This document shows positions 1-64,000 of a DNA stretch of 64,000 nucleotides, piece by piece. The position numbers were made by a program, and so were the translations under genes. This DNA comes from Candidatus Azambacteria bacterium (GTDB lineage Bacteria > Patescibacteriota > Minisyncoccia > UBA10092). The notes under the pieces are model-generated. The model was not told the origin of the DNA. It searched no databases and saw only the letters and a list, made by a program, of their open reading frames with translations. Location of the stretch: contig JACRAJ010000001.1 of the NCBI GenBank assembly GCA_016213445.1, positions 14,203 through 78,202 on the forward strand, given 5' to 3'. How positions within the stretch are numbered: position 1 is the stretch's first letter; every line of letters starts with the position of its first letter.

Positions 1-1088
1 TTCCATTCAAAGTTTTTACTTATCCATTCGCGGCCGGCTTTTCCGAATTTTTCCCTAAGGCCTTTATTTTCAATCAATTCTTTTATTTTTCCCGCCAGCA
101 TTTCCGGGTTATGCGGTTCAACCAAAAAACCATTCTCGCCATCTTTAACTAAATCGGGAATGCCTCCGACTCGCGTTGCCACCACCGCTTTCTCCATCGC
201 GAGCGCCTCCATAATAGAGCGGCCGAAGCCTTCATGCCAGGATGGATAAATAAAAATATCAATTTGCGCCAATGCCGCCGGCACTTTGCCGTAAGGCGCA
301 AAGCCGCGCCATTCTATTTTATCATTTATCTTTAATTTATCGGCTATTTTTTCAAGCCGCGGCCGAAGCGGCCCGTTTCCAAAAATTAATGCTTTAAAAT
401 TTTCTTGCCCGCCATAATCTTGATGAAGGCGGGAGATTGCCGCCAATAAATCTTCCAATCCTTTGCCGTCAACCAACCTGCCGATATAACCTAAAGTTAT
501 CACCGCCTCATCCTCCTTTTTATAGGTTTCGGAAACCCATGAATCCGGATTGAATAACTTCAAATCGACGCGAAGCGATACGAGGCGAATTTTATTTTCC
601 GGAATTCCCCGGCTCTTAACCTGATCGAAAATCGCGCGGCTGATAACTCTCACGCGATCGGCCTTCCGCATAACAAATCGGCCTATTTTTTTTAAAAGCC
701 GGTTTTTTAATTTTTCTTTTTCATTTTTTCTAAAAATTTCCCCTTGGATTTCAACAACAGCTTTGACGCCGGTAAAAAATTTTAAAATAGCAACCGCCAT
801 GCCGCCCCCGATAACCTCCGAAGCGTCGAAAACATCGATTTTATTTTTAAGATTAAAATAAAATCCTAAAATCGCGGCCGATGTTATAAAGCACGGATAG
901 CCCAAACGGGGCAATAAATATATCGCGATATTTTTTTCTTCGCCGCGATGGAAAAAAATATCCGGCGACTGCGCGATAACAAAAAGCCTGCCGAAATAAG
1001 CGCTTAAAGACCGCCAGGTTTTTAAATCCTGTTCGTTTGAAAAAATATCTTTCGGATAAATGTGTTTTCCGATAAAACAAACGTTCAT
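1..1088 (-). CDS. Glycosyltransferase family 4 (GT-B fold); C-terminus cut by window edge
   Basis: Absent from the ORF track because it runs off the window. The minus-strand frame from ATG 1088..1086 stays open to base 1, and the ATG forms an ATGA overlap with the stop of the upstream gene. It contains the GT1/GT4 signature PSWHEGFGRSIMEALAMEKAVVATRVGGIPDLVKDGENGFLV (codon TGG at 239..237 is in frame with 1088). The listed ORF 853..1113 is a different, spurious frame. Confidence 0.8.
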   Translation of the reverse strand, partial: MNVCFIGKHIYPKDIFSNEQDLKTWRSLSAYFGRLFVIAQSPDIFFHRGEEKNIAIYLLPRLGYPCFITSAAILGFYFNLKNKIDVFDASEVIGGGMAVAILKFFTGVKAVVEIQGEIFRKNEKEKLKNRLLKKIGRFVMRKADRVRVISRAIFDQVKSRGIPENKIRLVSLRVDLKLFNPDSWVSETYKKEDEAVITLGYIGRLVDGKGLEDLLAAISRLHQDYGGQENFKALIFGNGPLRPRLEKIADKLKINDKIEWRGFAPYGKVPAALAQIDIFIYPSWHEGFGRSIMEALAMEKAVVATRVGGIPDLVKDGENGFLVEPHNPEMLAGKIKELIENKGLREKFGKAGREWISKNFEW

Positions 1089-1813
1089 TTTCTTTCAAAT
1101 AAATAATAAACATTTACGCCGAGAGGCAAAAACTTCTGAAACGGCGACCAGATAAAATCAAAAAATTTCCATATCGGCAAAGCCAAAAATTGCAAAGATT
1201 TGGGAACCCAAAAAACATAACCGAAACTCGCCGAATCGAGCAATTTAAAATCATTTTTTCCGCCGGAGGCGGATCCGCCTTTGGCGGAAAAAAGTTTTTT
1301 AATAAAGCCGGGCCGCAAAGCGACGGCGCGCATTTTCGCCAAGCTTCGCATCCAATTCAAATCACTGTAAATATTCGGAAAAACAACGATAATTTTAGCG
1401 CCTTTTTTGGTAATCCTCTTCAATTCTTCAAACAACAGTTTCGGGTCGACATATTCCCATACGCCGATGGTCAAAACCAAATCGGCAATGCCTGCCGGAA
1501 TTTCCTTTCCAAATCCGGAACCATGGATGATTTCTTTATCGCCAAAATTTGCCAATTTTTCGCGGCAAACTTTAAGCATCGGCTCCGAAACGTCAATCGC
1601 GTAAATTTTTTTGGCGTTAACTGCCGCTTGGGAATATTCGCAGGTGCCGCATCCCCAATCAACTACGATTTTTCCAACGCTTAAATTTTTAACGATATTT
1701 TTTAAAAACGGCTGCCACAAATTTAAAACATAATTTTCCAAAACCGAATTTTCGGCCCGCCTATCATAAGCCTCGGCATCGATATAATTAAAATTTTTAT
1801 CCTGATAAGCCAT
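1085..1813 (-). CDS. Class I SAM-dependent methyltransferase
   Basis: 242-aa ORF with a motif I-like VVDWGCGTCEYS and a Rossmann-type layout. Carries an in-frame palindromic insert encoding SAKGGSASGGK. Confidence 0.7.
   Translation of the reverse strand: MAYQDKNFNYIDAEAYDRRAENSVLENYVLNLWQPFLKNIVKNLSVGKIVVDWGCGTCEYSQAAVNAKKIYAIDVSEPMLKVCREKLANFGDKEIIHGSGFGKEIPAGIADLVLTIGVWEYVDPKLLFEELKRITKKGAKIIVVFPNIYSDLNWMRSLAKMRAVALRPGFIKKLFSAKGGSASGGKNDFKLLDSASFGYVFWVPKSLQFLALPIWKFFDFIWSPFQKFLPLGVNVYYLFERK
1260..1287. repeat. Near-perfect copy of the 28-bp palindrome inside the methyltransferase gene
   Basis: CCGCCGGAGGCGGATCCGCCTTTGGCGG, flanked by a T-run and an A-run; translated as SAKGGSASGGK. Confidence 0.9.
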
Positions 1814-2552
1814 GTTTTAATTTAAATATTATCCGCCAAACCGGCTTGAATATTAAATTGGCGATAAATGAAAAAAAATTCGCCAAAATGCCCGTATTGC
1901 CGCGCCAATCCGCCAATTCGGAAAAGCCGCCGATTTTTTTCCTGTTTTTTTCAATAAATTTTTCCAATTTCGCAAAATCCTCTTCGGTCATCGTATTGGA
2001 ATGAAGCGCCACGGTTATCATTCCGAATAATCCTTTTCTCGGCCGCCACAAAATCTGCGGCAGCCAAACAAGGCCCCATTTTTTAAACGGATACAAAGCG
2101 ATGCCGTCGCTTATATATTTAAAACCGTTTTCTTTTAGAGCTTGTATCGTATTTCTATCAAAAGAATGGCCGGGAGCGACAAAAATTTCGGATTTTAATT
2201 TTTTTTCCGTTAACATATTTTTTCCTTCGCCTATCATCCGCTTTTGAATTTCAAAATCCAAACCGGCTAATTCCCCTCTTTTACTTATGTTTAAAACTCC
2301 TCCGTCTTGGGTTTTATAAATATGCTGGTAGCCGTGCTGCGCCATTGAATAATCCTTATTTATCAAACCGGCGATAATCTGCCAAAAATCAGGATTATTC
2401 GGGTATTTCAGCAATTCCTCATCTTGATTGTCGGGAATTACCCCAAGTAGCGGCTTTACATTATATTTATCAAAAATCAAAATAAGGCGATTAAAATTTT
2501 CCCAATTCATATTGGGCGCGATGTCGTCTAATCTGAAAAAGAATTTATTCAT
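1797..2552 (-). CDS. DUF2334 / polysaccharide deacetylase-like protein
   Basis: The N-terminal FFFRLDDIAPNMNWENF...KPLLGVIP and the later MAQHGYQH match my recollection of the DUF2334 deacetylase-like family. Confidence 0.6.
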   Translation of the reverse strand: MNKFFFRLDDIAPNMNWENFNRLILIFDKYNVKPLLGVIPDNQDEELLKYPNNPDFWQIIAGLINKDYSMAQHGYQHIYKTQDGGVLNISKRGELAGLDFEIQKRMIGEGKNMLTEKKLKSEIFVAPGHSFDRNTIQALKENGFKYISDGIALYPFKKWGLVWLPQILWRPRKGLFGMITVALHSNTMTEEDFAKLEKFIEKNRKKIGGFSELADWRGNTGILANFFSFIANLIFKPVWRIIFKLKHGLSG

Positions 2553-3511
2553 TTTAATAATTTTTTATACAATTCCGTCCATCTCGGCAAAATAACTTTC
2601 CAGCCGAAATCCCGTTCGATTCTTTGCCTTGCCGCCCGACCGATATTTTTCCTTAATTCCAAATCGTTCATTAATTTTAACAGCGCGTTCTGATAATCCT
2701 GACGATTTGAAGTTATAAAACCGTTTTTTCCGGAATCGATAAGCTCGCCGACGGCGCCGACTTTATTTGTAACCACCGGCAAGCCCGAAGCCATCGCTTC
2801 CATCACTGCGATCGGCAGATTGTCTTCATGGGAAAAATAAGCGAATATGTCCGAATCGGAAAAATATTTTTGGGGCAAATCGAAACCGAACCATTGAACA
2901 TTCACATTTTTCGGCTTATCAAGAGTGTTTATAAATTTCCTGGTTTCTTCCAGAAGCGGCCCGAAACCGACAATTCGCCAATTTATTTTCCTGTCAAAAT
3001 CTTTGGCCAAATCAAAGATTATTCGGGCCAAATCAATCATTCCCTTGGCTTTTTTCGGAAACCAAAATTTGGTAATGGTTAAAATATTGTAAAAATCCCG
3101 CGATACCAAATCGACATTGGCAAATTTATCTAAATTAATGGCGTTAGGAATAACAATGGCTTTTTCCAGATTTAAAGTTGTTTTCAAAAATTCGGAAGGA
3201 ACCGTTATCGCCGATGCCCGCAATCGGCCGAGCCAATAAAAAAATTTCCAAAATGAACCGTGGATTTTTCCGTGAATGCTTAAAACCATCGGCCTGAAAA
3301 AAACCGAAAAAGCCAGGGGATTCACGGTGTGGATCAATTCCACTCCCGTTCTGAACGGGCTTAAAATTTTATCGCCTATTTTAAAAATATGCTCCGCCCT
3401 GAATTCGGAGTCTTTGTTCAATTCGCCAACCAAATCGGCTCCCCAGCTCCACGGACCGCCCTTTTTGCGCGGCGTAATGACTAAAATCAATTTTTTTTGC
3501 GATTCTTTCAT
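2549..3511 (-). CDS. Glycosyltransferase family 1/4
   Basis: C-terminal EDNLPIAVMEAMASGLPVVTNKVGAVGELIDSGKNGF is the GT1 nucleotide-sugar binding signature. Its start overlaps the upstream gene. Confidence 0.75.
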   Translation of the reverse strand: MKESQKKLILVITPRKKGGPWSWGADLVGELNKDSEFRAEHIFKIGDKILSPFRTGVELIHTVNPLAFSVFFRPMVLSIHGKIHGSFWKFFYWLGRLRASAITVPSEFLKTTLNLEKAIVIPNAINLDKFANVDLVSRDFYNILTITKFWFPKKAKGMIDLARIIFDLAKDFDRKINWRIVGFGPLLEETRKFINTLDKPKNVNVQWFGFDLPQKYFSDSDIFAYFSHEDNLPIAVMEAMASGLPVVTNKVGAVGELIDSGKNGFITSNRQDYQNALLKLMNDLELRKNIGRAARQRIERDFGWKVILPRWTELYKKLLK

Positions 3512-3601
3512 TTATGATATTATGCTATACTATATAACAAATAGAAAATTGCGTCAATTTCATTTTTTGGCTTTATTAAGCCAAAATATAATGAATTTTT
3601 A

Positions 3602-4756
3602 ATGAAAAATAAGAAAAAAATACTGTTTATAATAACCAAATCGGAAATGGGCGGCACCCAGCGTTTTTTATGCGAACTTGCGGCGCATCTAAATCCCGAA
3701 AAGTATGAAATCGCGGTAGCGGCCGGCGGCCATGGCGAACTTTTGGAAAAACTTTACGAAAAAAACATTGAAACGATTAAAATCCGCAACTTTTCAAACG
3801 CGCCGGGAATTAAAAATTTGGCGGTATTTTTTGAAATTTTCCGCCTCATAAAAAAAACTAATCCGGATATTCTTTATCTGTTAAGCTCGGAAGCCGGTTT
3901 TATCGGCTCGATCGCCGGCGGATTATATCGATTTATCGCGCGAAAAAAAATGAAAATTATTTACAGAATCGGCGGCTGGGCGTTTAAAGAACCGCGAAAC
4001 CTTTTTATAAAAAAAATATACTTGTGGGCGGAAAAAATATCCGCGCCGTTCAAAGACATTATCATTACCAATTCCGAATTCGACCGAAAAATTGCCGCTA
4101 AAAATAAAATCGCAATTCCTGAAAAAATACTAACCGTTTACAACGGCATTGATTTGAACGAATTGAAATTTATTCCCAGAGAAACAGCCAGAAAACTTTT
4201 ATTTCGAAGCATCAACCCCATATCGCGGCCGCTTATCGGCACTATCGCCAATCTTTATAAAAATAAAGGTTTGGAATATTTGATTGCGGCCGCAAAAAAA
4301 ATAAAAAATGAAGGAAGAAATTGGTGTTTTATGATAATCGGCGACGGACCGGAAAAAAACAGGCTGGGAAAATTAATAAAAAATTCGGAATTGGAAAATA
4401 CGGTATTTATGGTCGGCGCAATTCCCGACGCTTATCAATATTTAAAGGCATTCGATTTATTTGTTTTGCCATCAATTAAAGAGGGCCAGCCTTGGGCAAT
4501 TTTAGAAGCAATGGCGGCCGCAAGGCCAATCTTGGCAACCAATATCGCCGGCATTCCGGAAACGATTGAAAACGAAAAATCCGGACTCCTGGTTGAACCG
4601 GCCGATTCAAACGCGCTGGCAAATGCCATAGAAAAAATAATGACCCATCCAAGCTTGGCCCAGAAATGCGCCAAAAACGCCCATTTGACGGTTAAAGAAA
4701 AATTCGATTTGGAAACAATGATCGGAAAAAACGAAAAAATTTTTGAAAACGACTGA
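3602..4756 (+). CDS. Glycosyltransferase family 4
   Basis: 384-aa ORF with PSIKEGQPWAILEAMAAARPILATNIAGIPETIENEKSGLLV (EX7E-type GT4 motif). Confidence 0.85.
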   Translation: MKNKKKILFIITKSEMGGTQRFLCELAAHLNPEKYEIAVAAGGHGELLEKLYEKNIETIKIRNFSNAPGIKNLAVFFEIFRLIKKTNPDILYLLSSEAGFIGSIAGGLYRFIARKKMKIIYRIGGWAFKEPRNLFIKKIYLWAEKISAPFKDIIITNSEFDRKIAAKNKIAIPEKILTVYNGIDLNELKFIPRETARKLLFRSINPISRPLIGTIANLYKNKGLEYLIAAAKKIKNEGRNWCFMIIGDGPEKNRLGKLIKNSELENTVFMVGAIPDAYQYLKAFDLFVLPSIKEGQPWAILEAMAAARPILATNIAGIPETIENEKSGLLVEPADSNALANAIEKIMTHPSLAQKCAKNAHLTVKEKFDLETMIGKNEKIFEND

Positions 4757-4769
4757 TATTTATCAGTTT

Positions 4770-6740
4770 TTATAGCCTTAAGTTTTTAACAAAATCTTTT
4801 TCCGTTTGACTTCGCAATTGATAACCCATTTCCAGGGATTTTTTAATTTCCATTAATCCCTCTTTCATTTGATTATTAGCAATGTAGGAAAGGCCCAAAT
4901 ACCAATGGCTCGCGCTTATAGCAGGATCGATATCCATCGCTTTTTTTGTGAGCTGTACGGCCAGTCCGGGATTGTTTTTCAATAGCGCCGTCCTCGCCAG
5001 ATAAAAAAGCGTCTCTTGCCTGTTGGGGCTTAATTCCAATGATTTTTCGCCAAATTGTTTGGCTTGATTCAAAATTGCCGAATCGCGGCCTAAAGTTCCC
5101 AGAATATTATAAATTCTCGCCATATCGGTATAACTGCCGGCATTATTGGGGTGCGACGCAACCGCTTTATCGGCTTCATCAAGAACAAAATTTATCGTGT
5201 TTTCCAGATTATTTATCGGAATTCTCTTTTCTATGGCCCCGCCAACCGAAGCGATTAAATCAAACTGATATTCAGATTTATACGGCGATTTATAGTTTAA
5301 CGATTTATTAAATAGGGCTATGCCGGCTGTCGGATTACCGGAAAATGTTCTTAGCGCATCGGCATCGGCTAAATTAGCGCGCCAGATTGAATAATTTAAA
5401 AGAATCAGATACGCAACAACGAGGGCTGTAATAAACATTACTATTTTTTTGGCGCCTTCGCTTAAATTTAATTGACGCGAAAAAAATTTTTTTTCTTGAT
5501 CGCTTGACGCGGTTAAAACCGCCAAAAACAAATACAGCCCGAACCATGATCCGAAACTGTCGAAAGAAAAAAATACCGCGCCAAGATAAGATATAAAAGC
5601 CGACGTTAAAATCAAAGACAAAAGCTTGCGATCGGCTTTGAACATTTTAATCAGCGCCGCGAGAACGGTCAGCCAAATTAAAATATAAGCCAGACTGCCG
5701 ACAACACCGGTTTCAGAAAGTATTTCCAAAAACGCGTTATGCGGCTTGTCAAACCATGTTTCGCCGAATCCGCCGCTACCGAATTTGAAAAATCTCGGAT
5801 TATAGTGGGCGTTAAAAACAAAATTGAAATTTTCAGGGCCAACGCCGATTAGCGGCGCGTCCTTAAAACCGTTTAATGCCGTCTGCCACGCCAAAAGGCG
5901 GGTTTGCGCCGTCGTGTTGTATAAGGCAACATCGGAGAGACGCTTCAAAAAAGCGATATTTTTTATAAAAGCCGATTCGCGAAAATTCCAAACACCGATT
6001 GCGGTTAAAATCCCGATTAAAAAAATAACGATGGTTGCAATTTTAGCGCGACGGCTTAACGCCCGGCTGAAAATCAAAGCGGCGGCAAGGAAAATCAAAC
6101 CGGCGATAAATCCAATCGCGGCGCCGCGAATGCCGGTAAAAAAAACAGAGAATAATATAAAAGCCGATCCAATCCCCCAAATCGCTTTCAACCATAATTT
6201 ATTTATGGAAAATTGATAAAAGCCCCAGAAAAAATGAAACGCGAGATACGGCGCGATAAAAGTCGGATTATTAAAAACTCCACCCGCTTGAAGAAATAAA
6301 CTTAAAGCCGCAATAGCGCTTACTGCAAAAGAAAAATTCAGGTATTTTTGAATATCGAAATCCGGCGTTGATTCCCGAATGCTTGCAAGCACCAAAAACC
6401 ACGCTAAAAAATGAAGTTCGGCGAAAAAGCCGGTCATTCTGGCGCCAATCCCCCAGATGCTTCTGTTAAAATCAATACCCGATAAAGCGGCCACTAATGA
6501 CACGGCAAAAAACAACGCCAACGCCGCCGTTAGCCAAGAAAATTTAGGTCTATACCGAGGATTCGCGATAGCGAGAACAAGCCACGCGCCGAAAATAATT
6601 TCGGCCAAAACTTGGAATAAAAGAAATTTGGGAGTCAAAAAACCGTAAAGAGCTTTCGACCAAAAAACCAATGGCGTCAGTAAAATCGCGTAAAGGCCGT
6701 ATTTTATTATTTTCGATAAATATAATTCGGTTTTAAACAT
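4770..6740 (-). CDS. O-antigen-ligase-like (Wzy_C-type) polytopic membrane protein with C-terminal TPR repeats
   Basis: About 12 hydrophobic segments in the N-terminal 450 aa, then TPR-like repeats (SPNRQETLFYLARTALLKNNPGLAVQLTKKAMDIDP...). Same architecture as 28947..31559. Confidence 0.65.
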   Translation of the reverse strand: MFKTELYLSKIIKYGLYAILLTPLVFWSKALYGFLTPKFLLFQVLAEIIFGAWLVLAIANPRYRPKFSWLTAALALFFAVSLVAALSGIDFNRSIWGIGARMTGFFAELHFLAWFLVLASIRESTPDFDIQKYLNFSFAVSAIAALSLFLQAGGVFNNPTFIAPYLAFHFFWGFYQFSINKLWLKAIWGIGSAFILFSVFFTGIRGAAIGFIAGLIFLAAALIFSRALSRRAKIATIVIFLIGILTAIGVWNFRESAFIKNIAFLKRLSDVALYNTTAQTRLLAWQTALNGFKDAPLIGVGPENFNFVFNAHYNPRFFKFGSGGFGETWFDKPHNAFLEILSETGVVGSLAYILIWLTVLAALIKMFKADRKLLSLILTSAFISYLGAVFFSFDSFGSWFGLYLFLAVLTASSDQEKKFFSRQLNLSEGAKKIVMFITALVVAYLILLNYSIWRANLADADALRTFSGNPTAGIALFNKSLNYKSPYKSEYQFDLIASVGGAIEKRIPINNLENTINFVLDEADKAVASHPNNAGSYTDMARIYNILGTLGRDSAILNQAKQFGEKSLELSPNRQETLFYLARTALLKNNPGLAVQLTKKAMDIDPAISASHWYLGLSYIANNQMKEGLMEIKKSLEMGYQLRSQTEKDFVKNLRL

Positions 6741-6777
6741 AAATTTAATTTAACATATCTAACACAAAAATAAAAAC

Positions 6778-6798
6778 AATAGGTTTCTGACACCTATT
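6778..6798. repeat. REP hairpin copy (AATAGGTTTCTGACACCTATT variant)
   Basis: Member of the AATAGGTGTCGGAAACCTATT family. The flanks extend the palindrome (taaaaac...gttttta). Confidence 0.8.
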
Positions 6799-6816
6799 GT
6801 TTTTATTACTCGGTTC

Positions 6817-6856
6817 AAAAAAACAAACCCCGCCATAAAGGCGGGGTTTGTTTTAT
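6817..6856. terminator. Bidirectional intrinsic terminator downstream of the S-layer-like gene
   Basis: CAAACCCCGCC-ataaa-GGCGGGGTTTG stem-loop flanked by an A-run and a T-run. Confidence 0.7.
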
Positions 6857-6894
6857 ACGAACTTCCTATCACAAGTAGGAAATCCGAGTTGAGA

Positions 6895-9800
6895 TTAGTA
6901 GCGAACTGACGGACCATAGACCGGCAATACCTTAGTTTCAAGATTGAAACCGCCAGCGGAGCACAGCGTGGTGCCGTCACCCCAGCAGACAGCATTGGTA
7001 ACACCGAGTGAAGTACCAGTTGTGCTGGTTTCGTTGTCGATATACCACTGCGCCTGCGTACCATTGGTTGAACCGGTTGTAGCGGTAAACGGCCTGTCCA
7101 AATCTTGGTTATTACCGTCGCGCATATTGGTGCTGCCGGTTGTATCAACCTGAACTTTAACTTTCTTTGTAGCGCCACCGCTCAAGACATAGTTCGGGAA
7201 GAAGCTAACCGATGAAGTCGCGCCACTGGCAACGTTATAGAGCTGGCCAACTGTTGCTGAACTGCCCCAAATCGCGCCCGTATCAGCATCAATAAGTTTG
7301 ACGACAACCGAAGCCAAAGTTGAACCGGCTAATTTCAAGGTAACCGTATTGATGGTTACATCGTAAGCCGGATCAGCCGTAAAGACGAACACCGCCATCA
7401 CGTCAGCCGCGCTGGAAACGTGACCCGAGGTCGTGATACCAGTTGCATCTGAAGCAACCGTAAGCTTGGTGCGAGTAACAGTGATCGGATTAACGGCAAC
7501 CGTTGAAGTAGCGGCAAAGCCGGTTGCGGTCACTGCGAGTGAACCGCCGGCAGACAACGCCGTTACATCAGTCGGAGACTCAATTCTAAGAGTGTGAACC
7601 GAGTTGGAAGTGGCGCCGCCGGAAGCATAGCTGGCAATGTCACCGCGAAGTTCTAATGAAGTACCAACGTTCTGAGAAATAACAACCGGGGAACCAAAGT
7701 GGAAAGTGTACCTGTAGCCTGTGGTTGAACCCGCTTCAGTTGAAGCAGTACCCGCAGCTACAACCGGACCAACCGCTACGCCGCCCTTGTACCATTGAAG
7801 GTTGGCAAAAGAAGCGTTTTGACCAGCAGTTGTCAATCTGTCAGAAACCGTCAAGTCAGTAATGTTGGTATCAGATACCGCAGTTCCGGTAAACCTGAAG
7901 ATACCGAGGGACTGGCCTGTTTTGCCCATAATTCCCTGGTAAGCAGCCGGAGTAGACGCGTCTGAAGCAATAGCCATTGAGCCGCCGGTAACATTAACCG
8001 TCGCTGATTGTCCACTGATATTGGACGAGCTGATTGCCGTACCGCTGGTATTCTTCAAAGTCTGAGTTGTCGCCGTAGTGGCGCCTACAGCTGAAGCATT
8101 TTTCAGCTTAATGTAGTACGCAGTTTCACCACCCGGGAAAGCGGTTGAAGAGTTGATCAAATCGGCGTACACGTCAACCGTGATGCTACCGCCGGCCGGA
8201 ATTAATTTCGGAGAAGAGCCGGAGAAAGTGTAGTCGGTGGCATCGGCCACTGAACCCTGAATACTGCCGAATTGAACGCCATCAACTTTAACCGACAAGT
8301 TGTTGTATTTGGCAACAGTGCCAAGCGTAGTTGTTGAAGTGAAAGTGATGGTCGAAACATTAATGCCTTCAGCTGAAGAAGCTGAAAACACATATGACGC
8401 GATTTTAGCATTCGTTTGACCCTTGGCAAACTGCTGTGTGCCATAAGCCTGATTAAGCTTGGCCTGGAACGGGTTGGAAGTGATAGTCAGAGTATTTCCG
8501 GAAACGGAAGTCGTGCTGCCAGTGCTCAAAGAAACCTGGCCCTGGTAGTTGGACGAACCGGTGTTCAAACGAGCCGCAAGATCGGTGCCATTGCCGGCCG
8601 ATAATACGTCAAGTTTCAAGCTCCAAACACGAGTCGTGTTGGCCGGAATCAAGTAGTTAATCGGAGCGGCTGCCGTACCAAAAGTAGCGGCCACCGTATC
8701 GGTGCTGTCCCAAATACCGGTCGTACCACAAGCTGTTCCACCGCAAGGAGCGGTAATGGTTGTGCCGATTTGATTGCCAGCGTCGTCAACTAAATAAGCA
8801 TTGTCAACATCATCCGTGAAATCCGTGCCGGCTGAAGTCATAGTGATTCTAAACGGAACAAACAAAACTTTAACTTGTTCGCCGTAAGACGTCACTTTGA
8901 ATTTGGCAACCGTGACATTGGTTTGTCCCGGAGCGATATTACCGGTCGGGCTTGAAGGATCAAGCGTAACTGTCAAAGTACCGGCTTGAACCGTGGTTTG
9001 CGTCATCGCAACCGAAGCCGACGGATTAACGCCAATGCTGTAGGTTTTGTCTCTTGCCTGAACGTCGCGAAGATTAAGAACATTGAATTTCATTGTTCTA
9101 TTAACACCCGCGAGAACATCGGCATAGACATTAATCTGAATGGTCTGGCCCGAAGGAATTTCGTAGGCCGGAGACATTACGAATGTGCCCGTGCCATCGG
9201 ATTTCAAGTTGGTCAAAGTCGGACCAACTTGAGCGCCGCCGGTAGTTACCAATTTAATATTGGAAACGTCGGTGCCGGAAATAATCGAACCGTTTTGAGT
9301 CAAAACAATTCTGTCGAGCAAAACCGCGCTGTTAGCGGCTTGCAAGGTGAACGAACCGGCCAAGTAGCCAGTCGTACCCGCGTTGACCGAGTTGCCTGTT
9401 GCAACTGTGGTCGCCGTCAAAGTGGCGATTGAAGGATTGGTAACGGAAACAAAAGCCATCGCGTTTGAAGTCGTTGGGAAAGTTCCCGAAACGCTCGTCG
9501 CGTTTGAAGTGACATCAGACGCGGCGTTCAAAACCCACGCCATCGTGTGGTTGTTTGAAGCGGATGAAGAAACATCCATTCTCAATTCAACGTGTTTGGT
9601 CACGCCGGCTTTCACTGTGAAAAGGCCGCCGGTGTTTGAGAAACTCAAAACGCCGGAACCCAAACCGGTGTACTGCGAAATGTAATCACCGCTGTCGGCA
9701 TCATATAAGTAAGCGCTGCCGAGTTCCGCATCGGAAGAAATTCCCGATCGGGTGAATTTCAAAGAGGTTAAGGTAACATCGCCGGAACCAGCCGTGAAAT

Positions 9801-10377
9801 CCCATTTGCCGAACGGCATATTGGCCGCGCCGACAACAATTGATCTCGAAGCCGGAGTGGACGGTGAAAGCGCGACGCTAAGACCGCCAGCTACCGGAGT
9901 TACCGGGACGCCAGCTGCAGGCGCGCCAGCCGGCGCTCCAGCAACAGCGGAATACTTGGCTCTTGAAATCGAGCCGAAGTAACCAGTCGCCGGTGAAACG
10001 GCGTTAGCCGCTTGCCATTTAGAAACAGCCGCTTTGGTTTTCGCGCCGTAGTAATTGGTTTCACTACCCGCTGAACCAACGCCGCTTGCAGACACCGGAT
10101 AACCGGCGCCGTTGAGATACTGTTGCAAACACTTCACCTGGGGATCGGAAACTCTTAAGTAGAGATTCTTGGTGAACGTGCAAGCGGTTGCGGCGCCAGT
10201 GCCAGCGCCTTGCAATGTAGTGAGCTGGGCTTGCAAAGCTTGGATCTGCGCCATCAATTCCGCAATGGTAACAGCGCCAGTCGTAGGCACTGCCAAAGAC
10301 AAACTAAGAGCCAAGGCCAGAACCGATCCCATAAGGACGAGTCCGATTGGCCGCGACTCTCGTTTTGACATAAACAT
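6895..10377 (-). CDS. Large secreted surface protein (S-layer-like) with N-terminal signal peptide, coiled segment and PG_binding_1-like domain
   Basis: Signal peptide MSKRESRPIGLVLMGSVLALALSLSLAVPTTGA, then IAELMAQIQALQAQLTTLQ and a peptidoglycan-binding-like LQQYLNGAGYPVSASG...YYGAKTKAAVSKWQ. About 950 aa of T/S/A/G/V-rich beta-type sequence follow. A strong SD AAAGGAGA lies 9 nt upstream of the ATG. The gene is visibly more GC-rich than its neighbours. Confidence 0.7.
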   Translation of the reverse strand: MFMSKRESRPIGLVLMGSVLALALSLSLAVPTTGAVTIAELMAQIQALQAQLTTLQGAGTGAATACTFTKNLYLRVSDPQVKCLQQYLNGAGYPVSASGVGSAGSETNYYGAKTKAAVSKWQAANAVSPATGYFGSISRAKYSAVAGAPAGAPAAGVPVTPVAGGLSVALSPSTPASRSIVVGAANMPFGKWDFTAGSGDVTLTSLKFTRSGISSDAELGSAYLYDADSGDYISQYTGLGSGVLSFSNTGGLFTVKAGVTKHVELRMDVSSSASNNHTMAWVLNAASDVTSNATSVSGTFPTTSNAMAFVSVTNPSIATLTATTVATGNSVNAGTTGYLAGSFTLQAANSAVLLDRIVLTQNGSIISGTDVSNIKLVTTGGAQVGPTLTNLKSDGTGTFVMSPAYEIPSGQTIQINVYADVLAGVNRTMKFNVLNLRDVQARDKTYSIGVNPSASVAMTQTTVQAGTLTVTLDPSSPTGNIAPGQTNVTVAKFKVTSYGEQVKVLFVPFRITMTSAGTDFTDDVDNAYLVDDAGNQIGTTITAPCGGTACGTTGIWDSTDTVAATFGTAAAPINYLIPANTTRVWSLKLDVLSAGNGTDLAARLNTGSSNYQGQVSLSTGSTTSVSGNTLTITSNPFQAKLNQAYGTQQFAKGQTNAKIASYVFSASSAEGINVSTITFTSTTTLGTVAKYNNLSVKVDGVQFGSIQGSVADATDYTFSGSSPKLIPAGGSITVDVYADLINSSTAFPGGETAYYIKLKNASAVGATTATTQTLKNTSGTAISSSNISGQSATVNVTGGSMAIASDASTPAAYQGIMGKTGQSLGIFRFTGTAVSDTNITDLTVSDRLTTAGQNASFANLQWYKGGVAVGPVVAAGTASTEAGSTTGYRYTFHFGSPVVISQNVGTSLELRGDIASYASGGATSNSVHTLRIESPTDVTALSAGGSLAVTATGFAATSTVAVNPITVTRTKLTVASDATGITTSGHVSSAADVMAVFVFTADPAYDVTINTVTLKLAGSTLASVVVKLIDADTGAIWGSSATVGQLYNVASGATSSVSFFPNYVLSGGATKKVKVQVDTTGSTNMRDGNNQDLDRPFTATTGSTNGTQAQWYIDNETSTTGTSLGVTNAVCWGDGTTLCSAGGFNLETKVLPVYGPSVRY

Positions 10378-10599
10378 AATTATTTTTCTCCTTTAATAAT
10401 AAGCTTTAATTTTTAATTAACCTTTTAATTATAATCTTTAAAATTCTGGAAATTCACCCAACCTTTCATGGCGAGTCAACCTCCATTTCCATTTGTTATT
10501 TAATGATTTCCAAACCAAAATAAAACCTCAGATTCTGTACCTGATTCGCGTCCGCCAGAGGCGGACGATTTAAGTTTTCAAAGTTCAATCCCAAACCTG

Positions 10600-10628
10600 A
10601 TAATAGCAAACCCTCCGTTGTCAGTCAA
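10600..10628 (-). promoter_or_regulatory. Candidate sigma70-type promoter of the S-layer-like gene (long 5' UTR)
   Basis: Minus strand reads TTGACT-N17-TATTAT, about 225 nt upstream of the ATG. Confidence 0.4.
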
Positions 10629-11116
10629 TAGAGAATATTTTCATTTTATCACACAGATTTTTCCAGCGCAACAACACTTTCTTGATCCGCATTTTTAACA
10701 TAATAACAGTAATTTTTCTATCAAGCAAATAGCCGAAAAATACCTTAAATTATGCTTAAATGTGGATAACTTTAACTTAATTATATATTCCCCGCCGCCA
10801 TAAAACAATAACCGATTGTGGATAACTTTCTCATCTTAAAAAATTTATAAACCAATGCTTGCCGATTAAAAATCAATAATTTAATTTACGGGTGTCCGAT
10901 GGGTATCCGACACCCGTTAAAACCCGGGACGGTTTTATAAATTACAAAGATTTTCCGTGTCTTGATCACCAATGCAACCCGCCTTGTTTTAGAAATTTAT
11001 TTTCGTCATTTCGTTTTGTTTTTATTCCATTCTTCCCACTCCGTTTTTTTCAAAAATATAAAAATCGGGAAAACACAACAAATAGCAAAAATCTTGGGGT
11101 TAAAATTGCAAAAATA

Positions 11117-11210
11117 ATGCGGCCATCTTGCGGCCATCTTGCGGCCAACGAATTTGGCCGCAAGATGGCCGCATCGTGTCCCTAACATGGCCGCATTATG
11201 GCCGCATGAG
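11117..11210. repeat. GC-rich ATGGCCGC/GCGGCCAT repeat array with a 19-bp perfect hairpin
   Basis: Three GCGGCCA(T/A) units are followed by four inverted (A)TGGCCGC units. GCGGCCATCTTGCGGCCAA-cgaat-TTGGCCGCAAGATGGCCGC is a perfect inverted repeat. The array overlaps the stop codon of CDS 11196..11813. Confidence 0.85.
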
Positions 11211-11813
11211 ATCGTAAAAACTGTTGTGTCCCTTTCCCGTCCTCGCAATCTTTTTAAAGTCCATCAACAAAGACAGTTCGCGGCGAATGGTTCTTTTGGA
11301 AATACCCGGGAAAAAATCTGAAATTTCCGCCAGCCTCATCGATTCTTTATTTTTAAATTTTTCCAAAATTTTTTTTTGCCGATCGTTCATTCTCGGTTCG
11401 GAATCAACCGCTTCTTTTTTCGCGGATTTCGAAGCCGGCGGCGGAACGGAATCGATTCGTTCCGGAACGGCGCCGCCAAAAGTTTTTGGCGGTTTGTTCA
11501 TTGCCAAAATAACGCGAGATTTAAAAACAAAAAATCCGTTTCGAAGCGCCCGAACATATTCGCTTTTTATAAGTTTCAGCTCCCCGCCTAAAAATAAATA
11601 ACCGTCCAGAATATCAATTTCTTTCAATAGCTCCGGGCGGCTTTTTTCTTCATTAACTTCGCCGGAAAAAAAACTTTTATAAACATTCAAAACCTGCGAT
11701 TTTATTTTTTCGCGCAACACCAAATCGGGTATCAGGTCGGACACTTTGAAACAGGCTTTCGTCAAAGCCAGAATTTTTCTGCCAAGTTCTGTGTTGAAAA
11801 CATTATCCTCCAT
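11196..11813 (-). CDS. Putative transcriptional regulator: helical N-terminal domain plus C-terminal DeoR-like winged HTH
   Basis: The C-terminus MNDRQKKILEKFKNKESMRLAEISDFFPGISKRTIRRELSLLMDFKKIARTG looks like a wHTH. Start moved to ATG 11813 (MEDNVF...) because the track start at 11846 lies inside a REP hairpin. Confidence 0.5.
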   Translation of the reverse strand: MEDNVFNTELGRKILALTKACFKVSDLIPDLVLREKIKSQVLNVYKSFFSGEVNEEKSRPELLKEIDILDGYLFLGGELKLIKSEYVRALRNGFFVFKSRVILAMNKPPKTFGGAVPERIDSVPPPASKSAKKEAVDSEPRMNDRQKKILEKFKNKESMRLAEISDFFPGISKRTIRRELSLLMDFKKIARTGKGHNSFYDLMRP

Positions 11814-11831
11814 AGAGTATATATGTAAAAT

Positions 11832-11919
11832 ATAGGTTTCCGACACCTATTGATTTGTTCGGGATTTACGATAGTAATTTTAATTTAAATGAGAATTCAA
11901 TAGGTGTCGGACACCTATT
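11832..11919. repeat. Composite REP doublet (two inverted REP hairpins plus 47-bp spacer)
   Basis: ATAGGTTTCCGACACCTATT (11832-11851) and AATAGGTGTCGGACACCTATT (11899-11919). The spacer is close to the reverse complement of the spacer at 17133-17179. Confidence 0.85.
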
Positions 11920-11944
11920 ATTTTTGATTTTATAGATGTCGCCC

Positions 11945-14900
11945 CTATTGAACAACAACCGTCGCGCCGGCGTCAATAGAAAGCGCCGGGTTGGAATATG
12001 GCTGGAAAATAACGGATTCGTAAAAAGCAACGGCTAATTGAGAACCCAGGCTAACGCCATAATCGCAAGCGGTAGCGTATGCGCCGCTTGCAGTTATTTC
12101 TATCCTATATTTTTTACCAGCCGCAAAAGGCGAAGTAAGAGGAATATTAATTTCGGCATTGTCATATGTTTGAAAAGGAAGAAACGGCGTTTCCATAGTT
12201 TGCCAATTAAAATCTGAAACGCCCGCCTCCTTCACATAAATCGTGAAATTATTGCCGCTTCTATTTGTCCAATTATGAAATACGGCTTTTTTGAAATTTC
12301 CGTTATGATCGGGAACAATATATCCGCTGGATAACTGAATGCAGGGTTGGCCAACCCAAATGCTTGTAGTTTGTGAATCTATCAACAAACTCGATGTTGC
12401 TTGCGGCAACGGCGGCGCAAAACCATTGCCGCCGTAAGTAAACAGGGTATTTGTAAAATTCCCGGAACTGTCTTTAAAAAATTTAATCTGGCTCCAATCA
12501 TTGTCTTGCGGCGCGCTGGCCGCGCCGTCGCCATTGGTGTCGCCGCCCTTTGTGTCGTCTTTCAAGGAAGTAAAAACAATCGGGTTTTCCGGAGTGGTTG
12601 AAGCCGCTATCGCGCCGTTTATGTTTAAAGCCGGCAAAGTGTGCCCGATTTTAAAAATAACGCCGGGCTCTATTGTCAGCGTCGCGCCGGCGTCAACGGT
12701 CGGCGAATGGCCTCCGCTGGCTTCCAAAACATACGGCAAATCTTTTTCGAGAGTGAAATTTTGCGAAAAATGCGTGTAATCGGAAATGGCGATTCCGCTT
12801 ATTACATTTGTGCTGGTGGCGGCATTAGCGATTTGGGAATTTGTTATGGCTGGATACGAGCTTTCAATTTTTATCGGATAACCGTTATCGCTAAAAATAT
12901 TGCCGTCTATAGTCGGAGCCGTTCCGCTCCTCGTTTCGATTCCGATCAGCTGGTTGCGGACAAACTGGTTATTTTTTATTTGCAAACCGGTTGAAGACAA
13001 GGTCTGCCCCGTTGTGTGAATTCCATAACAATTACCATAAGTTTCGTTGGGCGCGCCGCCGGAAGAATCAACGGATATGCCGCAATAATTGTCGGAAAAA
13101 ACGGAATTTTGCACCGTTCCGGAAGAATCCTTTAAATGCAAAGCGGTGCGTTTGGAATTTTCAAATTTCGAATTATTAATATTGATTGTCGCGCCGACAA
13201 CGTCAATCATCTCATAAAATGGCAAAACGATTTCCTGCCCGCCGCCGTATCGAAATTCAACGTAGTTAAGATTGCCGCTCGAACCGACGCTGAAAACAAT
13301 ATTCCGCCATTCGCCTTTTTGCGGCGCGGTTGAGGCATCGCCATCAGAGTCATTTATTGAAGTAAAAATAATGGGCGCGCCGCTGGTTGCCATGGCGTTC
13401 ATCGTTCCTTTAATTTCAAGCGCCGCGGCGCCGCCGGTTTGCGGAATTATTTTTACGCCGGGTTCTATTGTCAAAGTTGCGCCGGCGGCAACAGTCGGAT
13501 GATTTACCGAATCAAAAAACAGCCTATAAGGGCTGCCCGCCAACGTCCAAGTTGTATTTTCAGATATTGTGGTTGTAGCGGAAACATCGGTGCCGAGACC
13601 GAGAATGGGCGGCGTAGTTGAAGCGGCGAAGCTATCGGTTGAAGTGGCCGTCTCCGGCGTTGACGTGGCCATCGCCAATGTAGTTGAGGCGACAATATCG
13701 GCGTCGGACATTGATAGCTCCCAGTTATTGGCCGCCCCCGGCGTGCCGCCGTTTACCGATGACTGCGCCCAATTTGCCGGATCGTTTGACGCACCGCCGG
13801 CCGATTTTCTTTCCAAGGTCTTACCATTGCCATCAGCGCCCCAGGAATTAGAATAAACGACTTCATCAATAACTACATTATTGGGAGATAAAATTTTAAT
13901 CGTATCAGTTGAATTTTTTAAATCCAATACCGTGTCAATTACCGTGCCATTAAAACCCGGATGATCTGCCAAAAAATTGCCGGCATTGGCAGCTAAAATC
14001 GCGTAACCACCGGCCGGAATTACTAATGAACCCTGACTATTATTTTTAGGCGGCGCATTAAGTCCATGGTTTGTTTCGCCATCGCCATCGTAAAGTTTCC
14101 CACCTTCAAGATTAACAACGCTATCTCTTGGATTAAAAATTTCAATCCATTCATGGTCTTTATCCGCAACATCGCTAAGGTCATACATAATCTCATTTAT
14201 CACCAAATCGCCTACATTAAATGTTTGCGCGCTCGCGCTTTCAGTCGAGCTGTTCGACTGATTGTTTGAGCTCGTTCCGCCGCCTCCGCCGCCGCTGTAA
14301 GCAACCGGCGCGTTCGCCGAAGAATTGCCGTTTGCATTATTGGAATTTGAATTGTTCGAATTGGAATTTTGGCTTGAATTTGAATTTGCGCCGGCATTCT
14401 GGTTTTGATTTTGGGGAATCTGCGGCGATTTTGGCGCTTGACTCTTTTCAGCCGGTGGTTGAACTGGTTTTGCCGCCGGAGTTTGTGTTGGCATTGCCGG
14501 TTTTGCGGCTTTCGGCGCCGGCGCGGAAGGCGCGACAACGGTTTTTATTTGCGGCTTCGCCGCTTCCGACCCGCTTTCAAAACTCAAAACCGGCTGGTCG
14601 TTTGGAATTTTTCCACCGACAAAAAAGTCGCGAATTTGGCTTATCAAAGATTTTTTGGAATCGGCGGAATTCTGTTTTTCCGATTCGGCTTTTTTCGCCG
14701 CTTCGGCTTGATTTATGAAAAGGCCGATCACTCCCGCGCCGTTTATCACCGCCTGCCTAGACAACCGAAGCCAGTATTCTTGAAGAACCTGATTATTCTC
14801 ATCTTTAATTTTATAAACTTTTAAATAAGACTTATTATCAACAACTGCCAAATCAAAATATTGGCCATTTTCATCTTTGCCATAAGCAAAATTATCATCT

Positions 14901-15667
14901 TCAAAAACAATTTTCGGCTTGGAATATATTTCCGCATTTATCGTTCGGGGACTGAAAAAATGATTATTTGTGTAAGCCGCTAAATTGTTAAAATACGATT
15001 CCAAATCAGCGTAAATAACCGTCTTGTTGCCCTGATTGAATATTCTTTTGCCCAAATCTTGCGTCAAACCGCTGGAATTATCTCTTGTCCAATTTTCATA
15101 ATAACTTGGCCTATCGCCGCCCGGATGAGAATCGTTTCTCGTGTGCTCCGGCACCGTCATATCCTCAATCAAGTGCAAAATATGGCCGAGCGAAATATAC
15201 GCATCTTTTTCCTTGCTTTCCGAATATTTTTTGACGGCCGCTTCGTAAGAAAAATCTCCCCACCAGCTTCCGGAAATCACCGGCCCGTTCCCGGTCCATA
15301 AATTGGATATATTTTTCGGATTAGGCGTCTGATATGAAGAAAATTGAGCCCAATTTTTGGCTAAATAACCGTTAACGGCTACCATTTCCGTTGAGAGGCC
15401 TCTTTCGTAAACCGGATCGTAAAAATGGTTGAGCCACCTCGGCGCAAAATCCTCGTCAATCGACCCCTGGATTATCCATTGTTTTTGCTCATCGGTGAAT
15501 TTTTTTCCCGTTGAAAGCTCATAAAAATCAACTGCTTCTCTCGTTAAAGCCGGATGGACGGTTTTATCGTCGTAAGCGAAAGCGGCGCCGGAAAATAAAA
15601 CGGAAACCGTAAAAAGGCTTCCGAATAAAATTGCCGTTAAATTTTTCTTCAAAAATCGATAATTCAT
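11945..15667 (-). CDS. Large secreted protein: N-terminal zinc phospholipase C / S1-P1 nuclease-like region, low-complexity linker, lamin-tail (LTD)-like domain, right-handed beta-helix repeats
   Basis: Signal peptide MNYRFLKKNLTAILFGSLFTVSVLFSGAAFA; the start at 15667 gives a TAATG overlap with the upstream stop. Other recognisable regions: H/D-rich HPALTRE...GSIDEDF...HLIEDMTVPEHTRND, a P/A/Q/N/S linker, LTD-like VINEIMYDL...HEWIEIFNP, and PbH1-like repeats (NSKFENS...NSVFSDN...). Confidence 0.6.
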   Translation of the reverse strand: MNYRFLKKNLTAILFGSLFTVSVLFSGAAFAYDDKTVHPALTREAVDFYELSTGKKFTDEQKQWIIQGSIDEDFAPRWLNHFYDPVYERGLSTEMVAVNGYLAKNWAQFSSYQTPNPKNISNLWTGNGPVISGSWWGDFSYEAAVKKYSESKEKDAYISLGHILHLIEDMTVPEHTRNDSHPGGDRPSYYENWTRDNSSGLTQDLGKRIFNQGNKTVIYADLESYFNNLAAYTNNHFFSPRTINAEIYSKPKIVFEDDNFAYGKDENGQYFDLAVVDNKSYLKVYKIKDENNQVLQEYWLRLSRQAVINGAGVIGLFINQAEAAKKAESEKQNSADSKKSLISQIRDFFVGGKIPNDQPVLSFESGSEAAKPQIKTVVAPSAPAPKAAKPAMPTQTPAAKPVQPPAEKSQAPKSPQIPQNQNQNAGANSNSSQNSNSNNSNSNNANGNSSANAPVAYSGGGGGGTSSNNQSNSSTESASAQTFNVGDLVINEIMYDLSDVADKDHEWIEIFNPRDSVVNLEGGKLYDGDGETNHGLNAPPKNNSQGSLVIPAGGYAILAANAGNFLADHPGFNGTVIDTVLDLKNSTDTIKILSPNNVVIDEVVYSNSWGADGNGKTLERKSAGGASNDPANWAQSSVNGGTPGAANNWELSMSDADIVASTTLAMATSTPETATSTDSFAASTTPPILGLGTDVSATTTISENTTWTLAGSPYRLFFDSVNHPTVAAGATLTIEPGVKIIPQTGGAAALEIKGTMNAMATSGAPIIFTSINDSDGDASTAPQKGEWRNIVFSVGSSGNLNYVEFRYGGGQEIVLPFYEMIDVVGATININNSKFENSKRTALHLKDSSGTVQNSVFSDNYCGISVDSSGGAPNETYGNCYGIHTTGQTLSSTGLQIKNNQFVRNQLIGIETRSGTAPTIDGNIFSDNGYPIKIESSYPAITNSQIANAATSTNVISGIAISDYTHFSQNFTLEKDLPYVLEASGGHSPTVDAGATLTIEPGVIFKIGHTLPALNINGAIAASTTPENPIVFTSLKDDTKGGDTNGDGAASAPQDNDWSQIKFFKDSSGNFTNTLFTYGGNGFAPPLPQATSSLLIDSQTTSIWVGQPCIQLSSGYIVPDHNGNFKKAVFHNWTNRSGNNFTIYVKEAGVSDFNWQTMETPFLPFQTYDNAEINIPLTSPFAAGKKYRIEITASGAYATACDYGVSLGSQLAVAFYESVIFQPYSNPALSIDAGATVVVQ

Positions 15668-16230
15668 TAAAATTCCACTATTTTCCAAGTGCCGCCATCA
15701 CTTTTGTATAAAGTTAATACAGAATATTTTTTCTTGCCGTTTTCCTTAATTAGCAGATCAACATATTCACCCTTAAACCCCGGCGATTCTTCTAGAATCC
15801 CATTTTTCAGATCTTTTATTAATAAATCAATATTTCCATCATTCTTTATCTTCTCCAAAACTGGAAAAATTATTTCTTGATTCCCATATTTACTCGCCAA
15901 ATCAAAATCGCCTTTTTTAACCGCTTCCGTAAACAATCTGACCGTTTCTTCCGGCGTTTTTCCGCCCCATTTTTCGCTTTCTTTAGCCATTTCGTCCAAT
16001 AGTTTAACGGCTTTCATCTGTTGGTAATACATGCTGTGCGTATATTGCCAATATTGCCAGCCGATAACGGCTAAAATTAAAGCCGCGAGCGCGACTCCGG
16101 CCCAAATCAATTTCTTTTTTCTGTTATCGCCGCCGCTCATCGGCGCCTTCGGCGCCGAATTATTTTCCTTATTTTCACCGCCTTGGTTTGTCCCATTTTG
16201 GCCAGACTCGCCAAAATTCATCGTTTCCAT
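15667..16230 (-). CDS. Hypothetical membrane-anchored protein
   Basis: 187-aa ORF with a disordered N-terminus, a single TM segment (LIWAGVALAALILAVIGW) and a small globular domain. No family recognised. Confidence 0.5.
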   Translation of the reverse strand: METMNFGESGQNGTNQGGENKENNSAPKAPMSGGDNRKKKLIWAGVALAALILAVIGWQYWQYTHSMYYQQMKAVKLLDEMAKESEKWGGKTPEETVRLFTEAVKKGDFDLASKYGNQEIIFPVLEKIKNDGNIDLLIKDLKNGILEESPGFKGEYVDLLIKENGKKKYSVLTLYKSDGGTWKIVEF

Positions 16231-16362
16231 AACATTTTTAAAACGAAAAAATTATTTTATATTAAAAAATGAAAAACAAAAACGCAAACTGTTTTTCATT
16301 ATACACCACAATTTTAATTTTCCCAAAAACACCCATTTATCCACAGCAAATAACAACCAACC

Positions 16363-17200
16363 CCCGCACAAATCAATAGGTGTCGGAAACCTATTAACCT
16401 ATTGGCTTATTCCAAAAAAAGATTATTATCTACGGCTGAAAAATCCAAATCATTCACGAAGTCGCAAAAATGTTTTTTGTATGTGGAAGGCTTGCCAAAA
16501 GTGTCCTTCAAAAAATTCCTTTGCATTATCAGAGAAAAATCAGATTTGCCGATGTAATCCGAATGGCTGGACCATTTGTAATTGTCTATAAATTCGATTG
16601 CTCCCTGCGGTTTCCCCACACCCTGGTTCCGCCAATCCGGACAAGATAAACTTAACGGATTCAAATGGATATAAAATGGAATATATGTAAATTGGGATTC
16701 GTTGTCCATAATCACGGATTTGAATTTTCCCTGAAATAACGGACCGACTCTTTGGTGCTTCAAGTTAAAATAGTTAACATACCCACTGCCCAATTTCCTC
16801 ATAAATTCGGTTATCCCATTTTCCGTCCGCTGGCGTAGCATCAAATGATAATGATTGGGCATTAAACAGAAAGCCAATATATCAACCAAAAATTTTCTTT
16901 TGTGTTCGTCATTCCTAATATCCTTTATTCTTTTCTTGGGATTTATAACCAATTTGGTGTCATTAAAAATTATAAGGTCATCAATAAAACGCTCATAATC
17001 GCGATTATCCACAAATAGGTGGCGCTTCTCCACGCCGCGATTATAAACATGATATATATTATCCGAAACTAATTTATCCTTGCGCATATTAGGTCAATAG
17101 GTTTCTAGGTCAATAGGTTTCCGACACCTATTGAATTCTTATTTAAATTAAAATTTTTATCATAAACCCCGCACAAATCAATAGGTGTCGGAAACCTATT
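16363..17200 (-). mobile_element. REPtron: RAYT-type transposase gene bracketed by REP units
   Basis: The 33-nt unit CCCGCACAAATC-AATAGGTGTCGGAAACCTATT is present at 16363-16395 and 17168-17200. An inverted REP lies at 17112-17132 and a partial tandem copy at 17092-17106. Confidence 0.75.
16407..17087 (-). CDS. IS200/Y1-family, REP-associated tyrosine transposase (RAYT-like)
   Basis: HUH motif in CLMPNHYHLMLRQ and the catalytic-Tyr region YIPFYIHLNPL. The 226-aa size and flanking REP hairpins fit a RAYT rather than an IS200 TnpA. Confidence 0.8.
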   Translation of the reverse strand: MRKDKLVSDNIYHVYNRGVEKRHLFVDNRDYERFIDDLIIFNDTKLVINPKKRIKDIRNDEHKRKFLVDILAFCLMPNHYHLMLRQRTENGITEFMRKLGSGYVNYFNLKHQRVGPLFQGKFKSVIMDNESQFTYIPFYIHLNPLSLSCPDWRNQGVGKPQGAIEFIDNYKWSSHSDYIGKSDFSLIMQRNFLKDTFGKPSTYKKHFCDFVNDLDFSAVDNNLFLE

Positions 17201-17232
17201 AAATATTATACTATGAAATGAAAAAACTGTCA

Positions 17233-17274
17233 GAAACAAAACAACCCCGCAAGCTTGCGGGGTTGTTTTGTTTC
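17233..17274. terminator. 42-bp perfect palindrome terminator (CCCCGCAAGCTTGCGGGG family)
   Basis: GAAACAAAACAACCCCGCAAGC|TTGCGGGGTTGTTTTGTTTC, 23 nt downstream of the stop of 17297..17980. Confidence 0.75.
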
Positions 17275-17296
17275 TTAATTCGGAACTGCCAAAAAA

Positions 17297-17980
17297 TCAC
17301 TTGCCGCCGATTTCTTCTTTCATCTTTGCAAGCCAAGCGGCGGCAACATCGCGGCCGCCGAGGCCGAAAGCCAAGCCGCCGGCCAAAGCTAACATTGCCA
17401 CAAAGCCCATGATTAACGTGTTAACCAGAGCGCTGGCCACGCCGAGCTGGGAAAGCGCCGCCAAAAAGGCGAAAATCAAAATCGACCATTTTGTCAAAGC
17501 GCCCAAGAAATGAGCCGCATGAAGCCGCGCCGACAAAACCGATGCCCGAATCAATTTTGACAAAAAGGCTGCCGCCACCACTCCGGCGAGCATAATCAAC
17601 ACCGCGATAATGATGTTCGGCACATAGAGCAGCACCTGTTTCAAGAAATCGGAGAAAGCCCCGAGGCGCAAAATATCGCTAACGGCCAAAAGCGTTACTA
17701 TAATAAGAAACCATTGGAACAAAACGCCCAAAAACCGTCCGGAGCGAAGGCGCACATCGGCTCTTTCAAGAATCTTTCCGAGGCCAAGCTGTTCCAAAAC
17801 CCGGTCTAACCTCAAAGCGTCAAACAACTTTTCTATTATTTTCCCGACACCGGCCGCAATGATAAGACCGATAAAAAATATAATCAAAGCGCCAATTAAA
17901 GTCGGCAAAAACACCACAAAGCCCTGCCACAAATTTTGAAGCGAAAATGTAACAACGTCAATCCAATTTGAAACGTACAT
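17297..17980 (-). CDS. Polytopic membrane protein with repeated conserved TM helices (possible mechanosensitive-channel-associated family)
   Basis: Start set at MYVSNW (17980); the upstream 25 codons of the track ORF are low-quality. Four to five TM segments. Family call is tentative. Confidence 0.5.
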   Translation of the reverse strand: MYVSNWIDVVTFSLQNLWQGFVVFLPTLIGALIIFFIGLIIAAGVGKIIEKLFDALRLDRVLEQLGLGKILERADVRLRSGRFLGVLFQWFLIIVTLLAVSDILRLGAFSDFLKQVLLYVPNIIIAVLIMLAGVVAAAFLSKLIRASVLSARLHAAHFLGALTKWSILIFAFLAALSQLGVASALVNTLIMGFVAMLALAGGLAFGLGGRDVAAAWLAKMKEEIGGK

Positions 17981-37598: not shown

Positions 37599-38344
37599 TT
37601 TTAATTTAGACACAATTATGAAAAATTATTATCAACTCGCAATATATTGCGCCTATAAATTATCTCATGCAACATTTAAAGCCAAATATTCGCGATATGT
37701 TCGATATTGGTATTTTTCTTTTTAAGAAAAAGCAGCCGCTTGCCGCCCAATTTGTTTCCATATCCTTATTTTTACGCCTCCGGCTTCTCATATTATTTGT
37801 CCTTACCCTGCCCGCAGCAGGGCTTGTTGAACCTATCGAAAAGATTTGCTCCGATGATATTTTCGAACTCATTTACCTAATTTTAATCTTATTATTTCTT
37901 CAATTACCACTTTATTTCGCTTACAGCAGAAATTCAGCTTTTAACTAAAAATTAAAATCTTTTTCCGTAATCAAATCATCTCCTGATTCGCCATAAAACT
38001 AAAACCTATGTTTATATGGGGCATTTGACGCCGAACAAACATAAAAATGTTTTAATTTTTTAAAACATCGGCAATGGCAAACAAATTAAAAATAAATATT
38101 GATTTGATATTGGCAAAATTAATCCAAAAAAGTTTTTTTAATTTCCGCGCCAAAAAATCGCGGCTTCCCAATAATCTCTTTTTCTTCAATCTTCTTTTCT
38201 CTTTGTTTTGATAAAATCATTTTTTTCTCAACTAAAAACCTCAAAAAATTAACAAAAAACTGGCGCCAATTCGCTTAAAAAGTTAATCGGTAAGATTGGA
38301 AATGAATGCGGTAAAATTCCGAATTTTTGATAACTAACAGCAAA

Positions 38345-38378
38345 AACAACAAACAAAAAAACAGCCGAAACATGGCTG
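38345..38378 (-). terminator. leuS terminator
   Basis: Minus strand reads CAGCC-atgtttc-GGCTG followed by TTTTTTTGTTTG. Confidence 0.6.
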
Positions 38379-38401
38379 CCATGGCTAAATTTTGACAATC
38401 G

Positions 38402-40918
38402 CTACAAAACGATATTTATCAGCCTGCCGGGCACGAATATTATCTTTTTTATCTCCCCGCCCGCGATATGTTTCTTAATCGCATCGCGGGATAAAACCAA
38501 ATTTTCAATCTCAACGCGATCAAGCCTTTTCGATACTCTGACTTTGTCGCGCAACTTTCCGCCAATTTGAATAAGCAGGTCATAATCCCCTTCTTTAATG
38601 AATTTCGGATCGTATTTCGGCCACGACTCCAGGTGTATCGATTTTTTGTTTCCCAAATTGCGCCAAAACTCTTCGGCTAAATGCGGGGCGAAAGGAGCGA
38701 TTAATTTCAAAAAAGTTCGAGCCTCCTCTTTTGAGAGATTTTCTTTTTCCATTTTATTGAATAAAATCATAAGCGCGCTTACGGCCGTATTGAACCTGAA
38801 ATTTTCAATATCTTCCCCCACTTTTTTTATGGTCTGATGCAATAATCTTTGCAGTTCCTGATTTTCAGCATTTGAAAATTGAGAATTGAAAATTGAAAAT
38901 TTAGCGTATATTCTATCCAAAAATCTCTTTATGCCTAAAATGCCGGTCGAACTCCAAGGCCCGCCCTGGCTGTATTCCCCCATAAAACACAGGTACATTC
39001 TTGCCGTATCGGCGCCATATTTTTCAACCAAATCATCGGGATCAACAATATTTCCCCTGGATTTGGACATTTTTTGGCCGTCTGTGCCGAGGATAATCCC
39101 CTGATGGCGCAAAGCCTCAAAAGGCTCGCCAAACTCCAAATAACCGCTATTTTTCAAAGCTTTGACGAAAAATCTTGAATAAAGCAAATGCATCACCGCA
39201 TGCTCGGCGCCGCCGATGTACATGTTAACCGGAAGCCAGGCGTTTAATTTTTTCTTGTCGGCAAACCGTTTTTTATTTTTCGGGTCGGCATAGCGAAGGA
39301 AGTACCAGGAAGAATCGACAAAGGTATCCATAGTGTCGGTTTCTCTTGTCGCCTTTTTTCCGCATTTCGGACATTTGGCGTTTACAAAATTTTTCGCGCG
39401 CGCCAAGGGCGACTTGCCGCCGGCAACTGGTTTGAAATTTTTAAGCGGAGGCAATCTCACCGGAAGGTTTTTTTCGGGCGCCGCAATCCAGCCGGGATTT
39501 TCAAATTCGCCTTTGGAGAATTCATTGTTTCCGGCGTTTGATTTTCCGTTTCTGATTTTGTCCGCGCAATGTTTGCAAAAAACAATCGGAATGGGCGCGC
39601 CCCAATAGCGCTGGCGGGAAACAATCCAATCGCGCATTTTATACTGCGTCGAAAAATCTCCCAAATTTTTTTCTTTCAGCCATTCGGTGATTTTTTTTCT
39701 TCCTTCGGCCGAATTTACTCCCGTAAATTCGCCCGAATTAACAATAAGGCCGCCTTCAACGTAGGGTTTGTTTTCCGGCCATTCCCGCCCCGGATCGATT
39801 ACTTTCACGATTGGCAAATTGAATTTTTTGGCAAATTCAAAATCGCGCTCATCATGCGCCGGCACGGCCATAATGGCTCCCGTTCCGTAATTCATCAAAA
39901 CATAATCGGAAATCCAGATCGGAATTTTTTCTTCATTTGCCGGATTAACGGCGTAAGCGCCGGTGAAAACTCCGGTTTTTTCACGCTCCAAACTTGTTCT
40001 CTCAAGTTCCGTTTTCAAATGAGCATTGGCGACATAATGGCGGATATCCTCTTTTTGTTCTTTCGTCGCCAGCGACTCAACCAGCGGGTGCTCCGGGGCA
40101 ATAACCAAATAGGTCGCTCCGAAAAGCGTGTCCGGCCGGGTGGTAAACACCTCAATATAGTTTTGGGATTTTGGTAATTGGGATTTGTTTAGAAATTGGA
40201 AATTAGAAATTAGAAATTTAACTTTAGCTCCTTCCGACTTGCCAATCCAATTCTTCTGCATTATTTTTGTGCGCTCCGGCCAATTTAATTTATCCAGATC
40301 TGCCAGCAGCTCATCGGCATAATCGGTTATTTTCAGCATCCATTGATCAATTTCTTTTTGAATAACCAAAGTGTCGGGATGGCGCCAACAACGGCCGTCA
40401 ATCACCTGTTCATTGGCCAAAACCGCCTGATCTTTGGGACACCAATTCGCCAGAGTTTTCTTTTTATACGCCAAGCCGGCTTCGTATAATTTTAAAAACA
40501 TCCACTGGGTCCATTTGTAATAATTCGGATCGGCGCTCACAACTTCCCTCGACCAATCGTAAATATTGCCCATGGACTTGAGCTGTTTTCTCATTGCCGA
40601 AATATTTTTATATGTCCAATCGCGAGGATGAATTTTATTTTTAATGGCGGCGTTTTCCGCCGGAAGCCCGAAAGCGTCAAAACCGATGGGGCTTAAAACG
40701 TTAAAACCTTTCATTCTTTTAAAGCGCGCGTAAACATCGGCCGGCGCATAATTGTACCAGTGGCCCATATGAAGATTGCCCGAAGGATACGGGAACATCA
40801 CCAGATGATAAAAATTGTCCTTGTTTTTAACCCGGTCTTTGGTTTTGTATATGCCGGATTTATCCCAGACTTTCTGCCACTTTTTTTCGATTTTTTCCGC
40901 GTTGCGCATTTTTTTCAA
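38402..40918 (-). CDS. leuS: Leucine--tRNA ligase
   Basis: 838 aa with PYPSGNLHMGHWYNY (HIGH) and KMSKSRGN. Full-length LeuRS with a CP1 editing domain. Two AT-heptamer inserts. Confidence 0.97.
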   Translation of the reverse strand: MKKMRNAEKIEKKWQKVWDKSGIYKTKDRVKNKDNFYHLVMFPYPSGNLHMGHWYNYAPADVYARFKRMKGFNVLSPIGFDAFGLPAENAAIKNKIHPRDWTYKNISAMRKQLKSMGNIYDWSREVVSADPNYYKWTQWMFLKLYEAGLAYKKKTLANWCPKDQAVLANEQVIDGRCWRHPDTLVIQKEIDQWMLKITDYADELLADLDKLNWPERTKIMQKNWIGKSEGAKVKFLISNFQFLNKSQLPKSQNYIEVFTTRPDTLFGATYLVIAPEHPLVESLATKEQKEDIRHYVANAHLKTELERTSLEREKTGVFTGAYAVNPANEEKIPIWISDYVLMNYGTGAIMAVPAHDERDFEFAKKFNLPIVKVIDPGREWPENKPYVEGGLIVNSGEFTGVNSAEGRKKITEWLKEKNLGDFSTQYKMRDWIVSRQRYWGAPIPIVFCKHCADKIRNGKSNAGNNEFSKGEFENPGWIAAPEKNLPVRLPPLKNFKPVAGGKSPLARAKNFVNAKCPKCGKKATRETDTMDTFVDSSWYFLRYADPKNKKRFADKKKLNAWLPVNMYIGGAEHAVMHLLYSRFFVKALKNSGYLEFGEPFEALRHQGIILGTDGQKMSKSRGNIVDPDDLVEKYGADTARMYLCFMGEYSQGGPWSSTGILGIKRFLDRIYAKFSIFNSQFSNAENQELQRLLHQTIKKVGEDIENFRFNTAVSALMILFNKMEKENLSKEEARTFLKLIAPFAPHLAEEFWRNLGNKKSIHLESWPKYDPKFIKEGDYDLLIQIGGKLRDKVRVSKRLDRVEIENLVLSRDAIKKHIAGGEIKKIIFVPGRLINIVL
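38871..38902. repeat. AT heptamer tract in leuS (GAAAATT GAGAATT GAAAATT GAAAATT)
   Basis: Translated in frame as KFSIFNSQFSN. Confidence 0.85.
40161..40222. repeat. ~60-bp AT-rich element in leuS (ATTGGGATTTG head plus GGAAATT AGAAATT AGAAATT)
   Basis: Translated in frame as FLISNFQFLNKSQLPKSQNY, directly before the conserved FTTRPDT motif. The same element is intergenic at 24771-24840 and 46321-46385. Confidence 0.85.
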
Positions 40919-41007
40919 TTGTAATTTAAAAAAACTTTAAAATCAATCTTAAAAAATGCAGCATTTCCCGGCGATAGCAAATAAATGCTGGCGCAATCCG
41001 CGATCAA

Positions 41008-41850
41008 TTAAAGATTAATTTTAAAAAGCTTTATCGCGTTTTCAGCCGTTCTCTCCGCCGCCGTTTCGAAATCCAAATTTTTCCATTCCGCGATTTTACG
41101 GATAACGAATTCAACAAAATCCGGTTCATTGCGCTTGCCCCTATGGGGAACCGGCGCGGCAAACGGCGAATCCGTTTCGGCAAGAATTCTGTCGATTGGA
41201 ACATATTCAACCAATTCTTTATATTGACCGGCGCCAGCCAGAGGCTGGCCGGCCTTGGGTTGGAACGTTATCGGGCCGGCAAAAGAAATATAAAATCCCA
41301 AATCCAAAAATTTCTTGGCAATTTCTTTCGAGCCACTGAAAAAATGAACGACGCCGCTACTAGCGACACGTGACATGTTACAAGCAATAAGCATGTCTAA
41401 AGCATCTTCATAAGCGTCCGCAGTCCCTGGGGTCGGCCGGCAATGGATTATAAGCGGTTTTCCTAATTCTTTCGCCAATTCGACTTGCTTTACAAAAATC
41501 TCTTTCTGCCTTTCCCTTGTCTTATGTCTCATGTCGCTTGTCGCTCTGTAGTAGTCCAATCCGCACTCGCCTATCGCGATTATTTTCGTATCATAAGCCA
41601 ATTTTTTAAAATCATTCCAATCGGAAAAATCCGCGCCATCATCCTTGGCAACATCGTGAGGGTGAATCCCGGCCGACGCCCAAATCAAATCCGGATATTC
41701 TTCGGCAAGCGCCAGTGCTTTTTGAGAATCTTGCAAATCCGTGCCGACATTTATGATTTTAACGCCGAAATCGCGAAGCTTTTTAATTATTTTTTCGCGG
41801 TCGTCATTAAATTGCGAAAAATGAAGATGGCAATGAGAATCAAATAACAT
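41008..41850 (-). CDS. tatD: TatD-family metal-dependent hydrolase/DNase
   Basis: Start set at MLFDSHCHLHF (41850); the 59 codons upstream in the track ORF overlap metG and a repeat. Carries an in-frame heptamer tract (ATSDMRHKTRE). Confidence 0.85.
   Translation of the reverse strand: MLFDSHCHLHFSQFNDDREKIIKKLRDFGVKIINVGTDLQDSQKALALAEEYPDLIWASAGIHPHDVAKDDGADFSDWNDFKKLAYDTKIIAIGECGLDYYRATSDMRHKTRERQKEIFVKQVELAKELGKPLIIHCRPTPGTADAYEDALDMLIACNMSRVASSGVVHFFSGSKEIAKKFLDLGFYISFAGPITFQPKAGQPLAGAGQYKELVEYVPIDRILAETDSPFAAPVPHRGKRNEPDFVEFVIRKIAEWKNLDFETAAERTAENAIKLFKINL
41515..41549. repeat. GC heptamer tract in tatD
   Basis: CCTTGTC TTATGTC TCATGTC GCTTGTC GCTCTGT. Confidence 0.8.
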
Positions 41851-41896
41851 AAAAAATTCAAAATTAGAAATTTGATATTGCGGACAGAATTTAAAA

Positions 41897-43345
41897 TTAC
41901 CGGAGGCGCGGGAAAAGCGCAATAGATTTTTTACTCTCAACCGCTTCGGCGATTTTATCCGAAGTATCCGGCAAAAACGGCGCAACCAGCTTTCCGATTT
42001 CCGAAACCAGATATAAAAGAGCGCCAACTATTTTTTTGTATTCATCGGAATCCGGACTAAGCGTCCACGGTTTTTTGTCATCGACATATTTGTCGCCGGC
42101 GGCGATAATTCGCCAAATGCCATATAACGCATCGCTGAATTTAAAATCTTTCAGCGACTCGCCGATATTTTTATCCGCATCTGCAATAACGGTTTCAAAA
42201 ATTTTCGGCTCCAAAGAAATATCGGACTTCGCGGCCAGCGTTAAAACGCGGCTCGCTAAATTGCCAAGGCCTTTCGCCAGATCGGCATTATATCTTTCTT
42301 CAAACTTTTCATAAGTGAATTCGCCATCTTCTCCCGAAGGAATTTCACGCAACAAATAATATCGCAAAGCGTCGACTCCGTATTTCCCGATGATTTCAAA
42401 CGGATCGACAAGATTTCCGAGCGATTTGGACATTTTTTCCCCGCCTGCGGTTATAAAACCATGCGCCCATATCGTTTTCGGCAAAGGAAGTTTTGCCGCG
42501 AGAAGCATGCCCGGCCATATTGCGGCATGAAATCTCAAAATATCCTTGCCGATAACGTGAATATCGGCAGGCCAATATTTTTTAAACATGCCGCTTGCCG
42601 CTTGCCGCTTGCCGCTATCTTGGCCGTATCCGAGAGCGGTAATATAATTTGACAGCGCGTCGCACCAAACATATATTGTTTGGCTGTCGTCGCCAGGAAC
42701 GGGAATGCCCCAATTCAGATCTTTGCTTGGCCGGGAAAAACTGACGTCCTCCAATCCTTCATTTATTAAAGACAGAATTTCATTCTTGCGTGAAACGGGA
42801 AAAATTCGCAATTCCTCATTTTCAATTTTCGATTTTATTTCTTCCGAGTATTTTGACAGACGAAAAAAATAATTTTCTTCTTCAATAATTTCCGGCTTGG
42901 TTTTGTGAATGGCACAAACGCCTCCGATCAAGTCTTTTTCGGCAACAAACGCTTCATGCCCGGCGCAGTAAAGCCCGCGATAAGCTTTTTTGTAAATATC
43001 ACCCGAATCAACCAATGCCGACCACAATTTTTGAGCTCCCGGCCAATGCCTTTCTTGATCGGAGGTTCTTATAAAATCATCATTCGAAATATCTAAAATT
43101 TCAGCGAGTTTTTTAAATTTAGAAGAGTTTTCGTCAACCAGTTGTTTTGGAGTTTTCCCCGATTTTTCCGCCGTTCTCGCGATTTTTACGCCATGTTCGT
43201 CGGCGCCGGTTAGAAAAAAAACATCATCGCCTTTGGCGCGATGGCGGCGCGCCAAAACATCGGCTTGAACAAATTCCAAAGCATGGCCGATATGCGGGCC
43301 GGCATTCATGTAAGGTATGGAAGTGGTGATGTAAAACTTGTCCAT
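41897..43345 (-). CDS. metG: Methionine--tRNA ligase (short form, no C-terminal tRNA-binding domain)
   Basis: 482 aa with PYMNAGPHIGHALE (HIGH) and KMSKSLGN. Confidence 0.95.
   Translation of the reverse strand: MDKFYITTSIPYMNAGPHIGHALEFVQADVLARRHRAKGDDVFFLTGADEHGVKIARTAEKSGKTPKQLVDENSSKFKKLAEILDISNDDFIRTSDQERHWPGAQKLWSALVDSGDIYKKAYRGLYCAGHEAFVAEKDLIGGVCAIHKTKPEIIEEENYFFRLSKYSEEIKSKIENEELRIFPVSRKNEILSLINEGLEDVSFSRPSKDLNWGIPVPGDDSQTIYVWCDALSNYITALGYGQDSGKRQAASGMFKKYWPADIHVIGKDILRFHAAIWPGMLLAAKLPLPKTIWAHGFITAGGEKMSKSLGNLVDPFEIIGKYGVDALRYYLLREIPSGEDGEFTYEKFEERYNADLAKGLGNLASRVLTLAAKSDISLEPKIFETVIADADKNIGESLKDFKFSDALYGIWRIIAAGDKYVDDKKPWTLSPDSDEYKKIVGALLYLVSEIGKLVAPFLPDTSDKIAEAVESKKSIALFPRLR
42587..42620. 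repeat. GC heptamer tract in metG (CATGCC + 3x GCTTGCC)
   Basis: Translated in frame as DSGKRQAASGM. Confidence 0.9.
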
Positions 43346-43381
43346 GCGTTAAAATTAGCATAAAATAACGAATATTACCAA

Positions 43382-43888
43382 ATGATTTTAACATCGCACA
43401 TAATAGCTTCCGGCCTTCTGGGATCAACAACTAAAAATTATTTTATAGCCGGCGCGATCGGTTTGGTTAGCCATTATATTTTAGACGCAATTCCCCACAG
43501 CGAGTATTCCTTAAACGAAGCTGCATTTCAATCTGGCATTAAAACCGGTTATTTTAAAAACAAAAAATTTTGGCGGGAAATCGCGAAAGTCGCGCTTGAC
43601 GGATTGATCGGATTCGCTTTTCTTTTTATTATTATTGCCACCGCTTTTAAAAATTATTCTCCCGAGAACAGCGGCTCGGCGGCAATTGGCGCATTTTTCG
43701 GCGTTTTGCCGGATATTTTGCAATTTCTATATTGGATAACGGGATGGCGATTTTTAAAATGGAATTCCGACTTTCAGAATTTTACGCATTATTTCACCTA
43801 CAAATGCCAAAACCGGGCTTTTCGGCCCGGAATCATCACTCAAATTGCGACGATTGCAATTATTTTTTTGACTTTATATAAAATTTAA
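43382..43888 (+). CDS. Hypothetical membrane protein (possibly YdjM/DUF457-like)
   Basis: 168 aa with 4 hydrophobic segments and LVSHYILDAIPH. Tentative. Confidence 0.4.
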   Translation: MILTSHIIASGLLGSTTKNYFIAGAIGLVSHYILDAIPHSEYSLNEAAFQSGIKTGYFKNKKFWREIAKVALDGLIGFAFLFIIIATAFKNYSPENSGSAAIGAFFGVLPDILQFLYWITGWRFLKWNSDFQNFTHYFTYKCQNRAFRPGIITQIATIAIIFLTLYKI

Positions 43889-43923
43889 ACGTTGCCGCGG
43901 CAATGTTTAAATTTTATCCGCTT

Positions 43924-44955
43924 TCAAGAATGGGAGGATGCCAATTTGCGTTTTGCCAAGTCATCGAAAAATTCATCAATGACAGCCGCAATGGGCACAG
44001 CCAAAAGAGCGCCTAAAATGCCGCCGAGTTTTACGCCGACAAGAAGCGCCAAAATAATCGCGACCGGGTTAAGGCCCACTAATTTTTTTACAAGCAAAGG
44101 CACTAAAATATGGCCTTCAAGCTGTTGGGCAACGATAAAAAATATCAATGTCCAAATCCCCAACACCACCGACTGCGAAAGCGCCAAAAGCGTCGCCAAA
44201 CCGCCGGCCACAATAGGGCCGACAAAAGGCACAATTTCCAAAGCGGCGACAAGCACGGCAATTAAAAAGGCGTATTTCATTCCTAAAATCCAAAGACCCA
44301 AACCGACGACAGTCGCCATAACCAAACTTAAAAGCATCTGGGCTTGCAGCCAGCGGCCCATTTTCTTTTGAGCGCGAGCCCAAAGCCCGTAAGCGTAATT
44401 TTCAAATTGCGGCGGCAATATCGATCTTAAAAAATTATCCAAAGCGCCCCGCGAAATGGATAGATAAAATGAAATGACTAAAACGACAATAAGCGAAACA
44501 AAGCCGCCAAAAATCGAAGAAGCGTAAGAAATCAACGATGTAAAGCTTGGAATTTGGCCCGTTAATTGAAAAAGCAAATCGTGAATATTTCCGGAAAGAC
44601 CCGGCAAAAACGCCATCATTCCAACCGCCTCTTCTATTTTTCCGAAATAGATCGGATAATTTTGAGAAAAGTCGCGAAGCTGATCAAGTATGAGCGGCAG
44701 GAAAATATAAATTAAAGCCGCAAAACAAACAACAAACAACAAATAAACGGCTATTAAAGTCAAAAGGCGGGGAATTTTTTTGCTTTGAGCGTACTCCAAC
44801 AAAGGCTCCAGCGCCGAAGAGATGATTATGGCAAAAATCAGAATGCCCACAACATCGCGCACCATAAAAAGCAACGTCGCCAAAATGCCGATGCCCAGCA
44901 CCCAAAAAATAGTTTTGGGCGAAATTTCCACAATTGTCCTGCGAGTATCCGCCAT
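43924..44955 (-). CDS. AI-2E family transporter (PerM-like permease)
   Basis: 343 aa with 7-8 TM segments. The topology and C-terminal GILGALLAVPIAAV are typical of the family. Confidence 0.7.
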   Translation of the reverse strand: MADTRRTIVEISPKTIFWVLGIGILATLLFMVRDVVGILIFAIIISSALEPLLEYAQSKKIPRLLTLIAVYLLFVVCFAALIYIFLPLILDQLRDFSQNYPIYFGKIEEAVGMMAFLPGLSGNIHDLLFQLTGQIPSFTSLISYASSIFGGFVSLIVVLVISFYLSISRGALDNFLRSILPPQFENYAYGLWARAQKKMGRWLQAQMLLSLVMATVVGLGLWILGMKYAFLIAVLVAALEIVPFVGPIVAGGLATLLALSQSVVLGIWTLIFFIVAQQLEGHILVPLLVKKLVGLNPVAIILALLVGVKLGGILGALLAVPIAAVIDEFFDDLAKRKLASSHS

Positions 44956-45008
44956 TGAATTTATTATAAGTAAAAAACGGGAAAAATCAAATGCTCGAAA
45001 AGCGGAGG

Positions 45009-46274
45009 CTATATTTCCAATAAATCAACAAACGGTTTTTCATCTTTAAACGGCCCCACAATGGCTAAATTTAATTTTTCCGGCCGGAAAATATCTTGCG
45101 CCGCTTTTAAAACATCGTCGGCGGTTACCGCTTGAATTTTTTTAATCAAATCTTCGGGCTTTATAATTTCTTTTTTCAAAATTTCCTGAAAACAATAAAA
45201 ACTCGCCAATTCGTCCGATGTTTCAATGCTTAAAATCAACCCGCCTTCCATGTGTTCTTTGGCTTTGTTTAGTTCATCTTCGCTTACTTTGATTGTTTTT
45301 ATTTTTCGGTATTCTTCCAATATGGATTTTATTATTTCGTCCGCCCGGCGGTTATCAATGCCGGCGCTGGTCGCCAAATAACCCGTATCGGTTGAAGCGT
45401 CCTCGTTGGTCCGCACGTAATAAGCCGCGCCCATTTTGTCGCGAAGCAAATCGAAAAGTCGGGAAGACATTCCCCCGCCCAAAATGGTAGCCAAAACTTC
45501 GGCGGCAAAGCGCCTGTCATCCCAAATATCATAAGATCTGGCGCCCAAAATAATATGGGTTTGGTCGGTTTTTTTATAAAACAATTTCATTGCCGGTTTT
45601 TCCTGCGATTCTTTTGCCGGAATTTTGTCTTTTCCCTTTGAATCGCTGATTGACCCGAAAAGAACTTTTATTTTTTCCACCACATCGTCCGAATCTATCA
45701 TTCCCGCAACCGCAACAACGGTGTTTGAGGCCGTATAGTGGTCTTTGTGATACTTTACAAAATCTTCGCGATTAAGCTTGTTGATGATTTCTTTTTTTCC
45801 GGCGGTATCCCATCCGGCCGGCTGATCGCCGTATAAAAGATCTATCCAAACATCGCCAACCTTTCTCGACGGCATATCTTCGTACATATTTATTTCTTCG
45901 ATAATCACGCCTCTTTCTTTATTAATTTCTTCTTGGTCGAAATTGGGATTCAAAGTGATATCGGAAATAATATCCAACAGCAAATCCTGATGCCGGCCAT
46001 CGGCTTTGGCATAATAACCGGTGTATTCTTGGCTGGTAAAAGCGTTATATTGGCCGCCGATTCTATCAAGCGGCTCGGCGATGGCAAGCGGCGTCGGCCT
46101 TTTTTTGGTGCCCTTAAAAGTCATGTGCTCCAAAAAATGGGAAATGCCGTTTATGTCTTTTGTTTCATATTTGGAGCCAGTTGCCACAAGCGTTAAAACC
46201 GTCACCGTTTTGGTGTTCGCCATTGGTATGGTGATGATTCTTAGGCCGTTGGGCAATGTTGTTTTTTTGTACAT
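45009..46274 (-). CDS. M16 family zinc peptidase (pitrilysin-like)
   Basis: HxxEH motif in GISHFLEHMTFKGT; 421 aa. Confidence 0.85.
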   Translation of the reverse strand: MYKKTTLPNGLRIITIPMANTKTVTVLTLVATGSKYETKDINGISHFLEHMTFKGTKKRPTPLAIAEPLDRIGGQYNAFTSQEYTGYYAKADGRHQDLLLDIISDITLNPNFDQEEINKERGVIIEEINMYEDMPSRKVGDVWIDLLYGDQPAGWDTAGKKEIINKLNREDFVKYHKDHYTASNTVVAVAGMIDSDDVVEKIKVLFGSISDSKGKDKIPAKESQEKPAMKLFYKKTDQTHIILGARSYDIWDDRRFAAEVLATILGGGMSSRLFDLLRDKMGAAYYVRTNEDASTDTGYLATSAGIDNRRADEIIKSILEEYRKIKTIKVSEDELNKAKEHMEGGLILSIETSDELASFYCFQEILKKEIIKPEDLIKKIQAVTADDVLKAAQDIFRPEKLNLAIVGPFKDEKPFVDLLEI

Positions 46275-46385
46275 GGTCTCAAAAATTGACCTAATTATTT
46301 TAATTGATCTAAAAATTTAAAAATAGAAATTATAAATTGGGATTTGATTAGAAATTAGAATAATTAGAAATTAGGTTAATTATCT
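46275..46385. repeat. AT-rich repeat element in the glyQS-peptidase spacer
   Basis: AAATTGGGATTTGATTAGAAATTAGAATAATTAGAAATTAGGTTAATTA, plus an inverted AATTGACCTAAT. Confidence 0.8.
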
Positions 46386-47698
46386 AATTTACTTTCAAAA
46401 TATTCCCGCAATTCCGCAATCGCCACTCTCTCCTGTTTCATCGTGTCCCTGTCGCGAACCGTGATTTTTTTGTCTTCCAGCGATTCAAAATCAACAGTAA
46501 TGCACCAAGGCGTGCCGATTTCATCCTGCGAATAATACCGCTTGCCGATATTGCCCCTGTCGTCCCACGCAACCGTAAAATATTTCCGCAAGTCATTATA
46601 AATTTTTCGCGCCGATTCCACAAGTTCCGGCTTGTTCGCCAGAAGCGGAAAAACGGCAATTTTATATGGAGCCAATTTTGGATTGAATTTTAAAACTGTT
46701 CTGTTATTTTCTTCGCTATAAGCATCGATTATTAAAAATAAAAGTGACCGATCAACTCCGGCGGACGTTTCGATATCCCAAGGGATATAATTTTCGCCTG
46801 TTTCGGAATCGTGATACGACATATTCTGGCCTGAAAATTTTTGATGGCGGGATAAATCCCAATCACCCCGATGATGAATGCCCATAAATTCCTGCCATCC
46901 CCACGGGCTGTTATATTCAATATCGGTCGCCGCTTTGGCATAGTGCGCTCGCTCATCGTCTGCATGATCGCGAAAACGCAAATTTTCTTTTTTAATTCCC
47001 AGAGAAACGTACCAATCCATTCGATTTTTTTTCCAATATTCAAACCATTTTTCGCCTTCTAATTTTTCTGGTTTTATATAATACTGAACTTCCATCTGTT
47101 CAAACTCTCGCGAACGGAAAGTGAAATTACCCGGTGTAATTTCGTTTCTAAACGCTTTGCCGATTTGAGCAATGCCAAAAGGAATTTTTACGCGAGTCGA
47201 ATCAACAACATTTTTAAAATTAACGTGGACACCATTCGTAATTTCCCCCCTAAGATAAATTTCGGATTGTTCGCCCTCAACCACGCCCAAATACGCTTTA
47301 ACGAGCAGATTAAATGTTTTTGGTTCGGTCCATTCAACTTTTTGGTCTTTATGTTCTTTTTCGTGACTCTTTATTTCTTCCATCTTGTCAGCGCGAAAAC
47401 GCTGATGGCAAATTTTGCATTCAACCAGCGGATCGGAAAACGATTCCACATGCCCGCTGGCTTCCCATGCTTTAGGATTCATCATAATAGCTGTATCTAT
47501 ACCCACAACGTCATCGCGAATTTGCACCATCTCCTTCCACCAAAGGTCTTTGATGTTCTTTTTCAGAAGCGAACCGGCAGGGCCGTAGTCCCAAGTGCCA
47601 GCCAGCCCTCCGTAAATTTCCGAACCCGGAAAAACAAAACCCCGCCTTTTGCAAAGCGAAACTATTTTTTCCATTGCATTCGTTTTATTTTCATTCAT
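46376..47698 (-). CDS. glyQS: Glycine--tRNA ligase (class II, dimeric GlyQS type)
   Basis: MEKIVSLCKRRGFVFPGSEIYGGLAGTWDYGPAG is the hallmark N-terminus. Start placed at MNENK (47698). Confidence 0.93.
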   Translation of the reverse strand: MNENKTNAMEKIVSLCKRRGFVFPGSEIYGGLAGTWDYGPAGSLLKKNIKDLWWKEMVQIRDDVVGIDTAIMMNPKAWEASGHVESFSDPLVECKICHQRFRADKMEEIKSHEKEHKDQKVEWTEPKTFNLLVKAYLGVVEGEQSEIYLRGEITNGVHVNFKNVVDSTRVKIPFGIAQIGKAFRNEITPGNFTFRSREFEQMEVQYYIKPEKLEGEKWFEYWKKNRMDWYVSLGIKKENLRFRDHADDERAHYAKAATDIEYNSPWGWQEFMGIHHRGDWDLSRHQKFSGQNMSYHDSETGENYIPWDIETSAGVDRSLLFLIIDAYSEENNRTVLKFNPKLAPYKIAVFPLLANKPELVESARKIYNDLRKYFTVAWDDRGNIGKRYYSQDEIGTPWCITVDFESLEDKKITVRDRDTMKQERVAIAELREYFESKLDN

Positions 47699-47735
47699 GG
47701 ATTCTCGGTAAAATAACACAAACGGCAAAAAAGCT

Positions 47736-49520
47736 TCAAGGCTGGACGCGGCTTTTAAGGTAGCCGACGCCGGGATCGTCCGGCAAGTCGGTTTTTAAAG
47801 CCGGCGCGGTTATTGAAATGCCGTTTCCGGTAAATGTATCGTTAGCGGTTAAAGCTGATTCGCTTAAAATGGGAACAACCGAATTCGCTTTGCCAACCGA
47901 TGGCGTTAAACCGACTTGAAAAATTACTTCGTAATAATTGAGCAATATGCCGGTTCCGGCGGCCACTTTGCCGACGCTCCAAACAAGCTCGCCAGTTCGA
48001 TCGTTATGTTCCAAAGTGTCGGCGCCGGCGCCGGCCTTTTTATTCAGCCAGCTCACTCCTTCCGGCAAAACCGTTTTTACAACGACGTCGCCGATATCAT
48101 TGGAATAATTCGTAATCTGCCAATGAACCGAGTAAGTGGTGGTTTGGCCCACTTTCGGCGGCAAAGGGCCGGAATTTTTAATCGCCGAATCAAAATAATA
48201 CCCTTTGGTTTTTAAAACCGCTTTGGTATTGACTTTCAAAGAAAAATCGCCGGCAACCGACAAAGATTTCGCCGCCAAAGACGGAGGCGCAGTGGGCGTG
48301 TTCATTTCCGCCGAAACTTGGAGCAAAAAATTCCTGTCCCTGAAAGTTTTTATAGGATACTGCGATTTCGCGTTTATTTGAAACTCGACGTCGCCCGACG
48401 CGCCGGACGGCAAACTTTTAAAATCGGAAACATTTCCGGCGCTCCATGTAATTGTGTTATTCGCGCCGCTGAAATAGCCGCTTGTTTTTAGAGTCGAAAA
48501 ATCATACATCGAACCGTTAAGCCTGGCTTTTAAAACAACCTCGGAAAGGGCGATGCCGGAATTATTTTCATAATGAATTTTAAATCGCAGATTATCGCCC
48601 GGATTAACCGAAAAATCCCGCCGGTCATTGGCTGAAATTTCCAGCTTAAGCGGCAAAGCCGCTAAATTAACTTGCGACGAACTTCGGCTGAATTTGTAAA
48701 AAATATTATTTTCAACAACTCCGATGGCCGATTCAAAACTTGCGCTCGCGTCGGCCCCCAAAATTCCGGAAAACAAGATGTCGCCTTCCTCGTTAGGATT
48801 TAAATCGCCGATATTCCAAATGTTATTTTCTTTCGCCGGCGCTTTATCCGCGGAAATAAATTTGAAATTTTCCGGGTAAACAACCTCGATTGAAATATTT
48901 CGAAACGCTTTGTCCAAGTTGTTTTTATAATGAATCGTATACGTGTTTTTAGCGTTCGGCAAAGCCGCTTCCGGCGCCTTAAAATCAACGCTTAAAGCCG
49001 AGCCGCTGATTGCAATATCTTTTAACGCGTCGTTTTCGAAAGTCGAACTGGTGTTCTGCGGTTTGTAACTTAAAACGGCGCCGAGTTTTTTAATGCTCTT
49101 GTCCGGTCCGATAAAAGCCGCCGTTATTTCTCGCTTGCCCCCGCCGCCGACACCGATGTTTCCCAAATCAACGCTTTGGATAATTTTATCGCCGCCGACA
49201 ACCGCGTCTTGAGGATAACGAATGGTTAAAACCGCATTTTGAATGATTTGATCGGTATTATTCCAATAAGAAATCGTGTAAACGGCCGAATCGCCGGAAG
49301 CGACTTGATCCGGGCCGGCAATAGCAAAATCAACCTGGGATTTTTTAAAAGACGTAAGCCAGAAATAAAAAGCAAACGCGCTTGAAACCAATATCGCGGC
49401 AAAAACAATGCTGGCAAAAATCAAAATTCTCTTTTGTTTCGGACTGAAAAAACGCACCGCCTGCGGCAGAGAAGGCGAAGAAAGTTTCGGCGGAGTTTGA
49501 GGGTTGGGAATGATTACCAT
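47736..49520 (-). CDS. Hypothetical membrane-anchored protein with repeated beta-sandwich (DUF11/CARDB-like) domains
   Basis: N-terminal TM segment ILIFASIVFAAILVSSAFAFYFWL, followed by roughly four similar ~110-aa segments. Confidence 0.5.
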   Translation of the reverse strand: MVIIPNPQTPPKLSSPSLPQAVRFFSPKQKRILIFASIVFAAILVSSAFAFYFWLTSFKKSQVDFAIAGPDQVASGDSAVYTISYWNNTDQIIQNAVLTIRYPQDAVVGGDKIIQSVDLGNIGVGGGGKREITAAFIGPDKSIKKLGAVLSYKPQNTSSTFENDALKDIAISGSALSVDFKAPEAALPNAKNTYTIHYKNNLDKAFRNISIEVVYPENFKFISADKAPAKENNIWNIGDLNPNEEGDILFSGILGADASASFESAIGVVENNIFYKFSRSSSQVNLAALPLKLEISANDRRDFSVNPGDNLRFKIHYENNSGIALSEVVLKARLNGSMYDFSTLKTSGYFSGANNTITWSAGNVSDFKSLPSGASGDVEFQINAKSQYPIKTFRDRNFLLQVSAEMNTPTAPPSLAAKSLSVAGDFSLKVNTKAVLKTKGYYFDSAIKNSGPLPPKVGQTTTYSVHWQITNYSNDIGDVVVKTVLPEGVSWLNKKAGAGADTLEHNDRTGELVWSVGKVAAGTGILLNYYEVIFQVGLTPSVGKANSVVPILSESALTANDTFTGNGISITAPALKTDLPDDPGVGYLKSRVQP

Positions 49521-49531
49521 TTTATATTACA

Positions 49532-50029
49532 CTATAACACATTAAAATCGCCGAGATAATACACAGCTTCTTCAAAATTGTCGCCAAAACCCATTATTTT
49601 AACGAGACCGTTTTTATAATCGTTCAAAAACCTATCGGCGCCGCGCTCAATTTCGCGCGCTTTAATAAAATTTCCCAAAATAAAATTCCACATTTCTTCG
49701 TCTTTTTCCTGCCCTTTCAGCATTTTCAAAGTAAAATCCGACATCTTGGCAAAAAGCGCGATTTCGCCCGGCGAAACACCCTCCCCCAGCAGGCTCGCCT
49801 CCGACAAAGCGGTGGTGATAAACAAATCGCCGCCCCTTTTCGCCATCAGCTCAACCCAAATCAAATTAAACGGCTCCAAGTGTCCGGTAAGCTTGGCTTT
49901 GATTTTTCTAACACCGCCGGCAACGGCCCTTACTTTGCCGAAATCTTCGGTATATAAATGATAAAGCCGATCGGCTTCAAAAATATTTTCTCGTTTTAAA
50001 ACAATTGCTTTAGTTTGATACGCCGCCAT
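49532..50029 (-). CDS. recO: DNA repair protein RecO (short)
   Basis: MAAYQTKAIVLKRENIFEADRLYHLYTEDFGKVRAVAGGVRK matches the RecO N-terminal OB-fold pattern. The upstream extension of the track ORF is made of heptamer repeats. Confidence 0.6.
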   Translation of the reverse strand: MAAYQTKAIVLKRENIFEADRLYHLYTEDFGKVRAVAGGVRKIKAKLTGHLEPFNLIWVELMAKRGGDLFITTALSEASLLGEGVSPGEIALFAKMSDFTLKMLKGQEKDEEMWNFILGNFIKAREIERGADRFLNDYKNGLVKIMGFGDNFEEAVYYLGDFNVL

Positions 50030-50040
50030 AATTTTAGTAA

Positions 50041-50112
50041 CATGCGGCATGTGACAAGCGACAGGTTTTTGGAATTTATTTTCCATGTCGCCTGTCGCTT
50101 GTCGCCTGTCGC
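50041..50112. repeat. Inverted pair of GC heptamer tracts at the ileS-recO junction
   Basis: GACAAGC GACAGG (plus orientation, 50053-50065) opposes CCATGTC GCCTGTC GCTTGTC GCCTGTC (50083-50110). A 13-bp stem can form between 50053-50065 and 50091-50103. Confidence 0.85.
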
Positions 50113-53054
50113 TATTTAACTTTAACGATTCCAATCCAAATATTCCTGTTTTCGATTTTAAAATGGCGGTCAACCAACAAGCCGCCTTTGATATTTCCGG
50201 CAAATTCAAGCATTTTGGCGCCGACTTCGGCATTTAAAATATTTTGCCATTTTTGAACAACTCTTTTTAAAGCGTCATCATCGATTTTAAAATAAATTCT
50301 TATCGAGTCTTTCGGCGTCAGCGATCCGTCTTTCCTCATTCCCTGAATTTGCCGCGCCAGTTCTCTTATCATCCCCTCCTCTTTCAATTCAACGGTGATC
50401 TTCGTATCCAGCTCAAAATCTTTTTTAATATTTTTATCGAAAACAATTTCTTTAACGTTAATTTCGTCTTTAATTAAATTTAAAATTTCTTCATTTTTTG
50501 AAAATTGAAAATTAGAAATTGAAAATTTGAGCGAAGCGAGCGGTTGTCTCACCTTTATTCCGGCTTCCGCCCTTAGCGCCAATCCTTTAGCGGCGATTTC
50601 TCTCGCGAGATTCATCTGCTTCTCGAGTTTTTTATTGATCAGCTTAGCGTTTAATTTCGGATAGTCGGCCAAATGAACGCTTTCCTTATTGTCCAATTCT
50701 CGCCAAATATGCTCTGCCAAAAAAGGCGTGAACGGCGCGGAAAGTTTTGCCGTTTCTTCCAAAACCGTTTTCAAAACCGCCGCCGCGCTTTCGCCGTCGT
50801 CGCCGGAAAAACGTTTTCTCGATCGCCTCAACCACCAGCGCGACAAATCATCGATAAAATCGTCAATCGGCCGCGCCGCTTGAGTCACCTCATATTTTTC
50901 TAAATTGCAACGGACAATTTTTATAGTCTGGTTCAGTCGCGACAAAATCCACTTGTCCAACAAACTTGCCGCTTGTCGCTTGCCGCTTGCCGCTTTTACA
51001 GCATATGTTTTATAAAAAACTAAAACATTCGAAAGCGTCAAAACAAACCGCCGCAACCGATCTTCAACGTCGCGAACGGTAAAACGTTTCGATTCGCCCG
51101 GCGGATTGATGGTGAAAAAATACCACCTCAAAGCGTCAACGCCGTATTTGTCGATTATTTCCCACGGATCGACAATATTGCCTCTGGATTTCGACATCTT
51201 TTCGCCTTTTTCATCCAAAATATGGCCCAAGCAAATCACGTTTTTATACGCCGGACCTTTGCCCATTAAAGCGCCGACGGCATGAAGCGTGTAAAACCAG
51301 CCGCGGGTTTGGTCGATGGCTTCGGAAATAAAATCGGCCGGATAATTAAATTTATCGCTTGCCGCCTGCCGCCTGCCGCCTGCCGCTTGATGGGCCTGGG
51401 CAAACGGCATCGCGCCCGAATCAAACCAGACATCGATTACATCTTTAATCCTTTCCATTTTTCCCGAACACTTTTGGCATTTCAAAACCAAATCATCAAC
51501 ATAGGGCCGATGGAGATCCAATTCGCCTTCATTATTATACGGCCAGTTGTGTTCTCCTTTTTTAAGTTTTTTCGCGGAAAATTTATCCAGCTCCCCAAGC
51601 GAGCCGACAATGCGCTCGCTTTTGCATTTTTCGCATTGCCAAACCGGAAGAGGCGTTCCCCAATATCGTTCCCGGGAAATCGCCCAATCTTTTATTTCGT
51701 TCAGCCACTCGCCGAATCGTCCGTTTTTTATGTGCGAAGGAATCCAATTTATTTTTTTATTGTTGGCGACAAGTTTTTTCTTCAGCTTTTCCATTCTTAT
51801 AAACCAAGAGGATTTGGCGTAATATAAAAGCGCGCTGCGGCAGCGCCAGCAAAAAGGATAATCGTGTTCGTATTTTTTTGACTTAACGAAAGCGCCTGAT
51901 CGCTTCAAATAATCGATTATCAAATTTTCCGCTTCCGAAGATTTGACTTTCAAACCTTTCAAACCTGCGCCGAAATCATCGATGAATTTTCCTTCCAAAT
52001 CGACGGTGTGATATTTGGGAAGCCCCGTTTTCGCGCCGAGATTGAAATCGTCAACGCCGTACATCGGCGCAATATGAACAATGCCGGTCCCTTCCTTGGT
52101 ATTTACAAAATCGGCATTATAAATCTTATGGGAATTTTTCGAATTATTTTTTGAAACGTCAAAAAGCGGTTCGTATTTCAAACCGATAAGATTTTTTCCC
52201 GCGGTGAAAATCGATTTCTTTTTCGGCTCTTCCATATTAATGTCATCCTTGAGGCTCTCGGCGAAAATAAAAATATCGCCGTTATCAAGCTCCAAAATTT
52301 CATAATTTACCTTGGCGCCCGCCGCCAAAGCGGCATTTCCCGGCAGTGTCCACGGCGTTGTCGTCCACGATAAAACATAAGTAGCGCCGGTTGTTGCAAA
52401 ATCGCCGCCTTTGGTTTTTAGTTTCTGCCCCGGCTTTAACTTGAACTTCACGTAAATCGAATTTTCGGAAACTTTTTCATAACCTTGGGCCACTTCATGG
52501 CTTGAAAGCGCCGTGCCGCAGCGCGGGCAGTAAGGCACAACTTTAAAATCTTTATAGAGAAGTTTTTTCTTCCAAACTTGCGACAAAATATGCCACAAAG
52601 ATTCGATATAATGCGGTTCATAGGTGATATATGGATTTTTCAAATCCAGCCAAAAACCGACGCGCTCGGTTAATTTATCCCACTCTTCTTTATACTTCCA
52701 AACGGTTTCCTTGGCTTTCTCATTGAATTTTCCAACGCCGTATTTTTCAATGTCTTTTTTATTTTTAAGCTTCAATTCCTGTTCAACCTGAAGCTCTATC
52801 GGAAGGCCGTGCGTGTCCCATCCCGCTCTGCGGCCGACGTAAAAACCGGCCATTGTTTTGTAGCGGCAAATAAGGTCTTTGTAGACCCTCGTTAAAACAT
52901 GGTGAATTCCGGGCCGGCCGTTGGCCGACGGCGGCCCTTCGTAAAAAACAAATTTCTTCGCTTTGGCGCGATTTTTCAGGCTCTTTTCAAAAATCTGTTC
53001 CCGCTTCCAATATTCCAGAATTTTTTCTTCAGTTTTTGGATTGAACAATTCCAT
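50112..53054 (-). CDS. ileS: Isoleucine--tRNA ligase
   Basis: 980 aa with PSANGRPGIHHVL (HIGH) and KMSKSRGN. Two GC-heptamer inserts and one AT-heptamer insert. Confidence 0.97.
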   Translation of the reverse strand: MELFNPKTEEKILEYWKREQIFEKSLKNRAKAKKFVFYEGPPSANGRPGIHHVLTRVYKDLICRYKTMAGFYVGRRAGWDTHGLPIELQVEQELKLKNKKDIEKYGVGKFNEKAKETVWKYKEEWDKLTERVGFWLDLKNPYITYEPHYIESLWHILSQVWKKKLLYKDFKVVPYCPRCGTALSSHEVAQGYEKVSENSIYVKFKLKPGQKLKTKGGDFATTGATYVLSWTTTPWTLPGNAALAAGAKVNYEILELDNGDIFIFAESLKDDINMEEPKKKSIFTAGKNLIGLKYEPLFDVSKNNSKNSHKIYNADFVNTKEGTGIVHIAPMYGVDDFNLGAKTGLPKYHTVDLEGKFIDDFGAGLKGLKVKSSEAENLIIDYLKRSGAFVKSKKYEHDYPFCWRCRSALLYYAKSSWFIRMEKLKKKLVANNKKINWIPSHIKNGRFGEWLNEIKDWAISRERYWGTPLPVWQCEKCKSERIVGSLGELDKFSAKKLKKGEHNWPYNNEGELDLHRPYVDDLVLKCQKCSGKMERIKDVIDVWFDSGAMPFAQAHQAAGGRRQAASDKFNYPADFISEAIDQTRGWFYTLHAVGALMGKGPAYKNVICLGHILDEKGEKMSKSRGNIVDPWEIIDKYGVDALRWYFFTINPPGESKRFTVRDVEDRLRRFVLTLSNVLVFYKTYAVKAASGKRQAASLLDKWILSRLNQTIKIVRCNLEKYEVTQAARPIDDFIDDLSRWWLRRSRKRFSGDDGESAAAVLKTVLEETAKLSAPFTPFLAEHIWRELDNKESVHLADYPKLNAKLINKKLEKQMNLAREIAAKGLALRAEAGIKVRQPLASLKFSISNFQFSKNEEILNLIKDEINVKEIVFDKNIKKDFELDTKITVELKEEGMIRELARQIQGMRKDGSLTPKDSIRIYFKIDDDALKRVVQKWQNILNAEVGAKMLEFAGNIKGGLLVDRHFKIENRNIWIGIVKVK
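50496..50530. repeat. AT heptamer tract in ileS (GAAAATT GAAAATT AGAAATT GAAAATT)
   Basis: Translated in frame as KFSISNFQFSK. Confidence 0.85.
50963..50998. repeat. GC heptamer tract in ileS
   Basis: AACTTGCC GCTTGTC GCTTGCC GCTTGCC; translated as AASGKRQAASL. Confidence 0.9.
51357..51391. repeat. GC heptamer tract in ileS
   Basis: GCTTGCC + 3x GCCTGCC + GCTTGAT; translated as QAAGGRRQAASDK. Confidence 0.9.
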
Positions 53055-53058
53055 ATTT

Positions 53059-54717
53059 TTACATCTTATCAGGAGCTTTGATGCCCATCAAGCTTAAAAC
53101 GTTCGCCAAAACGATTTTGGCTGACAAAACCAACGCCAGACGCGCCGATGTCAGATTTTTATCTTCCGTAATCACTCGTTCCTTTTCGTAAAAATTATGG
53201 AACTCCCGCGCCAGGTCAAGAGCATAGCGCGGCAAACGATGCACTTCATAATTTTCCGCAATCTCCGCCAATAACTCCGGATATTCAACTAATTTTCTAA
53301 TCAAATCCAGCTCGCTCTTTTCTTTCAATATTTCTATATTTGCCGCATGTCGCTTGTCGCTTGTCGCTTGTCGCAAAATGCCGGAAATTCTCGCGTGCGC
53401 GTATTGAACGTAATAAACCGGGTTTTTTTGCGAGCGTTCTTTCGCCAAGGCGATGTCGAAATCCATGTGAGTATTCGGCGAATACATCAAAAAGAAAAAT
53501 CGCGCGGCGTCAAGTCCAACCTCATTAACCAATTCTTCAAGCGTGACAAAAGTTCCGGCGCGTTTGGAAATCTTAAAGCTTTCGCCGCCTTTTACGAGGC
53601 GCACCAATTGAGTGATGATAATTTCCAAATTATCTTCCGGAATGCCCAAAGCCTTGAGCGCCGCTAAAAGCCGCGGCGCGTAGCCGTGATGATCGGCGCC
53701 CCAAATATCAATTGCCTTGTCGAATTTCCTGATTTTAAATTTGTCAAAATGATAAAGAATGTCCGACAAAAAATAAGTTTCCGAACCGTCCTTTTTTATC
53801 AAAACTCTGTCCTCGCTGTCGCCAAGGCTTGATGTTTTCATCCAGGTGGCGCCGTCTTTTTCATAAACAAACCGGCCATCGATTAATTCCCCCATTACTT
53901 CTTCATATATTCCTTGCCGCTTGCCGCTTGCCGCTTGCCGCTTGTCCGCGTAGAGGGTTTTTTCAGAAAACCAAACGTCGAATTTTATTCCCAGCCGTTT
54001 TATCGCCGGCTTGATATATGTTTTTAAAATCAATTCAACCGCTTTTTGACCGGCTTCTCCAACATTCAATTTTTTATCTATTTTCTCCGCCAGTTCATTA
54101 ACATATTCCCCGCGATATAAATTTTCCTCCATGTCGCATGTCGCATGTCGCATGTCGCTTTGCGCCGATTTAATCGACCGCCCTAAATTTAAAACCTGCT
54201 CGCCCCTGTCATTAATATAATACTCGCGCGCGACCTTGTTTCCCTGTGTTTCTAAAACATTTGCCAGCGCATCGCCGTAAAATCCGCCGCGGCCATTGCC
54301 GATAGTTAATGGCCCCGTGGGATTGGCCGAAATAAATTCAACCTGAATCTTTCTTCCGCCGCCGTTTTTGGAAAACCCATATTTATTCTTTCCGCCAAAG
54401 GCGGATCCGCCTTTGGCGGACAAAATTTCTTCCAACTGCCGAAACAAATATTCCGGCGACAGAAAAAAATTTATAAAACCGTTTTTATTTTCGATTTTTG
54501 AAAAATCGAGAACGTTTTGTTTTTTCAATTCGGCGACCAAATTTTCAGCTATCTCTTGCGGCGATTTTTTGAGAAATTTTCCGAGCAAAAAAGCGGCGTT
54601 GGCGGTATAATCGCCATGTTCTTTATTTTCCGGAATTTTAACCGAAATATCGCCCTTGAAATCGGGGGTTAACTTCCGGATAATGCCATAAAGATGCGTT
54701 TTTACAAGCTCTTTCAT
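53059..54717 (-). CDS. argS: Arginine--tRNA ligase
   Basis: 552 aa with EFISANPTGPLTIGNGRGG and a C-terminal DALR anticodon-binding domain. Three heptamer inserts and one palindrome insert. Confidence 0.95.
   Translation of the reverse strand: MKELVKTHLYGIIRKLTPDFKGDISVKIPENKEHGDYTANAAFLLGKFLKKSPQEIAENLVAELKKQNVLDFSKIENKNGFINFFLSPEYLFRQLEEILSAKGGSAFGGKNKYGFSKNGGGRKIQVEFISANPTGPLTIGNGRGGFYGDALANVLETQGNKVAREYYINDRGEQVLNLGRSIKSAQSDMRHATCDMEENLYRGEYVNELAEKIDKKLNVGEAGQKAVELILKTYIKPAIKRLGIKFDVWFSEKTLYADKRQAASGKRQGIYEEVMGELIDGRFVYEKDGATWMKTSSLGDSEDRVLIKKDGSETYFLSDILYHFDKFKIRKFDKAIDIWGADHHGYAPRLLAALKALGIPEDNLEIIITQLVRLVKGGESFKISKRAGTFVTLEELVNEVGLDAARFFFLMYSPNTHMDFDIALAKERSQKNPVYYVQYAHARISGILRQATSDKRHAANIEILKEKSELDLIRKLVEYPELLAEIAENYEVHRLPRYALDLAREFHNFYEKERVITEDKNLTSARLALVLSAKIVLANVLSLMGIKAPDKM
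53345..53379. repeat. GC heptamer tract in argS
   Basis: GCATGTC + 3x GCTTGTC; translated as RQATSDKRHAA. Confidence 0.9.
53911..53946. repeat. GC heptamer tract in argS
   Basis: TCCTTGCC + 3x GCTTGCC + GCTTGTC; translated as ADKRQAASGKRQG. Confidence 0.9.
54129..54163. repeat. GC heptamer tract in argS (GCATGTC variant)
   Basis: CCATGTC + 3x GCATGTC; translated as QSDMRHATCDME. Confidence 0.9.
54392..54419. repeat. 28-bp perfect palindrome CCGCCAAAGGCGGATCCGCCTTTGGCGG in argS
   Basis: Identical to its own reverse complement; translated in frame as SAKGGSAFGGK. A near-identical copy lies at 1260-1287. Confidence 0.95.
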
Positions 54718-54775
54718 TAATTAATCAATATTACCCGAATTTTGATAAAAATGGAACTCCTGATAAAATCAAATT

Positions 54776-55222
54776 ATGGCGATATTCGCGGAAAACAGAA
54801 AAGCTCATTTTGATTATGAAATTCTCGAGACTTTCGAGGCGGGGTTGGTTTTGTCCGGAGCCGAAGTAAAATCAATTAAAAACGGCCGGATGAACATCGC
54901 GGGATCTTACGTTAATTTCCACAATGGCGAATTATTTTTAACCGGCGCTTTTATCGCGCCCTACCAGCCGAAAAACCAGCCCGCCGATTACGACCCGAAC
55001 CGCTCAAGAAAATTATTGCTTCGCAAAAAAGAAATCGCTTACTTAACGGGAAAAGTAAAGGTTAAGGGCTTGACTTTAACCCCCTTAAAAGTGTATAATA
55101 AAGGCCGAAAGATTAAACTGGAATTCGCGGTGGCACGCGGCAAAAAACGATACGATAAAAGAAGCGTCATTTCAAAAAGAGAGGCAGCAAGAAAAATAGA
55201 GCGCGAATTAAAAAATTTTTAA
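54776..55222 (+). CDS. smpB: SsrA-binding protein
   Basis: 148 aa with NRKAHFDYEILE...GAEVKSIK...KKRYDKR, typical of SmpB. A tmRNA gene starts 2 nt after the stop. Confidence 0.95.
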   Translation: MAIFAENRKAHFDYEILETFEAGLVLSGAEVKSIKNGRMNIAGSYVNFHNGELFLTGAFIAPYQPKNQPADYDPNRSRKLLLRKKEIAYLTGKVKVKGLTLTPLKVYNKGRKIKLEFAVARGKKRYDKRSVISKREAARKIERELKNF

Positions 55223-55223
55223 C

Positions 55224-55614
55224 GGGGATGCCGGGCTTCGATAGAATTTAAAAATTAAATACGCAGGCCGAGGACGTCTCGTAACCTCGAAATAAAATCC
55301 TCGAGACAAGGCAAAAATAACTGCCAAAACAAATTTAACTCCCGCTTTCGCTTTCGCTTAAGCAGGTTTTACCCCGTTGGATATTTTATCTGACGGGGCA
55401 TCGGACGCTTAATGTCTAATAGGGCGAACCCGGTGTCAACCATTAGGCTTTAACCCGTTGATTTCTTCGCTCCGGGTGGAACTTACAGAAGAAAAAGAGA
55501 ATTTTCCGTTTTGATTGTTTCAAGGAAAATTTTCTAAAAAACCAAACAATCTAAGCCTGTAGCAGCGTTTAATTATTCAAATTCTAGATGCGAGTTCAAC
55601 TCTCGCCATCTCCA
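55224..55614 (+). ncRNA. ssrA: tmRNA (one-piece)
   Basis: 5' GGGGATG pairs with 3' CATCTCC-A (G3:U70). T arm GCGAG-TTCAACT-CTCGC. The tag ORF ends ...GCC AAA ACA AAT TTA ACT CCC GCT TTC GCT TTC GCT TAA (stop 55359-55361), giving (AKIT)AKTNLTPAFAFA. Confidence 0.9.
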
Positions 55615-55622
55615 CTTTGTAA

Positions 55623-55651
55623 TTGACATTTATCGGCAAATCGGATAATAT
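55623..55651 (+). promoter_or_regulatory. Promoter of infC-rpmI-rplT
   Basis: TTGACA-N17-TAATAT. Confidence 0.6.
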
Positions 55652-55681
55652 TGGGCGTATTATAAATTTTATTAAAAACCC

Positions 55682-56191
55682 ATTAGAAAACTTAGAGTCA
55701 ACAACCAAATAACCGCTCCGGAGCTTAGAGTGGCCGATGAGAGCGGCCAGCAGATCGGCGTAATGAGTCGGGATGAAGCGCTGAAACTGGCCAAAGAAAA
55801 AGGCCTCGACTTAATTGAAGTCGCGCCGATGGCCAAGCCGCCGGTAGCCCGAATTATGGATTACGGCAAGTATGCTTATCGCGAAGAAAAAGAAATGCGC
55901 AAACAGAAAGCGAAGCAGAAAAAAGATGCTCTAAAAGTAATTCGGCTGAGTTTGAACACCGGCTTAAATGATTTGAAAATCAAAGCCGAAAAAGCCGAAG
56001 CTTTCCTCAAAGAAGGTTTGAAAGTTCAAGTGGAGCTCGTCTTAAAAGGCCGCGCCAAGTACCAAAAAATATTTTCCGACTTGGGCAAGCAAAAAATAGA
56101 AGAATTTTTAAAATTGATAACCATTCCGACGAAAATCATTTCCGAATTAAAGAAACAGCCGCGGGGATGGAATATAACGATAGCGAAATAA
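55682..56191 (+). CDS. infC: Translation initiation factor IF-3 (probable ATT start)
   Basis: The track ORF starts at GTG 55730, but the frame is open from 55676. The upstream residues (I)RKLRVNNQITAPELRVADESGQQIGV match the conserved IF3 N-terminus. ATT at 55682 is the only start-like codon, consistent with the known AUU autoregulation in other bacteria. Confidence 0.8.
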   Translation: MRKLRVNNQITAPELRVADESGQQIGVMSRDEALKLAKEKGLDLIEVAPMAKPPVARIMDYGKYAYREEKEMRKQKAKQKKDALKVIRLSLNTGLNDLKIKAEKAEAFLKEGLKVQVELVLKGRAKYQKIFSDLGKQKIEEFLKLITIPTKIISELKKQPRGWNITIAK

Positions 56192-56194
56192 AAT

Positions 56195-56392
56195 ATGGGA
56201 AAATTAAAAACAAACAAAGCAATATTAAGCCGGCTGAAAATAACCGGAAAAAAGAAACTGGTGCGGCTAACGTCAAACCGGTCGCATTTCAATACCAAAA
56301 CTTCCGGAAAACAGCGCCGGTTAAAACGCCGATCTTTGTCGGTCGACAGAGCGGATACAAAAATGTTTAAAAAATTTCTGCCGTATAATTAA
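56195..56392 (+). CDS. rpmI: 50S ribosomal protein L35
   Basis: MGKLKTNKAILSRLKITGKKKLVR...; 65 aa and basic. Confidence 0.9.
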   Translation: MGKLKTNKAILSRLKITGKKKLVRLTSNRSHFNTKTSGKQRRLKRRSLSVDRADTKMFKKFLPYN

Positions 56393-56397
56393 AAAAT

Positions 56398-64000: not shown

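Follow-up and report, generated by a model that had tools for sequence, protein, structure and literature searches.

Introduction

The RPE of Rickettsia are palindromes of about 105–150 bp that occur both between genes and, in frame, within unrelated proteins (Ogata et al., 2000, summarised in PMC10969869 and PMC3184786). In some RPE families, nearly half of the copies are coding (PMC10969869; PMC3184786).

Several other systems of short dispersed repeats are comparable in part. REP/REPIN-RAYT elements and MITEs are short palindromic intergenic repeats near gene ends with terminal inverted symmetry; REP sequences are GC-rich hairpins of about 35 bp, and MITEs are defined by a target-site duplication and an autonomous parent. 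The heptanucleotide STRR of cyanobacteria reportedly form tandem arrays of a few copies of a 7-nt unit, dispersed through the genome and with unit sequences of their own. The DNA uptake sequences (USS/DUS) of the Pasteurellaceae and Neisseriaceae are motifs of 9–12 nt, present at about one per kb and conserved clade-wide, which often follow genes as inverted pairs and are occasionally translated where a protein tolerates it.

Described here is an AT-rich palindromic repeat of the Patescibacteria (CPR), one copy of which lies in frame within the leucyl-tRNA synthetase (LeuRS) gene. A search of the literature gave no account of its motif, nor of any heptanucleotide repeats from Patescibacteria or palindromic repeats from CPR bacteria.

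Results and discussion

Three copies in the window

The window, the whole 64-kb stretch of DNA that was analysed, originates from Candidatus Azambacteria (Patescibacteria/CPR), and its LeuRS is a 100% match to a Candidatus Azambacteria LeuRS at NCBI. The genes named in the original prediction were correctly called according to Pfam, and all lie on the minus strand. The relevant features are:

21093–24701, minus strand: rpoC (Pfam)
24702–24837, minus strand: rpoB-rpoC spacer with a complete palindromic copy (left arm and apex 24769–24832, right arm about 24707–24772)
24838–28221, minus strand: rpoB (Pfam)
38402–40918, minus strand: leuS, leucyl-tRNA synthetase (Pfam tRNA-synt_1, tRNA-synt_1_2 [editing domain] and Anticodon_1)
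38872–38901, minus strand: second AT-rich heptamer array in leuS, (AATTTTC)4 (TRF period 7, 4.3 copies)
40163–40230, minus strand: in-frame element copy in leuS, left arm (AATTTCT heptamers) plus apex AAACAAATCCCAATTACCAAAATCCCAA (nhmmer, E = 6e-14)
45009–46274, minus strand: M16 peptidase (Pfam)
46275–46382, minus strand: glyQS-M16 peptidase spacer copy (arm and apex 46327–46382; nhmmer, E = 6e-7)
46376–47728, minus strand: glyQS (Pfam)

The LeuRS protein in the database (P0001) has 835 aa, its start codon being the ATG at 40909.

The exact 11-mer ATTGGGATTTG (plus strand) occurs at 24781, 40177 and 46336 and at no other site in the window, against 0.15 occurrences expected from shuffles, none of 100 of which reached three. 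With one mismatch allowed, the count in the window was seven against 3.45 expected, which is not significant; the signal therefore resides in the exact copies and their common flanks. At all three sites, the 11-mer is followed on the plus strand by TTAGAAATT-type units. A profile HMM (nhmmer) of 94 arms from other genomes gave exactly three significant matches in the window, located in leuS (40230–40163, E = 6e-14, profile positions 6–73 of 75), the glyQS-M16 spacer (46360–46327, E = 6e-7) and the rpoB-rpoC spacer (24832–24769, E = 9e-5). These exact copies and profile matches confirm the common head and units that the original prediction had placed at the same three sites, and the three copies are homologous to a wider Patescibacteria family.

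The rpoB-rpoC copy is complete, its right arm being recognised by weak plus-strand profile matches (nhmmer), and its RNA folds at −27 kcal/mol (z = −4.47), a value equalled by 0 of 200 shuffles. The glyQS-M16 copy overlaps the glyQS stop, as had been claimed: the stop codon (46376–46378) lies within the first unit of the element. In the relatives L005–L007, the glyQS and M16 genes overlap (ATGTATAA), so the 101-nt spacer in the window is an insertion, which starts with ACCTAATT and finishes with AATTAGGT. At this one site, the sole comparison of an empty with a filled location, at most a 2-nt ‘AT’ repeat is a possible target-site duplication. Folding gave no significant hairpin for the glyQS-M16 copy (z = −0.54) and no structure for the leuS copy (z = +0.99), and a structured-RNA reading of these two copies was dropped.

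A family of intergenic palindromes in Patescibacteria

The 19-mer TTTCTAAWYAAATCCCAAT, taken from two of the window copies and thus derived from the window itself, matches at least 119 genome stretches, against about 17 estimated by chance. About 95 of these matches have conserved CTAATT arms and are AT-rich, imperfect intergenic palindromes of approximately 110–150 nt, found in many CPR classes. Their arm consists of 7–9-nt CTAATTN units, usually AATTTCT, and is followed by a non-repetitive apex, AAWYAAATCCCAAT(GACCAAA), and, in about two thirds of the copies, by an inverse arm of NAATTAG units; estimates of the span run from about 93 to 200 nt, with a median of 130. The arm is 75% A+T, and G makes up 7% of the left arm. 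Among 91 folded elements, the median z was −2.7 and the left arm paired with a downstream partner in 68%, while one third of the family copies have no pairing arm. Palindromy is better tested by such folding than by a search for arm pairs with the left-arm profile, which yielded only 14 perfect pairs, since the head motif is mostly absent from right arms. With a profile of the 40 upstream nt alone, the leuS copy scored only E = 0.11, too weak by itself, so that little independent information resides in the repetitive arm. Eight matches of the 19-mer lie in phage contigs; since none has CTAATT arms, they were discarded as chance matches.

The intergenic copies abut neighbouring genes, and TAA triplets of the element often terminate the upstream gene: in 36 of the 62 cases, the upstream ORF stops within the 31 nt that precede the 19-mer, and the distance is often a multiple of 7 nt. 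Because TAA occurs in every frame of the element, few copies are coding (about 2–5 of 95), and these need a stop-removing change. A second coding case is a Patescibacteria membrane protein unrelated to LeuRS (P0121, P0123, P0124, P0126 and P0132), in which the full palindrome, with both arms, is in frame. In a homologue search, most homologues of this protein were without the palindrome, and Pfam gave no match for the membrane protein of L044.

The in-frame copy in leuS

The leuS copy comprises one arm and the apex; it has no right arm and hence is not a complete element. It is in frame, contains 3 G in 68 nt and encodes KFLISNFQFLNKSQLPKSQN, about 20 residues, which are presumably translated. 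It matches the 24-nt upstream consensus at all but one position (23 of 24), and the exception, a T-to-C change, abolishes the only in-frame TAA of the copy; across four lineages, the would-be TAA reads CAA, GAA, AAA or AAA. An intein, an intron or translational bypass was rejected, the insert being 20 codons long, in frame, stop-free and without splicing motifs.

The original prediction had about 18 residues added immediately before the FTTRPDT motif. Its position just before the motif holds, but alignments with Thermus thermophilus LeuRS (1H3N) and with relatives give a net gain of 11 residues. The segment is an insertion relative to homologues without it: 1H3N shows a clean 11-residue alignment gap, and the loop is 28 residues long versus 17 in the shortest relatives, the gain being only 7–9 residues with respect to the nearest ones. 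The net gain is below the approximately 20 residues encoded because the element partly replaces native hairpin residues. In the AlphaFold model, the insert is placed at the tip of a β-hairpin between strands 224–234 and 251–256, a position predicted to be compatible with the fold. Model confidence is lowest at this tip, where residues 238–248 (pLDDT <50) form the longest of only two such stretches.

Four lineages carry the in-frame insert (the window, L001/L002, L003/L004 and L113), so that it is not unique to the window genome, and its carriers are polyphyletic. The Moranbacteria-labelled genome PFCG01 holds both the leuS copy of L113 and an intergenic copy (L037). No intergenic copy was found on the relatives’ contigs L001 and L003, which are just 16 and 5 kb long.

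Origin of the leuS segment

Profile, frame and family census together support the idea, put forward in the original prediction, of one element that is non-coding at two sites and coding at a third. The loop concerned is a hot spot, since in relatives it contains other short repeats: (ATGTCAC)n arrays, GC hairpins, other heptamers or mixtures of repeats. The leuS segment (about 60 nt) is probably a translated, one-armed copy of the CPR intergenic palindrome. An arm and the apex would have been copied into the tip of the β-hairpin leading into the CP1 editing domain of LeuRS, a hairpin whose own codons are AT-rich and heptamer-like in this clade. The route could have been insertion, or template switching or gene conversion guided by microhomology. 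The copy would have survived for two reasons: its sole in-frame TAA was changed to a sense codon, and the 11 extra residues would form a flexible, exposed loop that leaves the enzyme undisturbed. The family itself would consist mostly of repeat DNA that is selfish or neutral, comparable to RPE, REP or MITE elements.

Neutral selfish DNA would not be expected to show such conservation of the element across phyla, nor such extreme conservation of nucleotides in its leuS copy. No other part of leuS is as conserved in nucleotides as the insert (0.90–0.93 versus a mean of 0.74), and this includes third codon positions, of which 17–18 of 20 are kept versus about 0.5. Between the window and L113, whose leuS genes share 59% nucleotide identity overall, the insert agrees at 43 of 45 nt and at all 15 of its third positions, the best of 724 windows, and the sole base that varies freely is the one at which T would create a stop. 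The element might thus be a functional nucleic-acid signal, a cis-acting site for a CPR-conserved factor, with the leuS copy selected on its nucleotides and not just tolerated. Candidates include a loading site on the G-poor arm, for the termination factor Rho or some other RNA-binding protein, a hairpin at the 3′ end of mRNAs and a DNA-binding site. Retention of the sequence across many CPR classes, the abutment of copies on stop and start codons and the low G content of the left arm are all in keeping with such a site, which is compatible with the copying of an intergenic palindrome into leuS and which we regard as possible, if rather unlikely. Scans of the two spacers for sigma-70 promoters and intrinsic terminators, however, stayed at background level, and Rfam at gathering thresholds returned only 16S rRNA, tmRNA and tRNAs, with no family on any copy. 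The pairing arm is missing in one third of the family, a signal has no obvious purpose in the middle of leuS, and the conservation would equally be explained if a conserved donor family were copied repeatedly. An extended form of this idea, which we advance with the same reserve, is that the element is more than selfish DNA, its signal being common to Patescibacteria and read by a conserved factor, for instance a recombinase or, on the G-poor arm, a termination or RNA-binding protein. Heptamer arrays would be written into tolerant sites, loops of essential enzymes included, by a dedicated process that has a 7-nt ruler. The leuS copy would then be kept by selection on its nucleotides together with tolerance of the peptide.

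Local slippage would make the LeuRS hairpin a hot spot of period-7 repeat turnover, and the likeness to intergenic copies a convergence of AT-rich heptamers. Among tandem periods, only seven is enriched in the window, with 8 strict runs versus 0 in Markov shuffles and a density of about 19 per 100 kb, and TRF reports it at 40189–40218, 38872–38901, 24708–24771 and 46347–46374. The (AATTTTC)4 array is likewise in frame: it encodes KFSIFNSQFSN at the start of the anticodon-binding domain and falls in the loop between helices 656–672 and 684–702 of the AlphaFold model, a site at which relatives have different heptamer units. Each relative examined has a period-7 array of its own unit in the LeuRS hairpin loop, including L130, whose loop has no extra length, and ISN/IFN-type loops of the base length, 17, are found in many Parcubacteria. 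That leuS has one arm only would also suit slippage. The apex AAACAAATCCCAATTACCAAAATCC, on the other hand, is no simple heptamer repeat and yet is common to about 95 intergenic palindromes, and the leuS copy matches the arm profile strongly, at the E-value given above. Convergent slippage would not yield an insert so nearly identical between leuS genes as divergent as those of the window and L113, and this explanation is improbable. An assembly artefact, in which a repeat-induced chimera put an intergenic repeat within leuS, is rejected as extremely unlikely: the element is a dispersed repeat and adjoins scaffold gaps in L010, L011 and L114, but four independent assemblies, from different projects and assemblers, agree on the same in-frame insert, each with an intact ORF and lineage-specific substitutions.

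Comparison with described repeat systems

Taking the leuS segment as a copied palindrome, the resemblance to Rickettsia RPE suggested in the original prediction is a good analogy, although the likeness is functional and not familial. Both are palindromic repeats of about 100–150 bp, dispersed between the genes of small genomes and inserted in frame into unrelated proteins, essential ones included, at fold-compatible positions, and no transposase is known for either. The CPR family has the palindrome size of RPE, and its in-frame inserts are lacking in LeuRS homologues such as 1H3N and in most homologues of the membrane protein; the LeuRS insert appears to occupy a fold-compatible position. The hosts differ (Rickettsia versus Patescibacteria), and because the window comes from Candidatus Azambacteria, membership in an RPE family is not claimed. 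Unlike RPE, the CPR element is made of 7–9-nt AT-rich units with TAA in all frames, about 2–5% of its copies are coding whereas nearly half are in some RPE families, its copy in leuS amounts to half an element and encodes about 20 residues, and the family is conserved across classes or phyla whereas RPE are found within one genus.

With REP/REPIN-RAYT elements and MITEs, the CPR element shares short palindromes near gene ends and terminal inverted symmetry, but it is AT-rich and, at >100 nt, three to four times longer than the GC-rich REP hairpins. The only transposase-like gene of the window (16407–17087, Y1_Tnp) is of the Y1 (IS200-like) type and is flanked by a separate hairpin family. The kind of association that characterises REP/REPIN-RAYT systems was not found between the CPR element and this Y1 gene. 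In about two thirds of the copies, one arm is the inverse complement of the other, as in the terminal inverted repeats of MITEs. No autonomous transposase relative was present in the window, nor was a mobilising enzyme linked to the element. At the one site compared, no target-site duplication beyond the 2-nt ‘AT’ repeat was seen.

The 7-nt unit and the few-copy dispersed arrays recall the STRR, but the units AATTTCT and AATTTTC and the Patescibacteria host differ from the cyanobacterial ones, and the CPR arrays also lie in frame within essential genes and form the arms of a larger palindrome. USS/DUS are similar in clade-wide conservation, in inverted pairing after genes and in occasional translation within tolerant parts of proteins, but differ in density, as the exact head motif of the CPR element occurs 3 times in 64 kb.

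Significance

CPR genomes are considered streamlined, and hardly any work has addressed their non-coding DNA. A repeat family that is conserved over many CPR classes would give a handle on gene-boundary signals in this huge uncultured group. The family described here fills intergenic spacers, provides stop codons and appears to be occasionally translated within essential enzymes. Since scaffold gaps adjoin the element, it breaks assemblies, which matters for binning and genome finishing. It would also represent a second, independent case of RPE-like remodelling of proteins by palindromic repeats. Such remodelling may help to explain many of the lineage-specific low-complexity inserts in CPR proteins, which complicate annotation, alignment and structure prediction.

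Gene context and the three copies

Almost every gene in the window lies on the minus strand. Its LeuRS is 100% identical to an NCBI protein from a Candidatus Azambacteria bacterium, which places the organism in Parcubacteria, part of the candidate phyla radiation (CPR, Patescibacteria). The genes referred to below were identified by Pfam matches:

21093-24701, rpoC
24838-28221, rpoB
38402-40918, leuS
41897-43345, metG
45009-46274, M16 peptidase
46376-47728, glyQS
50112-53054, ileS
53059-54717, argS

A 16S rRNA gene (19254-20749, minus strand), within which the listed ORFs are spurious, has no accompanying 23S gene within the window. The smpB gene (54776-55222, plus strand) is directly followed by tmRNA (55224-55617, plus strand). 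A PolX-type DNA polymerase with pol beta thumb, HHH and PHP domains is found at 56970-58703 (minus strand); such gap-filling polymerases could conceivably bear on the origin of short templated insertions.

Exact copies of the sequence ATTGGGATTTG are confined in the window to three positions, 24781, 40177 and 46336, against 0.15 occurrences expected from shuffles, none of which (0/100) reached three. Each copy is followed on the plus strand by TTAGAAATT-type units, and the common block, read on the gene strand, is CTAATTTCTAATT..TCYAATTTCTAAWCAAATCCCAAT. A profile was built from 94 family arms of other genomes (among the matches listed) and none from the window, the 19-mer used for their retrieval being itself from the window. 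It has exactly three significant sites there:

40163-40230, leuS copy (E=6e-14, profile positions 6-73 of 75)
46327-46360, glyQS-M16 peptidase spacer copy (E=6e-7)
24769-24832, rpoB-rpoC spacer copy (E=9e-5)

The original prediction of one element, non-coding in two spacers and coding in leuS, is supported, since all three copies fit one arm profile. The repetitive upstream 40 nt by themselves score just E=0.11 in leuS.

A palindromic repeat family in CPR genomes

When each GTDB species was represented by a single genome and scanned with TTTCTAAWYAAATCCCAAT, the 19-mer shared between the leuS and glyQS-spacer copies, at least 119 genome stretches matched, with about 17 estimated by chance for such information content. 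Among the matches listed, about 95 resemble each other well beyond the 19-mer, with an upstream arm AAATTTCTAATTTCTAATnnCTAA, a downstream GACCAAA and usually, set off from it by a short loop, a further, inverse arm of CATTGGTCATTGATTAGAAATTAGGTCAATTAGAAATT type. Arm-less matches (Prevotella, Oceanobacillus, Arcicella and others) look like the chance fraction. The matches listed carry the labels Levy-, Davies-, Woese-, Curtiss-, Roizman-, Moran-, Falkow-, Portnoy-, Nealson-, Lipton-, Kerfeld-, Buchanan-, Doudna-, Taylor-, Terry- and Kuenenbacteria, Saccharibacteria, Berkelbacteria, Kazan, Torokbacteria and unclassified Patescibacteria, together with a few MAGs labelled as other phyla. Rfam holds no family for the element, and full-text literature searches found no description of it. 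In several public assemblies (L010, L011, L114), runs of N directly adjoin the element, a sign that short-read assemblies may break at the repeat.

The rpoB-rpoC spacer folds as a long imperfect RNA hairpin (-27 kcal/mol, z=-4.47). Over 91 family members among the matches listed, the median fold z is -2.7; at least 20 left-arm bases pair with a downstream partner in 68%, and about one third are effectively one-armed, a class that includes the glyQS-M16 copy (z=-0.54). Clear two-armed copies among the matches listed span 93-200 nt (median 130). The left arm is poor in G (7% G, 75% A+T). That the element is a functional signal, whether as a hairpin, as a binding site for a protein or as a loading site on G-poor sequence, is possible but rather unlikely.

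Most family copies among the matches listed are intergenic, with stops in all frames. Where the nearest upstream ORF is on the same strand, its stop codon lies no more than 31 nt before the 19-mer in 36/62 cases (among the matches listed), often at 7, 14 or 21-24 nt, so that the element itself supplies this stop as one of its TAA triplets. Where that ORF is divergent, its start is 23-35 nt away in 15/28 cases (among the matches listed). In the window, the first unit of the glyQS-spacer copy includes the glyQS stop, and the rpoB stop directly adjoins the arm of the rpoB-rpoC copy. The AT-heptamer sequence between glyQS and the peptidase gene measures 101 nt in the window and 112 nt in the relative L008, and it is an insertion, because the two genes overlap in the relatives L005-L007 (ATGTATAA). 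A possible target duplication at this one junction amounts to 'AT' at most. In L005, which is syntenic, a bAvd and reverse-transcriptase pair of a diversity-generating retroelement (2883-4290) sits between a DUF11 protein gene and glyQS; the pair is not in the window.

The insert in LeuRS

The leuS copy reads AAA TTT CTA ATT TCT AAT TTC CAA TTT CTA AAC AAA TCC CAA TTA CCA AAA TCC CAA AAC, conceptually translated as KFLISNFQFLNKSQLPKSQN, directly before YIEVFTTRPDT. Upstream of the 19-mer, 23 of 24 nt equal the family consensus, and the sole mismatch, T to C, makes an in-frame TAA into CAA. Purely local slippage is an improbable source of this segment, as it fails to explain the apex, which is non-repetitive yet shared with the family.

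Alignment with Thermus thermophilus LeuRS (1H3N/2V0C) leaves ILFPVEGK and EVRIPVFTTRPDT separated by a clean gap of 11 residues, and the loop has 28 residues against a commonest length of 17 among 88 homologues with both flanking motifs matchable. The predicted addition of about 18 residues before FTTRPDT was thus correct in position and too long. In an AlphaFold2 model (mean pLDDT 82), the insert lies between strands 224-234 and 251-256, and residues 238-248 form one of just two stretches of LeuRS with pLDDT below 50. This prediction is consistent with a flexible tip of the hairpin, exposed at the editing-domain entry.

The insert recurs, at an identical position, in L001/L002 (protein P0029), L003/L004 (P0022) and L113, the last from a Moranbacteria-labelled genome that additionally holds an intergenic copy (L037). 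An assembly artefact is excluded by the same insert in four independent assemblies. In place of the base that would complete an in-frame TAA, the four lineages have C, G, A and A. The carriers come out polyphyletic in a rough neighbour-joining tree of LeuRS: the window LeuRS groups with that of L008, whose insert is shortened and decayed, L001 and L003 form a separate pair, and the L113 protein is the farthest from the others in the set (53% identity). No part of leuS is better conserved at the nucleotide level than the insert, which against L113 ranks first of 724 windows.

Conservation of the leuS insert between the window and other carriers
Nucleotide identity, L001 / L003: insert 0.90 / 0.93; gene-wide mean 0.74
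Third codon positions, L001 / L003: insert 18/20 / 17/20; gene-wide about 0.5
Nucleotide identity, L113: insert 43/45; gene-wide 0.59
Third codon positions, L113: insert 15/15; gene-wide 0.40

Repeated copying to the site from a conserved donor family and nucleotide constraint both fit an insert conserved despite polyphyly.

Other period-7 arrays

The LeuRS loop is a hot spot in which relatives hold differing short repeats:

L005, (ATGTCAC)n, peptide VVCHMSHVTC
L006, GC-hairpin pair TCCGCCAAAGGCGGA/ACCGCCTCTGGCGGA, peptide SAKGGTASGGQ
L007, GC hairpins nested within AATTTTC repeats
L128, (AAATCTC)n
L129, (AAATTTC)n
L130, (NAGATAC/NAAATAC)n, no added length

A further repeat site in leuS lies at 38872-38901. 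Seven is the sole enriched tandem period in the window. GC-richer arrays, (GCGACAA)n, (GCGGCAA)n and (GCGACAT)n, keep the reading frame inside essential genes (peptides such as ATSDKRQAT, SGKRQAASG and SDMRHATCDM), and AT-rich ones, (AATTTTC)n and (ATTAAAA)n, occur in both orientations:

27277-27303, GC-richer, rpoB
42589-42616, GC-richer, metG
50086-50112, GC-richer, just upstream of the ileS start
50965-50995 and 51360-51386, GC-richer, ileS
53348-53374, 53913-53944 and 54130-54158, GC-richer, argS
28230-28252 and 28310-28341, AT-rich, spacer upstream of rpoB
41844-41872, AT-rich, spacer
50498-50527, AT-rich, ileS, in frame (KFSISNFQFSK)

MetRS has (AGCGGCA)4 in the window alone (+6 aa), its relatives being without it. 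One IleRS array adds 7 aa missing in relatives, another IleRS site is a multi-lineage hot spot, and one ArgRS array gives +11 aa relative to 3FNR. Paired GC hairpins of TCCGCCnnnGGCGGA type, the kind that encodes the L006 loop peptide, lie inside ORFs for a methyltransferase, a TPR protein, a giant S74 protein, tatD and argS (1259-1297, 31488-31526, 36264-36302, 41234-41272, 54391-54429).

Comparison with known repeats and proposed origin of the leuS copy

Another coding copy is found in L044 (Kerfeldbacteria; 6653-8000), where both arms of a full two-armed element are read through in a polytopic membrane protein of unknown family (P0121; ISNSQFLNKSQ...LEIRNWSLEF, ...KLIISNSQFLNKSQFINSKILEIRNWSLEF...). 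Its left arm uses the same reading frame as in LeuRS. Homologues P0123, P0124, P0126 and P0132 have related inserts, and in about 20 others the flanking helices are joined directly.

Rickettsia palindromic elements (RPEs) are dispersed palindromes of about 105-150 bp, in frame in unrelated genes and compatible with protein folds (PMC10969869; PMC3184786). The suspected resemblance holds for behaviour, the present element being palindromic, dispersed and in frame in LeuRS and a membrane protein, but probably does not extend to family membership. It differs from RPEs in host, in conservation across many classes, in its heptamer-based, stop-rich build and in the rarity of its coding copies, the leuS copy being half an element. 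Cyanobacterial STRR repeats share only the 7-nt period. MITE status is not established, since neither a clear target duplication at the glyQS-M16 junction nor, in the window, a parent element was found. REP/REPIN identity is ruled out because the element is AT-rich and long. A distinct hairpin family, AATAGGTGTCGGAAACCTATT, and a Y1_Tnp ORF together have the appearance of a RAYT accompanied by REPIN-like repeats:

16407-17087, minus strand, Y1_Tnp ORF (IS200-like transposase; 226 aa, Pfam 31.6 bits)
16371-16400, 17108-17137 and 17176-17205, hairpins flanking this ORF
6774, 11827/11895, 20958/21027 (just upstream of the 16S rRNA gene) and 30198, other hairpin sites, which away from Y1_Tnp are inverted doublets 68-69 nt apart

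An intergenic copy may have been the donor of the element in leuS, through gene conversion or template switching, with the clade's native LeuRS hairpin, coded by AT-rich heptamer-like codons, supplying the microhomology. Copying guided in this way would account for the single arm of the leuS copy, for its recurrence at one site and for its fresh-looking nucleotides. The reading with the best support takes the leuS segment for half of a dispersed palindromic repeat, domesticated and, once its one in-frame stop was lost, tolerated at the flexible tip of a hairpin.

What the first reader, a model, noticed from the sequence alone, without database searches (positions are those of the whole stretch)
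53345..54419. argS carries four repeat-derived inserts from two different families
Within 1.1 kb of a single essential gene there are three GC-heptamer tracts (53345-53379, 53911-53946, 54129-54163) and the 28-bp perfect palindrome (54392-54419). Together they contribute about 45 residues. The three heptamer tracts use different unit variants (GCTTGTC, GCTTGCC, GCATGTC), which argues for independent events rather than an internal duplication.
Basis: seen in the sequence. Interest (0 to 1): 0.6.

Follow-up and report, generated by a model that had tools for sequence, protein, structure and literature searches.

The report
Tiny DNA repeats inside essential gene
The arginyl-tRNA synthetase gene of this Candidatus Azambacteria genome carries three 7-base tandem arrays and one 30-base double hairpin that are read through as extra loop residues, one example of an apparently undescribed tendency in these small-genome bacteria to tolerate miniature repeats inside essential genes.

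Summary
argS (53059-54717, minus strand, 552 aa) contains three GC-rich heptamer arrays and a perfect palindrome, all in frame and far above chance. The gene is intact and under strong purifying selection, and no second copy lies in the window.

Alignment with 112 Azambacteria ArgRS shows none of the four segments is conserved ArgRS sequence. The palindrome is a net +8 aa insertion and array s2 an exact +30 nt insertion. Arrays s1 and s3 sit in hypervariable loops without net length gain. Their patchy phylogenetic distribution supports independent events.

The palindrome is a 30-nt double mini-hairpin (TCCGCC-N3-GGCGGA twice). It occurs in at least 120 metagenome contigs, mostly inside housekeeping genes, usually read as SAxGGSAxGG. 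A filled/empty pair shows exact 30-nt insertion at a T|A junction with no target duplication, followed by imprecise deletion.

The heptamer arrays belong to a genome-specific unit family (GRCAWGC, usually four units). Period 7 is the only enriched tandem period here and in 958 kb of related contigs.

Closest analogues are Rickettsia palindromic elements, mitochondrial GC hairpins, cyanobacterial heptamer and small dispersed repeats, and REPs. I rate it a new variant of a known kind. The mobility mechanisms are not shown.

The parts
53059..54717 (-). argS (arginine--tRNA ligase), 552 aa, intact host gene
   Evidence: ORF. 100% identical to an NCBI Ca. Azambacteria ArgRS with Pfam PF03485/PF00750/PF05746. 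Matches PDB 3fnr at E=1.6e-82. dN 0.16-0.21 with dS saturated.
53345..53374 (-). Heptamer array s1. Coding strand GC + GACAAGC x3 + GACATGC, encoding RQATSDKRHA (aa 449-458). Lies in a loop between helices of the anticodon-binding (DALR) domain.
   Evidence: The loop is hypervariable and holds other heptamer arrays in relatives. The same unit family is present at this site in P0042, P0043 and P0015.
53912..53948 (-). Heptamer array s2. Coding strand GACAAGC + GGCAAGC x3 + GGCAAGG, encoding ADKRQAASGKRQG (aa 257-269). Exact +30 nt insertion.
   Evidence: Spacing is 28 residues against 18 in most homologues. Codon alignment shows a 30-nt gap in empty relatives. Unique to this genome. Aligns to a gap in PDB 3fnr.
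54129..54158 (-). Heptamer array s3. Coding strand GC + GACATGC x3 + GACATGG, encoding SDMRHATCDM (aa 187-196).
   Evidence: Same length as the clade consensus loop GEKLNLEKTEL. Orthologous but impure arrays occur in P0002, P0003, P0006 and P0027.
54391..54420 (.). 30-nt double mini-hairpin element TCCGCC-AAA-GGCGGA | TCCGCC-TTT-GGCGGA, here a perfect palindrome. Encodes SAKGGSAFGG (aa 100-109) in the linker between the N-terminal domain and the catalytic core.
   Evidence: Net +8 aa compared with KQ in relatives. RNA hairpin of -26.1 kcal/mol, z = -6. Family analysed.
1259..1288 (.). Second window copy of the double-hairpin element (loops GGA/TTT on the + strand). Encodes SAKGGSASGG in frame in a methyltransferase gene, with flanks TTT|...|AAA.
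27275..27303 (-). Same heptamer family in rpoB (ATSDKRQAT, aa 307-316). A decayed copy lies at 26256-26283 (SGKRQAASDK).
   Evidence: Both sites are hypervariable in RpoB homologues.
42587..42616 (-). Same heptamer family in metG (SGKRQAASGM).
50965..50995 (-). Same heptamer family in ileS (AASGKRQAAS).
51356..51386 (-). Same heptamer family in ileS (GGCAGGC units; QAAGGRRQAAS). Net +7 aa compared with relatives.
50039..50112 (-). Two inverted heptamer arrays filling the ileS-recO spacer. This copy is non-coding yet keeps the 'GC + 4 units' architecture.
   Evidence: Folds to -35.6 kcal/mol, z = -7.1. Relatives have a 4-nt gap here.
50498..50527 (-). AT-rich heptamer array (TTTTCAA family) in ileS (FSISNFQFSKN). 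Two more lie in leuS at 38872-38901 and 40189-40218.

Best explanation
The four segments are copies of two unrelated kinds of very short dispersed repeat. Both accumulate in structurally permissive, hypervariable loops of housekeeping proteins in this lineage and are simply translated. They look like tolerated selfish or neutral DNA rather than ArgRS features.

(1) The palindrome is a discrete 30-nt element made of two 15-nt mini-hairpins. It inserts precisely, without target-site duplication, at T-rich|A-rich junctions (shown). It survives mostly in the one reading frame that yields a flexible Ser/Ala/Gly linker, SAxGGSAxGG (shown; selection is inferred). It later decays by imprecise deletions that also remove native codons, so it drives loop turnover (shown). 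Its mobilising activity is unknown. A single-strand hairpin-recognising HUH/Y1-type transposase acting in trans is the most plausible candidate (inferred).

(2) The heptamer arrays are a genome-specific family (GRCAWGC, typically 'GC + four units', about 30 nt) of the STRR/heptameric-microsatellite type. In coding DNA only changes that preserve the frame survive. Arrays therefore change by 3-unit (21-nt) slippage steps or arrive as roughly 30-nt blocks (both seen). Units within an array evolve in concert (shown by comparing orthologues). The hydrophilic orientation (DKRQATS, not ACRLSLV) is the one retained (shown; selection is inferred). How one unit family comes to occupy many loci, whether by dispersal or ectopic conversion, is not resolved.

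The four argS segments arose at different times.
For: - The repeats are real and belong to families.
- They are not conserved ArgRS sequence and sit at hypervariable sites.
- Their phylogenetic distribution is patchy.
- The gene is functional: dN/dS well below 1, catalytic region conserved across the clade, conserved synteny, and no second copy in the window.
- All four sites fall in low-confidence, mostly non-regular segments of the AF2 model, and s2 aligns to a gap in PDB 3fnr.
- Double-hairpin family: at least 120 metagenome contigs hold 125 copies. 100 lie in long ORFs, and 82 of those 100 are in one frame. Flanks are T at -2 in 74/89 and A at +2 in 78/89.
- Its hosts include DnaE, GyrB, DnaK, MutL, UvrC, RecG, FtsK, AlaRS and PcrA.
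- P0008 versus P0004 shows an exact 30-nt insertion with no duplication. P0007 and P0005 retain half-elements with adjacent native codons deleted.
- The same peptide family is inserted at a different ArgRS position (about 49) and in RpoB of other lineages.
- Heptamers: period 7 dominates 958 kb of related contigs (38 arrays against at most 7 for any other period), lengths peak at 30-32 nt, and 28/38 lie in ORFs.
- +30-nt gains occurred at s2 here and in P0005. +21-nt gains from a 2-unit seed occurred in RpoB, and units changed in concert between orthologues.
- Hydropathy by orientation.
- A RAYT-like Y1 gene with its own flanking hairpins is present in the window, so hairpin mobilisation is plausible in this genome.
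Against: - There is no direct evidence that the segments are translated (no proteomics).
- The AF2 model is weak (mean pLDDT 64), so solvent exposure is inferred, not measured.
- No mobilising enzyme is linked to either family. The window's Y1 gene is flanked by a different hairpin (AATAGGT...ACCTATT), and co-occurrence with Y1 genes in the fetched loci is uninformative.
- Heptamer gains range from +18 to +30 nt, so neither pure slippage nor a fixed cassette explains all cases.
- How one unit family reaches 10 or more loci is unexplained.
- The taxonomy of most metagenome contigs carrying the hairpin was not established.
- Only 64 kb of the genome was seen.
Confidence: 0.68

Rival explanations
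1. The heptamer arrays are ordinary in-situ microsatellites. Each arose locally from a chance seed by replication slippage, with no relationship between loci. The shared unit reflects only mutational or selective convergence.
For: - Exact +21-nt (3-unit) gains from pre-existing 2-unit seeds occur in RpoB.
- The empty site of the P0005 gain already holds a weak AAAAATG...AAATATG proto-repeat.
- Units within an array are homogeneous but differ between arrays.
- The same unit class occurs in unrelated phyla.
- Heptamer SSRs are known to be over-represented in bacteria (PMC4692102).
Against: - All 10 GC-rich arrays in a 44% GC window share one unit family, which varies at only two positions.
- Eight of nine have the same 'GC + exactly four units' architecture, including an intergenic copy with no frame constraint.
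- Two independent gains at ArgRS s2 are +30 nt, which is not a multiple of 7.
- Copy number stays at four across orthologues.
Confidence: 0.2
2. The segments are adaptive. They would be lineage-specific ArgRS modules (for example tRNA or partner contacts) or regulatory mRNA/DNA structures selected at these positions.
For: - The palindrome forms a very stable mRNA hairpin (-26 kcal/mol, z = -6).
- The inverted arrays between ileS and recO form a -35.6 kcal/mol hairpin that could act as a terminator or attenuator.
- Heptamer arrays persist at the same loops in many lineages.
Against: - Sequences at each site are not conserved between lineages, and many relatives lack them entirely.
- The same elements occur in dozens of unrelated proteins.
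- Copies decay and are deleted.
- The heptamer arrays have no RNA structure (z about 0).
Confidence: 0.07
3. Both families are written by one dedicated machinery that inserts roughly 30-nt cassettes into DNA, such as an HUH/Y1, integrase-like or reverse-transcriptase-based system. This would be a new class of ultra-small mobile element.
For: - The length is shared. The hairpin element is exactly 30 nt. GC arrays are 'GC + 4 units' = 30 nt. The three intragenic AT-rich arrays are 30 nt by TRF. Many other recent indels between close relatives are exactly 10 aa.
- Hairpins are found nested inside heptamer arrays (L008; P0015).
- Insertion leaves no target duplication.
Against: - Heptamer gains of +18, +21 and +24 nt also occur.
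- No enzyme is linked to either family.
- The families share no sequence or target motif.
Confidence: 0.12
4. Artefact or pseudogene: assembly chimeras or a decaying argS copy.
For: None beyond the unusual look of GC-rich repeats in an AT-rich gene (64% against 42% GC).
Against: - All segments are in frame with no stop codons.
- The same element types occur at orthologous and other sites in independent assemblies from NCBI, ENA and JGI.
- Purifying selection is strong.
- The protein is full length with all clade-invariant residues.
Confidence: 0.02

Closest known systems
Rickettsia palindromic elements (RPEs; Ogata et al. 2000, 2002, as summarised in PMC10969869)
   Same: Palindromic repeats are inserted in frame into unrelated housekeeping genes. 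They are translated as extra peptide segments at positions compatible with protein fold and function, in a reduced-genome bacterium.
   Different: RPEs are about 100-150 bp and restricted to Rickettsia. Here the element is 30 nt, made of two 6-bp-stem/3-nt-loop hairpins, occurs in Patescibacteria-type contigs, and shows exact insertion without target duplication at a T|A junction. No sequence relationship.
Mitochondrial GC-rich hairpin elements: placozoan/sponge GGVBCC-N3-GGVBCC hairpins and fungal double-hairpin elements (PMC7813641, PMC10085805)
   Same: The unit anatomy is the same (6-bp GC stem, 3-nt loop, and in DHEs two hairpins). They proliferate in intergenic regions and in protein-coding or rRNA genes, are thought to be mobile, and their mechanism is unknown.
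   Different: Those are organellar. Here the host is a free bacterial chromosome, the sequence differs, and there is a strong bias to one reading frame.
REP/REPIN elements mobilised by RAYT (Y1/HUH) transposases (PMC3116915, PMC3337134, PMC3733652)
   Same: Both are 20-40 nt GC-rich hairpins, highly repeated, with no target duplication. A RAYT-like gene is present in this window with its own REPIN-like hairpin pairs.
   Different: REPs are by definition extragenic, usually carry a GTAG or CGTC tag, and flank their RAYT. The TCCGCC element is about 80% intragenic, has no such tag, and does not flank the Y1 gene.
Cyanobacterial STRR heptamer repeats and 'very small mobile repeated elements' (SDRs, 21-27 nt; Elhai et al. 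2008, Genome Res 18:1484). Cited from memory and via PMC5861425; the paper itself was not readable here.
   Same: Genome-specific families of tandem heptanucleotides coexist with about 25-nt hairpin-forming mobile repeats that insert into each other and into the heptamer arrays.
   Different: The cyanobacterial elements are largely intergenic. Here most copies are inside essential coding sequences and are translated. The phylum and the sequences differ.
Heptameric SSRs of Xanthomonas/Nostoc (GGGNATC; Rehm et al. 2015, PMC4692102)
   Same: [quoted passage not shown]
   Different: [quoted passage not shown] Here the units cannot form G4, yet the same copy number of about four is seen, and 28/38 arrays are in ORFs.

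Membership tests
Rickettsia palindromic elements (RPE) | Palindromic repeat inserted in frame in protein-coding genes and read through | tested here: met
Rickettsia palindromic elements (RPE) | Element length about 100-150 bp encoding a conserved peptide of about 30-50 aa, with sequence families shared with Rickettsia | tested here: not met
   The element is exactly 30 nt (10 aa). It works like an RPE but is not a member.
REP/REPIN-RAYT | Short (20-40 nt) GC-rich imperfect palindrome in many copies | tested here: met
REP/REPIN-RAYT | Extragenic location | tested here: not met
   100 of 125 copies lie inside open frames of at least 100 codons. Both window copies are intragenic.
REP/REPIN-RAYT | Cognate RAYT gene flanked by the same REP, and a GTAG/CGTC tag at one end | tested here: not met
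   The window's Y1 gene (16407-17087) is flanked by a different hairpin, AATAGGT-TTCCGAC-ACCTATT. The TCCGCC element has T-rich and A-rich flanks and no GTAG/CGTC.
MITE (transposase-derived miniature inverted-repeat element) | Terminal inverted repeats plus target-site duplication on insertion | tested here: not met
   The filled/empty pair P0008/P0004 shows an exact 30-nt insertion with no duplicated bases.
STRR / heptameric simple sequence repeats | Head-to-tail heptanucleotide units, dispersed at many loci, with genome-specific unit families | tested here: met
STRR / heptameric simple sequence repeats | Predominantly intergenic location | tested here: not met
   8 of the 11 GC-rich tract loci in the window, and 28 of 38 arrays in 958 kb of related contigs, are inside ORFs.
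Phase-variable contingency locus | Out-of-frame unit repeat in a surface or virulence gene whose copy number varies and switches the frame | tested here: not met
   The hosts are essential housekeeping genes. Copy number is four in all orthologous arrays compared. All copies are in frame.
Cyanobacterial small dispersed repeats (SDR) | 21-27 nt hairpin-forming mobile repeats, nested in each other and in heptamer arrays | tested here: inconclusive
   Size is similar (30 nt), and nesting in heptamer arrays is seen (L008; P0015). The defining paper could not be read, and there is no sequence relationship.
Arginyl-tRNA synthetase (class I aaRS) | N-terminal Arg_tRNA_synt_N, catalytic tRNA-synt_1d and DALR anticodon-binding domains, full length | tested here: met
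   The HIGH motif reads TIGN, but this holds in 111 of the 112 clade homologues (one has TIGH).

The most novel reading that the evidence does not exclude
Patescibacteria may harbour a previously undescribed class of ultra-small (about 30 nt) mobile cassettes, comprising double mini-hairpins and four-unit heptamer arrays. A dedicated single-strand DNA machinery would write them, without target duplication, into T|A-rich junctions. Through insertion followed by imprecise deletion, they would be a major engine of loop evolution in the essential proteins of these reduced genomes.
Probability: 0.15. Interest if true: 0.8.

Novelty: new variant of a known kind. Interest (0 to 1): 0.6.

Why it matters
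Selfish DNA inside protein-coding genes has been regarded as a Rickettsia and organelle curiosity. Here the same behaviour appears in the Candidate Phyla Radiation with far smaller elements. It hits the most essential genes, including aminoacyl-tRNA synthetases, RNA polymerase, DnaE, GyrB and DnaK.

There are three practical consequences:
- Much of the 'CPR-specific insertion' signal in conserved proteins may be repeat-derived. It should be masked in phylogenies, alignments and structure predictions.
- Filled, empty and decayed allele series give a tractable system for studying how loops of essential proteins gain and lose residues.
- Exact 30-nt insertion without duplication, and the preference for about four units in heptamers that cannot form G-quadruplexes, both constrain mechanisms that remain unknown. 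The second point bears on similar repeats in cyanobacteria, xanthomonads and mitochondria.

Tried and rejected
1. Strict 30-nt quantum for heptamer arrays. ArgRS s2, P0005 and the register alignment suggested it. RpoB and IleRS show +18/+21/+24-nt gains, so I dropped it as a rule.
2. Clade specificity of the GCWTGYC unit. The genome-contig scan found the strict 4-unit pattern in Streptomyces, Pseudomonas, Burkholderia, Woesearchaeota, Saccharibacteria and others.
3. The perfect palindrome as a family property. Only 16/125 copies have complementary loops. The window's perfect copy is not the rule, so a long cruciform is not required.
4. Phage vector. Only 2 viral contigs carry the hairpin element.
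5. RAYT as the demonstrated mobiliser. The window's Y1 gene has its own different hairpins, and Y1 homologues occur in only 2 other CPR loci. This remains a hypothesis only.
6. Structure-based exposure. The AF2 model from 52 close homologues reached only pLDDT 64 / pTM 0.47. I used it only as weak support and ran no fold search on it.
7. Elhai et al. 2008 could not be retrieved by DOI or PMC id.
8. Literature searches for heptanucleotide repeats or in-frame palindromes in CPR, and for the peptide or DNA strings themselves, found nothing relevant.
9. HIGH -> TIGN as a pseudogene sign. Rejected, because it is conserved across the clade.
Full report
**Observation.** The window's argS is the ORF at 53059-54717 on the minus strand (552 aa). 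It is 100% identical to an NCBI protein annotated as arginine--tRNA ligase of Candidatus Azambacteria (Patescibacteria/CPR). The three heptamer arrays are at 53345-53374, 53912-53948 and 54129-54158. The perfect palindrome at 54392-54419 extends to a perfect 30-mer at 54391-54420. None of this is chance. The 3-unit degenerate heptamer pattern occurs 23 times in the window against 0.01 expected. The palindrome occurs twice against 0 expected. Among tandem periods 4 to 15, only period 7 has perfect arrays of at least 3 copies: six in the window, none in shuffles. Together the segments encode about 43 residues.

**Are they inserts?** I aligned 112 full-length Azambacteria ArgRS homologues at 57-74% identity. 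I then aligned codons for relatives whose DNA I fetched.
- The palindrome replaces 'KQ' with 'SAKGGSAFGG', a net +8 aa.
- Array s2 is a clean +10 aa, exactly 30 nt, relative to the 18-residue spacing seen in most homologues. It also aligns to a gap in the solved C. jejuni ArgRS, 3fnr.
- Arrays s3 and s1 bring no net gain. s3 has the same length as the clade's consensus loop (GEKLNLEKTEL). s1 lies in a loop that is hypervariable in every lineage.

None of the four is conserved ArgRS sequence. The gene is nonetheless functional. dN is 0.16-0.21 with dS saturated. The unusual TIGN in place of HIGH is shared by 111 of 112 homologues; one has TIGH. The smpB-argS-ileS-recO locus is conserved in relatives. 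No second argS-like sequence exists in the window. In a moderate AlphaFold model (pLDDT 64), all four positions fall in segments below pLDDT 50 between secondary-structure elements. That is weak but consistent support for loop locations.

**Independent events.** On a neighbour-joining tree of the 112 proteins:
- s2 is unique to this genome.
- The palindrome is shared only with a distant pair (P0027, P0047).
- s3 is shared with sister P0003 but not with sister P0042.
- s1 is shared with P0042 but not with P0003.

**The palindrome family.** The 30-mer consists of two 15-nt mini-hairpins, TCCGCC-N3-GGCGGA repeated twice. A second copy lies in frame in a methyltransferase gene at 1259-1288. Relatives carry copies in IleRS (L003), nested inside an AT-rich heptamer array in ArgRS (L008), at ArgRS position about 49 (P0008, P0018), and in RpoB (P0187).

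- 100 copies lie in open frames of at least 100 codons.
- 82 of those 100 are in the single frame read as SAxGGSAxGG.
- Only 16 of the 125 are perfect palindromes in the loops.
- Flanks are strongly T-rich upstream and A-rich downstream: T at -2 in 74/89 and A at +2 in 78/89.
- Ten host ORFs classify as DnaG-type primase, FtsK, RecG, DnaE, MutL, AlaRS, GyrB, UvrC, DnaK and PcrA.

A filled/empty comparison among genes 90-97% identical is decisive. P0008 has CTT|30-mer|AAAAAATC where P0004 has CTT|AGAAAATC. The insertion is exactly 30 nt, the T/A flanks pre-exist, and nothing is duplicated. P0007 and P0005 retain only half-elements with adjacent native codons deleted. Insertion followed by imprecise deletion therefore remodels the loop. 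This also explains the window's net +8 (30 nt gained, 6 lost) and the decayed copy at the same site in L002. As RNA the window copy folds to -26.1 kcal/mol, z = -6. The element is nearly absent from viral contigs.

**The heptamer family.** On the coding strand, eight of the window's nine aligned GC-rich arrays read '...GC' followed by exactly four GRCAWGC units; ArgRS s2 has five. This includes the non-coding copy in the ileS-recO spacer. Variation is confined to two unit positions. Host genes are rpoB (two arrays), metG, ileS (two) and argS (three). A reversed copy supplies the start codon of a PolX gene. An AT-rich family (TTTTCAA) occupies leuS (two arrays) and ileS.

In 958 kb of related contigs, period 7 gives 38 arrays against at most 7 for any other period. 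Lengths peak at 30-32 nt, 28 of 38 arrays lie in ORFs, and units are very diverse between contigs. At orthologous loops in ArgRS s1, the IleRS C-terminal loop and both RpoB sites, different lineages carry heptamer arrays with different units. The closest RpoB relative (84% identity) has orthologous arrays whose units differ consistently in every copy, which indicates concerted evolution.

Gains are of two kinds. Some are exactly +21 nt from a pre-existing 2-unit seed (P0155 versus P0165 in RpoB), as in-frame slippage predicts. Others are exactly +30 nt (ArgRS s2 here; P0005 versus P0004), which slippage alone does not give. In genes the arrays are read in the hydrophilic sense (DKRQATS, hydropathy -2.2) rather than as ACRLSLV (+1.5). 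The arrays have no RNA structure (z about 0). The strict four-unit GCWTGYC pattern also occurs in many unrelated phyla, so the unit class itself is not clade-specific.

**Mechanism: shown versus inferred.**
- Shown: both families are dispersed. Both sit in hypervariable loops of essential genes, in frame. The hairpin element inserts as an exact 30-nt unit at T|A junctions without duplication and decays by deletion. Heptamer arrays change by 21- and 30-nt steps and evolve in concert.
- Inferred: the segments are translated and tolerated because they add short, hydrophilic or flexible loop residues. Frame and orientation biases reflect purifying selection on the peptide.
- Inferred, for the hairpin element: it is mobilised in trans by a single-strand, hairpin-recognising activity. 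The window does encode a RAYT-like Y1/HUH protein (16407-17087). That gene is flanked by its own, different, strictly intergenic REPIN-like hairpin pairs, so it is a candidate class and not a demonstrated agent.
- Open: how one heptamer unit family comes to occupy ten or more loci, whether by dispersal of cassettes or by ectopic conversion among pre-existing arrays.

**Comparison with known systems.**
- Functionally, the closest parallel is the Rickettsia palindromic elements, which insert in frame into housekeeping genes. They are 100-150 bp, so this element works like an RPE but is not one.
- Structurally, the closest parallels are mitochondrial GC hairpins with 6-bp stems and 3-nt loops, and double-hairpin elements. 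These invade intergenic and coding regions, and their mechanism is unknown.
- REP/REPIN-RAYT membership fails on extragenic location, end tag and RAYT flanking.
- MITE membership fails on target duplication.
- The heptamer arrays match STRR and heptameric SSRs in anatomy. They also show the preference for about four units reported for G-rich repeats in Xanthomonas and Nostoc. They differ in being mostly intragenic and unable to form G-quadruplexes, which suggests the four-unit preference is not explained by G4 formation.
- The combination of heptamer arrays with nested hairpin repeats of about 25-30 nt recalls cyanobacterial SDRs (Elhai 2008). I cite that from memory and from PMC5861425.
- I found no paper describing these elements in CPR bacteria.

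**Verdict.** argS itself is an ordinary, functional gene. The interest lies in what it hosts: an instance of a wider, apparently undescribed phenomenon in Patescibacteria, rated as a new variant of a known kind. The mechanisms remain unproven. Interest 0.6.

Noticed in passing
window 16407-17087 (-), with hairpins at 6778, 11831/11897, 16373, 17112/17178, 20962/21029: A 226-aa Y1/HUH protein (PF01797; best NCBIfam match is REP-associated tyrosine transposase, below cutoff; HUH = NHYHLML). It is flanked on both sides by the hairpin AATAGGT-TTCCGAC-ACCTATT. The same hairpin occurs at 8 intergenic loci, mostly as inverted pairs about 45 nt apart, which is a REPIN/RAYT-like system in a CPR genome. 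It is absent from the 250 loci fetched at the time of that search.
   Followed up: partly
window 50029-50112: The ileS-recO spacer is about 80 nt here, against 4 nt in relatives. It consists of two inverted heptamer arrays that fold into a -35.6 kcal/mol hairpin (z = -7.1). This may be a terminator- or attenuator-like structure built from repeat arrays.
   Followed up: partly
window 58692-58712 and about 58745-58775: The start codon of the PolX (pol beta-like + PHP) gene lies inside a reversed heptamer array (TTGTCGC ATGTCGC ATGTCAC). The 3' end of the upstream MFS gene carries a degenerate array (GCGACAT ATAACAT GAGACAT GGCGCAT).
   Followed up: no
window 53059-54717, ArgRS residues 138-141: The class I HIGH signature reads TIGN. 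T at position 1 is found in 112/112 Azambacteria homologues and N at position 4 in 111/112, so this is a clade-wide departure from the canonical motif.
   Followed up: partly
window 18491-20749: 16S rRNA (19254-20749, -) is followed by tRNA-Ile and tRNA-Ala. No 23S rRNA match occurs anywhere in the window, and the next genes are protein-coding. The rRNA operon appears to be unlinked.
   Followed up: no
window 17232-17275, 19063-19114, 56743-56772: Three terminator-like perfect palindromes share the core CCCGCAAGCTTGCGGG. This is yet another small shared hairpin family, located at gene ends.
   Followed up: no
window 11118-11207: An intergenic block of 11-nt repeats (TGCGGCCATCT x2.7) is followed by inverted copies (ATGGCCGCA...), forming a long imperfect inverted repeat. 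Function unknown.
   Followed up: no
loci L003 11675-15121 and L250 4646-7641 (IleRS of relatives); L249 5906-7300 and L007 11655-12014: In two relatives IleRS carries an inserted His_Phos_1 (phosphatase) domain of about 170 aa that is absent from the window's IleRS. Other relatives have diversity-generating-retroelement parts between argS and ileS: bAvd plus a reverse transcriptase in L249, and bAvd alone in L007. Still others have a PaaX/Cas2-like gene there.
   Followed up: no
ArgRS and RpoB homologues: Further repeat-like peptide families occupy the same loops in other lineages. PSSPRLRRAS/PSLKLRR and FAKASEGK appear to derive from hairpins. IPGTEE...MVPGIS derives from a roughly 44-nt inverted repeat. 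Many are exactly 10-aa indels between close relatives.
   Followed up: partly
window 31893-37232 (-): A 1779-aa ORF with an N-terminal HTH_17 and a Peptidase_S74 (endosialidase chaperone) domain lies in the window's highest-GC segment (50% GC against 44% overall, with positive GC skew). It may be of phage or tail-fibre-like origin.
   Followed up: no

What the first reader, a model, noticed from the sequence alone, without database searches (positions are those of the whole stretch)
54392..54419. 28-bp perfect palindrome resembling a bidirectional terminator, translated as SAKGGSAFGGK inside two genes
CCGCCAAAGGCGGATCCGCCTTTGGCGG is its own reverse complement. It lies in frame in argS, and with 2 substitutions in the methyltransferase gene at 1260-1287, where it is flanked by T6 and A6 like an intrinsic terminator.

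More degenerate relatives share the arm CCGCCTTNGGCGGAAAA:
- 31503-31517 in the membrane protein (FSAQGGPVSGW).
- About 36266-36298 in the giant protein (FSAEGGPASVW).
- 10553-10575 as an intergenic hairpin.

Because the element is palindromic, it encodes the same Gly/Ala/Ser-rich peptide in either orientation.
Basis: seen in the sequence. Interest (0 to 1): 0.65.

Follow-up and report, generated by a model that had tools for sequence, protein, structure and literature searches.

The report
30-bp double-hairpin insertion element in genes
The palindrome is one copy of a tiny (30-base) GC-rich double-hairpin DNA element that has been copied, without breaking the reading frame, into essential genes of many uncultivated bacteria, adding a harmless ten-residue Gly/Ser/Ala loop; it is not a terminator and not a conserved protein motif.

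Summary
The 28-mer at 54392-54419 is a perfect palindrome and has a 2-mismatch twin at 1260-1287.

The true unit is 30 bp, made of two abutting 15-nt hairpins: TCCGCC-NRA-GGCGGA and TCCGCC-TYN-GGCGGA. Orthologue and DNA alignments show a clean 30-bp (10-codon) insertion at a T-run|A-run junction with no target duplication. Insertions arose independently at the identical nucleotide in distant lineages of both argS and the methyltransferase gene.

The same element occurs in at least 120 species genomes. Most are CPR/Patescibacteria; others include Omnitrophota, PVC and Ignavibacteria. Host genes include rpoB, rpoC, dnaE, dnaG, uvrB, uvrC and aaRS genes. In genes it is read as SAxGGSAxGG in 49 of 53 cases, and many copies are intergenic.

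Variant copies keep per-unit pairing through compensatory stem changes. One idiosyncratic 30-mer subfamily sits in at least 11 unrelated genes, so it is copied. The T/A flank polarity is the reverse of an intrinsic terminator.

Best reading: a miniature, frame-neutral, selfish hairpin element, analogous to RPE, REP and mitochondrial GC clusters. It possibly moves as ssDNA through a hairpin-specific enzyme, but no mobiliser was identified. I found no published description.

The parts
54391..54420 (.). Canonical 30-bp element (TCCGCC AAA GGCGGA | TCCGCC TTT GGCGGA) inserted in argS. It encodes SAKGGSAFGG (ArgRS residues 100-109).
   Evidence: It is absent from 109 of 111 orthologues. The empty site ATTTTG|AAA is seen in L125, and an independently filled site in L126. 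In the AF2 model residues 101-119 have pLDDT below 50.
1259..1288 (.). Canonical 30-bp element (TCCGCC GGA GGCGGA | TCCGCC TTT GGCGGA on the + strand) inserted in the SAM-methyltransferase gene. It encodes SAKGGSASGG.
   Evidence: It is a clean 10-aa insertion relative to 118 of 119 orthologues. It is exactly 30 bp, lies between TTT and AAA, and has no target-site duplication.
31488..31517 (-). Hybrid copy. On the sense (-) strand it reads TCCGCC CAA GGCGGA | CCAGTC TCT GGCTGG, encoding SAQGGPVSGW near the N-terminus of the 870-aa TPR membrane protein.
   Evidence: it folds as two adjacent hairpins. The same 30-mer sits in at least 11 other genes in metagenomes.
36264..36293 (-). Decayed hybrid copy (TCCGCC GAA GGCGGG | CCGGCG TCC GTCTGG on the sense strand, encoding SAEGGPASVW) in the 1779-aa protein.
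   Evidence: Its folding is no better than shuffled sequence, as expected for a decayed copy.
41234..41263 (-). Variant double hairpin (CCAGCC AGA GGCTGG | CCGGCC TTG GGTTGG on the + strand) in the TatD-family gene. It is read in a different frame (..QPKAGQPLAG..).
   Evidence: It appears as an insertion relative to solved TatD structures. The host gene is identified by Pfam TatD_DNase.
10551..10565 (.). Solitary single unit TCCGCC AGA GGCGGA in an intergenic region.
53059..54717 (-). Host gene argS (arginine--tRNA ligase, 552 aa).
   Evidence: 100% identical to an NCBI Candidatus Azambacteria ArgRS.
1085..1813 (-). Host gene encoding a class I SAM-dependent methyltransferase (242 aa).

Best explanation
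The palindrome is a copy of a miniature, non-coding, mobile (copy-propagating) DNA element of exactly 30 bp.

**Anatomy.** It consists of two abutting 15-nt GC-rich hairpin units. Each has a 6-bp stem, TCCGCC/GGCGGA. The first has an NRA triloop and the second a TYN triloop, so the whole element has dyad symmetry.

**Insertion.** It inserts at the junction of a T-rich and an A-rich stretch (typically TTT|AAA, which is Phe|Lys). It makes no target-site duplication, and it hits the same sites repeatedly.

**Why genes tolerate it.**
- It is 3n long and almost free of stop codons in every frame and on both strands, so it never truncates a gene.
- Selection then retains mainly copies read as the flexible decapeptide S-A-x-G-G-S-A-x-G-G in surface linkers of proteins, plus intergenic copies.

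**Status of each step.**
- Shown: the insertion, its exact limits, recurrent same-site insertion, copying of identical variants into unrelated genes, the frame bias, maintenance of the hairpins by compensatory changes, and the cross-phylum distribution.
- Inferred: the element is selfish or neutral rather than functional in situ.
- Inferred: it moves as single-stranded DNA recognised through its hairpins by an enzyme supplied in trans, of the HUH/Y1 type (IS200/IS605-RAYT-like peel-and-paste). That mechanism would explain the lack of duplication, the clean empty sites and the strand bias of the asymmetric subfamily. The enzyme itself was not identified.

The element is not an intrinsic terminator.
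For: **A clean insertion**
- The insert is 10 aa / 30 bp and is absent from nearly all orthologues. Empty sites are TTT|AAA and ATTTTG|AAA, with no duplication.

**Independent hits at the same nucleotide**
- P0122 is filled, but its relatives at 92% identity are empty.
- P0027 and P0047 are filled, but their relatives at about 86% identity are empty.
- Neither filled lineage is sister to the window.
- In an orthologous glycosyltransferase the same site is filled in opposite orientations in L123 and L127.

**Copying**
- The idiosyncratic 30-mer TCCGCCCAAGGCGGACCAGTCTCNGGCTGG, which contains a T.G mispair, is found at 16 metagenome loci. These fall in at least 11 unrelated genes, plus the window.

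**A DNA-level feature, not a protein motif**
- The codons are identical in every copy. Given this genome's codon usage, the chance of that encoding is about 7e-5.
- Copies also occur in the two other frames and in intergenic DNA.

**Hairpins are maintained**
- A mismatch-based search, which did not require pairing, and a structure scan both find variants with compensated stems: CCTCC/GGAGG, TCGCC/GGCGA, GCGCC/GGCGC, CGGCC/GGCCG and CAGCC/GGCTG.
- These variants keep the NRA/TYN loops and the T/A flanks. Shuffled sequence gave 0 such hits.
- Loop position 3 is A in 95% of copies.

**Frame tolerance**
- 49 of 53 genic copies are read as SAxGGSAxGG.
- Stops occur in only 29 of 744 strand-frames.
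- In the AF2 model the insert lies in a linker with pLDDT below 50.

**Breadth**
- The element is in at least 120 species genomes, against roughly 0.05 expected by chance (my estimate).
- Hosts include DnaG, AspRS, PheT, UvrB, ValRS, Mfd, UvrC, DnaE, RpoC and RpoB.

**Strand bias**
- In 11 of 11 genic and 2 of 2 intergenic copies of the asymmetric subfamily, the T.G strand is co-oriented with local genes.
Against: - **No mobilising enzyme was identified.** The only Y1/RAYT-like gene in the window (16407-17087) is flanked by its own, different hairpin repeat, AATAGGTGTCGGAAACCTATT. Only 1 of 127 related loci holds a homologue, and it has no CCGCC hairpins beside it.
- **The element may be too small.** At 30 bp it leaves no room for the guide and cleavage sequences that IS200/IS605 ends use.
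- **Another route fits equally well.** Template switching on the A/T microhomology of the flanks, with no enzyme needed, would also explain the absence of duplication and the T|A targets.
- **Cross-phylum identity of the stems is odd for a parasite of a lineage-specific transposase.** It could instead reflect a conserved cellular factor or an in-situ function.
- **The strand bias has other explanations.** It could come from RNA-level or peptide-level selection instead.
- **Movement and translation were not observed.** There are no reads showing excision or insertion, and translation of the insert is assumed, not shown.
Confidence: 0.6

Rival explanations
1. The element spreads without any dedicated enzyme. 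A nascent strand ending in a T-run switches template to a donor copy that has the same T-run/A-run flanks. It copies the 30-bp hairpin block and returns using the A-run microhomology. Hairpin-induced polymerase stalling promotes the switch.
For: - Filled and empty sites differ by exactly the 30 bp, lying between short A/T runs that are also present at other copies.
- There is no target duplication.
- Hits recur at the same A/T-rich junctions.
- No cognate transposase was found.
- Copy number per genome is low.
Against: - Microhomologies of 3-6 A/T bases are very common in these AT-rich genomes, so this model does not predict such precise hot spots.
- It does not predict the co-orientation of the asymmetric subfamily with genes (13/13).
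- It does not predict conservation of loop position 3.
- Presence in many phyla still needs horizontal seeding.
Confidence: 0.2
2. The hairpins are functional in situ and are kept by selection. The function could be an RNA structure in the mRNA (pausing, stability or processing). It could also be a palindromic DNA site for a conserved dimeric protein, comparable to parS, which is conserved across phyla and tolerated inside genes.
For: - The stems are nearly invariant while two loop positions vary freely.
- Stem changes are compensatory.
- The stems have the same sequence in many phyla.
- In the asymmetric subfamily the mispair is G.U on the sense strand in all genic copies.
- Predicted hairpins are very stable: RNA -24 to -26 kcal/mol, z about -5.
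Against: - Closest orthologues do perfectly well without it.
- Host genes and positions are unrelated.
- Older copies decay, with A.C mismatches on the sense strand as often as G.U: window 41234, L035, L095, L124 and L126.
- No Rfam family matches.
- Copies with intact stems are equally explained by selection for transposability.
Confidence: 0.12
3. It is an intrinsic, bidirectional transcription terminator or attenuator lying inside genes.
For: - It is a GC-rich hairpin next to homopolymer runs.
- The scanner lists the methyltransferase copy on the + strand.
Against: - The polarity is T-run, hairpin, A-run on both strands, so no U-tract follows the hairpin.
- The argS copy is not flagged on either strand.
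- The methyltransferase hit is antisense to the gene and relies on host-gene T's lying after the A-run.
- Copies sit in the middle of essential genes such as rpoB, rpoC and dnaE.
- Real terminator-like palindromes in the window have A-run, hairpin, T-run polarity.
Confidence: 0.03
4. It is a conserved protein feature (a Gly/Ser/Ala linker selected at the protein level), or else an assembly or sequencing artefact.
For: - The peptide is a plausible flexible linker.
- 49 of 53 genic copies use that frame.
- All genomes carrying it are MAGs.
Against: - Orthologues lack it.
- The codons are fixed at synonymous sites.
- Copies exist in other frames and in intergenic DNA.
- Against an artefact:
  - Copies come from many studies, assemblers and long-read contigs over 1 Mb.
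  - They are always frame-preserving.
  - Some are inherited by diverged orthologues with decay (L133/L139, P0027/P0047, L124).
Confidence: 0.02

Closest known systems
Rickettsia palindromic elements (RPEs)
   Same: Both are palindromic repeats inserted in frame into many unrelated, often essential genes. Both add a peptide segment compatible with protein function and are regarded as selfish DNA (summary in PMC10969869).
   Different: RPEs are about 100-150 bp and confined to Rickettsia, and they fall into several sequence families. This element is 30 bp (10 codons), made of two minimal triloop hairpins. It has no sequence relation to RPEs and is spread over CPR and several other phyla.
REP / REPIN elements mobilised by RAYT (Y1 HUH) transposases
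   Same: Both are short GC-rich imperfect palindromes acting as doublets with dyad symmetry. Both are non-autonomous and show no target-site duplication. The proposed hairpin/ssDNA recognition is the same. The window itself carries a RAYT-like gene with its own REP-like repeats.
   Different: - REPs are extragenic and carry a GTAG or CGTC tag (PMC3733652, abstract listed). They are lineage-specific, cluster around their RAYT gene and are usually abundant.
- This element has T-rich flanks and no tag. About half of its CPR copies are inside genes.
- It is not adjacent to the RAYT-like gene, and it is shared across phyla.
Mobile GC clusters and translational-bypass 'byp' elements of yeast mitochondria (from my own knowledge: Weiller 1989; Lang 2014; Nosek 2015)
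   Same: Both are GC-rich hairpin-forming inserts of about 30-50 bp in an AT-rich genome. Both target A/T-rich sites, are sometimes located inside protein-coding genes, and spread by an unknown mechanism.
   Different: Those elements are organellar, of heterogeneous length and often not 3n, so byps must be skipped by the ribosome. Here the length is fixed at 30 and stop-free, so ordinary translation suffices. Translation was not tested here.
IS200/IS605-derived palindrome-associated elements (PATEs)
   Same: Both have hairpin ends and lack inverted-repeat transposase sites of the DDE kind. Both show no target duplication, insertion next to a short specific sequence, and strand-biased insertion.
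   Different: PATEs are 100 bp or longer, with distinct left and right ends plus guide sequences, and they have a recognisable cognate TnpA. Neither feature is seen here.
[quoted passage not shown]
   Same: In both, the coding DNA has dyad symmetry, is horizontally distributed among unrelated microbes, and is translated similarly from both strands.
   Different: PARCELs are 25-residue domains in long tandem arrays within dedicated surface-protein ORFs. They are not single 10-residue inserts in housekeeping enzymes.

Membership tests
Intrinsic (Rho-independent) terminator | A GC-rich hairpin immediately followed by a U-tract on the transcribed strand. | tested here: not met
   The hairpin is present, but the flanks are 5' T-run and 3' A-run on both strands. 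The argS copy is not flagged. The methyltransferase copy is flagged only on the antisense strand, through host-gene T's.
Intrinsic (Rho-independent) terminator | Located at the 3' end of transcription units. | tested here: not met
   Copies lie inside argS, the methyltransferase gene and tatD. In other genomes they lie inside rpoB, rpoC, dnaE, dnaG, uvrB and uvrC.
REP / REPIN-RAYT | A short (20-40 bp) GC-rich imperfect palindrome, active as an inverted doublet. | tested here: met
   Two 15-nt hairpin units with overall dyad symmetry.
REP / REPIN-RAYT | A conserved GTAG or CGTC tetranucleotide at one end. | tested here: not met
   Flank positions -4 to -1 are T in 59/83/61/97% of copies. There is no GTAG or CGTC tag.
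REP / REPIN-RAYT | Extragenic location. | tested here: not met
   53 of 125 genome copies lie in ORFs of at least 250 aa. In CPR, 35 of 66 do.
REP / REPIN-RAYT | A cognate single-copy RAYT gene flanked by the repeats. | tested here: not met
   The RAYT-like gene at 16407-17087 is flanked by a different hairpin, AATAGGTGTCGGAAACCTATT. The Y1 gene in L038 has no CCGCC hairpins beside it. Only 64 kb of this genome was visible.
MITE | Terminal inverted repeats with target-site duplication. | tested here: not met
   The element has dyad symmetry, but two filled-versus-empty DNA comparisons show no duplication.
MITE | Size of about 50-500 bp, derived from an autonomous IS. | tested here: not met
   The insert is exactly 30 bp. 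No parent IS was found. This was not testable genome-wide.
Rickettsia palindromic elements | In-frame insertion of a palindromic repeat into unrelated genes. | tested here: met
Rickettsia palindromic elements | Consensus families of about 100-150 bp found in Rickettsia. | tested here: not met
   The element is 30 bp and occurs in CPR and other phyla.
IS200/IS605-type (HUH/Y1) ssDNA transposition | No target duplication, with seamless empty sites. | tested here: met
IS200/IS605-type (HUH/Y1) ssDNA transposition | Insertion 3' of a short conserved target sequence. | tested here: inconclusive
   The 5' flank is T-rich (TTT in most copies), but no fixed tetra- or pentanucleotide is evident.
IS200/IS605-type (HUH/Y1) ssDNA transposition | Orientation bias relative to the replication fork. 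| tested here: inconclusive
   13 of 13 copies of the asymmetric subfamily are co-oriented with neighbouring genes. Replication direction is unknown for those contigs, and selection could give the same pattern.
IS200/IS605-type (HUH/Y1) ssDNA transposition | A cognate Y1 transposase that binds the hairpins. | not testable with these tools
   This needs whole-genome co-occurrence profiling and biochemistry.

The most novel reading that the evidence does not exclude
CPR bacteria, and some co-occurring phyla, may harbour an undescribed class of 'codon-quantised' 30-nt insertion elements.

- Members would include the TCCGCC double hairpin and its stem variants (an SPxGG family and PAxGW hybrids).
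- The 30-nt heptamer-repeat inserts may possibly belong too.
- A dedicated, site-specific mechanism that makes no duplication would place them at T|A junctions.
- That mechanism would systematically remodel surface loops of essential proteins such as RNA polymerase, DNA polymerase III and the aaRSs.

The conserved stems would then reflect either a broadly conserved trans-acting hairpin-specific enzyme of a new kind or an in-situ nucleic-acid function.
Probability: 0.3. Interest if true: 0.85.

Novelty: new variant of a known kind. Interest (0 to 1): 0.68.

Why it matters
- **A possible lower size limit for mobile DNA.** If confirmed, this would be the smallest mobile element I know of in bacteria: 30 bp, consisting only of two hairpins.
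- **Built to be harmless in coding DNA.** Its length is 3n, it is stop-free, and its commonest reading is a flexible Gly/Ser/Ala loop.
- **It helps explain odd inserts in CPR proteins.** It accounts for part of the short low-complexity insertions that litter CPR proteins and complicate alignment, structure prediction and phylogeny.
- **It maps permissive sites.** The copies give a natural map of insertion-tolerant positions in RpoB, RpoC, DnaE and the aaRSs.
- **It is a tracer.** It offers sharp presence/absence markers for strain tracking and for DNA exchange between CPR and other groundwater or sediment phyla.
- **It points to an unknown insertion mechanism.** That mechanism is precise, recurrent and free of target duplication, and it could be tested with oligonucleotide biochemistry.

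Tried and rejected
- **Terminator reading.** Rejected on flank polarity and scanner output.
- **Protein-motif reading.** Rejected by orthologue alignments, codon identity and copies in other frames.
- **Single long hairpin as the conserved structure.**
  - It is the MFE for perfect copies.
  - However, 4 of 5 informative stem variants compensate only within units.
  - The two loops are no more complementary than their base composition predicts (expected values are my estimate).
  - I therefore prefer two hairpins.
- **Tandem duplication of one unit.** Rejected: 0 of 129 copies have identical loops.
- **TA/TTAA-type or other target duplication.** Not seen.
- **Shared ancestry of the filled orthologues.** Rejected by identity ranks.
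- **The window's RAYT-like gene as mobiliser.** No support: it has its own hairpin family.
- **Phage vector.** Only 2 hits in IMG/VR and none meaningful in cultured phages or plasmids.
- **Rfam.** No family at the element.
- **G.U versus A.C asymmetry in decayed copies as a test of RNA-level selection.** Too few cases and mixed results.
- **Literature searches for a prior description.** None was specific.
Full report
**Observation**

The 28-mer CCGCCAAAGGCGGATCCGCCTTTGGCGG is at 54392-54419 and is a perfect palindrome. A copy with two substitutions is at 1260-1287, flanked by T6 and A6 (none in 100 shuffles). Both copies lie in minus-strand genes.
- One host is ArgRS (53059-54717), which reads ..EEILSAKGGSAFGGKNKYG...
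- The other is a class I SAM methyltransferase (1085-1813), which reads ..KKLFSAKGGSASGGKNDF...
- Both proteins are 100% identical to NCBI entries from a Candidatus Azambacteria (CPR/Patescibacteria) contig of 280 kb.

The half-site with up to 2 mismatches occurs 14 times against 3.1 expected.

**What the unit is**

Alignment of 120 methyltransferase orthologues shows a clean 10-residue insertion, SAKGGSASGG, between ..KKLF and KNDF... Only one other sequence, P0122, has it. The DNA alignment shows the following.
- A closely related empty site (L123) reads ..TTG TTT|AAA GAC...
- The filled site reads ..CTT TTT [TCCGCCAAAGGCGGATCCGCCTCCGGCGGA] AAA AAT...
- The insert is therefore exactly 30 bp, with no target-site duplication.

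In ArgRS, 109 of 111 orthologues lack the insert. The empty site is ATTTTG|AAACAA.., and the filled sites in the window and in L126 are ATTTTG[30 bp]AAG...

So the unit is 30 bp, made of two abutting 15-nt hairpins, TCCGCC-NNN-GGCGGA twice. The GGATCC at the centre is simply the junction between them.

**Independent hits at the same nucleotide**

With the insert masked, identity rankings show the filled lineages are not related by descent.
- P0122's nearest relatives (92% identical) are empty, and P0122 ranks only 6th among the window protein's relatives.
- The filled ArgRS pair P0027/P0047 has empty relatives at about 86% identity and ranks about 50th relative to the window.

The same nucleotide position was therefore hit independently in both genes. 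In an orthologous glycosyltransferase, an asymmetric variant of the element occupies the same site in opposite orientations: L123 reads SAQGGPVSGW and L127 reads PARGWSAFGG.

**Distribution**

My estimate of the chance expectation for 22 fixed bases in 596 Gb is about 0.05. All hits are MAGs from many studies and assemblers, including long-read contigs over 1 Mb.
- About 62 loci are from named CPR lineages.
- 34 are from Omnitrophota, Kiritimatiellae/Verrucomicrobia/Lentisphaerae, Planctomycetes, Ignavibacteria, Chloroflexota, Margulisbacteria and others.
- IMG/VR holds only 2 copies. PLSDB plasmids and cultured phages hold none of significance.

Host genes confirmed by Pfam include DnaG, AspRS, PheT, UvrB, ValRS, Mfd, UvrC, DnaE, RpoC and RpoB.

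**Coding context**

Of 125 genome copies, 53 lie in ORFs of at least 250 aa.
- 49 are read as SAxGGSAxGG.
- 2 are read as PPxADPPxA.
- 2 are read as RxRRIRxxR.
- The residue before the insert is mostly Phe (25 of 49).
- The residue after it is mostly Lys (26 of 49).

About 59 copies lie in short ORFs or none. The intergenic share is larger outside CPR. In a Kiritimatiellae MAG the element is one module of a composite intergenic repeat.

Among 124 exact 30-mers, an internal stop occurs in only 29 of 744 strand-frame combinations. In an AF2 model of the window ArgRS (mean pLDDT 66.7), residues 101-119 have pLDDT below 50. They form a coil between the N-terminal domain and the first strand of the catalytic domain. 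The orthologue alignment shows this linker is a hot spot for other short inserts.

**DNA-level conservation and structure**

Synonymous positions are fixed as TCC GCC. GGC GGA. With this genome's codon usage, that encoding of the peptide has probability about 7e-5.

The flanks are T-rich on the 5' side (positions -4 to -1 are T in 59/83/61/97% of copies) and A-rich on the 3' side. Loop position 3 of the first unit is A in 95% of copies, so the loops are NRA and TYN. The other two loop positions vary, and the two loops are never identical, which rules out a simple tandem duplication.

Only the CCGCC stem is enriched among 5-bp/3-nt hairpins. Two searches found variants that pair within each unit through compensatory changes while keeping the NRA/TYN loops and T/A flanks. 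Shuffled sequence gave 0 such hits.
- A mismatch-tolerant search that did not require pairing.
- A structure scan.
- Stem variants found were CCTCC/GGAGG, TCGCC/GGCGA with GCGCC/GGCGC, CGGCC/GGCCG with CAGCC/GGCTG, and CCACCC/GGGTGG.

Perfect copies fold as one long hairpin (DNA -17 kcal/mol, RNA -24 to -26 kcal/mol, z about -5 to -6). Hybrids fold as two adjacent hairpins. A related 30-bp family with C-rich stems (SPxGGSPxGG) occupies another site in methyltransferase orthologues.

**Evidence of copying**

The window copy at 31488-31517 is a hybrid carrying a T.G mispair: TCCGCC CAA GGCGGA | CCAGTC TCT GGCTGG on the sense strand. A metagenome scan for this exact 30-mer, with one N, found 16 loci representing at least 11 unrelated genes. 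By context these include a prepilin-peptidase-like protein, RNase III, DnaJ, a CCA-adding-enzyme-like protein and SerRS-like proteins.

Convergence on an identical 30-mer that includes a mispair is implausible, so the element is propagated by copying. All 11 genic copies have the T.G strand as the sense strand, and both apparently intergenic copies are co-oriented with adjacent genes.

**Not a terminator**

On both strands the order is T-run, hairpin, A-run, so no U-tract follows the stem.
- The scanner reports nothing at the argS copy.
- It reports the methyltransferase copy only on the antisense strand, using host-gene T's beyond the A-run.
- Terminator-like palindromes in the window (for example AAAACAACCCCGCAAGCTTGCGGGGTTGTTTT) have the opposite polarity.
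- Rfam has no family at the element.

**Mechanism**

The following are shown:
- a precise 30-bp insertion with no duplication at T|A junctions;
- recurrence of insertions at the same sites;
- copying of identical variants into unrelated genes;
- maintenance of the hairpins by compensatory changes;
- survival mainly in the Gly/Ser/Ala frame.

I infer a selfish or neutral miniature element. Intact stems would be preserved by selection for transposability, and insertions would be filtered by protein tolerance.

The most economical mechanism is hairpin-directed single-strand transposition of the HUH/Y1 (IS200/IS605-RAYT) type. It is seamless, makes no duplication and is strand-biased. The sense strand of genes co-oriented with replication is the lagging-strand template, where such elements act, and the window has a consistent negative GC skew with almost all genes on the minus strand.

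No enzyme is tied to the element, however.
- The window's Y1/RAYT-like gene (16407-17087) has an HUH motif HYH and a YIHLNP motif. It scores 31.6 bits against Pfam Y1_Tnp and 37 bits against NCBIfam REP_Tyr_transpos, the latter below cutoff.
- It is flanked by its own hairpin repeat, AATAGGTGTCGGAAACCTATT. That repeat has about 9 intergenic sites in the window and none in the other loci.
- Only one other locus has a homologue, and no CCGCC hairpins lie beside it.

Template switching on A/T microhomology remains a serious alternative. An in-situ RNA or DNA function cannot be excluded.

**Comparison and novelty**

The closest analogues are the following.
- Rickettsia palindromic elements share the in-frame habit but are about 150 bp and genus-specific.
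- REP/REPIN-RAYT elements share the hairpin doublet, but they are extragenic, carry a GTAG/CGTC tag and are lineage-specific.
- Yeast mitochondrial GC clusters and byps are a further analogue (from my own knowledge).
- IS200/IS605 PATEs are another.
- PARCELs are another.

The element fails defining tests for terminator, REP, MITE and RPE membership; see the membership table. Six full-text literature searches found no description. Absence from that library is not proof of novelty.

I rate it a new variant of a known kind, namely miniature palindromic insertion elements. It has these unusual features:
- a fixed 30-bp, frame-neutral design;
- site-recurrent insertion with no target duplication;
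- occupancy of essential genes;
- a cross-phylum range.

Noticed in passing
window 16407-17087 (-). Hairpins at 6778-6798, 11831-11851, 11899-11919, 16375-16395, 17112-17132, 17180-17200, 20962-20982 and 21031-21051.: A RAYT-like Y1/HUH transposase gene (Pfam Y1_Tnp; motifs HYH and YIHLNP) is flanked on both sides by a 21-nt hairpin repeat, AATAGGTGTCGGAAACCTATT. The repeat recurs, often in pairs, in intergenic regions of the window and is absent from 127 other loci. This looks like a REP/REPIN-RAYT system in a CPR genome, separate from the CCGCC element.
   Followed up: partly
window 27277-27303, 38872-38901, 40189-40218, 42589-42616, 50086-50113, 50498-50527, 50965-50995, 51356-51386, 53340-53374, 53913-53949 and 54130-54158.: Eleven tandem heptanucleotide arrays lie inside rpoB, leuS, metG, recO, ileS and argS and are translated in frame.
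- Each has 4-5 copies and spans 27-37 nt. Several are exactly 30 nt.
- Sense-strand units are AGCGACA, AGCGGCA and AATTTTC.
- The encoded peptides are SDKRQAT.., KRQAASG.. and FSIFNFQF.
- The argS array at 53913-53949 is a 10-aa insertion relative to orthologues.

This is a second, non-hairpin class of roughly 30-nt inserts. I have no explanation for why it shares the same size quantum.
   Followed up: partly
ArgRS and methyltransferase orthologues (P0005, P0008, P0021, P0032, P0180, P0221 and others); L127:3480-3520.: Other lineage-specific 10-residue inserts occur at a few hot spots of the same proteins: SPFGGSPEGG, PPAPRLRRAS, PPSHKASGGR, PPSLKLRRT, STLRQAQGK and FAKATEGK. The SP family was checked at DNA level. 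It is another 30-bp double hairpin, with C-rich stems and the loop order reversed.
   Followed up: partly
window 54285-54310 (ArgRS residues about 136-145).: The class I 'HIGH' signature is replaced by T-I-G-N (..SANPTGPLTIGNGRGG..). T138 and N141 are invariant in all 61 aligned Azambacteria-like ArgRS sequences. This is unusual for a catalytic motif.
   Followed up: no
window 17232-17275, 19063-19114 and 56743-56772; also 21053-21100 and 43878-43917.: Intergenic perfect palindromes have A-run, GC stem, T-run polarity (for example AACCCCGCAAGCTTGCGGGGTT with an AAGCTT centre, and a GCCGCGGC centre). They are the genome's likely bidirectional terminators and have the opposite polarity to the 30-bp element.
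   Followed up: partly
L006:4569-4752 and 6390-6572 (Kiritimatiellae MAG); also L003, L029 and L053.: In PVC MAGs the 28-mer is embedded in a repeat of about 185 bp (CATAGGAATTTT-[28]-ACAATCCGTCTT..) next to another long hairpin (GTCATTCCGAGCG...CGTTCAGGATGAC). This gives a BIME-like mosaic of different palindromic units in intergenic DNA.
   Followed up: partly
L123:1175-1204 versus L127:4114-4143.: The same site of an orthologous glycosyltransferase carries the asymmetric hybrid element in opposite orientations (SAQGGPVSGW versus PARGWSAFGG). This reflects either two independent insertions or an in-place inversion.
   Followed up: partly
L032:4828-7077 and L016:4444-6939.: A Saccharibacteria-labelled ValRS carries a complete histidine-phosphatase domain (His_Phos_1, residues 464-642) inside the synthetase. 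A Campbellbacteria PheT carries an NlpC/P60 domain. These are large domain insertions in aaRS genes of CPR.
   Followed up: no
window 56970-58703 (-).: A family X DNA polymerase gene (HHH_8 and DNA_pol_B_thumb domains) lies near argS. It is noted only because PolX enzymes take part in gap filling and end joining. No link to the element was established.
   Followed up: no
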